Of a stretch of 64,000 bases of DNA, positions 1 to 64,000 are shown piece after piece. The translations under genes were made by a program, and so were the position numbers. Positions within the stretch are counted from its first letter, which is position 1. Every line of letters begins with the position of its first letter. Source of the DNA: a bacterium (GTDB lineage Bacteria; Patescibacteriota; Dojkabacteria; SC72); the NCBI GenBank assembly GCA_021463465.1, contig JAJTYH010000002.1, positions 73,799 through 137,798 of the forward strand, in the 5' to 3' direction. The notes beneath the pieces are model-generated. The model had not been told where the DNA came from. It made no database searches and saw only the letters and a list, made by a program, of their open reading frames with translations.

Positions 1-128
1 GGGGTCGGTGGTGGAAGGAAGTAAAGGAGGAACTCTACAACCTCTAAAGGTATACCCACCTCACTGAGATATATACTTATATATAGGTTTTACTTTGCTA
101 ATAAGGCATACAGTGGGATAATACAACA

Positions 129-1088
129 ATGATATATTATATCTACAATCTGGAATTCCCACAGAATAGAGATGAAATACTAGTTGGAGGTTATAAAGTA
201 CAAAAACTTCCTAATTACAATGACCATAGGAAAAAGCTCATGTGGCTAACAAATGTTTCAGACATGGACGGAGAAGTGCATCGAAACACTGGTATCAATG
301 AGCCTACAGCAATTGTTCATGGAATTGGATTGAAGTCCAAATACTTTAAAGGAAAAACACTACTCGAGGACATTTGTTTGCTTCTTACCATATTCACAGG
401 ACGAAATGTTTTTGCTCTAGATCAAAATACATATTTTAGGCAGCTTCCTATACTTGCCGATCCAAGGCTTCACCATTATGGGGGAGTATTGCATTGTTCA
501 CTAAGATACCAAGAAGAAGCTTATAACGAAGAGACCCTCGAAGCAATTACTGAAGCTGAACGAAACAACGATAATCTACTTTGGAATGTGCGCGAAATCG
601 GATTCGAAACAGAAATCAACAAAATACTGCGTCTAATTTATTCAAAAAGGTGGAGAAAAAAATATAAAGGAGGGTATTTTATCTTATTAATGAGACAGGC
701 ACTTAAAAGGATGGATTTAGAACCAACATTTCAACTGTGTTGGACTATTTGGGAACATATATACGCCGTACTAAACCCAAAAGGACTAACACAAGATAAA
801 TTGGAGAAAGTAGCTGGGAAAGATAAAATATCATATCTACTTAAAGAATACTTTAATATCAATTTAAGAAGTGAATCACATAGAGAACTCACTCGAATAA
901 ATAAAGCGAGAAATTCACTTGTACATTTTGGAAGAATTACAAACAATACTAATTATAAGGAAATTGACTTATTTATACGGATGACAGAGTTTTTAGTTGC
1001 TAAAACATTAAAGTTGAATCCATCGAACGTATTTAACACGAATGAAAAAATGTATGACTTTCTAAGACTCAGAGTCCAAAGTAATTAA
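129..1088 (+). CDS. hypothetical protein with C-terminal HEPN-like Rx4H motif (ARNSLVH); possible Abi-type abortive-infection protein
   Basis: 319-aa ORF; C-terminal R-x4-H motif typical of HEPN RNases; located in island with R-M cargo; no other recognisable motifs. Confidence 0.45.
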   Translation: MIYYIYNLEFPQNRDEILVGGYKVQKLPNYNDHRKKLMWLTNVSDMDGEVHRNTGINEPTAIVHGIGLKSKYFKGKTLLEDICLLLTIFTGRNVFALDQNTYFRQLPILADPRLHHYGGVLHCSLRYQEEAYNEETLEAITEAERNNDNLLWNVREIGFETEINKILRLIYSKRWRKKYKGGYFILLMRQALKRMDLEPTFQLCWTIWEHIYAVLNPKGLTQDKLEKVAGKDKISYLLKEYFNINLRSESHRELTRINKARNSLVHFGRITNNTNYKEIDLFIRMTEFLVAKTLKLNPSNVFNTNEKMYDFLRLRVQSN

Positions 1089-1108
1089 GGTATACCCATC
1101 TAAAAGAT

Positions 1109-1774
1109 TTAGGAGGATTTTAGTAGATTACCCAGTACCACTAAACGCTTCTCAGCATTTGGCATATCTAAATCCAGTGATTCTACTTCTTGTAGTAATT
1201 TCCTGAAATAAAGAGATACAGAGAAAAGCTCTAACTCACTAAATTCTGAGGGTGTGTAAGCTAAGTTCATATCCTCGACTTTGATTTTTGAGAATGGAGT
1301 AACTCCATCTGTAGATATTGGCATCCAGTAAATAAGCAGTGGCAGAAGAGTGTATTCAGAGTATATCTTAGGTTTATTCATTTTCTCCAAAACCTTTTCA
1401 GCCTGATAGAATGAGCCTTTGATCTGGTTTTTAAGGTTTATCTCCACTACTGCACTAACCATACTATCTTCAGCTAAAGCGGGTAGTCTTATGCCATTCT
1501 TAGCTGTAGAAGACCAGTTCTTAATTTCAGTCTGGTAAATAATCTTATTATCGTTATCGACAATCCATCTATCAAGCCGATGTCCCCGCAATGTACCCTT
1601 GCTAACAGGCAAATCTAACACGATACAATTGGTATTTTTATTTTTTGAATTAATGTAATGTGCAAATGAAGAGGCACATAAATCCTCCCCAATTACTCCA
1701 ATAATTGCCGAAGCGTGACCAACTTCAGTAGGATCATCAAAGAACTTTAAACTTTCTAATATATTTATCCTCAT
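1109..1774 (-). CDS. hypothetical protein (divergent from C5-MTase; possible nuclease/R-M accessory)
   Basis: 221-aa ORF convergent with upstream gene and divergent from MTase gene at 1870; no diagnostic motif recognised. Confidence 0.45.
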   Translation of the reverse strand: MRINILESLKFFDDPTEVGHASAIIGVIGEDLCASSFAHYINSKNKNTNCIVLDLPVSKGTLRGHRLDRWIVDNDNKIIYQTEIKNWSSTAKNGIRLPALAEDSMVSAVVEINLKNQIKGSFYQAEKVLEKMNKPKIYSEYTLLPLLIYWMPISTDGVTPFSKIKVEDMNLAYTPSEFSELELFSVSLYFRKLLQEVESLDLDMPNAEKRLVVLGNLLKSS

Positions 1775-1869
1775 AAATATGCTTTGTTGTTAATGAATAA
1801 TTAGATATACTATATCATGTATAACTCAGGGATTTGATCTTTACAATTTTATAGAGTAAAATAGAACCT

Positions 1870-3150
1870 GTGAAAACCATGAATAAAAATCAGATTAATA
1901 TAATAGACTTGTTCGCTGGAGTAGGTGGCTTCAGAGTCGCTTTCCAAAAAGCCAACAAGAATCTCAAAGGAGAAATTTTCAAAGTAGTTTGGGGTAACCA
2001 GTGGGAGCCAGGAAAAAAAGTACAATATGCGGCTGAAATATATAAACGACAGTTTGGAGAAGCAGGATTTGTTAATGAAGATATCGCTAAAGTAAAAACA
2101 GAAGATATTCCAAATCACGATTTAATGGTAGGAGGTTTCCCATGCCAAGACTATTCAGTCGCAACAACAAAGAAACTTTCGGGAGGAATTGAAGGGAAAA
2201 AAGGAGTTCTCTGGTGGCAAATAGAAAGAATAATTAGAGAGAAGGGTAAAGATAGTCCAGAGTTTTTACTTTTCGAGAATGTAGATAGACTAATCAGCTC
2301 ACCTGCCAAACAAAGAGGAAGAGATTTTGCAATAATGCTTGCGTGTCTTGATATGCTTGGATATATGGTTGAATGGAGAGTTATAGATGCAAGTGAATAC
2401 GGATTTCCGCAAAGAAGAAAAAGAATATATTTTGTAGGATATAAAAAGAATTCCAAAATATATAAATCTTTTAAAGGTAATCATGAAGACTGGTTACTAA
2501 ATACAGGAACTTTCGCGAAAGGATTCCCTTCAAAAAGGAAGGAAGGGACAGTAACGGTTATAGAGTTAATAAAAGATAGAACTAAGGAATACTCAAAAGT
2601 CATTAAAGACGTAAGTGACAATTTCAACAAAGGTGGCAAGACAACACCTTTCAGAAAAACAGGAGTGATTCTTGACGGTAAAATCTATACGATGGATGTA
2701 ATACCAAACTACAAAGGAAAGAAAACCACGCTTGGCGATATACTTATAGACGAAAAAGATGTCCCTCAAGAATACTTCATACCAAAGGAAGATTTAGAGA
2801 AGTGGAAATATCTTAAGGGAGCCAAAAGAGAAAAGAGAATCCAGAAAGCAACAGGCTTTGAATATAATTACAGTGAAGGAGCTATAACCTATCCAGATGC
2901 ATTAGAAAGGCCATCAAGGACAATTATTACGGGAGAGGGAGGCAAAGGCCCATCTAGGTTCAAACATGTAGTTAAAACACTTTCTGGAAGACTAAGACGA
3001 CTTACACCAATGGAACTTGAAAGATTGGACATGTTCCCAGATAATCATACCGACGGTTATTCACCTCAAACTAGAGCATTCTTAATGGGAAATGCTTTAG
3101 TGGTTGGTGTAATTCAAAAAATTGCAGAATCACTTTATGAGAAAATGTAA
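1870..3150 (+). CDS. DNA (cytosine-5)-methyltransferase
   Basis: Motif I IDLFAGVGGFRVAF (FxGxGG), motif IV GGFPCQDYS (PCQ), motif VI ENV (FENVDRL); 426 aa. Confidence 0.9.
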   Translation: MKTMNKNQINIIDLFAGVGGFRVAFQKANKNLKGEIFKVVWGNQWEPGKKVQYAAEIYKRQFGEAGFVNEDIAKVKTEDIPNHDLMVGGFPCQDYSVATTKKLSGGIEGKKGVLWWQIERIIREKGKDSPEFLLFENVDRLISSPAKQRGRDFAIMLACLDMLGYMVEWRVIDASEYGFPQRRKRIYFVGYKKNSKIYKSFKGNHEDWLLNTGTFAKGFPSKRKEGTVTVIELIKDRTKEYSKVIKDVSDNFNKGGKTTPFRKTGVILDGKIYTMDVIPNYKGKKTTLGDILIDEKDVPQEYFIPKEDLEKWKYLKGAKREKRIQKATGFEYNYSEGAITYPDALERPSRTIITGEGGKGPSRFKHVVKTLSGRLRRLTPMELERLDMFPDNHTDGYSPQTRAFLMGNALVVGVIQKIAESLYEKM

Positions 3151-4489
3151 ATTTGGGGAGTATGACGAAAAGTCAAAAGAATCAATCTTTAAGTATGCGA
3201 CTTTACTAAAAGATAAATCACTTCTAGATTTATATCCTGAAGAAATAAAAAAACTTCCAGAGAAATCAACGGACTATAAAGGGAAAGGGGATATTGGAAC
3301 TATGGTCGAGTATCTACATTTCAATTACCAACCCAATAGCAATGCGGAACCAGATTTTAAAGATGCTAATCTTGAACTAAAAACAACTCCATTAAAAGTA
3401 TCAAACTAAAAATATGTTTCGAAGGAAAGGCTTGTTTTAGGTATGATTGACTATTTCCAAATAACAAAAGAGCAGTTTGAAAAATCTTCATTCCTAAAAA
3501 AGAATGCTTCCTTACTATTACTTTTTTATCTTTATGAGAAAGGACAAGACCTAGCTCAAATCTTCAAACTTATTAAATTGTGGGATATACCACAGTCTGA
3601 CCTTAAGATTATTAAACAGGATTGGACAACGATTTACACCAAGATAAAGAGCGGATTAGCACATGAACTATCTGGCGGTGATACATTATACCTTGAGGCA
3701 GCCAGAAAAGGAGCAGGAGGCGATAAAGATTTCACAAGACAGCCATATTCAAATGAAAAAGCAAAACGACGAGCATTTGCATTTAAGAGTAAGTATGTAA
3801 ACCAAATTATTGACTCTGATAAGGACTTCATTTCTGCTATTGATGATACATTCGAACTGTCAAAACAAACTTTTGAAGAGTATGTCATTGAGAAATTTAA
3901 ACCATTTGTCGGAATGTCTATAAATGAGATATCTGATAAATTTGGACTTAGTTACTCAGCAAAGAAAAAAGATATTGTTGCAGCAATTTCGAGAGCAATT
4001 TTGGGAGTTCCAGAACAAAGTAGAATAGCAGAGTTTGAAAAAGCGGATATTCTAATGAAGACAGTTACTCTTGAGAATAACGGAACACTAAAGGAGAGTA
4101 TGTCATTCCAAAGGATTGATTACTATGAAATAGTGAATGAAGAAGAGTGGGAGGAATCTGCTTTCTACCAAAGAGTTATAAATAGAAAGTTCTTCCTTGT
4201 AGTATTTAAAAAGGACGAGAAAGGAACTAAGCGACTATTTAAAGTAATGTTCTGGAGCATGCCAGAGAGATTAAGACAGCTAGCAGAACAGTATTGGAAC
4301 GATGTAAAAGAGAAAACCGAAGCAGGCGATATGGAAAACTTTTGGAAATTAAAAGACAAGAAAGGTTTTCATGTAAGACCAAAAGCACGAGATTCAAAGG
4401 ATACGACAACATTAAGGGATGGTACTGCGGCTCCAAAGTTAGGTTACTGGATTAACTCGGAAGAGATTAAGAAAGTAATATTAGGCTAA
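3122..4489 (+). pseudogene. Sau3AI/MutH-like PD-(D/E)xK restriction endonuclease interrupted by in-frame TAA (3407..3409); ORFs 3122..3409 and 3443..4489 are in the same frame
   Basis: N-terminal fragment carries EPDFKD...NLELKTTPL (PD...ELK catalytic motif as in MutH/Sau3AI ELKT); second ORF continues in identical frame after a single TAA; sits immediately downstream of C5-MTase. Confidence 0.5.
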
Positions 4490-4620
4490 TGGGACAGTGG
4501 AGGAAGGAAGCAAAGGCGGGACTAAACAATTTTTAAGGGTATACCTACCTTACGGATACATATATTTATTTCTACGTACTTTAGAGGTAAAATCAGGAAT
4601 TGACATAATAGTTTCTTTTA

Positions 4621-5385
4621 ATGGTTAAAACAGAATTAATTAAGATAGTTTATTTTGATGAATCGTCTGCAATCGACTATTTGGAAATTTCAAACAAAGG
4701 GAGGCAAATAAGCGAAAAAACAACAGCATCAAGTAAACAGGGGAAAATAGGAGCGACGGCTGGCGCGAGTATTGGAACGAATAGTTTACTTACAAAGATA
4801 ATCAGCCCACTCCTGAGTCTAGATGTAAGTGCGGAAAGTTCCACTAAACTGGCCATGATTGGAGAATCTGTAGTAAAAACATCAATATCTAATACCCTTC
4901 TATCCGATTATATCGAGAAAGCTGAAAAAGATCGCCGATTAACAATCCTCACTGATTATACAATTTCCACAACAACAGAATCTTTTTCCTACATTAAAAT
5001 GGCTGCTCCTTATTTCAAATTATTTAATCTACCTGAAAGTAAGATTAATATTGATGCGCTAGATCAAATATTAGAAGCCGGGAAAGGATACTACGAGTTA
5101 GTGGCAAACAATATTTCTCAAAACGATACAAAAATACTTAGATTTAATATTCGGGCATTCAGAAATAACTATCATCTAGTTGACCTCACAAAGATGAAAA
5201 TTAAGATATACGGTGTCAAAGTAGGGGAAGCGACTTTAGAATCAGTAAAAGCTGGTCAAGAGTTTAATGTTGCTCCAGCCGAAGTCCCAACATTAGCTGA
5301 CATCGTAAATGGTGAGAATCAATCATCAAAAGCATTCGACCTAATAGATGTTGTACTTGTTGGTGTAAGCCATGGAGAAAATTAA
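4621..5385 (+). CDS. hypothetical protein, upstream partner of Clp-like ATPase (overlaps it by 14 nt)
   Basis: 254-aa ORF translationally coupled to 5372..6505; no recognisable motif. Confidence 0.5.
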   Translation: MVKTELIKIVYFDESSAIDYLEISNKGRQISEKTTASSKQGKIGATAGASIGTNSLLTKIISPLLSLDVSAESSTKLAMIGESVVKTSISNTLLSDYIEKAEKDRRLTILTDYTISTTTESFSYIKMAAPYFKLFNLPESKINIDALDQILEAGKGYYELVANNISQNDTKILRFNIRAFRNNYHLVDLTKMKIKIYGVKVGEATLESVKAGQEFNVAPAEVPTLADIVNGENQSSKAFDLIDVVLVGVSHGEN

Positions 5386-6505
5386 AACAATAAAAATTTA
5401 TATTGGCTCCAAGGGTGGATTTACTGAATTCGTAAAAAAACATCTTGGTGAAAGTCCATACAAAGATCTTACAGGGCTACTATACATTCATGACGCGTAC
5501 TCTCGAACAATTACCGTTAAACAAGATAATAGCGATGATAAAACAGACATATCTCACCAAATTCCAACCTTTAATAACCTGGTAATAAATGCTGATGAAT
5601 ATAGTGGTGTTAATGAGCTGCTTTTGTTTAATATTGAGCGTTACATAGAGCTATTTCAAATCGAAACTCTCATAGTTCATAATCCCCCAAAGCTCTTAGA
5701 AAGCAATTTAAGGAGGGCCTATAAAGAGAAGATAGAGACTGAAACTCAAAAATATAAGGAATTTAGCAGTCGAGATTTAACTAAATTGTTATCTCGTTTG
5801 AAAGACGCTGTATTAGGTCAAGAAACCGCAATTCAAAAACTTGTTACTTCAATTTATACACTTACCAGAGATAAGGAAGCCACCAAACCAATAGTATTAC
5901 TCCTTTACGGCCCTTCTGGAGTTGGGAAAACAGAATCCGCTAAAATAATTGCGGACTCATTGGGTGAAAACCTTTTCAGAAAGCAGCTTTCTATGTTTCA
6001 GAACAGCGAATTTATTACTTACTTATTTGGCGGGAAACATTATGAGAAAAGCCTTGCCAGAGATCTTGTTGAAAGAGAAAGCAACGTTATTCTTTTAGAT
6101 GAATTCGACAAGGCTAACCTGGTAGCTCATTCTGCGTTCTATCAGCTATTTGACGAAGGTGTTTTTGAGGATAAGAATTATAACGTAAACTTAACACGAT
6201 CGATAATACTATGTACATCAAACTTTACTAGTACAGAGACAATCCGAAAAGAGTTAGGTGAGCCAATTTTCTCTAGATTCGATGGTCACATTGAATACAA
6301 GCCACTTGATTCTGCATCAATGAAACTGATAATAGAAAAAATAATTGATGAGGAGTTACTAAAAATCAAAGATAATGATTATGAGAAAACGGAAATTTTA
6401 AGTATGTTTGAGCCCTATCTAACAAAACTGTCAAATGCAAGACTTGCTAAAAATTTAGTCAGAGAATACTTTTCGACCGAACTTTTCAAAAAAATAACTT
6501 CATAA
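5372..6505 (+). CDS. AAA+ ATPase, ClpA/ClpB D2-domain-like
   Basis: Walker A LLLYGPSGVGKTESAKIIA, sensor/Walker B region ILLDEFDKANLVAHSAFYQLFDEG resembling Clp D2 LLDEIEKAH...LLQVLDDG; 377 aa, no N-domain or D1. Confidence 0.7.
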   Translation: MEKIKTIKIYIGSKGGFTEFVKKHLGESPYKDLTGLLYIHDAYSRTITVKQDNSDDKTDISHQIPTFNNLVINADEYSGVNELLLFNIERYIELFQIETLIVHNPPKLLESNLRRAYKEKIETETQKYKEFSSRDLTKLLSRLKDAVLGQETAIQKLVTSIYTLTRDKEATKPIVLLLYGPSGVGKTESAKIIADSLGENLFRKQLSMFQNSEFITYLFGGKHYEKSLARDLVERESNVILLDEFDKANLVAHSAFYQLFDEGVFEDKNYNVNLTRSIILCTSNFTSTETIRKELGEPIFSRFDGHIEYKPLDSASMKLIIEKIIDEELLKIKDNDYEKTEILSMFEPYLTKLSNARLAKNLVREYFSTELFKKITS

Positions 6506-6521
6506 AGAAAGTCCAAGCTAT

Positions 6522-7517
6522 CTAAGAGGCAATGGGCAGGGATTCGCCTTCTTCATGAACATAAAGAGATCTTACAGAGAGGTATTCTAAGTAAATCTCA
6601 TTATTTATCAGTGAGATATTTTTCTTAATTAATGAATCATAAAATGCTTTAATATCAGGATCATCACCAATACTATGAACCTGATCATTCTCAATATAAG
6701 CTTTCAATAAAGTATTTAATTGTGTGGATGTGAATTCTTCAATAGCTGAAAGCCTCGCGACGCATTCGTGGGTATATTTGAACATTCCCGAAAGTCTCAA
6801 ATTTTCAATAAGAAAGTCTTTCTCAAGCTCAGCGGCTAGTTTTACATCAGGGTAATGAGCCCTGAAGAAATCAGATATTCTAGAATAAAAATGTATCTCC
6901 GATTTCTTATCACGATTCCATTCGTTTAACAGGTACTGTGAGAAGCCTACGGTCTTAACAGGAGATAGATAATCCCCATCTTCGGTAATAAAGTACAAAT
7001 CCTGATTCGCAGGAACACCTTCCTTTAACGCTTCCCAGTTAACAGCATCACCATACGAGCCATTTTTACCGGGCGGATTGCCTAGTTTTACACGAATTTG
7101 AGCTCTATGATATATGTTATTATTTGTAGGAATTACCTTTGAGACTTTGAATAACTCCTTGATTATTGAATCTGCGTTGAAACCATTTGTCTTTACCTTC
7201 TCATATGTCTCGTTTAAAACTTCATTCTGGGCTTCCTCATACTGTTTAACGGAATCTTTTAACTTTTTGTAAAGCATTGGATTTTCACGACATATCTGGG
7301 GAAACCTTTTCGGTATTGGATTGCTTACCCAAGTTTTCAATGAATCTGCAATTTTCTCTTCACGATTACGATTGAACTCGTCAATAACCTGATTTGGAAC
7401 AAATAGTGTCATCTTCCGATTCTTGATTGCAACTATTAGTTTTTTCAATTCCTCCAAATCTTCATCACTATAATGAAAGAATGTAAGATAAACGTTTGTA
7501 TCTATAAATATATTCAT
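6522..7517 (-). CDS. PIN-like N-terminal domain protein
   Basis: N-terminus MNIFIDTNVYL...DEF resembles PIN-domain acidic core; 331 aa with uncharacterised C-terminal region. Confidence 0.4.
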   Translation of the reverse strand: MNIFIDTNVYLTFFHYSDEDLEELKKLIVAIKNRKMTLFVPNQVIDEFNRNREEKIADSLKTWVSNPIPKRFPQICRENPMLYKKLKDSVKQYEEAQNEVLNETYEKVKTNGFNADSIIKELFKVSKVIPTNNNIYHRAQIRVKLGNPPGKNGSYGDAVNWEALKEGVPANQDLYFITEDGDYLSPVKTVGFSQYLLNEWNRDKKSEIHFYSRISDFFRAHYPDVKLAAELEKDFLIENLRLSGMFKYTHECVARLSAIEEFTSTQLNTLLKAYIENDQVHSIGDDPDIKAFYDSLIKKNISLINNEIYLEYLSVRSLYVHEEGESLPIAS

Positions 7518-7556
7518 TCCCTTAACAGTTACAGTTGGTTTACGCTATAATTATAC

Positions 7557-7710
7557 CGCATTACCTAAACCTAGTAATAGGCATGGTGATAAAAATTGAA
7601 TCCACGACGAATAACGCGGCTCTCCGGCCGGTCCATTCGTCGTGGTCTATATCTCGAAAGGGATATGGGGGTTCCGAAAGGAACTCGCTGGTTCGGAGGG
7701 CCACTTTTGT
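7557..7710 (+). ncRNA. structured leader/ncRNA, copy 1 (three GNRA-tetraloop hairpins plus 11-bp stem); homolog of 21740..21890 on minus strand
   Basis: Promoter TTAACA(7523-7528)-17nt-TATAAT(7546-7551); hairpins CCTA-GTAA-TAGG, CCACGACGAAT/ATTCGTCGTGG (7602-7612/7635-7645), ATATCTC-GAAA-GGGATAT (7649-7666), GGTTCC-GAAA-GGAACT (7670-7685), tail CGCTGGTTCGGAGGGCCAC; same architecture with compensatory changes in second copy. Confidence 0.6.
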
Positions 7711-7743
7711 TATACCTCCAGAGATAAAATAAATCAGATAAAC

Positions 7744-8448
7744 ATGCAAAAGTATACAGTTACAACTCTAAAAGAGGAGCTAGTAAAAATAATAATTGAA
7801 ACACCGTTACAAGAGGTGTATTGGGAAACAATCGGCTATTCAGAAAGACCTAAACCAGGATCGCTTATCTCAGATTTATTCAAGCTATTAGTAGGTAAAA
7901 AGTCTCTCAGGGAGCAGAAACTTTACAACTTCATTTTCCTTGAACTCATCATTTTAGCCATCTTTGATATCGCAGTCTGGTTTGAGAAAAGAAACCGTGA
8001 CTATCTATTTAACGCAGTTTTTATAGCGATTCTAGTCACCGAAATATCATCGATCATGTCACAAGATCAATTAAGAGGTTCTTTCTTTAAAGGCATCCGT
8101 GAGGCTATTGAATACATATCATTAGGGTTTAACAGCTATAAGCACAACGATCCTATAAATGCGTTTAGCAAACGTCTAGAAAATATACAAAGCGAATCAG
8201 AAGCTTCAGATCAAAAGATAGAAAGTATTCGAAATGGCTTTAAAAACTTATTTCAAACACCCACAACACTTAGTGGAAAAAGTCTTTTGCTAAGCTACCC
8301 TGATTTGGATGCCCACTTCTTTAAATATTATGAGAAAGAACAGTTTGATTTATCAAATGACAGCCCTACAGAGAACCCGATAGGAAAGGGGTTCAATCGT
8401 GATGATCTGAAATTCGCTACAGAAATGCTATTTTATAAGAAGAAATAA
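7744..8448 (+). CDS. membrane protein (2 predicted TM helices); ORF-track start 7642 lies inside the upstream structured RNA, ATG 7744 preferred
   Basis: Hydrophobic segments LYNFIFLELIILAIFDIAVWF and LFNAVFIAILVTEISSIM; ATG at 7744 directly after RNA element. Confidence 0.5.
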   Translation: MQKYTVTTLKEELVKIIIETPLQEVYWETIGYSERPKPGSLISDLFKLLVGKKSLREQKLYNFIFLELIILAIFDIAVWFEKRNRDYLFNAVFIAILVTEISSIMSQDQLRGSFFKGIREAIEYISLGFNSYKHNDPINAFSKRLENIQSESEASDQKIESIRNGFKNLFQTPTTLSGKSLLLSYPDLDAHFFKYYEKEQFDLSNDSPTENPIGKGFNRDDLKFATEMLFYKKK

Positions 8449-8464
8449 ATCGTATTACAAAAGG

Positions 8465-9403
8465 ATGAAATCAAAAATAGTGGGTTCAATATTTGCTCAC
8501 GCCAGTGGAGATTACCTTGGTATGCCCGTTGAATTTGCTTCTACACCCGCACAGGTACAGGATTTCTTCGGTAGTGAAGGCATAAGACCTATTGATACTA
8601 ATAGCAGGGGAACGAAACCAGCTGGTTACTATACTGATGACACGGCTATGATGCTGTGTTTAGCCCAGAGTCTCATAGACAAAGGATTCGATACCTTAGA
8701 TCAATTCCAGAAATATAAGAAGTGGGCTTTTGAAGGATATATGTCTGCTGATGGAAAGACTTCTTTTGGAATAGGACAGAATACATTAAGGAAACTAATG
8801 TGGCAGAAGCCGGAAGAAATACCTACAGCAATTCATAGCAACGATAAAGAAGGTGGAAACGGAGCATTAATGAGATGCCTTCCTATTGGACTCATATACC
8901 ATAACAATACTGATGATGTAGTTGATAAGAGTATAAAATCAGCACTTGTTACGCACAACAATACCATTGCGGTTTGGACTACAGTTGTATTCAATACACT
9001 CATAACATACTGCCTGCATAATATTGAGAAAGAGGGGTTTGTATCAAAACTCGCAACAGAGCCCTACTATAAAAATATCCCCGCTGAAATAAAGAAAGTG
9101 CTGGATAGACTAGGTAATCTAAAAACGGAGGAGCTCAAGACCAGTGGATACTCACTTAATACCTTGGAGGTCGCTCTGCATTCATTTTTCAGCTCTGATA
9201 GTCTGGAAGCTGCTATCAAGGCATCAATTGGTTTTGGAGGCGATACAGATACTCAAGGGGCGGTCACAGGAGGTCTTGCTGGAGCATATTACGGTTATGA
9301 AGCAATTCCAAAAGAATGGACAGCTCACTTATTAAATAAAGAATTGATGCAAGAGATCTCAGATAAGATAGCCTCGATATCACTTAGCACACCTAATACA
9401 TAG
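8465..9403 (+). CDS. ADP-ribosylglycohydrolase family protein
   Basis: N-terminal GSIFAHASGDYLGMPVEF and GYYTDDTAMMLCLAQSL motifs characteristic of ARH/DraG family; 312 aa. Confidence 0.75.
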   Translation: MKSKIVGSIFAHASGDYLGMPVEFASTPAQVQDFFGSEGIRPIDTNSRGTKPAGYYTDDTAMMLCLAQSLIDKGFDTLDQFQKYKKWAFEGYMSADGKTSFGIGQNTLRKLMWQKPEEIPTAIHSNDKEGGNGALMRCLPIGLIYHNNTDDVVDKSIKSALVTHNNTIAVWTTVVFNTLITYCLHNIEKEGFVSKLATEPYYKNIPAEIKKVLDRLGNLKTEELKTSGYSLNTLEVALHSFFSSDSLEAAIKASIGFGGDTDTQGAVTGGLAGAYYGYEAIPKEWTAHLLNKELMQEISDKIASISLSTPNT

Positions 9404-9619
9404 GTAACCTTCCAGTGATTCGATTAACTTTCCACATCTTCTGGAACACTTAGGACATTGAAACCAAAGTCTTTCTCCTCCACCATTTGTATTTGTTGTT
9501 GTCATCGGGACATTAACTCCATCAAGATCAAGCTTTGACTTGATTAAAGCTTCGATTACCTTACTCCGAACACTTCTAACCAGCTCATGAATTGTAATGC
9601 TCTTAGAATAACCCGTCAT
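9380..9619 (-). CDS. small zinc-ribbon protein
   Basis: 79 aa with CPKCSRRCG...CIRC (CxxC...CxxC). Confidence 0.35.
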   Translation of the reverse strand: MTGYSKSITIHELVRSVRSKVIEALIKSKLDLDGVNVPMTTTNTNGGGERLWFQCPKCSRRCGKLIESLEGYLCIRCAK

Positions 9620-10185
9620 TGATTCTCGGGAATTATTTTATCCTTTTGCACAACATTCAACTGCTGATTAGTTCCAAATAGATTGTTTAGAGTACCAATC
9701 TTCACATTTATTGGACGTGCTCTGAGCTGGATAAGCAATTTCATATTGTCCTCGTAATGTTTATGCGCTCTATCCAGTTCTCGACCTATCATTGAACAGT
9801 ATCTGTCTCTGCCAAATAACAAATCGGGATTATTTAAGAAGCTGTTAAACGATGTTGTTAGCTGAAGAATACGCACATACGAAACTGCTATATTATGAAT
9901 GATTATTTTCTCCGAAGGTTTAACGACTTTCAGTTCATTCTCAAGGTCTCTCACAATCTGAACAATGTACGACTTATACTCCTCGTCTACAGCTTTAGAA
10001 AGTAGTGAAAGGTTATCCATGTTCAATGAATACATATACTTTTTTGCTAGAAGACACGTTTCAACAGATGCTTTCCCTTCATCTTTGTTGTATGACTTCA
10101 CTAGCTCATCACCCAGAAATTCTGGGTCATCCTTGTTTAAATATATTTTCTTAACCTCTTTAATCCCTTTATTCATACTATTCAT
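9616..10185 (-). CDS. hypothetical protein
   Basis: 189-aa ORF, 4-nt overlap with downstream zinc-ribbon ORF (operon-like). Confidence 0.45.
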   Translation of the reverse strand: MNSMNKGIKEVKKIYLNKDDPEFLGDELVKSYNKDEGKASVETCLLAKKYMYSLNMDNLSLLSKAVDEEYKSYIVQIVRDLENELKVVKPSEKIIIHNIAVSYVRILQLTTSFNSFLNNPDLLFGRDRYCSMIGRELDRAHKHYEDNMKLLIQLRARPINVKIGTLNNLFGTNQQLNVVQKDKIIPENQ

Positions 10186-10241
10186 TTTACATCAAAATAA
10201 TGATTAAGTAACATTACCGTACCGCCATCAAAGCTGTATAA

Positions 10242-11144
10242 TTGACGTATCTAAATCAGATTAAATATATGGAACCATTAACAAGCCTTAACCTCAATAT
10301 AATCCCTCCGGAAAAGCCTAAAAAAAGAGGAAAACTTAAATATAAAGAAGGATTTTTAGTTGAGAATAAATACGATGACCCGTATATAGAGGTCGAGTAC
10401 ACTGTAAGAATTAAGAATGCGATTTCAATGTCGAAATTACTTAATGTCTGTCCATGGTTTGTAGAAATTGTAAGTAAATTTAGAAAAACACATAAACTAG
10501 AGGGCAATGAATTCACTCTAGAAGATCTAAAAATACTTAATGAGGATCTATTCTCCGAATGGAATATTGAAACGCACCCATACAAAGTCAATTTATCTTT
10601 TATTGATAAACTTAGCCTCAATCGTGCAAGGGAGATATATAAAAGTGCGATACATATGTGTGAAGAGCTAGAAACAGCCAGTAATTTTAAAACTATTGAG
10701 AAGTACCTAAAAAGATTTGACACTCATTTAGTCAATATTCTCTTAACAAATTCAATTGATCTAAGTAGATACTCCGTATATGCAGGCATTGCTATTATTC
10801 CAGGAGAGTTCCTAATAAATGTTGATAGGAATGCTAAGTATATTGAACTTGATTCGGAAGTTACTATCCCAACCTTAGTTTCATATATCAAGAACTATAG
10901 CTTTGCAATAAGTTCCGGTCAGGAGATTGATGCTCTCAATATTGATGATAAAACAGTTGATCTTTTAAGATACGGTTTTGTAGATAGCTACGGTAAATAT
11001 AATAAGTTGATGGTAAAGAGTAGCCATTATCCCCATCAAAAGTATTCTGCGATAAAACTTAAGGATATGTTTAAACGGAAGAAACAGTATCTTAAGGAAA
11101 AAGGGCTCATTTCATTATTTAGGGAAACTTCTACAGCCAGTTAA
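10242..11144 (+). CDS. hypothetical protein
   Basis: 300-aa ORF, no recognisable motif. Confidence 0.45.
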   Translation: MTYLNQIKYMEPLTSLNLNIIPPEKPKKRGKLKYKEGFLVENKYDDPYIEVEYTVRIKNAISMSKLLNVCPWFVEIVSKFRKTHKLEGNEFTLEDLKILNEDLFSEWNIETHPYKVNLSFIDKLSLNRAREIYKSAIHMCEELETASNFKTIEKYLKRFDTHLVNILLTNSIDLSRYSVYAGIAIIPGEFLINVDRNAKYIELDSEVTIPTLVSYIKNYSFAISSGQEIDALNIDDKTVDLLRYGFVDSYGKYNKLMVKSSHYPHQKYSAIKLKDMFKRKKQYLKEKGLISLFRETSTAS

Positions 11145-11208
11145 AATTACCGCCGACTTACTAAAAATTTAGCTGTAGGATTGGGTTGTTAAGATAAAAC
11201 CCAATCAA

Positions 11209-11463
11209 ATGAAGAATCATAAGATATCAGATACATTTTTAGCAGCCACATTGGTCGCATTAGGGATATCAATAGCAGACATTGATAGAACCAATCCTCA
11301 GAGGTGCATATTCCTTTTTGAAAGTTCCGAATTAGTAGATCAGTACATTCAGCAGTACTTGCTAAATCAACTGAAGGTAAATCCTGCAACACTCTTGCAG
11401 TCTTACAAATACGTTTTATCTCAGTTACACGACAACAGACCTGATGACTTCTTCAATAGATAA
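11209..11463 (+). CDS. hypothetical small protein
   Basis: 84-aa ORF upstream of primase; followed by a second short ORF (11444..11581) in +1 frame. Confidence 0.35.
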   Translation: MKNHKISDTFLAATLVALGISIADIDRTNPQRCIFLFESSELVDQYIQQYLLNQLKVNPATLLQSYKYVLSQLHDNRPDDFFNR

Positions 11464-11599
11464 ACTTAAAGCTCTAATTAGGAAATACTACGGAAAGGAG
11501 GTAACAGACTATGAAGCTGAAGAGATAAGGAAAAAGTTAATTAAGCTAGTCAGACTAGCATACTTAAAGAATGTTAAATAATTTTTAAATATTGATTAT

Positions 11600-13681
11600 A
11601 TGAATAACATCAAAGAATTACTGCAAAAGCACAACATCACAATCAAAAGAGAAGTCGGACATGAACTCATGGTTGATTGTCTCTTCAATAGCTGCGACGA
11701 AGATAGCAGACAGAATGAAGCACATCTTTATATAAATTCACAGACCGGTGCATTTGATTGTAAAAAATGCGGAACAAAAGGAGGTTTCAAAGAATTACTA
11801 GGAATACTTGGGGAAACTGAAAAAACCGAGCAGTCCAATCAGTACTCCCCATATAATTATAGTAAATACGAAGAAAAATTAACACAGGAAGACATTAACT
11901 ACCTGATCAACAAAAGAGGATTAACAATTGAGACTATCAAGAACCATCATATCGGTGTTGCGAACTTCTATAAATCACGATGGCTAACAATCCCATACTT
12001 TGATGAGCAGGGTATATATAAAGAGGCATACAAGCTTCGCACTACTGTAGAAAATTATTCTCCCAAGTATAAAGTCTATCCGATTGGTGCACACATGACA
12101 CTATACGGGCTTGATAAACTCAACAAAGATTTAGACTACGTAATTATATCTGAAGGGGAGTTTGATTGTATGCTTCTACATCAGGAAGGCATGAATGCAG
12201 TCAGTGTCGGAACGGGTGCAGCTACCTTCAAAGATGAATGGTTTGAAGCACTTACTCCATACAAGAAAGTATATATTTGCTTTGATAATGATGAGGCAGG
12301 TCGGAAAGGAACAGAACAGTTAAGGACAAAACTTAGTTTCAAATGTCCAGACAAACGAATATTCAGAATAAACTTTGATTCTAAATATAAAGATATAACT
12401 GAACTTCATGTAGCTGGAGGGTCAATTGAGGATGCGTTCGCAAATGCAGAAGAAATGGAAACATATGCAACGCCTAGAAATGAGATGTCCATCCAAGAAC
12501 TACAAGGCATCCTTGATGCAACAATCAAAGAGGACGATGTAAACAAGGTCGTAACATTCCTCGCAATGCTAACGATGTATACCAAGGATTCCCAGCTGAA
12601 TTTGATGTATTCAGCACCATCGTCAACAGGAAAAAGCTACATACCGATTGAAGTATCAAAGCTATTCCCAGAAGAAGATCTTATTCAATTGGCTTATGTT
12701 TCTCCGACTGCCTTTTTTCACGATCAAGGGGAGTATGATGAAAGTAAGAATCAAATAGTAATGGACTTTCATGGAAAGGCTATAATATTTCTTGATCAAC
12801 CAAATTCTATACTCCTTGAGCGATTAAGACCGATTCTCTCTCATGATAAAGAGGAAGTACTAATCAAAATTACTGATAAGAACTTAAAAGGTGGGAATAA
12901 GACCAAGAATGTTTTGATGAAAGGATTTCCAGCAGTGATATTCTGTACAGCGAATACCAATACTAATGAACAAGAATTAACAAGAGTATTGCTCCTCAGT
13001 CCAGAAACGACACAAGAGAAAATCAAGTTTGGTATTAAAAACAGAATATTACTAGAAAGTGATAGGGAAGCCTACTACGATAAGATAGAAGCTAATATTG
13101 AAAGACAGGAGCTGAAAAAGCGAATCAAAGCTATCAAATATTCAAATATTAATCATGTGAAGGTGAACAACTGGCATGAGATATATGAAGAGTACATTGA
13201 GTCTGAACAGGTACTCAAACCAAGGCATCAACGAGATTCAGGAAAGCTTATTCAATTAATTGTTTCGTTGGCACTACTCAATCAATGGAACAGGAAGAGA
13301 ATTGATGATAAGACAATTGAAGCCTCTGAACAGGATGTTAAACAGGCTCTAGTACTCTGGAAAGAGATATCGTTAGCTCAAGACCTTGAAATACCACCAT
13401 ATGTCTTAAGTTTCCTTTACCAAGTCGTTGGACCAACAGCAATTGAACATAGTAAAAATCCAATCGTAGATGATATCGTACTAGGCAAAAGACTACTTAT
13501 AAAGCTCTATAGAGAAATTTACAAAGTGATCGTTAGCCCTAAGGAACTTCATAACAAATATATGGCTCCACTTGTAAATGCAGGAATTTTTGAAGAAATT
13601 CAGGGGTATTCGGATGGTCGTGAAAAAGATTATCTATTAACAGAGTTTGGGCTAGAAAAAATAAATATTAAGCAAGGGTAG
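11600..13681 (+). CDS. DNA primase/helicase of mobile element (CHC2 zinc finger + Toprim + P-loop NTPase; P4-alpha-like)
   Basis: CDEDSRQNEAHLYINSQTGAFDCKKCG zinc-binding motif; Toprim VIISEGEFDCMLL...ICFDNDEAGRKG; P-loop SAPSSTGKSY; 693 aa. Confidence 0.8.
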   Translation: MNNIKELLQKHNITIKREVGHELMVDCLFNSCDEDSRQNEAHLYINSQTGAFDCKKCGTKGGFKELLGILGETEKTEQSNQYSPYNYSKYEEKLTQEDINYLINKRGLTIETIKNHHIGVANFYKSRWLTIPYFDEQGIYKEAYKLRTTVENYSPKYKVYPIGAHMTLYGLDKLNKDLDYVIISEGEFDCMLLHQEGMNAVSVGTGAATFKDEWFEALTPYKKVYICFDNDEAGRKGTEQLRTKLSFKCPDKRIFRINFDSKYKDITELHVAGGSIEDAFANAEEMETYATPRNEMSIQELQGILDATIKEDDVNKVVTFLAMLTMYTKDSQLNLMYSAPSSTGKSYIPIEVSKLFPEEDLIQLAYVSPTAFFHDQGEYDESKNQIVMDFHGKAIIFLDQPNSILLERLRPILSHDKEEVLIKITDKNLKGGNKTKNVLMKGFPAVIFCTANTNTNEQELTRVLLLSPETTQEKIKFGIKNRILLESDREAYYDKIEANIERQELKKRIKAIKYSNINHVKVNNWHEIYEEYIESEQVLKPRHQRDSGKLIQLIVSLALLNQWNRKRIDDKTIEASEQDVKQALVLWKEISLAQDLEIPPYVLSFLYQVVGPTAIEHSKNPIVDDIVLGKRLLIKLYREIYKVIVSPKELHNKYMAPLVNAGIFEEIQGYSDGREKDYLLTEFGLEKINIKQG

Positions 13682-13751
13682 GGTAACCAAAAAAGTTTAC
13701 AAGAGTTTGTAGACAGGTTATTATGAAGTGCTTACCTAACAATACAATACT

Positions 13752-13830
13752 CGAGACGAAAAGGGAGTCCAGTTCCAATGCTACGTCTCGTAGTTGTTGG
13801 GTAAGCACTGGGCTCCCTTTTGTTATTTAA
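13752..13830 (+). terminator. putative rho-independent terminator / nested inverted repeats downstream of primase gene
   Basis: AAAAGGGAGTCCAG (13759-13772) pairs with CACTGGGCTCCCTTTT (13806-13821) followed by TTTTGTTATTT; additional 7-bp IR CGAGACG/CGTCTCG (13752-13758/13784-13790). Confidence 0.45.
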
Positions 13831-13847
13831 ATTAACAATAACTAGCG

Positions 13848-15458
13848 ATGGAACTAAAAAGAAAAGCTTCCAAATATATTCTTTATGCACGTAAATCAAC
13901 TGAAGGAGAAGACCGACAACAGGCTTCTATAGAATCTCAAATTGCTGAAATGCAAAAGATCGCTTTGGAATACGGTTTGAATATTGTAGAAGTCCTTTCG
14001 GAAAGCCGATCCGGATATAAACTTGGAAGACCTGAATTTCAACGCATGATAGGTATGCTTGATAATGGAGAAGCAGATGGAATTCTTTGTTGGAAACTTT
14101 CAAGATTGTCTAGAAATGCCGATGATGGAGGGAGGATAATAGGAATGTTGCAGAGAGGAGAAATAAAGCATATCAAGACTTACGATGGTGGTTGGTATCC
14201 CGAAGATGACCACATGATGATATTCCTAGAGTTAGGTATAAACAACAAGTTCAGCAAGGATCTCGGAACGGATACTAAGCGTGGTTTAAGGGCAAAAGCT
14301 GAACGAGGATGGTACCCATGCGCAACGTTACCTTTAGGGTATAAACACCATCCAGAAGAGGTTTTAAAGAAACATTCTGACATGGAGATCATACCTGATG
14401 AGCCCATGTTCAGTATAATAAAGGCCATGCTCAAAGAATTAGCGGAGAAAAAATTTTCTCCGAAGCAAGTCTTTGATCATGCTATCGCTAACGGCTTCCG
14501 CACACGTAAAGGTGGCATACCTTCTTTCTCTGTGTTCTATCGTATAGCGGAACATCCTTTCTATTATGGAGAATACAAATTCACAATTGACGGAGAGGAG
14601 CAAGTGTTTCAAGGAAAGCATAAACCAATGATAACAAGGGCTGAATACGAGTCTATACAGAAGGTTAAAGGTCGCGGTCACATTGTAAAACAGCAAAAGT
14701 ATTTCCACTCATTCACTGGACTAATGAAATGTGGAGAGTGTGGGTGTTTCATTACCGGAGATCCCACTAGACTGAAGACAAACAAGAAAGGGGAAGTTCG
14801 GAAGTTTACATACTATCATTGCACAAAAAAGAAAGGGCCATGTTCGCAACCTCATATCACACAAGAAGACCTGATAGAAACATTTGATAAAGTACTTAGC
14901 ATGATTCATATCCCCGAGGAATTAGTTGATTATGCATTAGAGGAAATACAAAAAGAGCATCAGGAGAAGAAGCTTGCAAGAATGGGTGTACTAAAGAATA
15001 ACCAAAAGGAGTATGAAGGACTAAGTAAAAAGCTAGATTTACTTACAGAGAAAAACTTAAACGGAGTGATAGATGATGAGGAATACAAAAGAAAAAGAGA
15101 TCAGATTAAATCCCATATGTCACTAGTACAATCACTAATCAACACCAATGATAGTTCAAGAGATGAATGGCTGATGAGAGTAAAGAAGAGGTTATCGTTC
15201 GCAGAAAGGGCATGTAGAACATTCAGAACAGGGTCTCCGGAGCTAAAGAAGGACATCATGATGGAGTTACAGTCTCAAATCATCGTTAAGGATAAGAGTA
15301 TAAAGCTAGATCTAGACCCATTACTAAGCCTCTTTTTCAAGAAGCCTAATCAACACGATCTTGAAAAAATATTGGTTCGAACCAAAACAAATGAAGTAGG
15401 GACAAACATATTCGAAATTTTCTTTTCCAACAATTCCATCTGGGGTGGAAGATGTTGA
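13848..15458 (+). CDS. large serine recombinase (island integrase 1)
   Basis: N-terminal resolvase domain YARKSTEGEDRQQASIESQ (catalytic Ser), recombinase domain, zinc ribbon CGECGC...C, coiled-coil; 536 aa; 3' end of gene carries tggggtggaagatg repeat of tRNA-His 3' end. Confidence 0.9.
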   Translation: MELKRKASKYILYARKSTEGEDRQQASIESQIAEMQKIALEYGLNIVEVLSESRSGYKLGRPEFQRMIGMLDNGEADGILCWKLSRLSRNADDGGRIIGMLQRGEIKHIKTYDGGWYPEDDHMMIFLELGINNKFSKDLGTDTKRGLRAKAERGWYPCATLPLGYKHHPEEVLKKHSDMEIIPDEPMFSIIKAMLKELAEKKFSPKQVFDHAIANGFRTRKGGIPSFSVFYRIAEHPFYYGEYKFTIDGEEQVFQGKHKPMITRAEYESIQKVKGRGHIVKQQKYFHSFTGLMKCGECGCFITGDPTRLKTNKKGEVRKFTYYHCTKKKGPCSQPHITQEDLIETFDKVLSMIHIPEELVDYALEEIQKEHQEKKLARMGVLKNNQKEYEGLSKKLDLLTEKNLNGVIDDEEYKRKRDQIKSHMSLVQSLINTNDSSRDEWLMRVKKRLSFAERACRTFRTGSPELKKDIMMELQSQIIVKDKSIKLDLDPLLSLFFKKPNQHDLEKILVRTKTNEVGTNIFEIFFSNNSIWGGRC

Positions 15459-15631
15459 GTTTTACAAACATTCAACGCAAACTACTCTTAGTGAAATGAT
15501 AAACCTTCAAAATTTACTTAACAAGGCGATTAAAGAATTCACAGAGATTGTAGATAGGCATAAAAACGATAATAATTCTTCTAATGCTATTAGTTACATT
15601 CTATGATATTAGGGGAGGTTATTACAAACAA

Positions 15632-16021
15632 TTAAGAGACATCAGTAGTAATATCCTTGTCAGAATACCTTACTAACCGTCCTGGAGAAAATTGTGATAC
15701 TCCTGTAGTAACAGTATCTCCAAAAAACAGCCTCTTATTCAACTCAGAAGGTATCGGTACCTGGCCAGTAAACATACCATCGGTAATTCCAAGTTTACGG
15801 TAATATGCTTCAACGGAAGAAGTTCCAGTATCTAGGTCTCTCACTAGTTCCGATAAATGAGACCTTTGTGGGTTATTGAGAATATCTTCTTTAATATCGC
15901 AATATACTTTATAAAAATCTTCGAATAAATTTTTGCAACTTATAAACAACTCTTTATTTCTAGTAAACTTCAAGTGCAAACCTGGATTATTAATATGAAC
16001 TAAGATACCTTTTTTAGTCAA
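15632..16021 (-). CDS. hypothetical protein (last gene of NTase operon)
   Basis: 129-aa ORF, co-directional with NTase cluster. Confidence 0.4.
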   Translation of the reverse strand: MTKKGILVHINNPGLHLKFTRNKELFISCKNLFEDFYKVYCDIKEDILNNPQRSHLSELVRDLDTGTSSVEAYYRKLGITDGMFTGQVPIPSELNKRLFFGDTVTTGVSQFSPGRLVRYSDKDITTDVS

Positions 16022-16096
16022 GAAGTAATGTGCAGTTCCATTCCTTATTGCAAGACGAATTGTTTTACCACATTCATCAGTGTATATCTCTTTATA

Positions 16097-16312
16097 TTAC
16101 TTTAAGTTCTGCCAAAATGCATAATAAGCATCATCACCTTCTTTGCCGGACATAATCATTCCGATTAATTCCATTCCAGAGACAATAGTTTGTAGACAAG
16201 GATATGCGACTCTACCGTATCTTTTCGCGGGAATCGAAAAAATTGATTTGATGTCTTCAATAAGATATTTGTCTACTTTATCAAAAAAAGCTGATAAATC
16301 TGAATTATCCAT
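16097..16312 (-). CDS. hypothetical small protein
   Basis: 71-aa ORF overlapping upstream gene by 8 nt. Confidence 0.35.
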   Translation of the reverse strand: MDNSDLSAFFDKVDKYLIEDIKSIFSIPAKRYGRVAYPCLQTIVSGMELIGMIMSGKEGDDAYYAFWQNLK

Positions 16313-17099
16313 TTTTCTTCAGTGATTTTATAAATATTATTGTCTCAACCGTAAAGAATAAAACTAATCGTGCTTCATTAAGACTAAATTCTGTTTTTTC
16401 AGCATCACTTCCTTGGTGTTTGACACCCTTGTTATTATAAAAGACAAAATTAGTTGCGAATTCTTGAATCATGGCAATAAGTCTTTCTGAAACTTGATGT
16501 GAAGCAAGATAGTTTTCTAATCTTGATTTTGCACCATCTTGCTTTGCGACATTCTTTTCTAGACTTGAATCGTAAATAGTTTCTCTTAAAGCATTTTCAA
16601 AAGCTAGCCGAGAATCATCAATAACATTTCTTAAATATTTGCCTTCGGACAGTTTATCGTAAGCGGAAATAATTAGTTCTTCAACATTCTTCACATCTTT
16701 TAAAAGGGGGAGGGAAGTAGATAGTCTCTCCTTATCAATTGTTTGTTCGCTTTCCTCTTGGACTGCCTTTTTGAAACTTTCTAACCATCTACTAACCTGA
16801 TAGAAACTCTGTTTTAAGTATTCAGGGTCAATATGGTCAGAGACCACATCACCCGGCCTTGGCACGTGATGCCATACTGTTGGCATACCTGGAATCCCAT
16901 GCCCTTTTTCAAGGATAAGATTCAAAATTTCGTTATCGTCACCAATCAATACTTCTAGATTTGATACAAACTCTTGTGTTTCATCCTTTAATCTTTTCAA
17001 GTGTTCCTCTTTTACGACATTATTATTTATTAGCTTCTGATATCTAAGAAGCTTGCTATCGAATATATTAATTTCTTTACTTATATCTCCTATCACCAT
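16305..17099 (-). CDS. hypothetical protein (NTase operon component)
   Basis: 264-aa ORF, tightly packed downstream of 2TM protein; no recognised domain. Confidence 0.5.
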   Translation of the reverse strand: MVIGDISKEINIFDSKLLRYQKLINNNVVKEEHLKRLKDETQEFVSNLEVLIGDDNEILNLILEKGHGIPGMPTVWHHVPRPGDVVSDHIDPEYLKQSFYQVSRWLESFKKAVQEESEQTIDKERLSTSLPLLKDVKNVEELIISAYDKLSEGKYLRNVIDDSRLAFENALRETIYDSSLEKNVAKQDGAKSRLENYLASHQVSERLIAMIQEFATNFVFYNNKGVKHQGSDAEKTEFSLNEARLVLFFTVETIIFIKSLKKNG

Positions 17100-17107
17100 A
17101 AGTATAA

Positions 17108-17719
17108 TTATTCGAAAATATCCATTATGTTAATTGTATCTTTCTCAAGCCTTTCAAATTTAATTACCCCAACAGTCCTCCTATTCTCATCATTAGTGTA
17201 ATGTCCTTCAAGCAGGTTGGAGTTTATTACTTTCAAATAACTAAAACCTTCATGCATTCCACCGTTTGTACTATTTTGTAAAGTGCTATCTTTCGGCCTA
17301 TTGATGTATTTGTACAAAAGATACCATCTACCATTTTGTTCTTGTTCCATTAAGCAAATAGTGCTATCTGAACACGAATTAGCAAACTCAGTTGAAACAA
17401 ATAATTTTAAATAATTCTGCTTGATTTCAGCAACACCTTCATACTCATTGGCACGATTATCATAGGAAGATTTCACAGTAACTTTCCATTTTCCCGAAAG
17501 ACAGGGTTTAAATCTCAGACCAAAAACATATGCAATCGTTGTAACAAACTTCGGGTAATCCAACTTCCAAAGAAAATTATTCCACAACGCAACCAGGAAG
17601 AGAATAATTACAACAACAGCCGAAGTAGGAATAACCTTATTGTCGAAAAATGAATTCACACCATGAATAATTAGGGTAATTGTAATCAAAACAGATATAG
17701 TTTTCTTATAATCATTCAT
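17108..17719 (-). CDS. 2-TM membrane effector-like protein (SLATT/Cap15-like architecture)
   Basis: Two N-terminal TM helices (VLITITLIIHGV..., AVVVIILFLVALW) followed by ~140-aa soluble domain; 6 nt downstream of nucleotidyltransferase gene. Confidence 0.5.
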   Translation of the reverse strand: MNDYKKTISVLITITLIIHGVNSFFDNKVIPTSAVVVIILFLVALWNNFLWKLDYPKFVTTIAYVFGLRFKPCLSGKWKVTVKSSYDNRANEYEGVAEIKQNYLKLFVSTEFANSCSDSTICLMEQEQNGRWYLLYKYINRPKDSTLQNSTNGGMHEGFSYLKVINSNLLEGHYTNDENRRTVGVIKFERLEKDTINIMDIFE

Positions 17720-17725
17720 CGAAGT

Positions 17726-18475
17726 TTACCTTTCAATATACTCTCCAGCTTTATTTAAATATGTTATAGCATCGTTTAAATCCCAGTTATTCGTAAATAG
17801 TGAATCTTGTTCATTTGCACACTGAAAACCACCAATACGATTAGACTTCACAGCATCAAACAAAAACTGCATTGTTACTATTGTAGAATTAAATAAATCT
17901 CCATCAAAACATGGGCTAGAACAATTGTAAATTAGATTCTCTATGAAGTATGACGGGGCTAATCCTTTCTGCAAGTCTCCAGTTTCTTCAAGTTCTCGTT
18001 TAATATTCTTGAATATCCTCACTACTTTTTTGAATACTCCATCTGTATCAATATTTTTTGACTCACAGTTTTTCAAGTGAAGTTTTGGATAATTAATTAT
18101 TTGTGTATTCTCGTCTGTATCATAGAATTTGATACCAGGAACAAAGTCTTGGTCGCTTAGTGATAGAAACCTTTTGTAGAACCGGAAAGAAAAACAAGGA
18201 ACAACATCAGCATTAACCTTTCCATAACTTTCGGGAATCCTCAAACATTTAGCATGAGGTTCAATGTTTTTAAATGTTTTTACCAAGGCTAATAACAAAG
18301 CCTCTTTATATTCTTTAAACGTAATCAAAGCATCCGAAAAAGATTGTTCATACTTAACCTTTTCCTCATCAGATAATTGCGTAATATCACGGCCAAAGAC
18401 TGACTGAAGTTCAACCACAATATCAACATCACTATTATTAGAGATGTTTGTATGGTTTGCGTATGACCCTTGCAA
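17726..18475 (-). CDS. pol-beta superfamily nucleotidyltransferase, SMODS/CD-NTase-like (true N-terminus probably extends upstream to ~18649)
   Basis: GS-x12-DVD (GSYANHTNISNNSDVDIV) and third acidic residue in NADVVPC (DhhP); in-frame upstream region encodes expected helix ...FSLSNFTYDVYLQ but lacks ATG/GTG/TTG. Confidence 0.6.
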   Translation of the reverse strand: MQGSYANHTNISNNSDVDIVVELQSVFGRDITQLSDEEKVKYEQSFSDALITFKEYKEALLLALVKTFKNIEPHAKCLRIPESYGKVNADVVPCFSFRFYKRFLSLSDQDFVPGIKFYDTDENTQIINYPKLHLKNCESKNIDTDGVFKKVVRIFKNIKRELEETGDLQKGLAPSYFIENLIYNCSSPCFDGDLFNSTIVTMQFLFDAVKSNRIGGFQCANEQDSLFTNNWDLNDAITYLNKAGEYIER

Positions 18476-18792
18476 GTATACGTCATATGTAAAATTTGAT
18501 AGGCTGAATTTTTTCTTAAGTTCCTCAATATCTAAATTCGAATCTAATGCCTCAATTACTTTATCTTTTGTAGATATAATCTTCGCTGTTTCCTTTTCAT
18601 CAGGTGGACTAGCAAATTGAGTGAGTTGGTTTAAAGAAATCCTGTTTATTTATACTTAAATTACCAGCTAATTTTACCACTTTTCGATTATTTTTTAAGT
18701 AGATATCTCTATAAATCGTTAATATTTAAAACTAATTATGAGTTAATTTTCAGACTTGAAATAAAAGTCTTTTTAGCAAATAATGTAAGTAT

Positions 18793-19863
18793 ATGAGACA
18801 AGAAGGCCAATTCAAATTTATAGACTTATTTGCTGGTATAGGAGGTATTAGGATTGCATTTGAAAACGCAGGTGGTGTGTGTGTGTTTTCCAGCGAAATC
18901 AATGAAGCTTGTCAAAAGACTTATTATGCAAATTTCGGAGAGACACCACAAGGTGACATTACACTTATTAATCCCAAAGATATTCCGGACCATGATATAT
19001 TAACAGCCGGATTCCCTTGCCAGCCTTTCTCGATAAGCGGTAAAAGACTCGGTTTTGAAGATACTAGGGGAACATTGTTCTTTTATATCTTAAACATTGT
19101 TAAAACTAAAAAACCAAAAGTTGTTTTATTAGAGAACGTAAAGCATTTAGTACATCATGATAGAGGTAATACAATTAAGGTGATTCTTAGAAGCTTAGAG
19201 GAACTTGGTTACAATGTGTCATGGAAGGTTCTGAATGCGAAAGATTTTGGGCTTGCACAGAATAGAGAACGAATTGTTATTGTCGCCAGCAAAGCAAATA
19301 AGTTCAATTTCAATTTAATGCCGTCAAGAAACGAGAAAGTCTTTATTAAAGATATCTTGGAAAAAGATGGTGATTTTGAATATCTTAAACCGGAAGAATA
19401 TACAATTCTTGATGAGAAGTACTGGAAACGTCAGATTAGCGGACTTATCTTTTGTGGATACAGAAACAAGAAAATAAGACAAAATGGAGTAAGAGAAAAC
19501 ACAATACACCTCTCCAGAGTTCATAAGCAACCAAATAGAATTTATTACATAGACGGGACACACCCGACAATTCCATCTCAAGAGACATCTGGTAGATTCT
19601 GGATATACGATGGGAAAGTAGTTCGTAAACTAACAATAACAGAGTGTTTCAGATTGATGGGGTTCCCTGACGAGTATAAGAAAGTTTCTGCAACAGGTGA
19701 ATTATATAAACAAATAGGTAATTCAGTACCAATAAACTTGATAAATTCCGTAGCCAAAAGTATTGTGAATCAAGAGTTACTCAATGCAAATGATATAAAC
19801 ACAAAACATATTCCGGAACTGTCCAAACAATTGAATTTTACATCACTTAATTATGGAGAATAA
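18793..19863 (+). CDS. DNA (cytosine-5)-methyltransferase
   Basis: FAGIGGIRIAF (motif I), GFPCQPFS (motif IV), ENVKHL (motif VI); 356 aa. Confidence 0.9.
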   Translation: MRQEGQFKFIDLFAGIGGIRIAFENAGGVCVFSSEINEACQKTYYANFGETPQGDITLINPKDIPDHDILTAGFPCQPFSISGKRLGFEDTRGTLFFYILNIVKTKKPKVVLLENVKHLVHHDRGNTIKVILRSLEELGYNVSWKVLNAKDFGLAQNRERIVIVASKANKFNFNLMPSRNEKVFIKDILEKDGDFEYLKPEEYTILDEKYWKRQISGLIFCGYRNKKIRQNGVRENTIHLSRVHKQPNRIYYIDGTHPTIPSQETSGRFWIYDGKVVRKLTITECFRLMGFPDEYKKVSATGELYKQIGNSVPINLINSVAKSIVNQELLNANDINTKHIPELSKQLNFTSLNYGE

Positions 19864-20962
19864 CGATATTAGAAACTATCTCGAGGAAATTTATGGTAAA
19901 GCTGAATCGAATTATAAAAATTCAATTCTAAAAAACTATGATTCAATTGACCCAAAGATTAGGGAGTATCTGGAGTTAATAGTTTCAAGTGTGGAAGATT
20001 TTCTAGGTGTATTAAATGTAACAGTTACAAGTTTAACCTACAAATCTTTAAACCCCAATCAAGATATTCGAAACCACCAAGCACAACTTGAAAAGGGTTA
20101 CTCTGGCAGGAGTTTTGACACACGATATATTGCACCATTTCTGAAATCGAAAGGACTAAAATCTATGAAGGAGTCGGGTTGGCTTACCCGTTCCTTGGAA
20201 CAGGCATCTCCTTATACCTTGGATTACAGGGGTAAAATCAGAGACTTAAACGTTAAAGAGGCCTTTTTAAAGACTCTGCATCATGTAGAAGAGGAAAATG
20301 GAAATTCTTTACTTATGCTTGAATATCTTTTACTTCTCCTTATCAAACAGCGTGAAGACAGCAAAGTAGAAATAGAACATATTAGCAACCCTGACCTGCA
20401 GATATCAAAAATACTAGAAATGCTTAGTATTCACTTTGAACAAGCAACTTCAAATGGGAGGGCAAGATTACCCGTACTTGCAATCCACTCTATTTATCAA
20501 CTATTAGTTAATGAATTAGAAAGGTATGATGAGAAAGAGTTACAGGAACTAAGTTCGCATACATCTGCAGATTTAAGACACGGCGATATCGGAGATGTTC
20601 AAGTAAATTATGCTGATGGGACTCCCTTTGAGGCCGTTGAAGTAAAGTACGGCATAAAAATAACAGAATCACTCATAATCGATGCATACTCGAAAATTAA
20701 GCAAACAAAAGCAAAAAGATACTATATGTTATCAACGGTAGAAAGTTCCAAAAAAGAACTAGAGGAAATTATTGCAAAGATTAAAGATGAACACGGTTGC
20801 CAAATAATAGTGAATGGGCTACTAAAAACAATAGAATATTATCTTAGACTCATAAGTAATCCAGAACTTTTTGTGAACATTTACACTGACCTTGTAACAA
20901 GTGACAAGGTAATTAAAACCGAACACAAAGTTCTTTGGAAAAAACTTCTACAAAATTTGTAA
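19853..20962 (+). CDS. putative type II restriction endonuclease (PD-(D/E)xK) cognate to MTase at 18793
   Basis: Start overlaps MTase stop by 11 nt; HGDIGDV...FEAVEVKYG fits D-x(n)-(D/E)xK nuclease motif; 369 aa. Confidence 0.5.
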   Translation: MENNDIRNYLEEIYGKAESNYKNSILKNYDSIDPKIREYLELIVSSVEDFLGVLNVTVTSLTYKSLNPNQDIRNHQAQLEKGYSGRSFDTRYIAPFLKSKGLKSMKESGWLTRSLEQASPYTLDYRGKIRDLNVKEAFLKTLHHVEEENGNSLLMLEYLLLLLIKQREDSKVEIEHISNPDLQISKILEMLSIHFEQATSNGRARLPVLAIHSIYQLLVNELERYDEKELQELSSHTSADLRHGDIGDVQVNYADGTPFEAVEVKYGIKITESLIIDAYSKIKQTKAKRYYMLSTVESSKKELEEIIAKIKDEHGCQIIVNGLLKTIEYYLRLISNPELFVNIYTDLVTSDKVIKTEHKVLWKKLLQNL

Positions 20963-20968
20963 TTACGA

Positions 20969-21700
20969 TTATTTAGAGAGATATTTTGCTTCAATTTTCA
21001 AAACATTTGCTGTATCCAAAAGCCCAGCAGTAATATTCAAAGTGCTATCACTAATCATTTCATTATATGTTTTAATGTTTTCCAATCTCCTTGATGGCGT
21101 ATCTCCATCTAAAAAGGATTTAGCCTCTCTGGACCAGCCTCTCCAGTTACTGCAATAGCCTATGACTTCACTATTCAATTCATCAAACTTTATATAAGCG
21201 TTTTGAGGCCACTTGTCAGTGGAAAAAGCATATTTATTGAAGTCGCACTCCCTTGCATAATCCTCGATATCAAAGACTGTTGCATAAACACTTACACCAG
21301 ATTTCCCACTCACTGACGCTTGATAATTTTTGTAATAGGTATCAAAGTTCTTAGTACCGGTTGTTACATTTTTGTAATATTTCAAGTAATCATTTTGAAT
21401 TTGTTTCTGTTCTTCAACAGTTAGTTGTTCCCACTGGGGTCTATTTATCTTCTTTGCGGAGTCTGAATTCGTCCCGCTGAAACCTGAAATTAATCCTGAA
21501 ATACCTGCAACTGCAAACATAATAACAAAGACTAAAGCGATAAGTGACATACATCCACTGTTCTTTTTAGGTTTTTCGTTATTTACCGTTGAAGGGGATG
21601 AGGAGAGAATACTTTTCTTCTCTTTATCAAACTCTTCCTGAGTAATCACTTTGTCTTTGAGGAGTTTTGAAAGCTTTTCAAGCTGTTCGGCCTTTTCCAT
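20969..21700 (-). CDS. SHOCT-domain membrane protein
   Basis: N-terminal SKLLKDKVITQEEFDKEKKSIL (SHOCT-like), single TM helix (CMSLIALVFVIMFAVAGISGLI), extracytoplasmic domain; preceded by structured RNA copy 2. Confidence 0.5.
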   Translation of the reverse strand: MEKAEQLEKLSKLLKDKVITQEEFDKEKKSILSSSPSTVNNEKPKKNSGCMSLIALVFVIMFAVAGISGLISGFSGTNSDSAKKINRPQWEQLTVEEQKQIQNDYLKYYKNVTTGTKNFDTYYKNYQASVSGKSGVSVYATVFDIEDYARECDFNKYAFSTDKWPQNAYIKFDELNSEVIGYCSNWRGWSREAKSFLDGDTPSRRLENIKTYNEMISDSTLNITAGLLDTANVLKIEAKYLSK

Positions 21701-21739
21701 AACTAGATTCTAATAATTTATCTAGCTTGGTCTAAAAGG

Positions 21740-21890
21740 CAAAGGTGGCCTCCCGAACCAAGCGATAAGTCCTTTCGAACCTATCCTGCACTCTTTCGAG
21801 TACAGACCCAAAGCACGAGTGCCGGTCAGGAGACCGCTTTTACGTGCTTTGGGTTTTATATCCATGCCTATTTCTAGGTTTAGGAGTTGT
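21740..21890 (-). ncRNA. structured leader/ncRNA, copy 2 (homolog of 7557..7710)
   Basis: On minus strand: TGTATAAT promoter (plus 21896-21901), CCTA-GAAA-TAGG, 11-bp stem CCCAAAGCACG/CGTGCTTTGGG (plus 21807-21817/21843-21853), GTACTC-GAAA-GAGTGC, AGGTTC-GAAA-GGACTT, tail CGCTTGGTTCGGGAGGCCAC; compensatory base changes relative to copy 1. Confidence 0.6.
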
Positions 21891-21972
21891 GGTCAATTAT
21901 ACAATTTTGAAATCGTATTGCATATATATTGGACGTATAAACATTGTACTCAAAACATGTTAATATTAGCTT

Positions 21973-22473
21973 ATGAAATCAAGAGAATATGCCAATCTAG
22001 CAAAAAAGGCTTACAACGAATTTAAGAATATTAAAGGGACAAGAGGGAAAAGGCTAGACTACTCACAAATATCCTTTCTCAAAGAAGCTATAGATGCGGT
22101 ATCCAGGTTAATCCTCTATGAAAAGACTAAAAAGCATTTTGTTCGTGCAAGTAGTACTTGGAAATTTGTCACCATAATAGCGAAGCATTCTCCTCAAAGT
22201 GCGATTCAGCGGATACATATCAATTATCTTTCAGATTCAGAAAAGTTTCTAAGAGAATCTTCAAGAGACACTAAAGTTGAAACTGGGAAATTTGAGACAA
22301 CAATTTTATATTTAGAGGACCTTTACAAGAAACTCTGCGATATTGCAGATGACTTGGACGATATTATGCAAGACATTCCAGAGGATGAAATACCAGAAGA
22401 CGATGATGATAACAATGGAAATATTACTGTTCAAGACGATGATGGAGAAGTGACAGTAGGTTTAAAGAAATAG
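21973..22473 (+). CDS. hypothetical protein with acidic C-terminal tail
   Basis: 166-aa ORF; C-terminus DIPEDEIPEDDDDNNGNITVQDDDGE. Confidence 0.45.
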   Translation: MKSREYANLAKKAYNEFKNIKGTRGKRLDYSQISFLKEAIDAVSRLILYEKTKKHFVRASSTWKFVTIIAKHSPQSAIQRIHINYLSDSEKFLRESSRDTKVETGKFETTILYLEDLYKKLCDIADDLDDIMQDIPEDEIPEDDDDNNGNITVQDDDGEVTVGLKK

Positions 22474-22483
22474 TGCAACAATT

Positions 22484-22858
22484 ATGCAACAGTTTAAGCC
22501 AAATGAACTACAACTTAAATTGCTAGAAACGATGCTTGACACAAGTGTTTCCTCGAATATCACGGAGATATGTAGTGTCGCAGGAATTGACAGAAGCACA
22601 TATTACCGATGGATGAAAGACCCAAGCTTTGTATATTGGTTTAGTAAGGCCTGGAAAGAGTCTGTAATGCCCCTAGAACCTTTATTAGACAAAATAGCGA
22701 TAAACAATGCCTCTAAGGATTTTAGATACTACAAACTGATTCAGGAGAAGTACTTTATTAAAGCAAAAGCATCTCCTTTTCTCATAAATGTAAATAGTGC
22801 AGATAGGTTACTAGATGCAGTTGATAAGTTAGAAGCGTTATATGCGAATGAAGAATAA
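22484..22858 (+). CDS. small HTH DNA-binding protein (possible excisionase/recombination directionality factor or terminase-small-subunit-like)
   Basis: ITEICSVAGIDRSTYYRWMKD helix-turn-helix; immediately upstream of serine recombinase. Confidence 0.4.
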   Translation: MQQFKPNELQLKLLETMLDTSVSSNITEICSVAGIDRSTYYRWMKDPSFVYWFSKAWKESVMPLEPLLDKIAINNASKDFRYYKLIQEKYFIKAKASPFLINVNSADRLLDAVDKLEALYANEE

Positions 22859-24558
22859 TATATCTCCACGGATGAGTGAATACATTGAATCCTACATTCG
22901 AACTCATCAAAGAGAATCAATTGATGTAACAAAAGAAGAGAAAAAGTATGTTTTATATTTAAGAAAGTCCTCGAAAGATAAAGACAAACAGGTGCAATCA
23001 ATTAAGGACCAGCGAAAAGATTGTTACCAATACGCAAAAAGAGAAAAGATAAGGATTGAAAGAATATTTGAAGAAAGCCAATCAGCAATGATTTCTGAAG
23101 GGAGGGATGCTTTTAAAGAAATGATGGAAGAGATAAAGAAAGGAACATACAACTCAATTCTAGCTTGGCACCCTGATAGGCTGGCGAGGAATATGAAGGA
23201 TGCTGGTGAGATTATAGATTTATTAGATAAAAAGATTCTCATGGATTTAAAATTCCCTTCGTACACTTTCGTAAATAACGGTAGTGGTAAGTTGGCATTA
23301 GGAGTGCAATTTGTCTTGGCAAAAAATTACTCTGACAATCTATCAGTCGTAACTAAAAGAGGTAATCATAAAAGGTTTGAAGATGGCGAGGGAATAAGAA
23401 GCAATAAATACGGATATAAATTAGTTCGAGTTGGTGACGCAAAAAAAATATAGACCAGATGGAAAGAACTTTGAACTTATTCAAAAAGGATTTCAAATGG
23501 CTTTAAACGGGCGACCTGTTGCGGAAATTGCCGACTTCATAAATCGAGAGGGGCTAACCTTAGAAGTAAACGTTAAAAAAGACAATGAAAAGAAAGGCCT
23601 AAAAAAGGGTAAACAGCACATTCATATTACATTACTTCCCCAATCTGTATCTAAATTACTTGCGAATCCCTTCTTTGCCGGAATCCATGTAGTAGGGGCT
23701 AAGGTCTACGATTATAGAGTACTTGATACAGGATTTTTGCCAATCATTTCCGAGGATGACTTTATAAAATTGAGAATTAAACTAGAGTCAAACTCTAACT
23801 TTGTGAAAAGAAGAACGGTAGACAATTCCAGGTTCCTTCCGTTAAAAGAGATGATTACTTGCAATTACTGCAAGGGTCCTATGTATGCTGGAGTAACAGG
23901 TAACGGCAAAGGCAATTATTACCTTCGATACAGATGTGAAACGGAGGACTGTCGGCGAAGAGATAAGGCTTATAAAAAGAAGTACAAACTAAGGGAAAGT
24001 GTACGTGGTGTTCTTATTATTGACTTCGTATTCGAATATTTTAAAAACCTTGATGTGCCAAGGGATTTATACGAGAACTGGGTAACTGAAATAAAGAAAA
24101 TGCGAAAGAAATTCCTTAAAGGCTATTCAACTGAGATGCGAAAAATAGAGTGGCAAATAAAAAAATTAGAAGACGAGATAAGTGTATTGACGCTTACACT
24201 AGCTGATACAACAAAGAAAGCTGTAAGTAGAAGTCTAGAAGGAAAGATTAATGAAAATGCTGATTTAATCGAAGACTTAAGAGATAGAGAACAAGATTTA
24301 AAAAAACAGAGAGATAATTATGAAGTGATTTCTGATAAGACTTTATGGTCGTACGAGAGTTTTACAAACTTCCTGAAAAACGTTGCTAATATAGTAAAAA
24401 GGAAGAGAAGTATGGAACTCCTTGATAAAGTTGTTCGATTGGCCTTTACAAACATTGTGATAGGTAATGGGAAAGTGGTTTCATATAAACTAAAACCGGC
24501 ATTCGAAGCTATCGAAAAACTGCGTCCAATAAACCATGGGGTGGAAGATGGGACTTGA
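22842..24558 (+). CDS. large serine recombinase (island integrase 2), apparent frameshift at A8 tract 23433..23440 (ORFs 22842..23453 + 23431..24558)
   Basis: N-terminal resolvase domain YLRKSSKDKDKQVQSIKDQ (catalytic Ser) in first ORF; recombinase/zinc-ribbon (CNYCKG...C) and coiled-coil in second; 3' end overlaps tRNA-His 3' end. Confidence 0.75.
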
Positions 24559-24614
24559 ACCCACAACCCCCTGTGCCACAGACAGGTGCTCTAACCGATT
24601 GAGCTACATCCACC
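24537..24614 (-). tRNA. tRNA-His (GTG) with encoded G-1 and CCA
   Basis: Cloverleaf: G-1, acceptor GTGGATG/CTTCCAC, anticodon loop CTGTGGC (GUG), T-arm GTGGGTTCAAGTCCCAT, discriminator C + CCA. Confidence 0.85.
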
Positions 24615-24655
24615 ACGACACTAGGATTATAATAACAAAAAGTCACATATACAAC

Positions 24656-25138
24656 TTATACTGAGGCCTGTTTCTTTTCAAATTCCTTAGCATTAATAAT
24701 CAGATATCGATCTCTTGGAATTACTTTAGCAAAAAAGCATCTTCTTTCACCTTTAGAAATTCGTAAATAAACTAATTGATCGTCCACAGCGGTTTTTTCA
24801 AGATTTACTCCCAAGAATTCGACACAATATCCTGTCTTACTTAACCTTACAGCAACATAATGCCTTGGTCTTTCATTAGAATATTTGATTGGTACTTGAT
24901 TATCCTCAACTAAATTGCGAAAACTCCTCAAAGAAGATAATGTCTCATCTGTGAAATCAAACTCAGGGTGAATGTCAAAAAGCTTAATTGCTTCATTCAA
25001 AATAGTGGTGATGCGTTTATCTGGTTCAAGCTTCGGATTTAACTCAAAAGCATCAAGTAAATTTTGCGTCGGTTCAATCAAATCATCTTGATCTGATCTT
25101 CTAGTTTCAATCGGTAAATATTGAATTGTCATACACAT
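24656..25138 (-). CDS. hypothetical protein
   Basis: 160-aa ORF. Confidence 0.4.
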   Translation of the reverse strand: MCMTIQYLPIETRRSDQDDLIEPTQNLLDAFELNPKLEPDKRITTILNEAIKLFDIHPEFDFTDETLSSLRSFRNLVEDNQVPIKYSNERPRHYVAVRLSKTGYCVEFLGVNLEKTAVDDQLVYLRISKGERRCFFAKVIPRDRYLIINAKEFEKKQASV

Positions 25139-25183
25139 ATTATCTCATAGTATTTAAGATAATTAAAGATATGTTTGTCTTCA

Positions 25184-26167
25184 TTATTTCCTAACAACAT
25201 CTTCCACAAATAAATCAATTATCTCTTTAGTTGTCTTAAATTCTTTATATGATTTAAATGCTTTGGGAAAAAACTTATCAATTAGTTTTAGTTTTATTGG
25301 GCTATATCTTTTTTGCATCTCCTCATCGTTTGAAAGTCTTCTGCTTGCTTTGACTATCACCCAGTTACCACTTGACTCATCTCTTCTTAGAATGAATGGG
25401 CATTGATTAGAAATTAAAGTATAAAGTGTTGCAATAAAACTCCATCTATCATCAGAAAACGTCGCTTTATTGCCTTTTAAGATACTTTTAGAAGAGTAAT
25501 TAGGAGTAAAAAGTCCAAAACTTTTTATACTTTTTCTATCTTTAGGATTAAAGGCAAATGTAAAGTCTCCAAGCTTGTACTGCACATCGAGATCAGTATC
25601 AGTTAAGTCAATATAACCCATTATGTTAGCGGGCTTTATATCTTTATGAATAACATTTAAACCATGAAGATAATCCACTGCTTTAGCAACTTCATACATG
25701 CAGTTTGTTGCATCATTTAAATCAAGTCCAGATAATTCCATTGCTAAATCTTTTAAATCCATTCCATGCAGATACTCCATCACTATAACGGAATGGTAGG
25801 TCGTATCATTTTTGGAACTCCTTACTAACGCATAATCGTATGTTTCTACCAGATTTGGATGTCTAAACTGCACGGCCTTTTGGGCTTCTCTCCTTAAACT
25901 TTCAACTTCGTTATCGTGATCAATACGAAATATACAAACTTTAAACGCGACATCTCTTTTCAACCGATTATCTCTACCTCTATAAACATCATTCACACTG
26001 GACTGAGTGCTTTTAATCAGTGCATTAACAACATATCTACTATCATCTGATACTATAAACTCAATCGGTTCCTCATTATAGTTTTCATGTATAACCGTTG
26101 GTAAATCTTGAGTACTTCCGGATTTAATTTCTAGCGAATTAATGATTGTTCCTGGTTCTAATTTCAT
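25184..26167 (-). CDS. eukaryotic-like Ser/Thr protein kinase-like protein
   Basis: VAFKV (VAIK-like), catalytic loop IHKDIKPANI (HRDxKPxN), DFT in place of DFG (LGDFTFAF); 327 aa. Confidence 0.65.
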   Translation of the reverse strand: MKLEPGTIINSLEIKSGSTQDLPTVIHENYNEEPIEFIVSDDSRYVVNALIKSTQSSVNDVYRGRDNRLKRDVAFKVCIFRIDHDNEVESLRREAQKAVQFRHPNLVETYDYALVRSSKNDTTYHSVIVMEYLHGMDLKDLAMELSGLDLNDATNCMYEVAKAVDYLHGLNVIHKDIKPANIMGYIDLTDTDLDVQYKLGDFTFAFNPKDRKSIKSFGLFTPNYSSKSILKGNKATFSDDRWSFIATLYTLISNQCPFILRRDESSGNWVIVKASRRLSNDEEMQKRYSPIKLKLIDKFFPKAFKSYKEFKTTKEIIDLFVEDVVRK

Positions 26168-26208
26168 TGTTACTTTTGAATATGCCTTTTTACAAGTATA
26201 ATGCTTAA

Positions 26209-26688
26209 GTGGAAATTCTTAAAATCCTAACAACTGAAAATAGTGAAGCATTGCTAAGAAGCGAATCAAGAAAACTAGAAGACAAAGAGATTGTTTCAAA
26301 AAAAATCCAAGATTTCATTGACGAACTTCTTTATACTGCTGAAAATGCAAAAATGCAGTCAGGATGGGAGAGTGCTGGACTTGCTGCGATTCAAGTGGGT
26401 AGGCAAGTACAACTATTTATTGCCAAAGATCTCATGAAAAACGAATTTAATGTTTATATTAACCCTGAAATTGAATTCTTAGGTAGTGCCAAAGATATTA
26501 AACTTGAAGGGTGCTTAAGCATCCCTGAGATATCTGGAATGGTTGAACGACATAAAAGAATCAGAATCCGATATAAAAATAGAGAAGGAATAACACAGGT
26601 GGCAAAAGTTGATGGATTCAACGCAAGAATAATTCAACACGAATACGATCATTTACATGGAGTTCTATTCACAGACAAACTAATCTAG
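26209..26688 (+). CDS. def: peptide deformylase
   Basis: GLAAIQVG, EGCLSIP, QHEYDHLHG motifs. Confidence 0.9.
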   Translation: MEILKILTTENSEALLRSESRKLEDKEIVSKKIQDFIDELLYTAENAKMQSGWESAGLAAIQVGRQVQLFIAKDLMKNEFNVYINPEIEFLGSAKDIKLEGCLSIPEISGMVERHKRIRIRYKNREGITQVAKVDGFNARIIQHEYDHLHGVLFTDKLI

Positions 26689-26704
26689 TTTCACTAAAAC
26701 GTCT

Positions 26705-27196
26705 TCATTGTCTTTCTCTCTTTAATCTACGACTATTTGATTGAGGGGGGATATGCGAAACATCGTAACTTAAGATTTTACTTTTCGATTTGACTTCTAG
26801 CAGGTAGACATCTCCTGTTGAAACAATAACCATAACAGACATAGTATGAGGAGCACGTTGTTTTCCTGCATACTCTGCATTTACGATTACTCGAAACATA
26901 CCGTGAGTATCGTTTCGTAAACGAAAATTAGAAGAGAATCTTAAGGGATCAAGAGGAAAAGTTTGACACAGTTCTATTGATTTCTCTCCTGCAACAGTTT
27001 TGAATAATGCTCTATTTTCATCATCGAAAACTCTTTTATTAAGCGGTATCAATTCATCAACAGCCATAATTCCATTCACCACTTCACCTACAAGTGTCTC
27101 GTCACCTAATTCTCTCCCAAAATCAAAAAGTTCGTGGATTTTACGACCTGCAGTTACTGCTGTGTCGGAAAAATAAACTTCATTTATATCTGACAT
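26705..27196 (-). CDS. hypothetical protein
   Basis: 163-aa ORF. Confidence 0.4.
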   Translation of the reverse strand: MSDINEVYFSDTAVTAGRKIHELFDFGRELGDETLVGEVVNGIMAVDELIPLNKRVFDDENRALFKTVAGEKSIELCQTFPLDPLRFSSNFRLRNDTHGMFRVIVNAEYAGKQRAPHTMSVMVIVSTGDVYLLEVKSKSKILSYDVSHIPPQSNSRRLKRERQ

Positions 27197-27395
27197 AAGA
27201 AAACAAAATAATTTTATATACCTAGTCCAAAATCAAATCAGTGTTTAATCCTTTTCCCATATATTTTTCATCCTATTTTACTTATCGACTTCAAGTATTT
27301 CTATTTGATAAATATTAAACAGCATTATCCCATAGCGTTAAATACATGTAAACTACCTGATTGCACAAAAAAATGAATAACGGTAAACTTATTCC

Positions 27396-29042
27396 ATGCC
27401 CGTAATTCATTACTTTTCTGACAAAGAAAGGAAAAAACTCAACTCCAGAATCATTGCTTTTATTCTTTTCTTTATCGGTGCTCTAGCTACTACCTATGCG
27501 GTAGCTTCACTTCAAGTTAAACCAGTAGCTACACCGATTGCTCCGATAAAGACTAAATACTTTTGTGCGAAGAACCTTCACAATGAAAAACTCACAGCTT
27601 ATATCGAAACTTTGCTTGAGCAACAAAGTATCGATTTAGTACTTAGTTCTAACTCACAAGACTGTACAGTTACACTTCAACGTAATCCACTAGATATTAA
27701 TACTCTCTTGCAACTTACACATCAGTTGTACATACCCGTTGTAAGCGCTATTAATCCTCTTGAAACCATAAATACGAAGGATTTGATTAGCTCACTTAAC
27801 CAACAAAAATATAAAGGGTATAGCCTAATCTGGAATAGTAGTACTGATAGCTTCCTTAGATCACGATATAACTTTGGAGTAGGGCAAACGGTATATTCTG
27901 ATAGCGAAATCGAGAGAAAGCTTGGCGAGAGAGGGAATTACTTAGCTATAATCCCTTTTGAACAACTTAATCCTAAATATAAAGTGGTACAGATTGAAGC
28001 ATGGGACATATTTGAACCAGGTTTTACAATCTCTACATACCCTTTAACTGATTCCTACTGGTTAAATATTCCCCAAGAATATAAACCTAGCATTCAAGAC
28101 TCACTCACTGAATACTTGCCTAAGCCCAACTATGAACCGGCTAAACTTACAAAAATTATTTTAACTGGGTCAAGTTACATTGGAGCTGATGCATACAACA
28201 TTCAGATACTCTCAGGTAAGAATCCTAATTACATGCTTAAAAACCTCACAACTTTCATAGGTCAAGAGGATTTACTTCATATTAGTAATGAAGTAAGTAT
28301 TAACACAAACTGTATTCAACAGGTACAATCAACATTTCTTTGTTCAAAAGAGAAAGACTTTACCCCTTTTAAAATACTTGGAGTTGATGTAGTAGGGGTG
28401 ACAGGGAATCATATTATGGATTTTGGATACAATACCTATATCAACACCCTCAACTGGTATGATGACAACAAAATCAAATACTTTGGTGGTGGCAGAGATG
28501 CACATGATGCTCATACACCTAGAGTTATTACTCAAAATGGTATTAAATTCGCGTTTCTAGGGTATAACTTTATCCCTCCCTTTTCATACTATTCCACTAA
28601 CAATAAAGGAGGGAGTGCTAATGTCAGTTTGAAATTCATGGAAACGGATATTACTAAGGCTAAACAGATGGCAGATGTGGTAATTGTTGATATGCACTGG
28701 GGAGACGAACTTCAGCAAAGAATTTCAAGAGATATGAGAGAGAATGCTAGATATGCCCATCAATACGGTGCGACAATCGTAAATGGTGTGAATTCGTACA
28801 GCACATTAGGCTTTGATGTATCCACTAATACATCCACTTTCTACGGTATGGGAGGATTCTTAAATCCCCAGGCGGAAAATGGGATGATTGTTAGTCACTA
28901 TTTTTACAACAAGGAGTACATTGGAGCTAAAGTTTCACCTATCACTTATACCAAGGATAAAACTGTAGAGTTGGCAGAAGGTAAAATAAAGGATAGAATG
29001 ATTTCCACGGTGTACAAACAGAGTAAGATTAGTTATGATTAA
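27396..29042 (+). CDS. CapA/PGA_cap family metallophosphoesterase-like membrane-anchored protein
   Basis: N-terminal TM; VGVTGNHIMDFGY (GNHxxDxG) of PGA_cap family; 548 aa. Confidence 0.6.
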   Translation: MPVIHYFSDKERKKLNSRIIAFILFFIGALATTYAVASLQVKPVATPIAPIKTKYFCAKNLHNEKLTAYIETLLEQQSIDLVLSSNSQDCTVTLQRNPLDINTLLQLTHQLYIPVVSAINPLETINTKDLISSLNQQKYKGYSLIWNSSTDSFLRSRYNFGVGQTVYSDSEIERKLGERGNYLAIIPFEQLNPKYKVVQIEAWDIFEPGFTISTYPLTDSYWLNIPQEYKPSIQDSLTEYLPKPNYEPAKLTKIILTGSSYIGADAYNIQILSGKNPNYMLKNLTTFIGQEDLLHISNEVSINTNCIQQVQSTFLCSKEKDFTPFKILGVDVVGVTGNHIMDFGYNTYINTLNWYDDNKIKYFGGGRDAHDAHTPRVITQNGIKFAFLGYNFIPPFSYYSTNNKGGSANVSLKFMETDITKAKQMADVVIVDMHWGDELQQRISRDMRENARYAHQYGATIVNGVNSYSTLGFDVSTNTSTFYGMGGFLNPQAENGMIVSHYFYNKEYIGAKVSPITYTKDKTVELAEGKIKDRMISTVYKQSKISYD

Positions 29043-30192
29043 CAATAGAATGAAGCATTTACTGCTCGCAATTTTAATAATCTTCCTATCTCCATACATA
29101 TTCCTTATCACTCCCAAAACATATGCTCAAGAGTCGGAAGTCGCACAAGTTTTAAATAATATTGAAGACGAGCGCAACAAAAAACTGGAAGAACAGCTCG
29201 GTTTAACACTTCCGTTTGAGACTGATAATCCTAACCATATCATTACCTTCAAAGACCCATCAGGCAAAGGAATCAAGCTTGAGATTGACGGTCAAGGCTT
29301 TAAAACTGTCAAAAGCCCTTACACTTTACCGTCCCTTGGTATTGGTAGCCACATCTTAACATTCCGATTCACTGATAAGGAAGAAACCAGCCAGACTTTG
29401 GAAAAAGATTTAGTAGTAGTACCAAGACCACCAGTAATAAGTGCTCCAGAAAATATCACTAAATCAGAAATCACCATAAAAGGAACTGCATTGGCAGGCT
29501 CAACTGTCGAGATTTTCTTAGCTGGCGATACACTTAATTTTAAAACCGATGCCCAAGTAGGAGCTGACGGTACTTGGTCTCATAAATTCACTGAAGAATT
29601 CAAATACACAGTTTACACTTTAATTGCGAGAACAAAGAAAAACGGCTTCTCAAGCAATCTTTCAGAACCAGTGGTATTTGAAATTAGCCTAGGAGATAGC
29701 GGCCAAATTACCACAAAGACTCCACAACCTATCTACTTCAACTTCACTGACATTAATGCCAATAATGCTTTGTCAGTACTAAAGAATAACCCTCATCTCG
29801 TACTTTTAGCGGCACTCTCTGCCATTTTAGGTGGACTCCTTACCTGGATACTCGAGGGCGCATCAAGTCGCAAAATCAATAAGACCGCTGAGGGTAAATT
29901 CATTAAGCTTCTAAGTGAGAAAGATACTGAAAAAAAAGGTAAGAAAGTTGATACCAAACAAATCAAAACCGACAAGAAAATGACCCTTAAAGAAAAGTTT
30001 GAAAAGGCGGGCTTCAAGCTACCTCAAGAACACATATCAAAAACTGACTCGATTGATAAATCAATATCCAAAGAAGAGTTCATGGAGGAGTTTAAGAAAG
30101 AGGATCCAGATGATTCCCGAGGTAATGAAACCAAAGGTTCAAGTAAAGACAGAAAGAAAGTATCAGTAAGTCTGACCAGTAAAAAATCCTAA
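29035..30192 (+). CDS. secreted/cell-surface protein with C-terminal TM anchor and Lys-rich tail
   Basis: N-terminal signal/TM (LLLAILIIFLSPYIFLI), beta-rich repeats, TM near residue 255, K/E-rich C-terminus. Confidence 0.5.
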   Translation: MINNRMKHLLLAILIIFLSPYIFLITPKTYAQESEVAQVLNNIEDERNKKLEEQLGLTLPFETDNPNHIITFKDPSGKGIKLEIDGQGFKTVKSPYTLPSLGIGSHILTFRFTDKEETSQTLEKDLVVVPRPPVISAPENITKSEITIKGTALAGSTVEIFLAGDTLNFKTDAQVGADGTWSHKFTEEFKYTVYTLIARTKKNGFSSNLSEPVVFEISLGDSGQITTKTPQPIYFNFTDINANNALSVLKNNPHLVLLAALSAILGGLLTWILEGASSRKINKTAEGKFIKLLSEKDTEKKGKKVDTKQIKTDKKMTLKEKFEKAGFKLPQEHISKTDSIDKSISKEEFMEEFKKEDPDDSRGNETKGSSKDRKKVSVSLTSKKS

Positions 30193-30506
30193 GTCAATTT
30201 TATCATAAGCGTTGCCGACCTTGGGTCATCATCCGTTGCGGCATATGGCCTGATTGATTCAGCCCTACTCATTTCATGTGAATTAAGAGTTGAAGTGACA
30301 TCATCTTCTCTTACTATCACACCTCCTTTTGCCAAAAGATATAAAGCACTACTTACATTTCCTTTACCTTCTACAATGTTATTAAATATTTCTTTATCAT
30401 TTACCAATTCATAGCCCTTTATTTTCAAGGTTTGTATCCTCGCATTAAGCGTATTCATTTGGGATTCCATCTCAAAAGTATGTACGGGTGGAGTTGTGTT
30501 TAGCAT
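30189..30506 (-). CDS. hypothetical protein
   Basis: 105-aa ORF. Confidence 0.35.
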   Translation of the reverse strand: MLNTTPPVHTFEMESQMNTLNARIQTLKIKGYELVNDKEIFNNIVEGKGNVSSALYLLAKGGVIVREDDVTSTLNSHEMSRAESIRPYAATDDDPRSATLMIKLT

Positions 30507-30537
30507 TACTTTAATTTAGTCTAGAATTATTTGATTC

Positions 30538-30622
30538 TGCCAGGAGAGGGAGTTGAACCCACACCTCTTTAAAGGAGACTACGTTCTGAACGTAGCGTGT
30601 CTGCCAATTTCACCATCCTGGC
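30538..30622 (-). tRNA. tRNA-Leu (CAG), type II with long variable arm, no encoded CCA
   Basis: Reverse complement GCCAGGATGGTGAAATTGGCAGACAC G CTACG-TTCAGAA-CGTAG ... GGGTTCAACTCCC TCTCCTGGCA. Confidence 0.75.
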
Positions 30623-32290
30623 CTACCTTATTATCCAGTTCGTTACATTACTGAAGCGCTGTTGAGGAGACTGTACTGATGTACCATCGAATCCTTCAAC
30701 ATCTGTGCGTATTATATACGTAAATTTCGGTTCAAACAAAAAGATACCGGGAGCGTCATTTAATAATACCTTTTGAAAGTTTTCATAATTTTCCACTCGG
30801 GTATTCCTATTTAAAACCTGGCGACCACGCTCCAAGTACACATCTACTCGGGTAAACTTGTAACCTGAAATGTTTAGATTAGGATAGTCAATCTTTAATG
30901 AATGCCAAATATTGTATTGGTCTGGGTCAACTGAAATCTCCATTTCATAGAGAATTAGTTCAAAATCCCTAGAAGCTAAAACCTCCTTAGTTATCTGCTC
31001 ATAAGTCTTAGGTACTGGATTGAGCAATACACCCTCTTTTTCATACTGTTCTGACATCCAATCAACTATCCTTTGATTAAACTCATTCTCTAAATATGTA
31101 ATACTAACCGACAGAATCTTGCCATCACTGGAGGTATAGAAACCATTGGTAGCACTCTTGGTATATCCCACCAATTTTAGTTCAATCTCGGCATTCTTAG
31201 GGCTATACTTAATGTAATCTAAATTAGAAAGATACGCCCATGAGTTTGAAGGTAAGGGGCTATCAGAAACCTTAGCATCTAAACCAAGCTCTGAAATCAT
31301 TCTCCCCTTATCCAAAAGATATCCTAGACCTCTCCTGATAGGTGCATTAGCAAATTTAGCATCTCGTGTATTAAAGAAGATGATTTTCTTGCGATATGGA
31401 AGATCAAAAGTATGTTGACTGAATTTCTCTTTATATTCATTAACAAAAGGAACATCATCCCGATCGTAAACGCCTACGCCATCCAACAGATTAGATCTGA
31501 AAGCAAACTCCAATTCCTCCAACGTTGGATAAAATCGAAATTCAAAGAATGACAAATTGACTTTTTCAGGATAGTACGGGCTTCGAGCCAACAGCAATCC
31601 TGTCGTATCGTTCTTTTGCACATAGAAAGGTCCGCTTCCCAAAGGGTTCTGGTTGAACTGTTCAAAGGCATAAGACTCCAACTTGGTATTATTAAGAACA
31701 TGTTTAGGGACCACATATACAGCAATTGTCTCAAAAAAAGTAGCATTTACTTCACTTAACACAAACCTCACAGTGAAGTCATTAACCTTTTCAAAACTCA
31801 CGGTCTCAATACTGCTACCAAATGTATCAACGGAATATTGATTGTAAAGCTCTTTTGCGAAATTAAAAGTGAATACAACATCGTCAGCCGTGACGCTCTT
31901 ACCATCGTGCCATTTCATATCGTTACGCAGTTTGAAGGTATAAACTTTTGAATCCCCAGTCACATCCCAACTAGTGGCAAGTGAAGGCACAGGACTACCT
32001 TGCGCATCTATCTCAATAAATTTGGTAAAAATTAGTTCCTGAACATCTCGATCCACCTGATTACTACTCACATACAAAGGATTTAAGCGGTCGATTCCTC
32101 CTACAACCCCTTCGACAAAACGTGTGTTTTCAGAATTGACCAGATATTTAGCAAAGACTGAGGAGAATAAGAATGTAAAGACTCCTACAGAAATCAAGGT
32201 AAAAAGGAAGATATGGCTTAAAGGAATCAGTGAAATGTAGGTTTTCTTAAGGATTACAGGATAATCCCAGAGCAGATCCCTCAAGCTCAT
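30623..32290 (-). CDS. ABC transporter substrate-binding protein, family 5 (oligopeptide/nickel type)
   Basis: 555 aa, N-terminal TM/signal, overall SBP_bac_5-like composition (inference from length and sequence pattern). Confidence 0.55.
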   Translation of the reverse strand: MSLRDLLWDYPVILKKTYISLIPLSHIFLFTLISVGVFTFLFSSVFAKYLVNSENTRFVEGVVGGIDRLNPLYVSSNQVDRDVQELIFTKFIEIDAQGSPVPSLATSWDVTGDSKVYTFKLRNDMKWHDGKSVTADDVVFTFNFAKELYNQYSVDTFGSSIETVSFEKVNDFTVRFVLSEVNATFFETIAVYVVPKHVLNNTKLESYAFEQFNQNPLGSGPFYVQKNDTTGLLLARSPYYPEKVNLSFFEFRFYPTLEELEFAFRSNLLDGVGVYDRDDVPFVNEYKEKFSQHTFDLPYRKKIIFFNTRDAKFANAPIRRGLGYLLDKGRMISELGLDAKVSDSPLPSNSWAYLSNLDYIKYSPKNAEIELKLVGYTKSATNGFYTSSDGKILSVSITYLENEFNQRIVDWMSEQYEKEGVLLNPVPKTYEQITKEVLASRDFELILYEMEISVDPDQYNIWHSLKIDYPNLNISGYKFTRVDVYLERGRQVLNRNTRVENYENFQKVLLNDAPGIFLFEPKFTYIIRTDVEGFDGTSVQSPQQRFSNVTNWIIR

Positions 32291-32523
32291 CCTTTTGTGT
32301 ACTTAACTATGATTAAGGAGATCACCGCCATTAAAACGGCAAGAACTATCGTAAAGTAATAAAGAAATTTCTCAAGCCCTCGCTTGGTGCGGAAAACCTC
32401 ACCTCCACCGCCAAAGAGTGAACCTAAACCTTCAGCGCGATTTTGCAAAATCACACAAACAACCAAAACGGTTGAGATTACCACCTCAACCACCATTAAG
32501 ATATTTAAGACATTCTGATCCAT
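32287..32523 (-). CDS. secG: preprotein translocase subunit SecG
   Basis: 78 aa, two TM helices flanking Gly-rich loop GLGSLFGGGGEVFRTKRG. Confidence 0.7.
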   Translation of the reverse strand: MDQNVLNILMVVEVVISTVLVVCVILQNRAEGLGSLFGGGGEVFRTKRGLEKFLYYFTIVLAVLMAVISLIIVKYTKG

Positions 32524-32540
32524 ACAAAGCTGTATCCAAA

Positions 32541-32954
32541 TTATTCCTCACTGGGCTTTTTGAGTGTTTCCATTATAGCACTAATAAGGGAGGCTAGGGC
32601 TAAACTAGTTACCATTACAAGCATTGGGCTCATCTCAAATGACGCAACAGTAACGGCACCAAAATCCATACTCCTTACGACACTTTTAACAATTGAAAGT
32701 CCAGGTACAACTGTATTAAGAAGATAAAAGGTTCCAATTGCAAGTAAAGAAGCACTTAACCAGTACGTAAGTATATTTATATTTACAGTTAAAAATTTCA
32801 ACATAGGTTTATGCATAATCATACTTACAGATAGCCCACCAAATATTAATGACTGATAAATCAAATCTGAAGGGAGTTTAATCCCATTAAAAAAACTGAA
32901 TACAAAAGCTAAAATCAGTATGTTTAGCAAAAAAGAAAAAACTATCTTTTTCAT
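32541..32954 (-). CDS. small polytopic membrane protein
   Basis: 137 aa, ~4 hydrophobic helices. Confidence 0.45.
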   Translation of the reverse strand: MKKIVFSFLLNILILAFVFSFFNGIKLPSDLIYQSLIFGGLSVSMIMHKPMLKFLTVNINILTYWLSASLLAIGTFYLLNTVVPGLSIVKSVVRSMDFGAVTVASFEMSPMLVMVTSLALASLISAIMETLKKPSEE

Positions 32955-33020
32955 TTTTTTTGTTTTATGATTAACTTCAGATTCAGTATACTAGTTTTAA
33001 TTAATACATTTCAACAACTT

Positions 33021-34433
33021 ATGAGACTTCCTACACTCGCCAAAATCGTCTGCACAATTGGACCTAGTAGCTGGGATGAAAAGAGTATTAATGCAATGGC
33101 CGTTGAAGGTATGAATGTGGCTCGCATCAATGCCTCTTTCGCCGATTTCGCTGAGTTAGACAGAGTCGCTTCATTAATTCGAAGAGTAGCCCCGAAAACA
33201 ACAATAATGTTGGATAGTATGGGCCATAAGATTAGGGTTACTGGTTTTGAAGAAGATAGAAAGGTTAATGATGGGGACAAAGTAATACTAATGCCTGCTG
33301 GGGACGAGAAACTACTCAAAGGCTATATTGCTACCACTTACTCAAATCTATACAAGTTTGTAAAACCAGGAAACGATATTTTGATTGACGATGGGAACAT
33401 AAGTTTGGAAGTAGTGGAAGTAAAAGGCAAAGAAGTAATTTGCAAGGTTAAAGCTGGTGGAGTAATCAAGCGACGCAAGACAGTCAATGTACCTAATGTC
33501 CACTTAGAATTCCCAGGTTTGAACGATAAAGATCGCGGCGATATCAAATTTGCTGTAGATAACCATTTTGACCTTGTTTCAGCTTCTTTCATCCGTAACC
33601 GTGAAGATGTGATGCTAGTAAAAGAAGTAGTGGGAGACAGTGGCCTGAAAATCTTTTCTAAAGTAGAAGATTGGGAAGGTGTAAAGAACTTTGATGAGAT
33701 TTTAGAAGTTTCAGACGGAATTATGGTAGCAAGAGGGGACATGGGAGTAGAGCTTCCGATTGAGAAAATTCCTATGTTACAAAAGCAGTTTATCAAAAAG
33801 TGTAGAGAGGCTGGGAAACCTGTCATTGTAGCAACTCAGATGTTAGAAAGTATGAAAGATAACATTAGGCCAACTCGAGCAGAAGTTACTGACGTAGCTA
33901 ATGCAGTTTTAGATGGTGCTGATATGCTCATGCTCTCAGCTGAGACATCAACAGGTAAGCACCCTATTGAATCAGTGCGAACCATGTGTACAGTCATCAA
34001 AGAATCACAGAAAATGCATGAGGTAGATATTTTGCACACACGTACAAGCGCGAGTGAAGAAGGAGATGCTCTATGCCGAACAGTAGCAGAGATAACCGAA
34101 GATATCGACATAAAGACAGTGATTGTACTTTCTCGAAGTGGTAGAACTTTAGCAAGTCTAGCCAGACATAGACTTAAAGTTCCAATTTGGGGAGCCACTA
34201 ACAATCCCCTTCTTGCAAGACAATTTAACCTATACTTTGGTACCCACGGTCTTTTGATTCCTTCATTTGCTAGTGAGAAATCTGAAGTAACCAAACAAGT
34301 AGTTGGAGGAGTTTACAGCAAGGGTCATTTGGATTTAGATGACAAAATCGCTATAATCTCGGGCAATCCCGTATATGATAAGTCAAGCAATTCAATATTG
34401 GAGATTGTTACTGCCAAAGAAGCTTTAGGCTAA
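33021..34433 (+). CDS. pyk: pyruvate kinase
   Basis: MRLPTLAKIVCTIGPSS N-terminus, MVARGDMGVELP, catalytic barrel motifs; ORF-track start 32967 probably too early. Confidence 0.9.
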   Translation: MRLPTLAKIVCTIGPSSWDEKSINAMAVEGMNVARINASFADFAELDRVASLIRRVAPKTTIMLDSMGHKIRVTGFEEDRKVNDGDKVILMPAGDEKLLKGYIATTYSNLYKFVKPGNDILIDDGNISLEVVEVKGKEVICKVKAGGVIKRRKTVNVPNVHLEFPGLNDKDRGDIKFAVDNHFDLVSASFIRNREDVMLVKEVVGDSGLKIFSKVEDWEGVKNFDEILEVSDGIMVARGDMGVELPIEKIPMLQKQFIKKCREAGKPVIVATQMLESMKDNIRPTRAEVTDVANAVLDGADMLMLSAETSTGKHPIESVRTMCTVIKESQKMHEVDILHTRTSASEEGDALCRTVAEITEDIDIKTVIVLSRSGRTLASLARHRLKVPIWGATNNPLLARQFNLYFGTHGLLIPSFASEKSEVTKQVVGGVYSKGHLDLDDKIAIISGNPVYDKSSNSILEIVTAKEALG

Positions 34434-34437
34434 AGCA

Positions 34438-34514
34438 TGGTGACGTAGCCAAGTTGGTTAAGGCAGCAGTCTGCAAAACTGCTATGCACGGGTTCGAATC
34501 CCGTCGTCACCTCC
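34438..34514 (+). tRNA. tRNA-Cys (GCA) with encoded CCA
   Basis: GGTGACG TA GCCAAGTTGGTTAAGGC A GCAGT-CTGCAAA-ACTGC TATGC ACGGGTTCGAATCCCGT CGTCACC T CCA. Confidence 0.85.
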
Positions 34515-34517
34515 ATG

Positions 34518-37427
34518 TTATCCTTTAGCATTTTCACCCTTCATGTTGAATGCAAAAACTTCTCCCTTTTGATTTTTGAACATTAATTGAAGTTGTAAAA
34601 AATCATCATCGACTTCAATATATCTAAATCTAGGCGGAACGTTTTGCTCAAAGAATTGAGTAACGGCGCTTACATCTTGTTTTTCAATCTCATAATTAAT
34701 TCCTGCAATACTTATAAATCCACCGCTTACTAATTCAGATGTATTCACTCTATATGTCTCTATATCGATTCCAACTTGTGTTTCAACCTCAAACTCCAAT
34801 AGCAAAGTTTGAAACACTTTGTCATCAAATTTATTTGTTATGGAAAGAGCAATGGGCCTACCATTCGTACCTTCAACAACACGCAAAGTATAACTAGGGT
34901 CATTAAGTATATCTGTAGGAGACGATTTAACTCTAAATTTATACTGTTGTCCATCAATATCTGTTGATATAAAGTACTGTGGTTGCCCATTACTACTATC
35001 TTTGACATCAATTCCAATTGCTTTATACTCGACATCGCCATTATAAAAGTCCTTTTTAACAGGAATTCCAATTGAATATATTGAATTCGATCGGATTGTA
35101 CCACTATAATTTCCAATAAATCCGTATGCGGTTTTGGCAAATTCTCTGGATTGGGATATATCAGTTGTATAATTAAGGTTTTCTCTTGAATTAAAAACTA
35201 AGTAAATTGTTCCATCTTCATTTTTTTTAACAAGAGAAAAAGGGTCGGCATATCCAGTCTGTTTGTCATCCATAATACTCCACATTTTACCTTTATTTGT
35301 ATATACACCGTATGATTGAGTATTAAATATCGAGAAAATATCTTCATTAGTTGTTTGTCCCAAAATCTTCTCACGAATCGCTTTAATAACTTCCGCTGGA
35401 TTTTTTTTCATGCATCTATTACATACCTCTTTAAAAAGAGTAATTCTTGCCTGCTCCAAGGGATTTGAGAACTCTATATCCGTTAAAGCAACTGGGTCGC
35501 TTATCATATATTCACTTACTAACGTTTTAAAATGATGGGTAATATGGGAAATTGCAAGATTTCCGATATCGTAAAAATTAAATACATTTAAGAACTTAAT
35601 TTCTTCACTACTTAAAGCTGATTTACTCTTGATATCTTTAAACTTTTTTAACACCCAAAACATGAACTTATTAATTTCAATATCAGTCGCATTTTCAAAA
35701 AATTTAGCTTCAGGATATTCAAAATCAACCAACATATTTCTATAGTTCCTCTGATTCATCCATTTATCCTTGCTAGAGTTAAACATCCACTCTGAAAAGT
35801 ACTGATGATACGATGCTCCTGTCTCAATCCATTTATTAATTACAGCTTCAGCCAAAACAATCTGTAACCTTGCAAGTGCCGTATAATCATCAAGAGTTAC
35901 ATACTTTCTGACTTCTTCCAGGGATAGATTCTGATAAGCATGCTCAAGTTCATGTTGTAACTGCGATACTGAAGTACTTATACTAGTAATCCATTCCAAC
36001 CCCCATGGACTCGGTATTTTTAACAAATCCATTCCACGCATATAATAGTACGACTCAGATTTTTCTAATCGCAGCTCCGATTGTATTTCTTTTAATGAAT
36101 TTACTGCTCCAATGTAAAAGGGAAATATCTCAACCATATCTTTTACATAACGCTTCAGAGCACTTTCACATCCATCCCATCGTTCATCAGTCTCGCATAC
36201 AAACTTTATGTCTACACCAAGACCCTCAAATGAAGGCGAATGTAGTACGGACTCATCGTAAAAGTACTCCATATCTACACTACCAATAGCTATTTGCTCT
36301 AAAAGAATCGATAAATTATCAAGCTTTGACATTAAATTATCACCTGTATTTCCAGGTGATAAATTCCATCTTGCACTAATATCATTTAAATCACGTAAAA
36401 ACTCGACTCCTGAGCTAACACCCATTCTTTCTAACTTATCTGCAACAGCAGCTCGATAAACTCTCAACTCTTTATCTCTCTGATTATCATAACGGCTTAA
36501 TACTGAATTACTTGTTACAAACTTTTCTATCTTTGGTACTAATAGGAGTGATGAAGGAACACCTATTACAAGACCCACCGCTGTTGCTACAGCAGCTGTT
36601 TTCAAAAATTTTTTTCTTGTGGCCGCAATATCATCACACTCTAGAAATGAGTAGGCTTTTGCTTCTTCTGCCTTAATAGATAGTGATAGCAAGCTGTATA
36701 CAGTTAGTAAGTTTGAATACTCATCAGATGATAAGCTGTTATTATTAGCCTTAACTTTTTTGAATAAGTCATTTACAAACGTTATATTTATCATCTCAGG
36801 TTTTATCTTTTGCAAACTGGTCACAATTTGTTTGAAAGAATTACTGTTTAATTCCAAGTCAAAAAAACTACTCTGAAGTACTGATAATACTTGATCGGTT
36901 CCGACTAAACTGAGTTTAGATAAATTATGGTCTATATCTGTGGAGTTTTTTAAAAAGCCTTTAGGAGAAGAAATAATATTTGCGGCTGATTCATCTATTT
37001 CGATAACATATCTATCAAACTCAACCATTGTTGATTCATCCTTCGAATATCTATCCGAATACGAATCTTTAACTACATTAATCTCGACTGTACTAAAAGG
37101 GGTTTGCAGTACATCGTAGGAATTCTTATACTTTTCTGTATGAAATCTGAAAATAGGTGGATCCTTTTCTGAAAAAGAAACATTATACTTTGCAGCAAAC
37201 TCCTTACTATATCTCACTTCAAGTTTTGTAAATACCGGACTGCTTTTTTCATCTCGGGAAACCTCCCAAGGAACTAGGCCTTCCTTCTCCAGCGTTTCCT
37301 GACAATACTTCTCATCTAAAAAATTCAAAAAGTACTCATAAATCCCTTTCAAATTCTGCAATCTTACAACCTCTGGTTCAGATCGATTTTCAAGTGAATC
37401 AGCTACAAACCTTTCTCCCTTATACAT
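34518..37427 (-). CDS. large hypothetical protein (969 aa) with a central TM segment
   Basis: Long uninterrupted ORF between tRNA-Cys and tRNA-Leu; central AAVATAVGLVIGVPSSLLLVP hydrophobic segment. Confidence 0.55.
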   Translation of the reverse strand: MYKGERFVADSLENRSEPEVVRLQNLKGIYEYFLNFLDEKYCQETLEKEGLVPWEVSRDEKSSPVFTKLEVRYSKEFAAKYNVSFSEKDPPIFRFHTEKYKNSYDVLQTPFSTVEINVVKDSYSDRYSKDESTMVEFDRYVIEIDESAANIISSPKGFLKNSTDIDHNLSKLSLVGTDQVLSVLQSSFFDLELNSNSFKQIVTSLQKIKPEMINITFVNDLFKKVKANNNSLSSDEYSNLLTVYSLLSLSIKAEEAKAYSFLECDDIAATRKKFLKTAAVATAVGLVIGVPSSLLLVPKIEKFVTSNSVLSRYDNQRDKELRVYRAAVADKLERMGVSSGVEFLRDLNDISARWNLSPGNTGDNLMSKLDNLSILLEQIAIGSVDMEYFYDESVLHSPSFEGLGVDIKFVCETDERWDGCESALKRYVKDMVEIFPFYIGAVNSLKEIQSELRLEKSESYYYMRGMDLLKIPSPWGLEWITSISTSVSQLQHELEHAYQNLSLEEVRKYVTLDDYTALARLQIVLAEAVINKWIETGASYHQYFSEWMFNSSKDKWMNQRNYRNMLVDFEYPEAKFFENATDIEINKFMFWVLKKFKDIKSKSALSSEEIKFLNVFNFYDIGNLAISHITHHFKTLVSEYMISDPVALTDIEFSNPLEQARITLFKEVCNRCMKKNPAEVIKAIREKILGQTTNEDIFSIFNTQSYGVYTNKGKMWSIMDDKQTGYADPFSLVKKNEDGTIYLVFNSRENLNYTTDISQSREFAKTAYGFIGNYSGTIRSNSIYSIGIPVKKDFYNGDVEYKAIGIDVKDSSNGQPQYFISTDIDGQQYKFRVKSSPTDILNDPSYTLRVVEGTNGRPIALSITNKFDDKVFQTLLLEFEVETQVGIDIETYRVNTSELVSGGFISIAGINYEIEKQDVSAVTQFFEQNVPPRFRYIEVDDDFLQLQLMFKNQKGEVFAFNMKGENAKG

Positions 37428-37485
37428 AAAAACAGTATATTACAACATTGTTAGAGTCTGCAATTTATAATATACTTATTTTTAT

Positions 37486-37569
37486 GCCGGGATGGCGGAA
37501 TAGGCAGACGCGCTGGACTTAAAATCCAGTTCTCGCAAGGGAGTGAGGGTTCGATTCCCTCTCCCGGCA
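37486..37569 (+). tRNA. tRNA-Leu (TAA), type II, no encoded CCA
   Basis: GCCGGGA TG GCGGAATAGGCAGACGC G CTGGA-CTTAAAA-TCCAG ... AGGGTTCGATTCCCT CTCCCGGC A. Confidence 0.85.
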
Positions 37570-37762
37570 TATATTCCTCCCTTGATGTTATTCAGATAGT
37601 ACGAGCCACATGCAGTACATATTTTTAAAAAAGAACATAGGTTATCAAAAACCTGAAAGATTCCGAAACTGCCACATTACGAAACAAATGTTAGAAGAAG
37701 GGAATTTATAATTTCCAAATACCCAATCGCAGATTCGAGATTCTAACTGTCTATGCTAGATG

Positions 37763-38017
37763 TCAATCTACATCAACAAACTTGTCTAAGTCTTCATTAC
37801 CACACTTTGGACATTTCACCAGTGTATCTTTGCCTTCATATGTATAGTTACATACAGTGCACATTCTGCGTGTCCATCTGATATCTAAATCCTCAGGAGT
37901 GTCTGTTACGGGATTGGGCGCGGGAACTACTGGGACATTACTAGGAGGATTAACTGAGAGAGGGGCACCTACAGGTGGTACAGAGTCGCTACCATCATTT
38001 CCTGATATACTTGCCAT
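37763..38017 (-). CDS. zinc-ribbon protein with Pro/Asn-rich N-terminus
   Basis: CTVCNYTYEG...CPKCG (two CxxC pairs), 84 aa. Confidence 0.45.
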   Translation of the reverse strand: MASISGNDGSDSVPPVGAPLSVNPPSNVPVVPAPNPVTDTPEDLDIRWTRRMCTVCNYTYEGKDTLVKCPKCGNEDLDKFVDVD

Positions 38018-38585
38018 CTTCTATTAGTTTCAAAATTAAACTAAATGTTTGATACTCATTAATTCTTGAAGTATCTAACACAATATCATTGTACTTCTTT
38101 GGGTTGGAATAATCTATACCGTATAACCTCTCAAATCTGGTTTTATCCTTTTCATAACGTTTCTTAAGATCCTCTAACACTAAACCATAACTTCCACCTA
38201 CTTTTCCTAATTTCCGCTTAACCCTAATTTCAAGATTGCAATCTAACCAAATCTTTACCGTAGTTGAAATTCGATACTTTGAGCTAAAGGCAGCAAATAC
38301 TTTGCTATCAATAAGGATGTTTGGTAAAAAAGAGTATTTCATCAATTTCTTATCCATACTCTTATCCAGCTTTTCCAGCTCAATTTCTGGTGTGTTTTCC
38401 AAAAAAGCCTCGTATGTTTCAAAGCCTTTTGATTTCGCAATATCTCGCATTAAACCGCCGGCGTAAATACGATTAAGTTTAAAATGTGATGCCAACATCT
38501 TAGCAATTGTAGAAGCTCCAGAACCTCCAGGACCACCAACTACCATCAAAATCCCAAGGTTTTTTGGCCTATCACTACTGGACAT
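37995..38585 (-). CDS. P-loop nucleoside monophosphate kinase (cytidylate kinase-like)
   Basis: ILMVVGGPGGSGASTIAKMLA Walker A at N-terminus, 196 aa. Confidence 0.55.
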   Translation of the reverse strand: MSSSDRPKNLGILMVVGGPGGSGASTIAKMLASHFKLNRIYAGGLMRDIAKSKGFETYEAFLENTPEIELEKLDKSMDKKLMKYSFLPNILIDSKVFAAFSSKYRISTTVKIWLDCNLEIRVKRKLGKVGGSYGLVLEDLKKRYEKDKTRFERLYGIDYSNPKKYNDIVLDTSRINEYQTFSLILKLIEDGKYIRK

Positions 38586-38613
38586 AAATTGATAGTATAT
38601 TAATTAATCACTC

Positions 38614-39807
38614 ATGTACAGAAACAGTAAGGCCCTTAAAAAGAAAGAGAGTGCTTTGTCACAAGGACCAGTAAATCGGACACTTCTTTATATATTCGGA
38701 GGGATGATTCTTCTTGGGGTCATAATGGTTTTTGACGCAAGTGTTTACAAAGCCAGTGAACTATTTGGTGATCCTTTTTATTTCCTCAGACAACATATTA
38801 TTTGGCTAGTCTTAGGCGGTATTGCCGGATTTGCGATGTATACTATCGATTATCGAATACTTTCCAAAATCTCTTTTGCATTCCTTTTGATAATAGTTAT
38901 CTTCTTAATATTTGTCCTAATACTGGGAAACGATATAAACGGTGCTAAACGTTGGTTTGAAATTGCTGGACTTACTTTTCAACCCGCCGAATTTGCTAAA
39001 TTGGCAATGGTAATATATCTAGCCTCAATACTATCAAAGGAACCTGACAGAAAGATAACCAGTAACGAAATGTTACTTCAAGCATTCAAATCACGATTAA
39101 TGACCTTTCTTGCTATACTTATCACGATTGTAGTGCTTGTGATGATGGAACCAGATATGGGTACTACAATGATCATTGGACTCACCTCTTTTCTTATCTT
39201 CTTCATTTCAGGCGAAGACCGAATTCACACAATTGGCTCAATATTAGTAGCAGGAGTGATGGGTATAGCAGGGGTAGCGGCTGCAGTTGTAGCACCTTAC
39301 CGCTTTGAACGAATTCGAACCTTTATGCATCTTTTAACTCAGGGGAAAGTTGACAATCCGACGGGTGAAGGTTATCAAATCAGCCAAATTCTTATTGGAA
39401 TAGGATCAAGTGGTTTTTGGGGGAAAGGTTTCGGACAGAGTAGACAACGCTTTGGATATCTTGTAGAAAACACAGCATTTACTGACTCAATTTTTGCGAT
39501 ACTGCTGGAAGAGTTGGGTTTTGCGAGTGCAATTATGTTAGTAATCTTGTGGTTGGTTGTACTGTGGCAAGGCTTTAAAACCTCAATAATGATCGAAGAT
39601 AAATTCGGCAAACTCTTAGTCGCAGGTATAACTATATGGTTAGTTACCCAAGCTCTTCTTAATATGGCAGCTAATGTAGCTCTTATACCACTTACAGGGA
39701 TTCCACTCCCATTTTTAACCTACGGAGGATCTAACACCATTGTCACGCTGGCGGCAGTTGGACTATTATTAAACGTAACCAGATATGCAAAAACAACAAC
39801 TAAATAA
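38614..39807 (+). CDS. ftsW: SEDS-family peptidoglycan glycosyltransferase FtsW/RodA
   Basis: ~10 TM helices, conserved PTGEGYQISQILIGIGSSGFWGKGFGQS and C-terminal LIPLTGIPLPFLTYGGS motifs. Confidence 0.85.
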   Translation: MYRNSKALKKKESALSQGPVNRTLLYIFGGMILLGVIMVFDASVYKASELFGDPFYFLRQHIIWLVLGGIAGFAMYTIDYRILSKISFAFLLIIVIFLIFVLILGNDINGAKRWFEIAGLTFQPAEFAKLAMVIYLASILSKEPDRKITSNEMLLQAFKSRLMTFLAILITIVVLVMMEPDMGTTMIIGLTSFLIFFISGEDRIHTIGSILVAGVMGIAGVAAAVVAPYRFERIRTFMHLLTQGKVDNPTGEGYQISQILIGIGSSGFWGKGFGQSRQRFGYLVENTAFTDSIFAILLEELGFASAIMLVILWLVVLWQGFKTSIMIEDKFGKLLVAGITIWLVTQALLNMAANVALIPLTGIPLPFLTYGGSNTIVTLAAVGLLLNVTRYAKTTTK

Positions 39808-40954
39808 AAAGATAGTATTAACAGGAGGAGGGTCAGGAGGCCACATTTCAGTTGCCATATCATTACTTGCTGAATTAGAAAAACGATATGACAATGTCAA
39901 AGATAAACTTCTATATATAGGAGGAGATTTGGGAATGGAAGGGGAGAAGAATGCCAGGAGTATGGAAGAAAAGAGACTAGAAGGAACTGGGTATGCATTC
40001 TCAAAAATTAGGGCAGGTAAATTTCAAAGAGTACTTACTCCTTCAACAATTCCACTCCTATTTCGAACCATTTTGGGATTTTCTGATGCATACAACTATC
40101 TCAAACAGTTTAAACCGGATTTAGTAATCTCTACAGGAGGTTTCGTGACAGTACCTGTTTCCCTTGCGGCGTCACTACTTAAAATCCCTTTGTATTTACA
40201 TGAGCAAACGGCAGCAGTAGGGCTTAGTAATAGAATTGCAAGCAAGATCGCTAAGAAGATTTTCGTAACATTTCCACAATCTCTAAAATACTTTCCACCA
40301 AACAAAACTAAAATTGTTGGAAATCCTATCAGAGAATCGATTTTCAAGGAGAACCAAGGAACCGAACTTCTTAACGCTCTAAAAATCATGAAAAAAGAAA
40401 ATGAAAACCTACCAATACTCTATGTATCTGGTGGAGGGCAAGGCTCTCATCTTCTAAACATAATAGTAAGAGATGCTTTAGTACACTTGTTAGATAGATA
40501 TCAGATAATCCTACAAACTGGCGATAACCAAACATTAAAAGATTACGAGGTACTTGAAAATGATCGGAAGAAACTCCCTAAAGAAAAACAATCTAGGTTT
40601 TTTATTACCAAATTTGTAACTGATTTTGAAATCGGTAGTGTTTTCAAGCACTGCAACTTATTTATTGGTAGATCAGGGGCAAATACGGTATATGAGCTAG
40701 GGGTGCTAGGAAAACCTTGCATTTTGATACCAATACCATGGGTAACTCACAACGAACAATACAAAAACGCCAGAATTTTAGAAGAAATAGGTCTTGCGAC
40801 AATTTTACCCGAAGGACAATTATCCAGGGAATCTTTGCTTCAGACACTACAAGCCAAAATGAATAGTCTTAAAGGTACGACCTATTCAAATGGCGACAAA
40901 CGATTTAGTGTAGATGCTTCCTCCCAAATCATTGATTCACTAGAGCTCAGCTAG
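39785..40954 (+). CDS. murG: UDP-GlcNAc:lipid I N-acetylglucosaminyltransferase MurG
   Basis: LTGGGSGGHISVAISL N-terminal motif, GT28 C-terminal domain. Confidence 0.85.
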   Translation: MQKQQLNKKIVLTGGGSGGHISVAISLLAELEKRYDNVKDKLLYIGGDLGMEGEKNARSMEEKRLEGTGYAFSKIRAGKFQRVLTPSTIPLLFRTILGFSDAYNYLKQFKPDLVISTGGFVTVPVSLAASLLKIPLYLHEQTAAVGLSNRIASKIAKKIFVTFPQSLKYFPPNKTKIVGNPIRESIFKENQGTELLNALKIMKKENENLPILYVSGGGQGSHLLNIIVRDALVHLLDRYQIILQTGDNQTLKDYEVLENDRKKLPKEKQSRFFITKFVTDFEIGSVFKHCNLFIGRSGANTVYELGVLGKPCILIPIPWVTHNEQYKNARILEEIGLATILPEGQLSRESLLQTLQAKMNSLKGTTYSNGDKRFSVDASSQIIDSLELS

Positions 40955-41048
40955 TTTTCAGTTCTCCCTAAACATTATAAGTCTTCTTATCAATATTTAG
41001 TCCTGTAACGTTTTACTCTTGACCCTGTAACCTAGCGATGATAGCTTA

Positions 41049-41074
41049 GTGGTGAGCAGTGGCATAAAGTGGTG
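41049..41074 (+). promoter_or_regulatory. MraZ operator: three GTGG(T/C)(G/A) direct repeats at 10-bp periodicity upstream of mraZ
   Basis: GTGGTG(41049) ...GTGGCA(41059)...GTGGTG(41069); putative -35 TTGACC at ~41019. Confidence 0.6.
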
Positions 41075-41095
41075 ATTGATGGTAGAGTAAGAAAC

Positions 41096-41536
41096 ATGAT
41101 CATAGGTGAATATCAAAACAGAGTTGGAGACAAGAAACGAATTGCGCTGCCAAAGAAATTTAGAGATGAAATCGGAGATCAATTGATTTTAACAAGAGGC
41201 TACGAAAATTGCCTTGTCATAGTGAATCAGACTATGTGGGAATCAATTGCCAAAGATGTAGTCAGCGGCTCGTTTATAAATAGTAAGATTCGGGAAACCA
41301 GCAGATTCTTAGTCGGAAGTGCTATTGAAGTTGAACTTGATCCGCAGGGAAGATTTGTAATCCCACAACCGTTATTTGATCATGCGCAATTAAACAGTGA
41401 GGTTGTCTTTATAGGACTAGTCAATTGGATAGAGGTTTGGTCAAAAGAGGAATGGGAAAAGAAAATAAACTCCCTTCGCAAAAACAGCTCAGAGATTGCG
41501 GATGAGTTGAGTAATCTCAGTTCAGAAAGTAAATAA
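41096..41536 (+). CDS. mraZ: transcriptional regulator MraZ
   Basis: MIIGEYQNRVGDKKRIALPKKFR conserved N-terminus; duplicated DXXXR-like halves; ORF-track start 41069 overlaps operator. Confidence 0.85.
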   Translation: MIIGEYQNRVGDKKRIALPKKFRDEIGDQLILTRGYENCLVIVNQTMWESIAKDVVSGSFINSKIRETSRFLVGSAIEVELDPQGRFVIPQPLFDHAQLNSEVVFIGLVNWIEVWSKEEWEKKINSLRKNSSEIADELSNLSSESK

Positions 41537-42420
41537 TGACTTCATACCACATTTCAGTATTACTCAATGAGTCTCTGGAAAGTCTAAATATCAGACCTTC
41601 AGGTTTTTACATTGACTGTACTTTAGGTGAGGCTGGTCACAGTATTGAAATTCTAAAAAAGCTGAATAAAGAAGGACTTCTTCTGAGTATCGACCAAGAT
41701 AATGAGGCAATACAGTTTGTAACTCAGAAATACGAGAGAAATCTTGAACAGAGTAGTTGGATTTTAAGGCAAGGAAACTTTGCCTCACTTAAAAAAGTTC
41801 TGGTAGGAATTGATCGCAAACCTGATGGAATCTTAATGGATCTAGGTATATCTTCACGTCAGTTGGCTTTGGAAGGTAGAGGTTTCAGTTATCAAAACGA
41901 AACTGACCCGCTTGACATGCGAATGGATGATGAGCTTAAAGTCCTTGCGACTGATTTACTCAATGTACTTTCGGAAAAACAGCTTACAAAACTTTTTTAC
42001 GAATACGGTGAAGAACGTTATGCACCCCGAATTGCAAAAGCTATTAAAGCTAGTACTAACGGCATTAAGACTGTAGGAGATCTCACATCTCTCATCTACA
42101 AAGTTGTACCGGCAACTGCCCGTAGAGGAGATAGCCATCATCCTGCTCGCAGGGGCTTTCAGGCCCTGCGTATAGCAGTAAATGACGAGCTAGGAGCCTT
42201 AAAACAAGGTTTAGAAGAGAGTTTTGAGCTCTTAAACAGCCAAGGTAGATTAGTAGTCATCACTTTCCACTCCTTAGAGGATCGAATAGTGAAGACATAC
42301 TTCAAATCCTTAGGCACACAAGTCAAACTTTTAGTTGAAGGGCAACCTCCAACGGAAGAAGAAGTTAAATTAAATAAAAGGGCTCATTCAGCCAAATTAA
42401 GAGTTATCGAGAAAATTTAG
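41536..42420 (+). CDS. rsmH: 16S rRNA (cytosine1402-N4)-methyltransferase RsmH
   Basis: HISVLLNESLESLNIRPSGFYIDCTLGEAGHS, SAM-binding fold. Confidence 0.9.
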   Translation: MTSYHISVLLNESLESLNIRPSGFYIDCTLGEAGHSIEILKKLNKEGLLLSIDQDNEAIQFVTQKYERNLEQSSWILRQGNFASLKKVLVGIDRKPDGILMDLGISSRQLALEGRGFSYQNETDPLDMRMDDELKVLATDLLNVLSEKQLTKLFYEYGEERYAPRIAKAIKASTNGIKTVGDLTSLIYKVVPATARRGDSHHPARRGFQALRIAVNDELGALKQGLEESFELLNSQGRLVVITFHSLEDRIVKTYFKSLGTQVKLLVEGQPPTEEEVKLNKRAHSAKLRVIEKI

Positions 42421-42431
42421 TAACTGCACAT

Positions 42432-42773
42432 ATGTCAGACCGACTGAAAAGACAATTAAAACGACGACTATACACCAATACAAAATTTGAGTTGAAGAAT
42501 GTGCCTTTCTTATTTTTTGTTATTTCTGTAGCCTTTTTCTTTGGAACACAACTGTACATTAATTCTATGCTCAGCCCCTTGGGCGGTAAGTTACAATCTT
42601 TAAATACCGAAAAGGACCTACTCCTACAAGAGAATCGTGAGCTTGAAAAAGATTTAGCAAATGCCCAATCAATAACAGTAGTTGAAAACCTTACCAACAA
42701 AAAATACAAATTAAAACCCAGCAGCACGACACAATTGGTATATATAACTACATCGGTTAGCGCTTCAAAGTAA
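42432..42773 (+). CDS. ftsL: cell division protein FtsL-like
   Basis: 113 aa, single TM then coiled coil (LQENRELEKDLANAQ), position between rsmH and ftsI. Confidence 0.6.
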   Translation: MSDRLKRQLKRRLYTNTKFELKNVPFLFFVISVAFFFGTQLYINSMLSPLGGKLQSLNTEKDLLLQENRELEKDLANAQSITVVENLTNKKYKLKPSSTTQLVYITTSVSASK

Positions 42774-42775
42774 CG

Positions 42776-44581
42776 ATGACTAGCTTCCACAGGCGCAAAA
42801 GTCGTGTGACAATCAAAAATTCTAGGATTCAAAACATGCACTATGTCATAGCTGCAGGCTTTATACTTTTCATTGGATTTGGAGTTTTAATTCAAGCCTT
42901 TAGATGGCAAATTGTACAAGGAGACAAGTTCGCTAATCTTGCCAAAGCTCAATATTTAGAAAGTACCGACCAATCAACTACTAGAGGAATAATATATGCC
43001 AATGATGACACAGTACTTGCGGTAGACGAACCTGTATGGGATGTCTATGCCTCTTTAAGCTCACTTCCAGCTGAGCGTGAACTTTTTTTTGAGCACAAAG
43101 ATGAGTACGTGGCTACAGTGGCAGGTATTTTAGCAATGGAAAAAGTATCAATCGACAAAAAGCTTGTTGAAGATTTCATGTACGTAAAACTTAAAGAAAA
43201 TATTGATATAGATAAGAAGAAAGCCTTAGAATCAGCACTTATTTTCCCAACCAAATTCGAAGGATATCATAAGAGTTTTGGTTTTCATTTTGTTAAACAT
43301 GAAGACAGGGTATATCCTAACGGCAAACTTGCTAGCCACCTACTTGGATTCATAGGGAAAAATTCCGAAGGTACTGATGTCGGGCAGTACGGTATAGAAG
43401 GCTTCTATTTCTCGGATATTCTAGGTCAAAATGGTTATACCTATGAAGAGAAAGATTCGCTTGGCAATGTAATTCTAACCTCAGAGTATGATCCGATACT
43501 TCCCAGACAGGGTAAAAGCTTCAAGTTAACTGTAAATCCGGTAATGCAACTAAAAGTTGAGAAGATTTTAAAAAAAAGAGTGATCGAACAACAAGCAAAA
43601 AGCGGCTCAGTAGTTATAATGGACCCAAATACGGGTGGGATTTTGGCAATGGCTAATTATCCAGACTACAATCCGAATGAGTACTGGAAAGTAGGGGAGA
43701 ACTGGATTTTTAGAAACAAAGCAGTTGCTGATGTTTATGAGTATGGATCAGTCCAGAAACCAATCACGGAGGCAATTGCCCTAGAATCAGGCAATGTCAA
43801 GGAGGATTATACCTGTAATGACAAAACAGGGTCATTTAAACTTTATGATAAGACAATCTATACATGGAACAAATTGCCAAGTGGCAAAATTAACTTAAGT
43901 GGCATTCTTGAAAAGTCCAACAACCCTTGCATTGCTCAGGTTGCATTGGAGGCAGGGCATGTCTATTTCTATCCAAAGCTAGGGGAATTCGGAATAGGGA
44001 GGTTTGTGGGCATAGGATTACAAGATGAAGCAACCGGTTACCTTAAACCTTTCGAAGAGTGGACCAAACTCGACCTCGCGACAACAGCCTTTGGACAATC
44101 TGTTGCTGCGACGCCACTTCAAGTAATTTCCGCGATAAGTACAATTGCAAATGAAGGAATCAGAATGAGACCTTACCTCATTTCTGAAGTCAAAGAAGCA
44201 GAAGAAGTGATTGACATTAAACCACAAGTTATTGCCACTCCCATCTCAGCTAAAACTGCAAAAATTGTTAGTAAGAATATGGAAAATGTAGTGAGGAAAG
44301 GTGAACCACGCTCAGTATTTAATTCGCTACTTCCTGATTACAGTATCGCTGGAAAAACTGGTACAGCACAAATTCCAAAAAAAGACGGCCCTGGTTATTA
44401 TGATGATAGAGTAAATGCAACCTTTGTGGGTTTCTCACCCGTACAAGAGGCTAAAATGGTCATGCTGGTAAGGATAGAAGAGCCTAAAACAAGCGCTTTT
44501 GCTGTAACCACGGCTGTACCTGTATGGATAGAGATATATAAGGCTATAGCTGACGACCTGGAAATTGCAAAGACCAGGTGA
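42776..44581 (+). CDS. ftsI: class B penicillin-binding protein (FtsI-like transpeptidase)
   Basis: N-terminal TM, dimerisation domain, SVQK (SxxK) and KTG (IAGKTGTAQ) motifs. Confidence 0.85.
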   Translation: MTSFHRRKSRVTIKNSRIQNMHYVIAAGFILFIGFGVLIQAFRWQIVQGDKFANLAKAQYLESTDQSTTRGIIYANDDTVLAVDEPVWDVYASLSSLPAERELFFEHKDEYVATVAGILAMEKVSIDKKLVEDFMYVKLKENIDIDKKKALESALIFPTKFEGYHKSFGFHFVKHEDRVYPNGKLASHLLGFIGKNSEGTDVGQYGIEGFYFSDILGQNGYTYEEKDSLGNVILTSEYDPILPRQGKSFKLTVNPVMQLKVEKILKKRVIEQQAKSGSVVIMDPNTGGILAMANYPDYNPNEYWKVGENWIFRNKAVADVYEYGSVQKPITEAIALESGNVKEDYTCNDKTGSFKLYDKTIYTWNKLPSGKINLSGILEKSNNPCIAQVALEAGHVYFYPKLGEFGIGRFVGIGLQDEATGYLKPFEEWTKLDLATTAFGQSVAATPLQVISAISTIANEGIRMRPYLISEVKEAEEVIDIKPQVIATPISAKTAKIVSKNMENVVRKGEPRSVFNSLLPDYSIAGKTGTAQIPKKDGPGYYDDRVNATFVGFSPVQEAKMVMLVRIEEPKTSAFAVTTAVPVWIEIYKAIADDLEIAKTR

Positions 44582-44604
44582 GATAATATGTAACAAGAGA
44601 GAAC

Positions 44605-45651
44605 ATGTTTACAGAACTTGAGATTGGAATAATTAGAGATTCATTGGAGGCACTATTCGTAGCTTTCGTTGTGTCAGCTTTTTTCACCCCTTTAATGATT
44701 AACTTTATGTATCGGTTCAGGCAAACTTCCGAAATTAAAGCTAGCAAAGCAGGAATCGACGGAAAAAGTAACGCACTTTTCAGAAAAATTATGAATGTAC
44801 AAGAGACTAACGGTACTCCAAACATGGGAGGTGTGATGATTTTGTTCGTAGTACCAATAGTTTCTTATCTGCTCCTTCCGCTAACACCGATAATGAAGGT
44901 GTTGCTTTTTGGTTTTGTCCTTTTCGGTATATGGGGGTTACTTGATGTATTGTTTACCAATTCAATCAAAGGGAATCCTGAACTTATTGAAAAACAAGAG
45001 AGGTTTGAGTGGCGGATGGGCAAACTTGGAGTAGCAGTACTACTCAACTGTATTGTCACATATTGTCTCTATAAGACTGGCTACTTGACGGATATCGTAA
45101 TCTGGAACGACCTAAGCCTGGTATTTATGCCAATATTAATCCCTATAATAGCTGTCGTTGGTCAATTTGCCATTTATGCCAGCGAACTTACTGATGGGGC
45201 AGATGGATTGATGGTAGGTATAATGGGAGTAATATTTGCAGCTCTTGGTATTGTAACCTATATTGGAGGCGCTACTGAATTTCTTCCTTTCATCTTTATT
45301 GTACTTGGATGTTTAGGTGTTAACCTTTACTTTAATATTCCTCCTGCTAGATTTTGGAACGGTGGACCAGGTGCAATGCCCCTTGGTTTCGCAGCATTTT
45401 TCATTAGTTTGGTGACTAACAATCTAATCCCGTACTTCATAATATCTATAATGACTTGGATTATTCTTGCTTCAAGTATTATCCAAATACTCAGCGTAAA
45501 ATTCTTTAAGAGGCGAGTCTTCAAAATTGCTCCGATACACCATCACTTCCAGGCATTGGGCTGGCCAATGTACAAGGTAGTTATGAGATTTTGGTTATAC
45601 ACAGTTTTCAGTAGTTTGATAGGGATTTTGGTCTCACTGTACCTAATGTAG
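44605..45651 (+). CDS. mraY: phospho-N-acetylmuramoyl-pentapeptide transferase MraY
   Basis: 10 TM helices, GTPNMGG, DGLDGL-like DGADGL, PIHHHF motifs. Confidence 0.9.
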   Translation: MFTELEIGIIRDSLEALFVAFVVSAFFTPLMINFMYRFRQTSEIKASKAGIDGKSNALFRKIMNVQETNGTPNMGGVMILFVVPIVSYLLLPLTPIMKVLLFGFVLFGIWGLLDVLFTNSIKGNPELIEKQERFEWRMGKLGVAVLLNCIVTYCLYKTGYLTDIVIWNDLSLVFMPILIPIIAVVGQFAIYASELTDGADGLMVGIMGVIFAALGIVTYIGGATEFLPFIFIVLGCLGVNLYFNIPPARFWNGGPGAMPLGFAAFFISLVTNNLIPYFIISIMTWIILASSIIQILSVKFFKRRVFKIAPIHHHFQALGWPMYKVVMRFWLYTVFSSLIGILVSLYLM

Positions 45652-45652
45652 A

Positions 45653-46429
45653 TTACTGCTTACAAACCCTATCGTTACTACATTTGGAAACTCCATCCTG
45701 ACACGAGCAGATATTGCATTTATCTGAAGCTGAATATATATCTCCATTTGCATAGATATTCTTTTCATAGTAGCAAAGCGATGCTTTTTCAATCTGCCCA
45801 CTATCATCAAGATAAACGATATCCAAGTCTCTACCATCGTAGTCCCAATCAGTAATTCTGTAATGGACTGATACTGTGCAATCTAATACATAGTTAGTAG
45901 GGGAATTGTTAATCACATTTGTGATGTAAAGTGTATCCTTGGTTAAATAGTACATTCCAACTTGAATCGGAATGCGGGAATCAGCTGAACACTTTTGATG
46001 CTGCTCAATTGTAATATCAATTGATTTGGCTTTGGTTGAGACGCTAACGAATCTAGTTTTAAGAACAAAAGAGTCGAGAGTATCCTTCAATCCTCCTACT
46101 AAATACTTAGGTTTTACTGTCAAATTCTTGCGTGTGAACTTATCGAGGGTAGGTTTAGCAGTATCAGTATCTACTTTCACACAGGTAACTTCTCCACCTT
46201 CACAATTACAAGTAAACCCTTGTTTGTATCCAGGAATTTCTGAGCCAGCAGCAAAAGACTGGTCGTTGAATTTACAACTATTAATTCCAAGTACTTTATC
46301 TAGTGAAATGTATACTAAAAACCCGCCAAAAAACACAAACAGCATTGTAACCACTAATAGGACGAACCTATTGTCTCGCTTGCCCACAGTCTGAGAGTTT
46401 AGCATATATGATAAAATCTGCCTATGCAC
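45653..46429 (-). CDS. Cys-rich membrane-anchored hypothetical protein
   Basis: N-terminal TM, multiple CxC/CxxC pairs (CNCEGGEVTC, CNICSCQDGVSKC). Confidence 0.45.
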   Translation of the reverse strand: MHRQILSYMLNSQTVGKRDNRFVLLVVTMLFVFFGGFLVYISLDKVLGINSCKFNDQSFAAGSEIPGYKQGFTCNCEGGEVTCVKVDTDTAKPTLDKFTRKNLTVKPKYLVGGLKDTLDSFVLKTRFVSVSTKAKSIDITIEQHQKCSADSRIPIQVGMYYLTKDTLYITNVINNSPTNYVLDCTVSVHYRITDWDYDGRDLDIVYLDDSGQIEKASLCYYEKNIYANGDIYSASDKCNICSCQDGVSKCSNDRVCKQ

Positions 46430-47302
46430 GACTCACATGCCCATTTATCTCACACACCTCTCAGAGAAAACTTGATTGAGGTTCTCAAAACTTTTAAGGC
46501 AAAAGGGGGGAAATACGTTCTTAATGTAGCTCTTGACTATGAGACCATGAATGAGGTGATTGCTCAAGCTGTGGAAGCGGAAACCTTGTTCCCACAGACT
46601 GTCTTTAGTTCACTTGGTATTCATCCGGATCATATATCAAGCCTCACCAGCAATTTCCTATATAAAGAGGTCGATAAAGGAATCGCATATCTTGAAGAAA
46701 CAATAATCTCACATAAGAATCGGGTTTTGGCTGTAGGTGAAACTGGGCTTGATTACTTTCATCTCTATAATCGAATCGATATGGGCGAAGAAGAGCGGGA
46801 GAGTCTAATTGAGGCACAGAAGTACAGTTTTAGGAAGCATGTAGAAATAGCGGTTACCCACGACCTACCTCTTACAATCCATACTAGGGATGCCAAAGGA
46901 AGTACAAACTGCACAGCTGATGCCCTTAAAATTTTAGCAACTTCAGGTAAAGGAAAAGCCAGGGGAGTATTTCACAGCTATACAGGTGAACCTCAGTACC
47001 TAAGTGACATCATAGCAATGGGGTTTATGGTGGGTTTTAATGGTATTATTACTTATCCAAACGCTCAGAACGTCAGAGACCTACTCAAACAAACGCCAAT
47101 TGATAAAATTCTGACGGAAACCGATTCTCCGTTTCTTCCACCACAGAGTATCAGGAAATATAAATCCAAGGAAGAGAAGTATTCACAACCGGCTGATGTG
47201 CGGGAAATACTTGATGTCTTAATCAAAACCAAAGACATGGAATCAGATCAGCTTGAAGCTCAACTGAATCAAAACTTCGAAGCGTTATTTCTTGGCAACT
47301 AA
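46424..47302 (+). CDS. tatD: TatD-family metal-dependent DNase/hydrolase
   Basis: MHDSHAHLSH N-terminal His cluster; TIM-barrel hydrolase pattern. Confidence 0.8.
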   Translation: MHDSHAHLSHTPLRENLIEVLKTFKAKGGKYVLNVALDYETMNEVIAQAVEAETLFPQTVFSSLGIHPDHISSLTSNFLYKEVDKGIAYLEETIISHKNRVLAVGETGLDYFHLYNRIDMGEEERESLIEAQKYSFRKHVEIAVTHDLPLTIHTRDAKGSTNCTADALKILATSGKGKARGVFHSYTGEPQYLSDIIAMGFMVGFNGIITYPNAQNVRDLLKQTPIDKILTETDSPFLPPQSIRKYKSKEEKYSQPADVREILDVLIKTKDMESDQLEAQLNQNFEALFLGN

Positions 47303-47968
47303 GACAATATATTCCCCTTTAGGTAAAATCTGTTCGTAAAGTAATATCATATCTACTATGCCCAAGGTATCAACCTTTTCAAACTTCTTAGTAATATCAT
47401 TGATAACACAAACTGTTCGGTTACCTAGAATTGAATAAATCTCTCGTAGCAATTTAAACAACCTGTTAGGAGATTCATATATACATAAGGTTGCATCCAA
47501 ATCCTGACAATCCTTAAGCGCCTTTAGCCTATGCGAATCAGATTTAGGTAAGAATCCAAGAAACAAGAACTTATCCGTTGGAAGACCAGAAACCGAAATC
47601 GCCGCTGTAACGCCACTAGCTCCTGGTATAGCCTCGATGTTATATCCTAATGTTCTCAACTGATTTACCAGTCTATATCCAGGATCGGAAATAGTAGGGG
47701 TACCGGCATCACTAATTAAAGCTAAATCAAGACCCATGTTTAACTTTTCAAGGACTTTGGGCATGATCCTTTCATGATTCTGATCACGATAAGAAATAAG
47801 TGGCGTTTTAATCTCGTACTTTTTCATCAACTTACCCGATTCCCTGGTATCCTCGCACAGTATAAAGGTTGATTCCTTCAAGGAACGAATAGCGCGCAAG
47901 GTTATATCTTCAAGGTTACCTATAGGAGTGGCCACTACCATCAGTTTACCCTTCATTCTGGTATTCAC
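47285..47968 (-). CDS. rsmI: 16S rRNA 2'-O-methyltransferase RsmI
   Basis: GKLMVVATPIGNLEDITLRAIRSLKE tetrapyrrole-methylase fold N-terminus. Confidence 0.8.
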   Translation of the reverse strand: MNTRMKGKLMVVATPIGNLEDITLRAIRSLKESTFILCEDTRESGKLMKKYEIKTPLISYRDQNHERIMPKVLEKLNMGLDLALISDAGTPTISDPGYRLVNQLRTLGYNIEAIPGASGVTAAISVSGLPTDKFLFLGFLPKSDSHRLKALKDCQDLDATLCIYESPNRLFKLLREIYSILGNRTVCVINDITKKFEKVDTLGIVDMILLYEQILPKGEYIVLVAKK

Positions 47969-48596
47969 TTAATTTATGTGCAACATCAACTTTGTAATCA
48001 CCAATCGCAATCCTACGTAATTGGGTCAGATGAGCGTGAGTTCCTAGCACATTTGCTAAATCAGAAGCTAAAGAACGAATGTAGGTTCCACTGCTACAAA
48101 CAATCTCAAATTTTACCATCGGCCAATCATATTTTAACAATTTGAAAGCATAAACAGTAATTCGTTTGGATTTAAGTTCAAATTCAATGCCTTGTCTGGC
48201 TAAATCATAAGCACGCTTACCATTTACATGTTTGGCACTAAATTGAGGAGGGGTCTGTTCAATCTCGCCTACAAATCTCTTCTCAATCATCTCTGCCAAA
48301 TCTGACTCACTAATTTTCTTGGTATCGGTTTCAACTACCTTCCCAGTAGCATCCAAAGTATCAGTAGAGATATTGAATCGGGCAATCGCTAAATATGTTT
48401 TAGAGTAAGTATGAAATAGATCTTGCAGCTTGGTGGACTTACCTAAAAGCAGTATAAGTAGTCCTGTGGCAAAAGGATCAAGCGTCCCAGTATGACCAAT
48501 CTTTATTCCTTTTGGAAAGTGTCTTTTGACGACACGAATTACATCGTAAGAAGTCATACCTTCAGGTTTGTCTACAAGCAAAACTTGCTCATCCAT
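47946..48596 (-). CDS. truB: tRNA pseudouridine(55) synthase TruB
   Basis: VLLVDKPEGMTSYDVI, GHTGTLDPFATGLL catalytic Asp motif; ORF-track start 48716 likely too far upstream. Confidence 0.85.
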   Translation of the reverse strand: MDEQVLLVDKPEGMTSYDVIRVVKRHFPKGIKIGHTGTLDPFATGLLILLLGKSTKLQDLFHTYSKTYLAIARFNISTDTLDATGKVVETDTKKISESDLAEMIEKRFVGEIEQTPPQFSAKHVNGKRAYDLARQGIEFELKSKRITVYAFKLLKYDWPMVKFEIVCSSGTYIRSLASDLANVLGTHAHLTQLRRIAIGDYKVDVAHKLSEYQNEG

Positions 48597-48615
48597 TATG
48601 ATATAATGAGAATAT

Positions 48616-49149
48616 ATGAGTAATGGCTTAATTATATCCTTTTTACTGCTTTTTGTATTCATCCTTGCTGGCTGGACACTCTCATTAATCACTAGTATTG
48701 TCTTGACACCCAGCATTCATACTCCCAAAGAAATCTTGCCGGAAATTTTAGCAATCATGAAGCTAAATAAAGACGATCATCTTTATGATCTGGGCTCAGG
48801 AGATGGACGTGTAATCATCGCCGCCCGCAAATACATGAAACTCAAAGGTTACGGTTACGATATTTCTCCTATAATCGTTTCTCTTTCCAAAGTTATTAAA
48901 TTACTCAATCTAGGAATCAATACGGATGTATTTTTTGACCTTGAAAACATCTTTGAAGTCAAGCTTAAAAAAGCCACCAAGGTTTACACTTATCAAAATC
49001 CTAAAATCCTACAAATCTTGGACAAGAAGTTCAAGAGAGAACTCGAGAACGTAAAAGTGTATTCGTACAGATATGAGATACCAGAGAAGAAATCCTCCAA
49101 AAAACACAAATTGGGTAATGGAATGATTTTGTTTGAATACAAATACTAA
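48616..49149 (+). CDS. small SAM-dependent methyltransferase-like protein with N-terminal TM
   Basis: DLGSGDGRVIIAARK (motif I). Confidence 0.5.
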   Translation: MSNGLIISFLLLFVFILAGWTLSLITSIVLTPSIHTPKEILPEILAIMKLNKDDHLYDLGSGDGRVIIAARKYMKLKGYGYDISPIIVSLSKVIKLLNLGINTDVFFDLENIFEVKLKKATKVYTYQNPKILQILDKKFKRELENVKVYSYRYEIPEKKSSKKHKLGNGMILFEYKY

Positions 49150-49649
49150 TGGAGCTTATTCCCGTAGTAAATCTTCAGGATGAGATATTATTCTATAAGA
49201 ATCGAGATGAGATTACTTCTGAAGATATATTCAGAGTGGCTTCCGTATGGGTACTAAACGATAAAAAAGAAGTCCTACTCGGTAGAAGAAGCCTAACAAA
49301 GAAAACGAATCCTAATAAATTCGCACCAATTGTTAACGGGACAGTTAACAAAGACGAATCGTACGAAGAAAATGCTTTAAAAGAACTCAAAGAGGAGATT
49401 GGTATCACCCGTACAAAATTGAATTTCCTGACGAAGCTTTTTGTTAAAGAGAAATGGCAACTATTTGTGAGCTATTTTTCTACCCAACTCACTGAGTCCG
49501 ATCAACTTAACTTTGACTCTAATGAAATTGCTGAAATCGTTTACTGGCCACGAGCCGAACTTGAATTCTCTCTGGTTAATCAACCCGAAATGTTTGTTCC
49601 TGACTTCAAAAGAGTTTACGAGGAGGTAAGAGAGCTGTTGTTCAGATAG
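49149..49649 (+). CDS. NUDIX hydrolase
   Basis: Nudix box GTVNKDESYEENALKELKEEIGI (Gx5Ex7REuxEExGu). Confidence 0.8.
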   Translation: MELIPVVNLQDEILFYKNRDEITSEDIFRVASVWVLNDKKEVLLGRRSLTKKTNPNKFAPIVNGTVNKDESYEENALKELKEEIGITRTKLNFLTKLFVKEKWQLFVSYFSTQLTESDQLNFDSNEIAEIVYWPRAELEFSLVNQPEMFVPDFKRVYEEVRELLFR

Positions 49650-49689
49650 ACATTATTGACATTTATACGTATACCTAGTATACCTTAGT

Positions 49690-50874
49690 ATGAATGAGCC
49701 ATTAGCATCTCGACATCGTCCTAAAACCTTAGAGGAGTTTGTTGGTCAAAAACATCTCATTGGCAAAAACGGTCCCATCCGAAAACTTCTTGAGTCTGAA
49801 AATATCCCTTCTATGCTTTTTTGGGGTCCACCTGGCAGTGGGAAAACTACTCTTGCTTATATTATCTCACAGAATATATTTTATGACTTTCATAAGCTGC
49901 AAGCTGTAACTGCAGGTAAAGACCAACTGAAAAAAGTACTGGCACATGCGATGAATAATCAGAATTATAACCGCAAAACAATTCTGTTTATTGACGAAAT
50001 CCATCGCTGGAACAAAGCACAACAAGACGCCCTACTACCATATGTCGAAAAGGGAATCATCACATTAATTGGCGCTACCACCGAAAATCCATCATTTAGA
50101 GTTAATAATGCTTTACTCTCAAGGTGTAAGCTTTTCGTTTTCAACCAACATAGCAAAAACGATATAGTTGAGTTGCTAAAGAAAGTCTCCCAATCAGAAT
50201 ACCCCAAGTTTGAAATTCCCTTGAGGGTACTTCAATTAATGGCCGATTTAGCGAATGGAGACATTCGCAGTGGTCTCAATATTCTTGAAATGTGCGCATC
50301 TATCGCGAAGGGAGCCAAAATGACAGAGAAAGATGTAAAAGGTGTGGTGCAAAAACAGCTTTATTATGATATGGATGGCGATGAACATTTTGATCTAATC
50401 TCTGCAGTCCATAAATCTTTAAGGTCTTCTAATTCTACTGCTGCCTGTTACTGGATTACTAGAATGCTTCAAGGTGGTGAAGACCCTCTTTATATTGCTC
50501 GAAGGCTCCTTCGATTTGCAAGCGAGGACATAGGGAACGCAGATATGAATGCAGTTATCTTAGCCAATACTGTATATGAGACCTGCGCCAAATTAGGAAT
50601 GCCTGAGTGCGATGTTCATTTGATGCAGTTAGCAATATACCTAGCCAAATCTCCAAAAGATAACAGTGCCTATATGGCTTCACAGCTTGCAAAAAAGGAC
50701 ATCGAAGACTTTGGTAATCTCCCAGTACCATTACATATTCGTAACGCTCCAACTCAGCTGATGAAAGATTTAGGCTACAGCAAAGGGTATGAGTACGACC
50801 ATGATTTGCCTGGTAAAAAGTCTCAACAGCAGTGTATGCCTGACAAACTTAAAGATAAGAACTACATCAAATAG
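49690..50874 (+). CDS. rarA: replication-associated recombination protein A (RarA/MgsA AAA+ ATPase)
   Basis: [14 protein letters not shown] Walker [19 protein letters not shown], MgsA C-terminal domain. Confidence 0.9.
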
Positions 50875-50898
50875 TTTTTCTGATATATAATTACTTGT

Positions 50899-51189
50899 AT
50901 GAGAAAAAGAGCTGCTGTGATTCCAAAAGAGCAAGGAGGTGACAACGTTGTATTACAATCCAGACCCAGACATCCTCGAGATATTGAGTCTGATTTGATT
51001 TTCGCTCTTTCCAGAAATTATACTAGCGGTATTGATCAATCAACACTAGAGGCTCCTATTGAAGGAGCAAGCTTATTCACCCAGTGCGGTAACAATATCC
51101 CAAGAGCTTTAAAAGTACTAGACCAAATAGAAGGACTTAACCCAGAGCTCCGGGAAGCTATGAGGTTGTATATAGAAGACCAAGAGTAG
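50899..51189 (+). CDS. hypothetical protein
   Basis: 96-aa ORF. Confidence 0.35.
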   Translation: MRKRAAVIPKEQGGDNVVLQSRPRHPRDIESDLIFALSRNYTSGIDQSTLEAPIEGASLFTQCGNNIPRALKVLDQIEGLNPELREAMRLYIEDQE

Positions 51190-51289
51190 CCACATTTACA
51201 CTTAAGGTTAAAGAGAATATAATCAGGCTGTTCTTTGCAAATATTCATGAAAACGTTGAAGGAGAATTAGTAGGTAGTATGTTGTGACA

Positions 51290-51530
51290 TCTGAGAGGGT
51301 CCGGAAGGAGCAAGGACTTCGCAAACATATAATTGAATTACCCTCCCAAGTTGCAAGCTGAAAAGCAAGTAAGCCGTGCCGGGATTTCGACCCGAAATAT
51401 CGACAGAGTGTATCAAGATGAGCACTCAACAAGACTAACAGTGTGAACTGGTAGTAAAATCAAGGTGGTACCGCGTAGATCGCCCTTGTTTATATCTATA
51501 TATTGGATATATGCAAGGGCGTTTTTTGTT
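51290..51530 (+). promoter_or_regulatory. T-box riboswitch leader (Tyr specifier inferred) upstream of tyrS
   Basis: Stem I with GA/K-turn UGAGAGGGUCC, candidate specifier loop ...AACAUAUAAUU (UAU), T-box AAUCAAGGUGGUACCGCGUAG, terminator CGCCCTTG...CAAGGGCG + TTTTTTGTTTT. Confidence 0.8.
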
Positions 51531-51539
51531 TTAAATTAA

Positions 51540-53489
51540 GTGTATACTAAAAATATGAAACTCAGGATTGATCCAAGATTGCACCAACAATTTCCCACCC
51601 TTAAAGTAGGTGTGTTATGGCTGGAACAAATCACTAACCATAGCAATTCGGATATCTCGTACCAGCTACTATGCCGACTAACCGACTCATTGAAGCGGAC
51701 ATTAAAGGACGCAGAAAATGATAAATGGAGCGAGGCTTTTGCCAAAGCTGGGATTCCATCTGAAATTACTCCTTCGCATCTGACCCTACTTAATCGTTTG
51801 CTTTCTAGTACCAGTAGCTTACCTAATATCTCCAATGCTGTGAATGTGATAAACCGTATCCAACTTATCCACGGTGTACCTATTGGGATCCATGATGCAG
51901 ATAAGACGGAAGGCTCTGTTACAATAGGCGAGAATAGTAAAGAGTTGAATTTTCTCCCACGTGAAAGCCAGGGAGCTGAAGGGGTATCGCCTTCGGAAAT
52001 TGTGTATGCAGACGAGAAGAATGTCATAACCCGTAATTGGGCATACAAACAAGGGCGAAAAACTCTTTTAACCGCTGAAAGCAAGAATGCATTTATTGTA
52101 GTTGACACACTTGATATGTCAGACAGTAAGGTTGAAGAGATTCTTGAAGAGCTCGCTAATAACTTCAATGCTTTTGTTCACCCAACGAAAATTTCAAAGG
52201 GCATTATGAATTCTAAGTATAATGAGATTAACACTGACGATTTAAGTGAAATCAAAAAATTTAAGAGAGTATCAATAAAAGGTTGTAAAACAATAAGTCG
52301 CAACCCTGAAATCATAGACAGGATAGTCGAGAAAGCCGTTGAAGAAGTCTTACCATCAAGAGAGAATCTTAAATCCCTACTTAATTCGGGACGTAGGTTA
52401 AGGGTATACCAAGGATTTGATCCAACAGCACCAACTCTACACATTGGACACACTGTTATGATGCGGAAGCTTGAAGACTTTAGGAAACTAGGACACGAAG
52501 TATTTATGCTTATTGGGGACTTTACTGGTCGAATTGGCGATCCAACTGACAAAGGGGCAGCACGTCGTAAACTCACAGAGAAAGAGGTCTTAGAAAATCT
52601 CAAGCTTTACAAAGAGCAAGCAAGTTCACTTCTAAATATGAACGATAAAGATAATCCTGTGACTGTAGTTTTCAATAATGATTGGTTAGGGCAGCTTAGA
52701 TTTGCAGAAATTGTAGATTTAGCGTCAGAATTTACAGTTCAACAGATGATTAAAAGAGATATGTTTCAAAAGAGATTAGAAAATGACAAACCAATACACC
52801 TACACGAATTTCTATACCCTTTAATGCAGGGCTTTGACTCAGTTGCGCTTAATGTAGATATAGAACTTGGGGGGAGTGATCAACTTTTTAATATGTTAGC
52901 AGGTAGGACTCTTATTGAAAAACTATATAAAAAAGATAAGTTCGTGGTATCAGGTAAACTGCTTACAACGAACGAAGGAGCTAAAATGGGTAAATCAGAA
53001 GGTAACATGATTATGCTCTCTGACTCACCAGAGAATATATTTGGTAAGGTAATGGCATTTTCTGATGAACAAATCTTAGGTGGTTTTGAACTTTTAACTA
53101 ACAGTTCAATAGATAAAGTTAATGAGGTTGAAAGAAAATTGAAACAAGGTAAAAATCCAATGGAATTAAAGAAAGAACTAGCGGAAATAGTGGTTTCAGA
53201 ATTGAAAGGAAACAAAGCGGCAACAAGAGCAAAAGAGTACTTTGAAGGAGTGTTTCAAAAAATGAGTGTCAATGTAGAACTTGAAACAGTCAAAGTATCA
53301 AAATCAGAAATGAATATTTTAGATTTAATGGTTGAAACAGGTTTAAGCAAGAGTAAGTCAGAGGCAAGGCGACTTGTTGAACAGGACTCTGTCGAAGTAA
53401 ATCAGGGAAAAATCGTCAACTGGAAGTCACAAATTAACACAAAAGATATTGTATTAAAGGTTGGGAAAAGAACTCTCCGCATTCTCTAA
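51540..53489 (+). CDS. tyrS: tyrosine--tRNA ligase with ~270-aa N-terminal B3/4-like extension
   Basis: HIGH (PTLHIGH), KMGKS, C-terminal S4 domain (SKSEARRLVEQDSVEVNQGKI); N-terminal NAVNVINRIQLIHGVPIGIHDADK resembles PheT B3/4 domain. Confidence 0.8.
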   Translation: MYTKNMKLRIDPRLHQQFPTLKVGVLWLEQITNHSNSDISYQLLCRLTDSLKRTLKDAENDKWSEAFAKAGIPSEITPSHLTLLNRLLSSTSSLPNISNAVNVINRIQLIHGVPIGIHDADKTEGSVTIGENSKELNFLPRESQGAEGVSPSEIVYADEKNVITRNWAYKQGRKTLLTAESKNAFIVVDTLDMSDSKVEEILEELANNFNAFVHPTKISKGIMNSKYNEINTDDLSEIKKFKRVSIKGCKTISRNPEIIDRIVEKAVEEVLPSRENLKSLLNSGRRLRVYQGFDPTAPTLHIGHTVMMRKLEDFRKLGHEVFMLIGDFTGRIGDPTDKGAARRKLTEKEVLENLKLYKEQASSLLNMNDKDNPVTVVFNNDWLGQLRFAEIVDLASEFTVQQMIKRDMFQKRLENDKPIHLHEFLYPLMQGFDSVALNVDIELGGSDQLFNMLAGRTLIEKLYKKDKFVVSGKLLTTNEGAKMGKSEGNMIMLSDSPENIFGKVMAFSDEQILGGFELLTNSSIDKVNEVERKLKQGKNPMELKKELAEIVVSELKGNKAATRAKEYFEGVFQKMSVNVELETVKVSKSEMNILDLMVETGLSKSKSEARRLVEQDSVEVNQGKIVNWKSQINTKDIVLKVGKRTLRIL

Positions 53490-53977
53490 TTAATATAGCT
53501 ATCAATATCTAGGTCGTCGACTTTTGATTGAAAAATATTACTTCTCTTATCTGGTTTGGCTAGCTTCATAAGTGAATTCGCAAATATATCAGAGTTTGTT
53601 GATTTGACAACGATAACCTTTTTGCCAACAGTTAAGGCAATAGCAGCTTCCGACATAGTCCCTAAAGATCCTGCAATAGCTATAACTAAATCAGCACAAA
53701 CAGCTACAATCGAGTTTCTTGTGACTTTTAAGCCAGTTACTAAAGGGATATCGATAAACTGATTAGCTTCCTCTCTGAATTCAGGTAAAATTCCGATAGT
53801 AATGACGCCCGAATCTTTTGCACCTTTTGCAACTGCCTCCATTACCCCAGTCATACCACCACAAACCAATGCATGTTTGCTCTTATCAATCTTCTTACCT
53901 ACTTCATAGGCAATTTCATAATCTTTTGAATTTGATTCAACTGCTGCTCCTCCGATTACCGATATTAGTTTTAACAT
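53486..53977 (-). CDS. LOG-family (TIGR00725-like) Rossmann-fold nucleotide-binding protein
   Basis: ALVCGGMTGVMEAVAKGAKDSGVITIGILP, 163 aa. Confidence 0.7.
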   Translation of the reverse strand: MLKLISVIGGAAVESNSKDYEIAYEVGKKIDKSKHALVCGGMTGVMEAVAKGAKDSGVITIGILPEFREEANQFIDIPLVTGLKVTRNSIVAVCADLVIAIAGSLGTMSEAAIALTVGKKVIVVKSTNSDIFANSLMKLAKPDKRSNIFQSKVDDLDIDSYIN

Positions 53978-53993
53978 TGGATGCTTGATTAAT

Positions 53994-54878
53994 TTATTTT
54001 TTTATCGAACCCTGCATTGACTTTGCAATATCCTCAACAATTTCCAAACATAATAACACTTGCAGTCGTGATTGCTCAGGTGGTTGATACTGGAAATCGT
54101 CTTTTCCAAGACCCCAACGATGATACTCCTTTGATTTATGTCCCCTCCACCACTCAAATAGCTCCAACAATTCGTTTTTCCTCTCTATACCAGGGAAAAA
54201 CTCTAAATAGGTTTTGAATATCTTATTCTTACCAGAAACCTGTTGACCCTTAAGCAATAGATGAGCCTTCATAGTAAATATCAAGCATACAGTGGCATAT
54301 CTCAATCTGTCATCTAAATATTTGCTTATATCTTCTGTTACAAATGTTGTACCACCAGATCTATCACCAACCATTCTTGAAAGAACAGATCTATTTGAAA
54401 GATATGGGGAATTATATACCATCTGCCTTAAGCCTCTACGCATATCATTTGCTAATAAAATCGAAGACTCTTCAACATCAGGTTTTAAAAACTTCTGTAG
54501 AAGGTTGATTCCATAAATGAGTTTTGCTTTCTCAAAGTAATCATAAATAAACATCGACCTTAAAAGTGAGTAGCCTAAAGTATTTTCCGTTGGGATTTCA
54601 TCTGATCCATAGGTATAAATCTCAAAAGGCAGCTGAATCTTCTCTACATAATTTTTATGTAACTCATAAAGTCTTATCAATTTTTGAGAGTCAAGTTGAC
54701 CTCTTTCATCAACATTACACAAAATCATTAAGTCAATATTACTGTCTTTACTTAAATAGGTTTCATCCGCAGCACTCCCATAAAGGTAAATACTATCAAT
54801 CCAATCTAAAAGTGCATTGGATTTCAAAGTTTCAATAAAATTGTCGCAAATTTTCTTTACCTTTAGTTCTTCTTGCAT
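53994..54878 (-). CDS. nucleotidyltransferase-fold protein
   Basis: IYLYGSAADETYLSKDSNIDLMIL (GS...DxD pol-beta motif), 294 aa. Confidence 0.5.
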   Translation of the reverse strand: MQEELKVKKICDNFIETLKSNALLDWIDSIYLYGSAADETYLSKDSNIDLMILCNVDERGQLDSQKLIRLYELHKNYVEKIQLPFEIYTYGSDEIPTENTLGYSLLRSMFIYDYFEKAKLIYGINLLQKFLKPDVEESSILLANDMRRGLRQMVYNSPYLSNRSVLSRMVGDRSGGTTFVTEDISKYLDDRLRYATVCLIFTMKAHLLLKGQQVSGKNKIFKTYLEFFPGIERKNELLELFEWWRGHKSKEYHRWGLGKDDFQYQPPEQSRLQVLLCLEIVEDIAKSMQGSIKK

Positions 54879-55636
54879 ACTACAATCTGATTCATTCCAA
54901 GTAATTTAATAAATGGGTAGCCTCTGAGTTTTTCAATTTGATGCCTTATAAATCGAATAGGTGCCCATCGATAAAACCTCCAACTAATCGCAAGAAACGG
55001 TAATATCCCATGTAATGTATTATAGGTAAACTGATCGACTATCTCGAAGCCCACACTTTCAAGTCTTTTGGGTACATTAAAAACCGTAACCATATTCTCG
55101 TTTGCTTGACTCTTCCAATTTGAAAAAGGTGCAAAAGTATTCTTCTTGTATACACGAGTCATTTCTAACAACACTTTCAACAAACCAGCAGTATTAAAAT
55201 AATTTGGAGTAGAAATAATCAGCTTTCCATCCTTTTTTAGTAGTCTGTATTGTTCTCGGAAGTAAGCCACGAGATCTTCAAAGTGTTCAAGTGCCTCTAC
55301 ACAAAAAATATAATCAAAGTATTCACTTTTTAGAGGGATCTCTCTAGCGTCTAAAACAAAATATTTTGTCTTTTTTGAAATTTTTCTAGCCTTTTCAATC
55401 GCATTCTTAGAAATATCCACCCCAAAAGTTTCACAACCTTTTGACTCTAAGTAAGCTAAGAGATAACCATGCCCACAACCAATGTCTAAAACCTTCTTAC
55501 CTTTTAAATTATCAGTGTACAGGTCAACAACAAGTTTGCCAAAATTCGAAATCTCTCCAAATGGGTTGAATGGTGATATGACAAAATCTTGATTTTCGTT
55601 ATAAAATTTCGCAACTTTTGTTCTATAACCTACCAT
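54863..55636 (-). CDS. class I SAM-dependent methyltransferase
   Basis: KVLDIGCGHGYL motif I. Confidence 0.7.
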   Translation of the reverse strand: MVGYRTKVAKFYNENQDFVISPFNPFGEISNFGKLVVDLYTDNLKGKKVLDIGCGHGYLLAYLESKGCETFGVDISKNAIEKARKISKKTKYFVLDAREIPLKSEYFDYIFCVEALEHFEDLVAYFREQYRLLKKDGKLIISTPNYFNTAGLLKVLLEMTRVYKKNTFAPFSNWKSQANENMVTVFNVPKRLESVGFEIVDQFTYNTLHGILPFLAISWRFYRWAPIRFIRHQIEKLRGYPFIKLLGMNQIVVCKKN

Positions 55637-56595
55637 AAATCTTTATAACTAAAATTATACTTTTTCAAAAGCGCGGCTCTTCGAAAATCAACATCTTCGT
55701 ATTTTAGATATCTATACTTATTCAAAAAATAATAAAACCAAAAAGTGTAATAAGGTATTACAATTAATCGATAAAGAATCAAATCAAACCTACTTCTACT
55801 TAACGCTCGAAATATCATTTTAATATTTACCAACACCCATTTTGAAAAACTTCTATTATAAATATTAGGGTAAAGATAATATAAAGAAGCATTTCCCTCG
55901 GCATGCCAACGTTTTCGCCTTAATATATTTCTCAAAGAAGATGGGTATTTATGAAAAATTACTAAACTATCATCGTACCTAATTTTATAACCACTATTTA
56001 ATAATTTTGCTGAAAATTCTCTATCTTCAGAAGCAAGACTAAAATCATTAAAACCTAAAACAGAAGAATATATCTCTCTACTCACTAATAAAAAAGCACC
56101 TATGAGAACTTTCGCTTCATTTTGATTGTCTACATAAGTTCTCGTTGATCGAAGATCTTCGAAGTACTCACCTTTTTGCCAAATTGTCTCAAAAGAAGAA
56201 GGTTTTCTGATCTTAGGAAGATAAGACGCAACAAATTTACTATTTCTCAAGAAATCGATTTTCTCTTTAATAAATTTTTGACTAAAATTTTCAATTTTAA
56301 CATCAGAATCTAAGAACAAAAGATATTCACCATATGTACTTGAGACTCCTAAGTTTCTAGCTTGTGCAGGTGTTATTACCATAGGCACTTCAATCAATTT
56401 CACTCGTGCCTTAGAAACCGACGGAAATGCGGGAATACTTACATCCGTAGAATTAAGACCATTTACAACAACAACTACTTCAAAAAAATCGACAGAATGC
56501 TCAAATACAGGCAACAGCTCCTTTAAAAGGGACTCTAGCTTCGGTATGTGCCTGGCATGACACGGAATTATGACTGATAAAGTTGGGTTCTTCAC
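55630..56595 (-). CDS. family 2 glycosyltransferase
   Basis: LSVIIPCHARH N-terminus, LFLDSDV (DxD). Confidence 0.7.
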   Translation of the reverse strand: MKNPTLSVIIPCHARHIPKLESLLKELLPVFEHSVDFFEVVVVVNGLNSTDVSIPAFPSVSKARVKLIEVPMVITPAQARNLGVSSTYGEYLLFLDSDVKIENFSQKFIKEKIDFLRNSKFVASYLPKIRKPSSFETIWQKGEYFEDLRSTRTYVDNQNEAKVLIGAFLLVSREIYSSVLGFNDFSLASEDREFSAKLLNSGYKIRYDDSLVIFHKYPSSLRNILRRKRWHAEGNASLYYLYPNIYNRSFSKWVLVNIKMIFRALSRSRFDLILYRLIVIPYYTFWFYYFLNKYRYLKYEDVDFRRAALLKKYNFSYKDLW

Positions 56596-56724
56596 AGCTC
56601 AAAATCATTCTGTATTTATTAAACTAATGTAAACCGGGTATACGCAGTTAAAATTTATGTGATTATACAACATAGTAAAACATTTTCCAGTAGCAAAACT
56701 TCTTACTATAACCTATAATAAGAC

Positions 56725-57189
56725 ATGTTTTATAGCAAAAACATAGAAATTGACAGGCAAGAAAGCGACTACCATACAATGCAATCTGATGCTTGGTTTA
56801 TGGAACTTAATCATATATTCAATGTTTTAGATGCAAAAAGTTCAATCGAAGTAGCTCTTACAGTTGACTTTATAGACACAATTTCTGGAAGTATGATTGC
56901 AGAACTACCAAGTCAAATCGGTTTACTTACTGAAGTTGATTACTCAACTATACGCATACTCAAAGGTAGTGATTTCAACTTTTATATTGAACTTATAGAT
57001 AAAAGTAATGTCTGTGCAACTTTAATATCAAATAAGGAAGGTTTTACCTTACTTTTAGATAATGAAACGATAACAATTGGTAAGAGTACTAATTTAGATC
57101 AAAGTGTTAATTATTTGATTTCGGGTTTATATCTTCATAATGCAGATTCATTTGTCCCTCAGCGCAGCCTAATAACGATTAAAAGTTAA
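56725..57189 (+). CDS. hypothetical protein
   Basis: 154-aa ORF. Confidence 0.4.
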   Translation: MFYSKNIEIDRQESDYHTMQSDAWFMELNHIFNVLDAKSSIEVALTVDFIDTISGSMIAELPSQIGLLTEVDYSTIRILKGSDFNFYIELIDKSNVCATLISNKEGFTLLLDNETITIGKSTNLDQSVNYLISGLYLHNADSFVPQRSLITIKS

Positions 57190-57340
57190 ACAATTGCTTC
57201 CTCTCGAAAATATTTCTTTAAGAAGGTACAATTACATTCAATGAGAGAACTCACCAAAAAACGAATAAAACATATTTTTAATATTTTTGTTGCAATAGTA
57301 TTGATATCAGGAATTGTGCTTCCAGTTGTCATAGCCTTAT

Positions 57341-59359
57341 TTGCAAGCTAATATGCTAAGCGATCTGACTCTTAAGACTGCAGTAACCGAGATACCCTTG
57401 GTTGGGCCCTCTAAAGCACAACTCCTCGAAAAACTCGGGATAACGACGATCAAGGATTTACTCTTTCATATCCCTTTCAAATATCGAGATACATCCAATA
57501 TCATTCCCATCACCAAACTCAAAAAAGAGAGAGAAGGTACCATTATTGCTACGGTAGAACGGATAGAAAATGTCTACACACGATTCAGTAAAGTAATTAC
57601 CAGAGCAAAGGTGATTGATGAGAGCAGTACAATAAACATTCTTTGGTTCAATCAGCCTTATCTCACGAAAGCTTTAAAACAAGGGAATACATATATTTTT
57701 GAAGGTAAACTATCAAAGAAAACCAATGACTTAGTCAGTCCTGCTTATGAACTATTCTCAGGAGACCTATCTACCCAAAGCCATATTGGGAAAATAACTC
57801 CCTTTTACAATGAAACAGCAGGAATTTCCTCTAAATGGCTTAGAGGTAGAATCACTTTTTTAAAAAAAGAAATTAGTAACCTCCTAAAAGTTGACCTTCA
57901 ATCCTCAGTCTTAGAAGAAGAGCATCTGCTATCACTAGCTCAGGCAATAATGCAAATTCACTTTCCAACCGATTTTGACCAAATTAACAATGCTCGAACA
58001 AGGTTAGCTTTTGACGAAATGCTTAAAGTCGGTTTCAAAACCGAAACTAATGTCGCTGTATTAAAAAATCGAAGTTCAATAGAGATAAAGTCTATTCCTA
58101 AATACATTGAAATCTTCAATTCCACATTGCCTTACGAACTAACGCAAGATCAAAGGAAAGCTATAAATGATATCCAAAACGATATGGAAAAAGAGAAACC
58201 TATGTACAGACTCTTAAATGGAGACGTCGGATCAGGAAAGACTGTAGTCGCTGCATCTTGCATGTACAGTGCATACCAAGCAGGATTTAGTAGCATAATT
58301 ATGGCTCCCACTACAATTCTCGCAACACAGCATCAACAAACCCTGAAAGAACTTCTAAAGCCTCTGAAAATAAATGTTGAGCTATGTGCTTCTGGGACTA
58401 AACTCAAACACAGTTCAAAGCCCCAAATTATTGTTGGCACCCATGCATTGCTTCATAACAAAGAAGAAATCCATAACCTTGGGCTTTTAATAGTGGATGA
58501 GCAACACAGATTTGGAGTAAAGCAGAGGGAACAACTGACTTTCAATAGAAGCGATGGCAAGTTCCCTCACTTCTTGATGATGTCAGCGACACCGATACCA
58601 CATACTCTCATCAATATTTTCTTTGGTGATATGGATGTAAGCTTCATAAAGGAAATGCCTGCCAATCGTATCCCTATTCAATCACATTTTGTTCCCTTTA
58701 ATAAAAGAGATGACTGTTATGAATGGATTAAGCAGAAGCTTATTGACACCAAGGAGCAGGCATTCATTGTTTTTCCTCTGGTTGAGGAATCAGAAAAAGC
58801 ACAAGCCAAAGCAGCTACCGCTGAGTACGAAAAGTTGAAGAATGGGCTTTTCAAAAACTTAAGGGTGGGACTACTTCACGGACAGTTAAAGATCAAAGAG
58901 AAAAATGAAACGTTAAAATCTTTTAAAGCTCAAAAATACAATGTACTTGTTGCGACTTCAGTTATTGAAGTAGGTATTGATGTACCTGAAGCAACAGTGA
59001 TGGTGATAGAAGATGCACAGCGCTTTGGACTCGCCCAACTACATCAGCTTAGAGGAAGAGTAGGGAGAGGAGATAAGCAATCTTACTGTTTTGTGCTCGC
59101 AGGAGAAGAAGCAGAGGAAGCAGCAAGTGAACGACTCACCTACTTTGCAAAGCATCCATCAGGTTTTGATGTAGCAGAATTCGATTTGAAGAAAAGAGGT
59201 CCAGGTGAAGTATATGGTGTAAAACAATCAGGTATTCCAACCTTCAAAGTAGCTTCCATCAACGACATTGAACTTTTGATCAAAGCTAGAAATCAGGCAA
59301 AAAGATTAATCGGAATAGGATATAATCTAGATGATATTTCAAAACAACTCTTCCAATGA
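57341..59359 (+). CDS. recG: ATP-dependent DNA helicase RecG
   Basis: Wedge domain N-terminus, GDVGSGKTVVA, DEQHRFGV, helicase C-terminal motifs QLRGRVGRG. Confidence 0.85.
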   Translation: MQANMLSDLTLKTAVTEIPLVGPSKAQLLEKLGITTIKDLLFHIPFKYRDTSNIIPITKLKKEREGTIIATVERIENVYTRFSKVITRAKVIDESSTINILWFNQPYLTKALKQGNTYIFEGKLSKKTNDLVSPAYELFSGDLSTQSHIGKITPFYNETAGISSKWLRGRITFLKKEISNLLKVDLQSSVLEEEHLLSLAQAIMQIHFPTDFDQINNARTRLAFDEMLKVGFKTETNVAVLKNRSSIEIKSIPKYIEIFNSTLPYELTQDQRKAINDIQNDMEKEKPMYRLLNGDVGSGKTVVAASCMYSAYQAGFSSIIMAPTTILATQHQQTLKELLKPLKINVELCASGTKLKHSSKPQIIVGTHALLHNKEEIHNLGLLIVDEQHRFGVKQREQLTFNRSDGKFPHFLMMSATPIPHTLINIFFGDMDVSFIKEMPANRIPIQSHFVPFNKRDDCYEWIKQKLIDTKEQAFIVFPLVEESEKAQAKAATAEYEKLKNGLFKNLRVGLLHGQLKIKEKNETLKSFKAQKYNVLVATSVIEVGIDVPEATVMVIEDAQRFGLAQLHQLRGRVGRGDKQSYCFVLAGEEAEEAASERLTYFAKHPSGFDVAEFDLKKRGPGEVYGVKQSGIPTFKVASINDIELLIKARNQAKRLIGIGYNLDDISKQLFQ

Positions 59360-59799
59360 AAATATATGTAGTGATAGATAATATCCGCTCTGCCTACAAC
59401 GTAGGTAGCATTTTTAGAACCGCCGATGGGGCAGGTAACTGTGAACTTCTAATTTGCGGAATCAGCCCCACGCCCGAACACATCAAAGTTGGCAAAACAG
59501 CTTTAGGAGCAGATCAAAGCGTGCCATGGAAATACTTCAAAACAACTCTAGAGGCTGTGAGATGGTTGAAGAATAAGAAAGTGCCTGTTTGGTCAATCGA
59601 ACTTACCGAAAAAGCCAAACATTACTAATCTCTGAAATTCCCCAAAGAGGTTGCATTTGTATTTGGACACGAAATTGAAGGTGTAAACAGTGAAGTTTTG
59701 AACAGTAGTGATGAAATATTGTATATTCCTATGAAAGGCACTAAGAATTCACTCAATGTTGCCAGCGCAGCAGCAATACTTTTATATTCAGCCACATGA
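59356..59799 (+). pseudogene. SpoU/TrmH-family RNA 2'-O-methyltransferase with in-frame TAA at 59626..59628
   Basis: N-terminal NVGSIFRTADGAG; after the TAA the same frame continues VAFVFGHEIEGV...IPMKGTKNSLNVASAAAILLYS, the C-terminal SPOUT motifs. Confidence 0.55.
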
Positions 59800-60839
59800 T
59801 TAAAATTGAGTTAGTAGAAAATCAAGAGGTTTGGGATACTTTCCTTACCAATCAACCGCATGCCAATATCCTACAAAGCTGGGCATGGGGAGACTTTCAG
59901 TTCAAGCTGAATCGAAAGATATGGAGAATTGGGATCTTTAATGATTCTACAATGATAGGGGTCGCTTTGGCGCAATTAATCCCAACAAAACTCCGAACTC
60001 ACATCTATGTCTCTAACGGCCCAGTAATAGCTAATGGATATGAAGCAGAAGCCTTAGGCAAGTTAATGGGATATTTAAAAGCACTTGGGATCCAGGAGAA
60101 GGTTAACTTCGTCAGAGTTGACCCACTTTGGGAAGACAACCGAACAAACAGACAGACACTCAAGGGAGTTGGACTGAAAAAAGCATCAACCCATGTACAA
60201 GCAGAATACAAATGGATCTTGGATATTTCACCCAACAACGCAACCTTGCTCAATCAAATGAAAAAAAACACCCGTTATGAAATTAAGAAAGCCGAAAAAG
60301 AAGGCGTTGTAGTTAGAGCCTCAACTAACTTCGAAGAGTATGATCTTTTTGAATTACTCTTTATGAAAACCGTTGCAAGACAGAAATTTGTTCCACATCC
60401 TTATGAATATTACAAAACCCAATTCAAGACACTCCTGAAAGCCGACATGTATAAGATCTACATTGCCCAAAAGGGTGATACTGTCCTGGCGACAGCATTG
60501 ATAGCTACATTTGGTGACAGTAGTTTCTACTTACATGCAGCAAGTCTCAACAATAGGGAAGCTAATAAATTGATGGCTCCTCAAACGTTGGTATGGCATG
60601 CAATACAGGAAGGTAAAGCTCAAGGTGTGAAATATTTCGATTTCTGGGGAGTTGCGAAAGACGATAATCCTAAAGACCAATGGGCTGGGTTCACTAGGTT
60701 TAAGAAAGGTTTCGGAGGAGAACTTTTCAAAGTTGTTAGAGCTCACGACCTTCCACTCACACCCGCATATGCTTTGATTTCAGTGTTAGAAGCTACACGT
60801 GAATTATGGGGCGGAATTTACTACAAAATTAAGCGTTAA
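59796..60839 (+). CDS. FemAB-family peptidoglycan interpeptide-bridge aminoacyltransferase
   Basis: FemAB-like N-terminus VWDTFLTNQPHANILQSWAWGDF..., 347 aa. Confidence 0.7.
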   Translation: MIKIELVENQEVWDTFLTNQPHANILQSWAWGDFQFKLNRKIWRIGIFNDSTMIGVALAQLIPTKLRTHIYVSNGPVIANGYEAEALGKLMGYLKALGIQEKVNFVRVDPLWEDNRTNRQTLKGVGLKKASTHVQAEYKWILDISPNNATLLNQMKKNTRYEIKKAEKEGVVVRASTNFEEYDLFELLFMKTVARQKFVPHPYEYYKTQFKTLLKADMYKIYIAQKGDTVLATALIATFGDSSFYLHAASLNNREANKLMAPQTLVWHAIQEGKAQGVKYFDFWGVAKDDNPKDQWAGFTRFKKGFGGELFKVVRAHDLPLTPAYALISVLEATRELWGGIYYKIKR

Positions 60840-60877
60840 ACTTTGACACTGCAGACCCTTCTCGATATCATGAATTT

Positions 60878-63800
60878 ATGCCACTAAGGGCTTTTTTAAG
60901 GCACTGCCAAAAACTTTATAACCGTGTAAAATGCATCAAATTCAAGCTCTGGATGTTAGTGCTACTCAATATTTTCCCATTACTCTTGTATTTAGCTGCA
61001 ATTGAGATCAAAAACCCGGTTCCAAGAATACGCATAACAGAGAAGAATTCAAACTATCTAGTAGAGACAGGGAACCAAACTTATACCGCCCAAATTGGTA
61101 GTAAAAGTGATAATGCACCTGAAATTAAATTCAGTGATCCAAATAACAACCAGATTACATTCAGATACGTAACTAGCAGAGACAGTCAGCCACAACTAAC
61201 CCGTAAGAGTCGGGAAGTCACATTTAGTAATGTCGAAGAATGGCTTGACATCAATTACATCCCTTTGGAGAATGGTTTGAAAGAGAACCTCATATTACAC
61301 AGATACCCCCACAAAAACTTCTTCCTCTTTGAATACGAAACTAACGACTTGGTACAAGACAAAAGTACCAAGAATGCAGTTACACCCAAATTCGAAACTA
61401 AGTCGGGTGAATACGCTTTCAACTTTGAAAAAGGATATGCCTTTGATAGTAGAGGGGCACGAACTGAAGCAGTAAGAATAGACACTTTCGGAAAAGATGG
61501 GAAAAGCTTTCTAAGAGTAATAATCGATGATAGATGGTTAGCACATAAGAATAGAAAATATCCTGTAACCATTGACCCAACAGTAGTTCATGATACCTCC
61601 TCAGAATTCTCATCAGGGAGCTTTAATCGTATTAAAGACACTGGTTCTGGTTCATCACCAGTACTAGAAACTTTCTATCTTGAAACACCCTCTGATGTTT
61701 CAACTACTGCACTCTGGCACTTCAATGAAACCGCTAATGATACCTGCGCTGGTGGGCAAGACTTATGCGATGGTTCAGGTAACGGTTTACATGGCGTAGC
61801 AACAGGTACAACAATAGATACAACGACTCAAAGGATTGGGGCAGCTTCAAGAACATTTAACGGCACTTCCGACTTTATTACTGTAAGTGATAATGACCGA
61901 TTGAGTTTTGGGAATAACACAATGAGTGCAGAACTTTGGATGAAACGTAACGGGAATCCAAGCACCATTGAATATTTAATACTTAAAGGAATTACAACAT
62001 GGGAATACCTTATGAACCTAACCACCTCAGGAACGGTAACTGCCACACTTACCAATAGCGCTGGGACTACTGTCGCCACGGTCACAAGTCTTGCTACAGT
62101 GACTGACAACAATTGGCACCATGTGGCATTTACATCAACAGGTTCAACAATCTCAATATACATAGACGGGAAGCTTAGCAATACATCCACATCTTTCACC
62201 TCTACAATGTCCAACACCACCTCTACGTTTTACATTGGAGATCGATCTGATCAAGCAAACGCTGAATTTGAAGGCTCAATTGACGATATACGCTTAAGCA
62301 ACATCGCAAGAACTTCACAAGAGATTAGGAGTGATGCATCAAGAAGCCCATACTCTACATTCACTTCCGACATAATTGATTTATCAAATACCTCAAGCGT
62401 TTGGAATACTTTTTCATGGAATGAAGCAGGTGTTGCTACAGGTGACGGCGAAACATTAAACAGTAGTACAAACTTAATCGCGCAATGGAACTTCAATCAA
62501 ACTTCAGGTACAACTGCAACAAATGACGCAGGGTCGTGTAGTACCTCCTGTAACGGCACCCTAACTGCATTCAGTTCAACAGGGAGCCAGGACGCAATAG
62601 TTCATTCTGGATGGAGTAGTGATAATCGAAAATGGGGGACTGGGGCATTAATGTTTGATGGTGTAAATGATGAAGTGTTACTAGGTGCGAACAATTTAAG
62701 CCCGAAACTAAGTGGTGCAAGCGTAGTTTCAATGGGAGCATGGTTTAAAGTGAACACATTCCCTGCAGCACTCCAAAGAGAACGAATTATAAACGTATAT
62801 ATGGGTAATGTTACATCTGGAGTATCGCTAAATGTCTACGATCTCAATAAAGTTGAAGTAGGGGGAAGGAGCGGTACTGGAGATTCTTATCAGACTGCCA
62901 CCTACGTGCTCCAAGACCCATATCAATGGCACTACCTTGTCGGTATATTTGATTTCCCAAGCGACAAAATCCAGATTTTTATTGATGGCCTTATGGTGTC
63001 CAATACAACCGTTACATTTGCTAACACCACTTACACACCAGGCACCCCAAGCGTACAAGATGCAATCGGATCTGGCCATGGAATTGGTCTTTTTCACGGC
63101 GTAATCGATTCAACAACAATCTTTACTAGAGCAATGACTCCTTCTGAAATTATGTCAAACTATCAAGCTGGTAATGTCGAATTCCAAACTAGAGTTGGCA
63201 CCAACACATCCCCTGATGATGGGACTTGGGAAACCTGGAAACCTGACAACAATGAAGTTGTTGCATTTGGATTTGATACTGATTCCACATCAGTTGAGTG
63301 GAACAATGACCCTCAAGCAAGACCTTCTGGCGATATGTTACTTTTTAATTCGACTAATATTGCAACAGGAAATGCCTACACATATACCAAGTTTAAAAGT
63401 AACAGTACCACAATGACAACAGGAGACACTGTTGAGTTTGATGTATTCGCAAATAATAATATGTTCGGGATAGGCGGAATTGATATCAGATATACAGATG
63501 GTTCATATGCTAGATATACTGGTTGGAAAGACCAAGTAAATTACAAATGCCAAGACGAAGGCTATCAGTACATTCATAAAAGATGGTTCCATAGGATTTG
63601 TACTATACCCGCTGAAGATAATGGTAAAACCGTTAGTTGGTTTGACTTAGTTAATGAAAGTAATTCTAATACTGCGGTTTCAGTTTTCTACGATAATATT
63701 GTTATTAAAAGTAGCTCAGGAGCTATTAAATCCGTTGTATACACCGCCGGAAATCCAGAATTTAATACTATTGATTTATCAAGCGACGCGGGAAATACAG

Positions 63801-64000
63801 GGACAGTGACATTGGCCTCAAGTAACAATGCGTACAACTCATTTTTTTCTAATGATTCGGTAATCAAAGTTCAGTCAACTGGAGCACTAAAAATCGATAC
63901 AAAACCCAAAGTTGACTTGAACACAATTTCACTTTGGCATTTAGATGAAACTGGTGGTACTGGAGCTTATATTAAAGACAGTGCAAATAGTGCAAATAAT
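60878..64000 (+). CDS. giant secreted LamG/concanavalin-A-like repeat protein (partial, runs off window end; alternative start 60953)
   Basis: Open frame 2 from 60878 with no stop to 64000 (absent from ORF track because unterminated); N-terminal TM/signal LVLLNIFPLLLYLAAI; repeated ALWHFNE/ISLWHLDE ...GNG...FNG/FDG...S blocks typical of LamG jelly-roll repeats. Confidence 0.65.
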   Translation, partial: MPLRAFLRHCQKLYNRVKCIKFKLWMLVLLNIFPLLLYLAAIEIKNPVPRIRITEKNSNYLVETGNQTYTAQIGSKSDNAPEIKFSDPNNNQITFRYVTSRDSQPQLTRKSREVTFSNVEEWLDINYIPLENGLKENLILHRYPHKNFFLFEYETNDLVQDKSTKNAVTPKFETKSGEYAFNFEKGYAFDSRGARTEAVRIDTFGKDGKSFLRVIIDDRWLAHKNRKYPVTIDPTVVHDTSSEFSSGSFNRIKDTGSGSSPVLETFYLETPSDVSTTALWHFNETANDTCAGGQDLCDGSGNGLHGVATGTTIDTTTQRIGAASRTFNGTSDFITVSDNDRLSFGNNTMSAELWMKRNGNPSTIEYLILKGITTWEYLMNLTTSGTVTATLTNSAGTTVATVTSLATVTDNNWHHVAFTSTGSTISIYIDGKLSNTSTSFTSTMSNTTSTFYIGDRSDQANAEFEGSIDDIRLSNIARTSQEIRSDASRSPYSTFTSDIIDLSNTSSVWNTFSWNEAGVATGDGETLNSSTNLIAQWNFNQTSGTTATNDAGSCSTSCNGTLTAFSSTGSQDAIVHSGWSSDNRKWGTGALMFDGVNDEVLLGANNLSPKLSGASVVSMGAWFKVNTFPAALQRERIINVYMGNVTSGVSLNVYDLNKVEVGGRSGTGDSYQTATYVLQDPYQWHYLVGIFDFPSDKIQIFIDGLMVSNTTVTFANTTYTPGTPSVQDAIGSGHGIGLFHGVIDSTTIFTRAMTPSEIMSNYQAGNVEFQTRVGTNTSPDDGTWETWKPDNNEVVAFGFDTDSTSVEWNNDPQARPSGDMLLFNSTNIATGNAYTYTKFKSNSTTMTTGDTVEFDVFANNNMFGIGGIDIRYTDGSYARYTGWKDQVNYKCQDEGYQYIHKRWFHRICTIPAEDNGKTVSWFDLVNESNSNTAVSVFYDNIVIKSSSGAIKSVVYTAGNPEFNTIDLSSDAGNTGTVTLASSNNAYNSFFSNDSVIKVQSTGALKIDTKPKVDLNTISLWHLDETGGTGAYIKDSANSANN

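Follow-up and report, generated by a model that had tools for sequence, protein, structure and literature searches.

We found that five co-oriented open reading frames (ORFs) on the minus strand, at 15632-18650 of the 64,000-nucleotide stretch of DNA analyzed here (the window), very probably belong to two independent defense modules that lie head to tail in a defense island, are probably cotranscribed, and carry one point lesion each. A preliminary description had located the five ORFs correctly but had read them as one operon, a minimal CBASS-like or new signaling system with three novel ancillary genes. Instead, the ORFs form two separate modules. Module 1 (17108-18649, minus strand) consists of two genes, cdnE and cap15, and is an ordinary, already described two-gene type I CBASS, CdnE-Cap15. 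Module 2 (15632-17099, minus strand) consists of two genes, not three, here called gene 3 and gene 4. A point lesion that looks disabling is present in one of the two genes of each module, and the locus is partly decayed. The main value of the analysis lies in this correction, from a new signaling system to a standard CdnE-Cap15 CBASS with an unrelated neighbor.

The surroundings are a real defense island. As previously proposed, a serine recombinase (13848-15458) is located between two type II restriction-modification (R-M) systems, each a C5-MTase/REase pair (1870-4489 and 18793-20962); Dodola is also encoded in the island. The recombinase, too, looks split into two ORFs. Within the locus itself, cdnE and cap15 are separated by a gap of 6 nt, the same as had been claimed, cap15 and gene 3 by a gap of 8 nt, and gene 3 overlaps gene 4 by 8 nt. 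Such tight packing by itself fits one functionally coupled operon. A promoter/terminator scan of the locus gave scores no better than those of shuffles, and a megablast search of 15400-18800 against plasmids and phages returned no match. The Logan assemblies of SRR17318674 and SRR17318675 matched the window with 100% identity along 20.8 kb, and because these are two independent assemblies, the lesions described below are not assembly noise.

The first gene, cdnE (17726-18649, minus strand), is a frame of 307 codons plus a stop that encodes a clade E CD-NTase with intact catalytic residues but without a canonical start. The protein matched the PADLOC Cyclase profile PDLC00788 with an E value of 2.3e-78, and its residues 6-306 aligned with positions 6-293 of the 295 in PADLOC profile PDLC00801. 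A profile of the CdnE family retrieved RmCdnE (PDB 6e0k) with an E value of 2.9e-76, and phmmer gave 1e-34 against the same enzyme, reflecting moderate identity to solved CdnE enzymes. Matches in the PDB included RmCdnE (6e0k), EfCdnE (7x4c), and LpCdnE (7x4f), and the five strongest were all CdnE (Rm, Em, Ef, Cl, and Lp); on these sequence matches the cyclase is assigned to clade E. The PADLOC cyclase and CdnE structure matches bear out the earlier reading of the gene as a CD-NTase/SMODS enzyme. Its closest relatives, at about 50% identity, come from uncultured Patescibacteria-type MAGs. The invariant residues of the family are retained (Q60, S62, D74, D76, D148, and N186), and the catalytic set of G61-S62, D74-x-D76, and D148 is conserved. 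The previously noted GS, DVD, and ADVVP motifs are present in that order, with a spacing of GS-x11-DVD rather than x12.

The NTase gene had been delimited at 17726-18475, but its frame is open from 18649, and the first 58 codons match the N termini of homologs of 310 to 313 aa, which align from residue 1, extend over 98% of the frame, and are about 50% identical to it. The 5' end of the frame (18638-18652, minus strand) reads TAA-ATA-AAC-AGG-ATT, that is, a stop followed by near-cognate codons only. No ATG, GTG, or TTG occurs between the upstream TAA (18652-18650) and an internal TTG (18473-18475, minus strand), from which ORF callers begin a product of 249 aa. This TTG encodes the Leu that corresponds, in the alignment of homologs, to the nearly invariant L59 of VYLQGSY, two residues ahead of the GS motif, and a product initiated there, without the N-terminal helix and strand beta-1, should be inactive. 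Both ATA (18649-18647) and AGG (18643-18641) are one substitution away from ATG, and homologs start with M-x-I or M-I at the corresponding position. For want of a canonical start, the window does not hold an intact, translatable cyclase gene. Either cdnE was silenced by a recent change of ATG to ATA or AGG, or it is weakly translated from a near-cognate codon.

The second gene, cap15 (17108-17719, minus strand), encodes a 203-aa effector in which two N-terminal transmembrane (TM) helices precede a beta-barrel, the Cap15 receptor domain for cyclic dinucleotides. Hydrophobic segments were detected at residues 7-25 and 29-51 (Kyte-Doolittle, 19-residue windows above 1.6), and Pfam Cap15_CD_rec matched residues 72-190 with an E value of 2.1e-18. 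The PADLOC 2TM effector models (E value of 9e-30) and the Cap15 structure 7n34 in the PDB (3.7e-8) were also matched. The Cap15-like layout suggested earlier for this protein, two N-terminal TM helices and a soluble domain, is thus supported by the hydrophobic segments and the Cap15_CD_rec match, and the receptor domain relates the protein to nucleotide-binding effectors. When expressed, the clade E CD-NTase would detect infection and synthesize a cyclic dinucleotide; Cap15 would bind this signal via its beta-barrel, oligomerize, and disrupt the inner membrane, aborting infection. No Cap2/Cap3, HORMA/TRIP13, or other CBASS ancillary genes were detected when genes 3 and 4, together with the flanking genes, were scanned with PADLOC, in agreement with the preliminary description of the downstream genes.

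Gene 3 (16305-17099, minus strand) encodes an all-alpha protein of 264 aa with a lineage-specific N-terminal half and a C-terminal helical bundle of the PDC-S32 family (residues ~115-262). The PADLOC PDC-S32 profile PDLC04998 matched the C-terminal domain only (E value of 1.4e-11), with residues 114-236 aligned to positions 96-213 of the 237 in the profile, and the same profile is matched by all 38 members of the gene 3 family. An earlier statement that the last three ORFs have no recognizable domains therefore fails for the 264-aa protein and holds for gene 4, which remains free of profile matches. Word-index searches with gene 3 and gene 4 found only the genes themselves and one homolog. An exhaustive HMMER search added one further full-length relative of gene 3 and 35 distant relatives of its C-terminal domain; the contigs of the distant relatives are too short for informative context. 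The N-terminal half (residues 1-115) is found only in a very small clade, which has 3 representatives, and an invariant signature (R157, D161, R164, E168, E181, K227, and H228) is common to gene 3 and the 35 distant relatives. PDC-S32 is a PADLOC candidate, an untested single-gene defense candidate, and we found no literature on PDC-S32 or DS-2. A Foldseek search of the PDB with gene 3 gave no significant match and was uninformative, and the HEPN profiles in Pfam and NCBIfam matched neither gene 3 nor gene 4. The gene 3 product may be a divergent HEPN-like bundle.

Gene 4 (15632-16312, minus strand) is an orphan of about 226 codons with a conserved RNG[T/I]AH motif, and it is interrupted by a nonsense codon (a pseudogene or truncated gene). 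An in-frame TAA (16097-16099, minus strand) divides it into ORFs of 71 and 129 aa, which had been counted as two genes in a series of 264, 71, and 129 aa spaced by 4 to 8 nt. The 8-nt gap before the 264-aa ORF and its 8-nt overlap with the 71-aa ORF were found, but the 71-aa and 129-aa ORFs share a frame, with 75 nt between them, and are a single gene broken by the TAA. Aligned over their full lengths, gene 4 and an intact 234-aa homolog (P0003 of locus L001) were 50% identical; in the homolog, a Gln codon (CAG) stands at the position of the TAA and the following YKEIYT is identical. The TAA was seen in both Logan assemblies. An alternative genetic code was considered for this codon and rejected, because the case is isolated and the remaining long ORFs of the window run to ordinary stops. 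No match to gene 4 was obtained in Pfam, PADLOC, NCBIfam, or PHROGs, among PDB sequences at E values up to 10, in plasmids and phages by tblastn, in viral contigs, or by hhalign against the gene 3 family, and its predicted structure was of low confidence (pLDDT of 52).

A CAG- or CAA-to-TAA nonsense mutation would have truncated gene 4 upstream of the RNGxAH motif. The motif follows the TAA but precedes the next codon at which translation could begin, a TTG at 16021 that is an internal conserved Leu codon, so that neither partial product would contain it. This truncation suggests that the cassette, and with it the copy of module 2 in the window, is most likely dead. We infer that module 2 may be a HEPN-type RNase toxin or abortive-infection module. 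The missing cyclase start and the nonsense codon of the last gene had both been overlooked in the first reading; ORF lists misrender both lesioned genes: they start the cyclase at an internal Leu codon, and they cut the last gene in two at its nonsense codon.

Because both frames, these lesions aside, are intact and show good conservation, either the lesions are very recent or expression may continue via AUA/AUU initiation or stop-codon readthrough. Near-cognate initiation at AUA or AUU occurs in bacteria at a low level, and both modules might be functional as they stand, with low-level CdnE made from ATA or ATT limiting toxicity and with the halves of gene 4 acting separately or the TAA being read through. 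The open cdnE frame of 307 codons, with every invariant family residue kept, and the conservation of gene 4 straight across the stop codon are consistent with this possibility. However, ATG is the start codon of all 24 other ORFs whose starts were listed for the window, RNG[T/I]AH would be lost from both gene 4 products, and the apparently split serine recombinase next door fits a general decay of the island. We regard it as unlikely that both modules are functional in their present form.

The independence of the two modules was assessed from the genomic contexts of their relatives. A scan of a genome collection with the single NTase sequence found no relatives; an alignment-based scan of the collection provided 80 related CdnE loci, the neighborhoods of which were checked within 5 kb. 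A Cap15-like ORF lay directly downstream of CdnE in 42 of these 80 loci, and no relative of the gene 3 or gene 4 families was present within 5 kb in any of them. The CdnE-Cap15 pairs in L005, L006, and L007 are flanked by unrelated genes, the first two inside R-M operons. Conversely, L001/L002 carry gene 3 (262 aa in L001) with an intact gene 4 and no NTase or Cap15, L008 carries gene 3 alone, and in L010 gene 4 follows a different upstream gene; module 2 was found in only three independent contexts, all on short contigs, and its independence of CBASS as seen from this side rests on few observations. These data indicate that CdnE-Cap15 is a self-contained pair and that module 2 is a separate, very rare cassette. 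One could also read all four or five genes as one new CBASS variant and give the PDC-S32-like and orphan proteins an ancillary role, as sensors for or regulators of CdnE-Cap15. This reading would account for the shared orientation of the genes and for their close spacing or overlap, and no Cap2/Cap3/HORMA/TRIP13 match offers another explanation for genes 3 and 4. The empty neighborhoods of the 80 loci, the unrelated genes that follow the nearest CdnE-Cap15 pairs, the occurrence of the gene 3-gene 4 pair without CBASS and of each gene without the other, and the restriction of the juxtaposition to one lineage make such a variant highly improbable. A toxin-antitoxin pair of the MNT-HEPN or AbiEii type, with the NTase partnered by a HEPN-like gene 3 and no signaling, has a negligible probability, given that the NTase is a full-size 307-aa enzyme that falls in the CD-NTase family by its PADLOC cyclase and CdnE crystal structure matches, that the NTase and gene 3 are separated by a Cap15 effector, and that relatives of gene 3 occur without any NTase.

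With the locus read as two independent modules, it provides an example of defense-island stacking and of how costly genes for abortive infection begin to decay in an uncultured bacterium with a small genome. Potential for discovery lies only in the very rare cassette of genes 3 and 4, of which the intact copy is in another organism, outside the window. Tentatively, these genes may constitute an undescribed two-gene abortive-infection or toxin cassette, made up of a PDC-S32-type helical (HEPN-like) protein and an orphan protein with an Rx4H motif, intact in the L001/L002 organism, with either gene carried by only three or four lineages, and freshly inactivated in the window.

Compared with known systems, module 2 shows partial likenesses. 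In contrast to PDC-S32 as a single-gene candidate, gene 3 precedes the orphan gene 4 in two of its three contexts. A resemblance to HEPN/Abi proteins (AbiJ, AbiV, LsoA/RnlA, and MNT-HEPN toxins) is suggested by one PDC-S32 relative that has an AbiJ_NTD4 domain, whereas gene 3 itself lacks the Rx4-6H motif of HEPN proteins and has N-x3-K-H in its place. The R-N-G-[T/I]-A-H motif of gene 4 is of the Rx4-6H type found in HEPN-domain Abi/toxin proteins, in a protein whose fold was modeled at a pLDDT of only 52. Module 1 corresponds to described systems. CdnE-Cap15 type I operons, with their lid-1 Asn and (R/Q)xW motif, have been reported (PMC10442399). As in the type I operons of EfCdnE, ClCdnE, and LpCdnE, a cyclase of similar size (~307 aa) is followed by Cap15. 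Also shared with CdnE-Cap15 operons are the GS...DxD...D residues and the conserved lid-1 Asn, an effector that combines two TM helices with a Cap15_CD_rec beta-barrel (as in Cap15 structure 7n34), the absence of Cap2/Cap3 or HORMA/TRIP13, and a place in a defense island. Unlike in these operons, the cyclase gene here has no canonical start codon. The enzyme also differs from known CdnE proteins in having Asn, not Arg or Gln, two positions before the C-terminal Trp, so that its donor specificity is not readable from sequence. Because lid-1 N186 (equivalent to RmCdnE N166) and the C-terminal W289 (equivalent to EfCdnE W281) are kept, the product of the cyclase probably contains uracil.

Five co-oriented minus-strand ORFs are present at 15632-18475, as the preliminary description had reported, and its recognition of a CD-NTase followed by a Cap15-like effector was borne out by matches in PADLOC, Pfam, and the PDB. 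The cyclase matched a PADLOC CBASS cyclase model (E = 2.3e-78) and NCBIfam NF053871, "anti-phage nucleotidyltransferase," at 232 bits, under the model cutoff of 350. The cyclase family profile matched crystal structures of clade-E CD-NTases, specifically RmCdnE (6e0k; E = 2.9e-76), EfCdnE, EmCdnE, LpCdnE, and ClCdnE. The 203-amino-acid protein encoded downstream (17108..17719, -) has two hydrophobic segments, at residues 7-25 and 29-51, and matched Pfam Cap15_CD_rec (E = 2.1e-18), the PADLOC 2TM effector models (E = 9e-30), and the solved Cap15 beta-barrel 7n34 (E = 3.7e-8). These matches identify the two genes as a predicted CdnE-Cap15 type I CBASS.

The NTase gene had initially been placed at 17726..18475, where a TTG at 18475 is the earliest ATG, GTG, or TTG within the frame. 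However, translation shows that the frame is open from 18649 (-) and comprises 307 codons. We found 634 relatives of the cyclase in a collection of 5.8 billion proteins, the nearest of which share approximately 50% identity and, at 310 to 313 amino acids, span 98% of the 307-codon frame. The N-termini of the aligned relatives read M-x-I-x-E-x-Q-L, and the window at this position reads stop-ATA-AAC-AGG-ATT (I-N-R-I-S-L-N-Q-L). The TTG at 18475 encodes an internal Leu that is nearly invariant in the VYLQGSY strand and precedes the catalytic Gly-Ser by two residues, and the alignment to a PADLOC cyclase profile begins at residue 6 of the extended frame. Taken together, the homologue lengths, the alignment, the internal Leu, and the profile match from residue 6 place the true 5' end at approximately 18649, where a canonical start codon is absent. 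A single substitution would convert either ATA (18649-18647) or AGG (18643-18641) to ATG, the codon used at all 24 other ORF starts sampled from the window; no obvious Shine-Dalgarno usage was seen at these 24 starts. The remainder of the gene is intact, and alignment showed that the invariant residues Q60, S62, D74, D76, D148, N186, and W289 are all kept.

A second lesion was observed at the other end of the cluster. The 71- and 129-amino-acid ORFs, originally listed as separate genes, lie in the same frame (gene 4; 15632..16312, -), and its sole break is a TAA at 16097-16099 (-), so that the three downstream genes become two, the second of them broken. Over its whole length, the joined frame of 226 codons aligned with the intact 234-amino-acid protein P0003 (50% identity), encoded downstream of P0002 on contigs L001 and L002 of another organism. 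The TAA lies opposite a Gln codon (CAG) of the homologue, the six residues that follow, YKEIYT, are identical, and the TTG "start" of the 129-amino-acid ORF encodes the conserved Leu of HYFLTK. The window is 100% identical over 20.8 kb to two Logan assemblies from different runs (SRR17318674 and SRR17318675), and since both assemblies carry both lesions, neither the cdnE nor the gene-4 lesion is assembly noise. The single informative feature of gene 4 is a conserved motif of the Rx4H type, R-N-G-[T/I]-A-H, present in all three homologues. Because the TAA precedes this motif and the next possible start comes only after it, neither fragment would hold the motif. Gene 4 had no match in Pfam, PADLOC, NCBIfam, PHROGs, the PDB, plasmids, phages, or viral contigs, and no relation to gene 3 was seen when one was looked for.

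Gene 3 (16305..17099, -) encodes a 264-amino-acid protein, whose full-length form has three representatives in a library of 1.84 billion proteins. Its only close homologue is P0002 (48% identity), on L001 and L002. For the C-terminal half (residues ~115-262), 35 distant relatives were found, whose N-termini are diverse; one family member carries an AbiJ_NTD4 domain. All 38 aligned family members, including gene 3, matched the PADLOC candidate defense family PDC-S32, and the family signature comprises R157, D161, R164, E168, E181, K227, and H228. The AlphaFold model is all-helical and confident (pLDDT 88). A Foldseek search of this model against the PDB returned nothing significant and a canonical Rx4-6H motif is absent; therefore, gene 3 can be called HEPN-like only tentatively.

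The five ORFs had been proposed to form a single, possibly new signaling system. Among 80 related CdnE loci that we took from species-representative genomes, 42 have a Cap15-like ORF immediately after the cyclase, and none of the 80 contained a match to the gene-3 or gene-4 profile within 5 kb upstream or downstream. Most of the nearest CdnE relatives come from Patescibacteria-type MAGs. Gene calls for three close relatives show unrelated genes after the CdnE-Cap15 pair: in L005 the pair separates hsdS from hsdR in a type I R-M operon (3914-9455), in L006 it is inserted in an R-M operon (3094-9192) with an N6/N4 methyltransferase on one side and a Res-like helicase-nuclease (ResIII/RE_endonuc protein) on the other, and in L007 it stands alone. 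The CdnE-Cap15 pair is thus self-contained. Conversely, on L001 and L002 the gene-3/gene-4 pair follows divergently oriented, unrelated genes, with no NTase or Cap15 beside it. On contig L008, gene 3 occurs without gene 4 and is followed by a convergent unrelated gene. On contig L010 (~150-760 and 846-1163, both +), a gene-4 homologue (49% identity, RNGTAH kept) lies behind a different upstream gene, a 191-amino-acid ORF of ~31% GC unrelated to gene 3, which suggests that the upstream partner of the Rx4H-motif protein varies. The lack of co-occurrence at 80 loci, the pair without CBASS, and each gene without the other argue, on comparative grounds, that genes 3 and 4 are not part of the CBASS. 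The tight spacing fits co-transcription of stacked cassettes, which is common in defense islands, and does not itself show functional coupling. The comparative data leave the five-gene proposal unsupported and favor a two-gene CBASS beside a separate two-gene cassette. This cassette is rare, also lesioned, and possibly HEPN-type in function; the remaining novelty resides in it, and the intact copy belongs to another organism.

The region is a genuine defense island, with two R-M systems, Dodola, a PIN protein, the CBASS, and the PDC-S32-like cassette. The genes at 1870-4489 (+) form a type II R-M system, in which a C5 cytosine methyltransferase (PADLOC MTase_II, E = 5e-155) is paired with a MutH/Sau3AI-like endonuclease (REase_II, E = 1.2e-63). 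It is followed by a complete-looking Dodola system (4621-6505, +) of DolA (DUF6414; PADLOC E = 1.1e-64) and DolB (AAA ATPase; E = 5.7e-119), a PIN_12/PIN_8-domain protein (6522-7517, -) with a C-terminal match to the candidate defense family PDC-S34 (E = 5.5e-13), and an ADP-ribosylglycohydrolase (8465-9403, +; E = 4.8e-64). The five-ORF cluster is flanked by a large serine recombinase (13848-15458, +) and by a second C5 DNA methyltransferase, which is divergently transcribed (18793-19863, +; Pfam DNA_methylase, E = 1.6e-100). A 369-amino-acid ORF (19853-20962, +) overlaps the end of this methyltransferase gene by 11 nt and had no match in Pfam, PADLOC, or NCBIfam. We presume this ORF to encode the cognate restriction endonuclease, from a family not yet described, which would complete the second R-M system (18793-20962). 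A second serine recombinase (22842-24558, +) comprises a 203-amino-acid Resolvase ORF and a 375-amino-acid Recombinase ORF overlapping by 23 nt, was probably split by a frameshift, and abuts a tRNA gene (24540-24613, -). It may be what is left of an integrase at an att site, and its split fits an island that is still decaying. Separately, Rfam gave two matches to the LOOT RNA (RF03000), at 7562-7686 (+, 59.8 bits) and 21764-21886 (-, 71.1 bits), both above the gathering threshold. They are inverted, are ~70% identical over 177 nt, and roughly bracket a block containing a Toprim protein, the first serine recombinase, the CBASS, the PDC-S32-like cassette, and the second R-M system.

A type I operon of CdnE plus Cap15, exactly the arrangement of the first two genes here, has been described (PMC10442399). 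In that work, a lid-1 Asn (N166 in RmCdnE) determines the uracil acceptor and an (R/Q)xW motif the pyrimidine donor. Both the lid-1 Asn (N186) and the Trp (W289) are retained in the window cyclase, but the position two residues ahead of the Trp is occupied by Asn. Retention of N186 and W289 makes a uracil-containing cyclic dinucleotide the likely product; with Asn in place of R/Q, the exact product cannot be read from the sequence. The window adds a new example, itself lesioned, to the known CBASS systems of the CdnE-Cap15 type I kind.

Follow-up and report, generated by a model that had tools for sequence, protein, structure and literature searches.

LOOT RNAs have been known as a small RNA candidate from metagenomes since their discovery was published in 2017 (Weinberg et al. 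2017, NAR 45:10811). The published Rfam model of the family (RF03000) ends at the fourth hairpin, P4, includes an inner hairpin within the second helix, P2, and is typed as 'Gene; sRNA' from metagenomes. The name stands for 'lots of tetraloops', and in the discovery paper the family was reportedly described from marine metagenomes only, with no classified host. In the literature that we searched, no host or function assigned to LOOT was found.

Several other structured RNAs are close enough in position or architecture to be compared with LOOT. The P4 CI RNA (seqA/seqB/seqC) and the P1/P7 c4 RNA are short structured operon-leader RNAs of satellite or temperate elements, in which a single segment has complements both upstream and downstream. 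Pseudoknot riboswitches (ZTP, fluoride, preQ1, SAM-II) are located in 5′ UTRs, and their tails pair with an upstream loop or a downstream segment. The HK022 put RNAs and EAR mediate processive antitermination in cis. Group I and group II introns and RNase P contain the 11-nt GAAA tetraloop receptor (CCUAAG...UAUGG).

Here we analyzed two LOOT RNAs encoded in one window, the whole stretch of 64,000 nucleotides under study. Both copies share with the RF03000 model the internal loop of P1, the long second helix and the two tetraloop-capped hairpins. Beyond the published model, we found a conserved 3′ tail, a pseudoknot and a 5′ leader, as well as mostly patescibacterial hosts, a location on elements with a serine recombinase and, for the majority of copies, a directly following gene.

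Two divergent LOOT RNAs in one window

An earlier note on this DNA had proposed that the minus strand carries a second, divergent copy of a structured RNA that is also encoded on the plus strand. The Rfam searches bear this out. LOOT (RF03000; gathering score 46.4) matches copy 2 at 21764-21886 on the minus strand (71.1 bits, E = 2.3e-11) and copy 1 at 7562-7686 on the plus strand (59.8 bits, E = 1e-8), and both copies span the full model (positions 1-121). The resemblance is far beyond chance, and it is nearly certain that the RNAs at 21742-21888 (−) and 7560-7707 (+) are two divergent versions of one structured RNA, LOOT. A new RNA family was ruled out, since both copies score above the curated RF03000 threshold. 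Copy 2 and its surroundings comprise the following parts.

21742-21888, minus strand: LOOT copy 2, with P1 to P4 and a conserved 3′ tail (Rfam core match 21764-21886)
21903-21896, minus strand: extended −10 element TGTATAAT, as read from the sequence
21884-21862, minus strand: P1 module, consisting of CCUAAAC (21884-21878), the cap CCUA-GAAA-UAGG and GCAUGG (21867-21862)
21853-21807, minus strand: P2, an 11-bp stem of CCCAAAGCACG (21853-21843) with CGUGCUUUGGG (21817-21807), from fold and duplex prediction
21835-21821, minus strand: segment A, the 5′ strand of the pseudoknot in the apical region of P2, from fold and duplex prediction
21805-21786, minus strand: P3 hairpin, CUGUACUC-GAAA-GAGUGCAG, with the GAAA loop at 21797-21794
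21784-21765, minus strand: P4 hairpin, AUAGGUUC-GAAA-GGACUUAU, with the GAAA cap at 21776-21773
21763-21747, minus strand: tail segment B, GCUUGGUUCGGGAGGCC, which pairs with A (pseudoknot) or, alternatively, with C
21740-21725, minus strand: segment C, GCCUUUUAGACCAAGC, complementary to B; the loop of the B:C hairpin is CACCUUU
21724-21702, minus strand: small hairpin CUAGAU-N11-AUCUAG, ending 2 nt ahead of the start codon
20969-21700, minus strand: copy 2 cargo gene (243 aa), with a SHOCT-like N-terminal segment and one hydrophobic segment

The long helix that had previously been named P1 is the second helix, P2. Likewise, the extent originally assigned to the RNA covers the structure in part: the RNA reaches further in the 3′ direction, where positions 21740-21725 can pair with the tail, which itself pairs with the P2 loop. 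The local fold of the resulting B:C hairpin of copy 2 has an energy of −22.0 kcal/mol. The cargo gene starts 41 nt past the end of the model match, no Shine-Dalgarno sequence is evident ahead of it, and the small CUAGAU-N11-AUCUAG hairpin occurs in copy 2 only. The SHOCT match of the 243-aa product (Pfam E = 4.9e-5) is below the Pfam cutoff.

The architecture of copy 1 is the same as that of copy 2, and its locus contains the following parts.

7522-7551, plus strand: promoter-like site, TTAACA, an 18-nt spacer and TATAAT (11 of 12 consensus matches; a consensus match only)
7560-7707, plus strand: LOOT copy 1 (Rfam core match 7562-7686)
7618-7626 with 7694-7702, plus strand: pseudoknot of GGCUCUCCG with CGGAGGGCC
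7744-8448, plus strand: copy 1 cargo gene (234 aa), without a family match; the product contains two hydrophobic stretches

The P1 internal loop of copy 1, CCUAAaC / GCAUGG, is found at 7564-7586, and the tetraloop caps are GUAA, GAAA and GAAA, compared to GAAA in all three positions of copy 2. The start codon of the cargo gene is 36 nt past the end of the model. That this gene encodes a membrane protein, as had been suggested, is plausible based on the two hydrophobic stretches, which were read by eye around residues 60-105 of the 234-aa product.

Conservation of the LOOT fold

Our assessment of the family relies on a set of 98 LOOT RNAs among the matches listed, which is biased to one part of the family because the retrieval pattern demanded the receptor motif of P1. 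As a plain MAFFT alignment of the divergent copies was structurally inconsistent, a covariance model was seeded from a single sequence (L018). Our model R1 scored copy 2 at 37.1 bits (E = 2.7e-9) and copy 1 at 34.1 bits, and its 18 lowest-scoring matches all exceed the Rfam LOOT threshold (52.8-79.5 bits).

In a model-guided alignment, copies 1 and 2 differ by compensatory double changes at five pairs of P2, four pairs of P3 and three pairs of P4. Across 97 homologues, 93.3% of the paired cells were able to pair, compared to 58.8% after shuffling and 33-39% when the partners were slid. Double-sided changes occurred in 35 of the 39 pairs, and the covariation score was 0.770 (0.192 for shuffled and ~0.09 for slid partners). 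The P2 columns were 95% paired with double changes at 11 of 11 pairs, and the P3 helix was 97.7% paired. These data confirm the earlier notion that compensatory changes maintain a conserved fold.

A different origin of the similarity, namely a conserved leader peptide or a fragment of coding sequence, could be suspected from the AUG in GCAUGG, as it starts ORFs that run through the window copies for 47 and 49 codons (21722-21865 in copy 2); both of these ORFs end 11-21 nt ahead of the main start codon. However, this frame is open through LOOT in 30 of the 98 RNAs, compared to 26 and 20 for the other two frames, and the variation tracks base pairs and not codons. The duplicated protein-coding fragment, which the earlier note had itself raised as a possible objection, was rejected on these counts, and the probability that any coding function explains the similarity is close to nil.

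The LOOT RNA is almost certainly about 150-165 nt long, as judged from the alignment, and would start a few nt past a −10 box and consist of P1 to P4 and the G-rich tail B. Its conserved 5′ end is ACAAYUNAAUA, and a −10-like TAnnnT hexamer usually ends 6-7 nt ahead of it. LOOT is thus predicted to be located at the extreme 5′ end of the transcript; for copy 2, the predicted transcription start is ~7 nt past TGTATAAT, near position 21888. Pairing of the leader ACAA with a UUGU in the tail was also considered, but no association between the two was found (Fisher p = 0.78).

The P1 internal loop as a tetraloop receptor

Judged by its sequence, the CCUAAA/CAUGG internal loop of P1 represents a variant 11-nt GAAA tetraloop receptor. 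It shares the AUGG strand, the CC:GG pairs and the platform region UAA(A) with the motif known from introns and RNase P, whereas the canonical G.U position is A/C in LOOT. An A/C at this position could be an isosteric protonated A.C wobble. The motif is also conserved, in upper-case letters, in the independent Rfam LOOT consensus. Furthermore, the same pattern retrieved the same receptor module from group I introns, where it is located directly ahead of AAGAUAUAGUCU in one case (L001; read as the P8 position) and within a peripheral insert in the other (L004).

The likely partner of the receptor is the P3 loop, which is GAAA in about 93 of the 98 LOOTs. P4 can be capped by any stable tetraloop (GCAA in 38, GAAA in 31, UUCG in 13 and GUAA in 3 LOOTs). 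The receptor and the GAAA loop make up most of the conserved unpaired nucleotides of LOOT. Hence, the linker motif that had been noticed earlier is indeed conserved, but as a folding device and not as a ligand pocket.

A pseudoknot and an alternative partner for the tail

Tail B, which is followed by UUUGUGUU, and the P2 loop A form a pseudoknot of 12-17 bp in the LOOT family that has no counterpart in the Rfam model. The mean energy of the A:B duplex was −21.9 kcal/mol, compared to −11.8 kcal/mol with a shuffled tail, and was −10 or lower in 97 of the 98 RNAs. Tails paired better with their own P2 loop than with those of other members (−22.9 versus −14.1), and the own loop ranked in the top 5% for 66 of 85 tails. 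The A:B columns, which had been left unpaired in our model, were 84% paired (73% shuffled, 43-54% slid) and showed double changes at 13 of 14 pairs. Many of these are U-G pairs, which fixes the functional strand. As a loop-to-tail helix of 15-17 bp is topologically demanding, A:B and the closed P2 hairpin may form at different times. Together with the receptor, the pseudoknot suggests that the Rfam LOOT model is incomplete.

About a third to half of the LOOT members have the option of B:C pairing. By eye, neither a U-tract after the B:C hairpin nor a general fourth segment was seen, which speaks against a four-segment attenuator. A Shine-Dalgarno-sequestering switch is unlikely as well, because the predicted accessibility of the ribosome-binding region was the same with B sequestered or free (0.537 and 0.534, respectively; p = 0.73). 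Some LOOTs are followed by a separate terminator, which suggests that the pseudoknot with its U-tract is not an efficient terminator alone.

These features bear on the question of whether LOOT is a classical metabolite or ion riboswitch, in which a ligand-stabilized pseudoknot would control membrane protein genes. The 5′ UTR position of LOOT fits such a function, many of the downstream products are membrane proteins, and its loop-to-tail pseudoknot, the tail of which has a second possible partner, is similar to the expression platforms of pseudoknot riboswitches. However, the pseudoknot of LOOT is much longer than theirs, its competing hairpin appears to be neither a terminator nor an element that sequesters the ribosome-binding site, and the downstream genes are hypervariable, swapped and without a common function, so that no common ligand logic is apparent. 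The predominance of the receptor and the GAAA loop among the conserved unpaired nucleotides and the existence of stand-alone copies (see below) also argue against this function, and a window scan at the gathering threshold found no match of LOOT to an Rfam riboswitch family or to C4 (RF01695). Altogether, we regard a riboswitch as distinctly unlikely.

LOOT-bearing elements and their hosts

The window contains two recombinase elements, with one LOOT in each. Their backbone genes and the adjacent tRNA gene are as follows.

21973-24558, plus strand: backbone operon of element 2, divergent from copy 2; its first gene encodes a 166-aa protein
22484-22858, plus strand: TerS-like HTH protein (PHROG terminase small subunit, 6.8e-10)
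22842-23453 and 23431-24558, plus strand: large serine recombinase, split in two ORFs (Pfam Resolvase, Recombinase and Zn_ribbon_recom)
24537-24613, minus strand: tRNA-His(GUG), identified by ARAGORN; the recombinase gene extends into it with its 3′ end
11600-13681, plus strand: Toprim primase-like protein of element 1 (Pfam)
13848-15458, plus strand: second large serine recombinase, in element 1 (Pfam)

The tRNA-His(GUG) gene is probably the integration site of element 2, and no direct repeats of this gene were found as element ends. We infer that the genes at 11600-15458 belong to the same element as copy 1.

The large serine recombinase family is represented in 32 LOOT loci, in about a dozen of which it is encoded divergently at −140 to −170 nt. 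In at least 10 LOOT loci besides the window, the 3′ end of the recombinase gene overlaps a tRNA gene. LOOT elements also carry restriction-modification and CBASS genes and encode XRE-like and excisionase-like HTH proteins, and a Pfam search of eight proteins encoded divergently beside LOOT gave no matches. The earlier proposal that LOOT resides on mobile elements is well founded, considering the large serine recombinases, the tRNA overlap and the phage-like domains. By their gene content, these elements are almost certainly integrative and phage- or satellite-like, with a large serine recombinase and often located at a tRNA gene.

Among the matches listed, 69 of 89 LOOT-bearing genome records were assigned to named lineages of the ultrasmall CPR (Patescibacteria), as counted by eye. 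A tycheposon or Prochlorococcus origin was ruled out, because the LOOT hosts are CPR lineages and the tycheposon preprint does not mention an ncRNA.

LOOT and the variable cargo slot

A same-strand ORF is located downstream of 92 of the 98 LOOTs among the matches listed, with a median start at 35 nt. Such an ORF was found within 60 nt for 78 of 91 LOOTs, compared to 21% at random positions (p about 1e-39). The downstream products belong to unrelated families and comprise membrane proteins, DNA methylases, zinc-ribbon proteins and many unknowns, and 54 of the 92 products have an N-terminal hydrophobic segment. The suggestion of a cis-acting leader or sRNA tied to membrane or envelope genes is partly borne out by the frequent position upstream of a same-strand gene and by the hydrophobic N-termini, but the genes do not form a coherent envelope regulon. 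LOOT transcription units are short and usually consist of one to three genes, followed by convergent genes.

The homology of related elements extends from the recombinase side through LOOT and ends 0-50 nt past it, and the cargo genes are hypervariable and exchanged between otherwise related elements. According to these comparisons, LOOT is almost certainly part of the element backbone and marks its exact border with a variable cargo slot. The spacing also makes it nearly certain that the cargo gene, which starts ~35 nt past LOOT, has no room for its own promoter in about 86-94% of the cases.

The homology break directly after LOOT, and the inverted repeat that B, the loop and C represent in the DNA, could indicate a DNA-level feature such as a site for recombination or attachment or a homology arm used in exchanging cargo, with the RNA fold being incidental. 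This is highly improbable, because P3, P4 and the pseudoknot frequently contain G-U pairs, which the opposite strand would present as A-C mismatches, because the tetraloop receptor and tetraloops of the GNRA and UUCG types are RNA devices, and because the site of attachment probably lies beside the tRNA, at the 3′ end of the recombinase.

About 6-7 of 96 LOOTs have their own canonical terminator ahead of any ORF (L012, L024, L029, L036, L037 and L058, with L018 being borderline). These stand-alone LOOTs retain segment C, and their conservation extends over two diverged sub-lineages (L012/L024 and L029/L036/L037). Their existence implies that LOOT has a function without a cargo gene, and that the interplay of A, B and C does not serve the cargo solely.

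The stand-alone copies are also relevant for a purely passive function, in which LOOT would be a 5′ structural cap or insulator whose nuclease-resistant fold stabilizes and standardizes any cargo mRNA without switching. The predicted location at the extreme 5′ end of the transcript and the rigid architecture of tetraloop, receptor and pseudoknot would suit such a cap, which would be compatible with any cargo and with the Shine-Dalgarno-like sequences of some cargo genes (seen by eye, uncounted). However, simple 5′ hairpins suffice in known cases, so that the complexity of LOOT, the cognate A:B covariation and B:C would have no explanation, and terminated stand-alone copies have nothing to stabilize. 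Thus, we consider a passive cap unlikely.

Possible functions of LOOT

The function that we favor, with a probability of roughly 45%, is that of a cis-acting leader of the cargo mRNA. As the promoter-proximal leader of the element, LOOT would fold into a compact, receptor-locked domain and act in cis on any cargo mRNA that is located downstream. The A:B pseudoknot abuts a U-rich tract, and its competition with the B:C hairpin could then set the continuation or the survival of the transcript. The signal would more likely be a factor of the element or the host than a metabolite, and a released, stable LOOT RNA may have a further function by itself.

Alternatively, LOOT could be an autonomous sRNA gene of the element that acts in trans, for example in element maintenance, in immunity or on host factors, and whose read-through is used by the cargo genes. 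This would agree with the conservation of terminated stand-alone copies in two diverged sub-lineages, with the single LOOT per recombinase element in the window, with the affiliation of LOOT to the backbone and not to the cargo, and with the observation that folding motifs, rather than a cargo-related platform, account for most conserved nucleotides. On the other hand, the RNA runs into a promoter-less ORF in about 86-94% of the cases, and a comparison of A, B, C and the 5′ leader with the 5′ region of the divergent gene revealed no cognate complementarity; in a wider scan for B-complementary sites, the G-rich probe was swamped by background. An autonomous sRNA is possible but, in our opinion, doubtful.

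The cis-acting leader that we prefer can be compared with leader RNAs of other mobile elements. Like the P4 CI and c4 RNAs, LOOT has an A-B-C arrangement and occurs in satellite-like elements with an integrase, a primase and a TerS-like protein, although the comparison goes no further than an analogy: segment A is part of the LOOT fold, the unit headed by LOOT contains cargo and is not the replication operon, and no complementary target of LOOT was found in the divergent operon. The likeness to the HK022 put RNAs and EAR is one of position only, as a promoter-proximal structured RNA on a phage-like element. By this analogy, LOOT could act on the polymerase that transcribes it, but sequence or structural similarity is absent, the LOOT units are short, and no terminators needing suppression were identified.

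In a broader and tentative proposal, which we deem possible rather than probable, LOOT would be the hallmark ncRNA of a large, undescribed family of tRNA-integrating, phage- or satellite-like serine-recombinase elements of Patescibacteria. In this proposal, LOOT is a self-contained conformational device with a receptor-locked fold, and through partner exchange among the P2 loop, the tail and the downstream segment it would make the expression of the adjacent defense or membrane cargo depend on the state of the element or host. Alternatively, LOOT could assemble through its GAAA loop and receptor into a multimeric RNA particle, as ROOL and GOLLD RNAs reportedly do.

With its placement in Patescibacteria, on a serine-recombinase backbone and at the start of a slot for exchangeable cargo, this RNA becomes a testable object. 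It provides a handle on the expression of accessory and defense genes in bacteria that are poorly understood and largely uncultured, and in their mobile elements, and it can readily be used as a marker to find these elements. Patescibacteria lack inducible expression systems (PMC11665869), and LOOT could provide a natural, portable module of promoter and leader for the genetic tools of these organisms.

Two LOOT RNAs in the window

The structured RNA that an earlier note had described on the minus strand at 21735–21945 agrees exactly with the sequence, and the other copy to which the note refers (copy 1) was found with the same layout at 7560–7707 on the plus strand. The entire window was scanned against Rfam 15 at curated thresholds, and both copies were assigned to one family, LOOT (RF03000), with 71.1 bits (E = 2.3e-11) and 59.8 bits (E = 1e-8). 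Both exceeded the LOOT gathering score of 46.4, each covered the full model, and every structural criterion of LOOT membership was found in them. The structure proposed in the note is real but its novelty is not, as the family is already in Rfam; the window finding is an additional member of a known family. Compensatory pairs between copies 1 and 2 were confirmed (five in P2, four in P3 and three in P4).

Features of the two LOOT copies
21903–21896, minus strand: extended −10 box TGTATAAT of copy 2
Minus strand: P1 of copy 2, CCUAAAC, the cap CCUA-GAAA-UAGG and GCAUGG
Minus strand: 11-bp stem of copy 2, CCCAAAGCACG with CGUGCUUUGGG
Minus strand: two GAAA-capped hairpins of copy 2, 3' of the 11-bp stem
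Minus strand: tail of copy 2, GCUUGGUUCGGGAGGCC
21835–21821 with 21763–21747, minus strand: predicted pseudoknot of copy 2, GGUCUCCU... with ...GGGAGGCC
7618–7626 with 7694–7702, plus strand: predicted pseudoknot of copy 1, GGCUCUCCG with CGGAGGGCC

LOOT stands for "lots of tetraloops"; the RNA was reportedly found in marine metagenomes with unclassified hosts, and its assignment as an sRNA is said to have been a guess. Only the "independent sRNA" label is open to question. The discovery paper treats LOOT in its supplement only (PMC5737381), the Rfam 14 paper lists it as a "metagenomic-based" family (PMC7779021), the CaCoFold paper describes about 43 base pairs, six helices and unusually many cross-covariations (10.1101/2020.02.04.933952), and the Rfam 15 paper extended the family by two covarying pairs (PMC11701678). 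No functional study of LOOT was found in our literature search.

Conserved fold and predicted tertiary contacts

Sequence collections were scanned with the anchored pattern CCTAAACC N6–18 GGCATGG NNNN AAA, which yielded 20 viral stretches and at least 120 genome stretches. A covariance model, seeded from L018 (the stretch with the best Rfam-verified match, 93.8 bits) and extended over the 3' tail, identified at least 98 LOOT RNAs: two in the window, six on viral contigs and at least 90 in at least 89 genome records. The 98 listed LOOTs are only part of the family, and the weakest 18 of them (52.8–79.5 bits) all lie above the Rfam threshold. Conservation of the P1 motif is not measurable in this sample, because the pattern forces this motif.

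Helix covariation was counted on a model-guided alignment of 97 sequences. Standard pairs occupied 93.3% of the pair cells, compared with 58.8% when the 3' partners were shuffled and 33–39% when they were slid. Both sides had changed at 35 of 39 pairs, and the covariation score was 0.770 (0.192 shuffled, ~0.09 slid). We reject a coding fragment or a leader peptide as the explanation, since the frame that starts at the AUG in GCAUGG runs open through 30 of the 98 listed LOOTs and the other two frames through 26 and 20. This frame test also disposes of the duplicated coding fragment which the earlier note had named as a possible refutation.

Most listed LOOTs start with a conserved single-stranded ACAAYUNAAUA, and a TAnnnT hexamer most often ends 6–7 nt 5' of it; from this spacing, the motif probably marks where the transcript begins. 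The window copies are without most of this leader, and their P1 starts ~7–10 nt past TATAAT.

Judged by its sequence, the "conserved linker" CCUAAA(C)/(G)CAUGG is a tetraloop receptor. It is very similar to the 11-nt GAAA tetraloop receptor (CCUAAG/UAUGG) but has A/C at the G.U position, which could form an isosteric protonated wobble. The independent Rfam LOOT consensus shows the motif in upper case. The P3 loop is GAAA in ~93 of the 98 listed LOOTs, whereas the P4 loop can be any stable tetraloop (GCAA 38, GAAA 31, UUCG 13, GUAA 3), a specificity expected of the partner of an 11-nt receptor. Group I introns were also retrieved by the search pattern. On one viral contig, the P1 module lies in a peripheral hairpin of an Rfam-verified group I intron (L004, 8793–8824, minus strand). 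On another (L001, 1099–1121, minus strand), a 23-mer that matches P1 of window copy 1 at every position stands directly 5' of the conserved AAGAUAUAGUCU, which we read as the P8 position of a group I intron, where GAAA receptors are known; at the Rfam gathering threshold, L001 itself gave no intron match.

The Rfam model stops at P4, beyond which LOOTs have a conserved tail, typically ...CUGGCGGCGGGCUUUGUGUU. Several tests support that this tail (segment B) would form a pseudoknot, absent from the Rfam model, with the P2 apical region (segment A), a pairing first indicated by RNAalifold. A duplex of 12–17 bp is predicted in nearly all listed members, with a mean energy of −21.9 kcal/mol versus −11.8 with a shuffled tail, and of −10 or lower in 97 of 98. 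Cognate pairings averaged −22.9 and non-cognate ones −14.1, the RNA's own partner ranking in the top 5% for 66 of 85. On alignment columns that the covariance model had left unpaired, 84% of the pseudoknot cells were paired (73% shuffled, 43–54% slid), with double changes at 13 of 14 pairs. Many pseudoknot pairs are U-G; they reveal which strand is functional and place the constraint on RNA. That the conserved feature is a site acting at the DNA level is unlikely, given the G-U pairs and the RNA-specific motifs of LOOT.

In many listed members, a tail-complementary segment C lies directly 3' of UUUGUGUU. Pairing of C with the tail would give a B:C hairpin that excludes the pseudoknot. The B:C pairing is weaker and confined to about a third to a half of the listed members (mean −14.4 for own and −11.3 for non-cognate partners; own in the top 5% for 23 of 85).

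Hosts and mobile elements

By a count made by eye, 69 of the 89 listed genome records belong to named CPR/Patescibacteria lineages, including Saccharibacteria, Paceibacteria/Parcubacteria and Microgenomates. The other 20 comprise nine unclassified "bacterium" records and eleven with other labels, several of these eleven on short contigs. One contig labelled Methanofastidiosum (L143, DUKX01000142.1) carries a close relative of LOOT copy 1, with 82% identity over 192 nt, and its downstream gene families and their order are the same as at 7560–11200 of the window. This suggests either that the contig was mis-binned in an archaeal MAG or that the host range of the element is wider.

All ORFs neighbouring LOOT were clustered and representatives annotated. 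The largest family was a large serine recombinase (32 of the listed loci), usually upstream and divergent of LOOT, at −140 to −170 nt in about a dozen loci. Two gene orders recurred. In the first, a divergent recombinase, LOOT and the cargo gene(s) are followed by a convergent block with TerL (phrog_38, 1e-84), a TerS-like HTH protein and an N6/N4 DNA methylase. In the second, the recombinase, a DUF5659 protein and a 250–700 aa protein of no stated family are all divergent from LOOT, and an excisionase-like HTH protein is sometimes directly 5' of it. The divergent neighbour is an XRE-type HTH protein in three loci, and at least one hallmark gene lies within 5 kb in 56 of the 98 listed loci. 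In at least ten Patescibacteria loci (L111, L099, L057, L070, L033, L026, L054, L052, L101 and L121) and in the window, the recombinase gene overlaps at its 3' end with a gene for tRNA-Leu, -His, -Gln, -Asn or -Glu; this recurrence indicates integration at tRNA genes.

Two LOOT elements, with boundaries that we infer, lie in tandem in the window, each with one LOOT. Element 1 comprises a PIN protein, LOOT copy 1, a 234-aa protein (a two-TM orphan), an ADP-ribosylglycohydrolase, further genes (one of them grouping with the DUF5659 family), a Toprim primase-like protein and the recombinase. Element 2 comprises CBASS genes, a C5 methylase and partner, the SHOCT protein, LOOT copy 2, a 166-aa protein, a TerS-like protein, a split recombinase and tRNA-His.

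Genes of the two elements
5372–6505: AAA ATPase, near LOOT copy 1
6522–7517: PIN_12 protein, divergent from LOOT copy 1
8465–9403: ADP-ribosylglycohydrolase, near LOOT copy 1
13848–15458: recombinase of element 1
17108–17719: CBASS Cap15-like protein, adjoining LOOT copy 2
17726–18475: CBASS CD-NTase C-terminal domain, adjoining LOOT copy 2
18793–19863: C5 DNA methylase, adjoining LOOT copy 2
22842–23453: element 2 recombinase ORF, Resolvase domain
23431–24558: element 2 recombinase ORF, Recombinase domain and zinc ribbon, overlapping the first ORF
24537–24613: tRNA-His, overlapped by the recombinase 3' end

A 369-aa ORF overlapping the C5 methylase (19853–20962) had no family match and may be its restriction partner. 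The region 5372–9403 looks like another defence- or toxin-like cargo set. The same recombinase split is present in two independent Logan assemblies; the gene could be a pseudogene with a frameshift, or its frameshift could be programmed.

Reverse transcriptase genes (RVT_1; L012 565–1668, L024 508–1593 and L074) occur ~2 kb from LOOT, in a sub-lineage with stand-alone terminated LOOTs, and a link to a diversity-generating retroelement or retron is possible. The 5-kb contig L024 has two different, convergent LOOTs (3616–3763, plus strand; 4273–4414, minus strand) ~500 nt apart.

LOOT and the cargo slot

A same-strand ATG ORF of at least 40 aa follows 92 of the 98 listed LOOTs, starting at a median of 35 nt (mostly 10–56 nt) past the model end. 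Such an ORF lay within 60 nt of 78 of 91 LOOTs, compared with 21% of random positions in the same loci (p ~1e-39). Diversity among the encoded proteins is extreme: an N-terminal hydrophobic segment is present in 54 of 92, and DNA methylases, zinc-ribbon proteins and proteins without known function also occur. Between related elements (L092/L138, L008/L136, L012/L024, L068/L140, L003/L037, L116/L129 and L029/L036), homology extends from the recombinase side through LOOT and ends 0–50 nt after it. LOOT is thus part of the element backbone, and the variable cargo slot starts directly after it.

In the window, an AU-rich hairpin (CUAGAU-N11-AUCUAG; 21702–21724, minus strand) ends 2 nt 5' of the SHOCT start codon and may affect translation initiation of this cargo gene. 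The AUG within GCAUGG opens ORFs of 47 codons (21722–21865, minus strand) and 49 codons (~7584–7733, plus strand), which cross the LOOTs and stop 21 and 11 nt 5' of the main start codons. No Shine-Dalgarno sequence is evident at either main gene, and reinitiation is possible in these two copies.

Possible function

The ~35 nt before the start codon leave no room for a separate promoter, so the cargo would depend on the LOOT promoter, and LOOT would therefore be the cargo leader. The identity and fold of LOOT are established, as is its place on the element backbone, where the cargo transcription unit is predicted to start. Its most likely function, at a probability of roughly 0.45, is a cis-acting role in the fate of the cargo transcript. 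It might act by read-through past the pseudoknot and a U-rich tract or, alternatively, by transcript stability or processing, and the switch would be the tail exchanging its partner between A and C. Predicted accessibility of the ribosome-binding region did not depend on the tail state, and the B:C hairpin is not a terminator. A purely passive stabiliser is improbable, as it would leave the cognate-specific alternative pairings unexplained.

About six to seven listed LOOTs, from two diverged sub-lineages, stand alone and end in a canonical terminator, with segment C still present. The RNA thus has some function of its own, which makes a trans-acting or dual role a possible and serious alternative to the cis-acting one. 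LOOT is like pseudoknot riboswitch leaders in where it lies and in having rival partners compete for its tail. A classical metabolite riboswitch is nevertheless very unlikely, given the hypervariable cargo and the fact that folding motifs account for most conserved nucleotides. A looser likeness exists to the P4 and P1 immunity RNAs, which are leader-derived, have three-segment complementarity and occur on satellite-like elements. By the Rfam scan of the window, LOOT belongs to neither of these families.

The host clade, mobile-element backbone, leader position at the cargo slot, pseudoknot and receptor appear to be undescribed for LOOT in searchable papers, and this comparative picture opens the function of LOOT to experiment.
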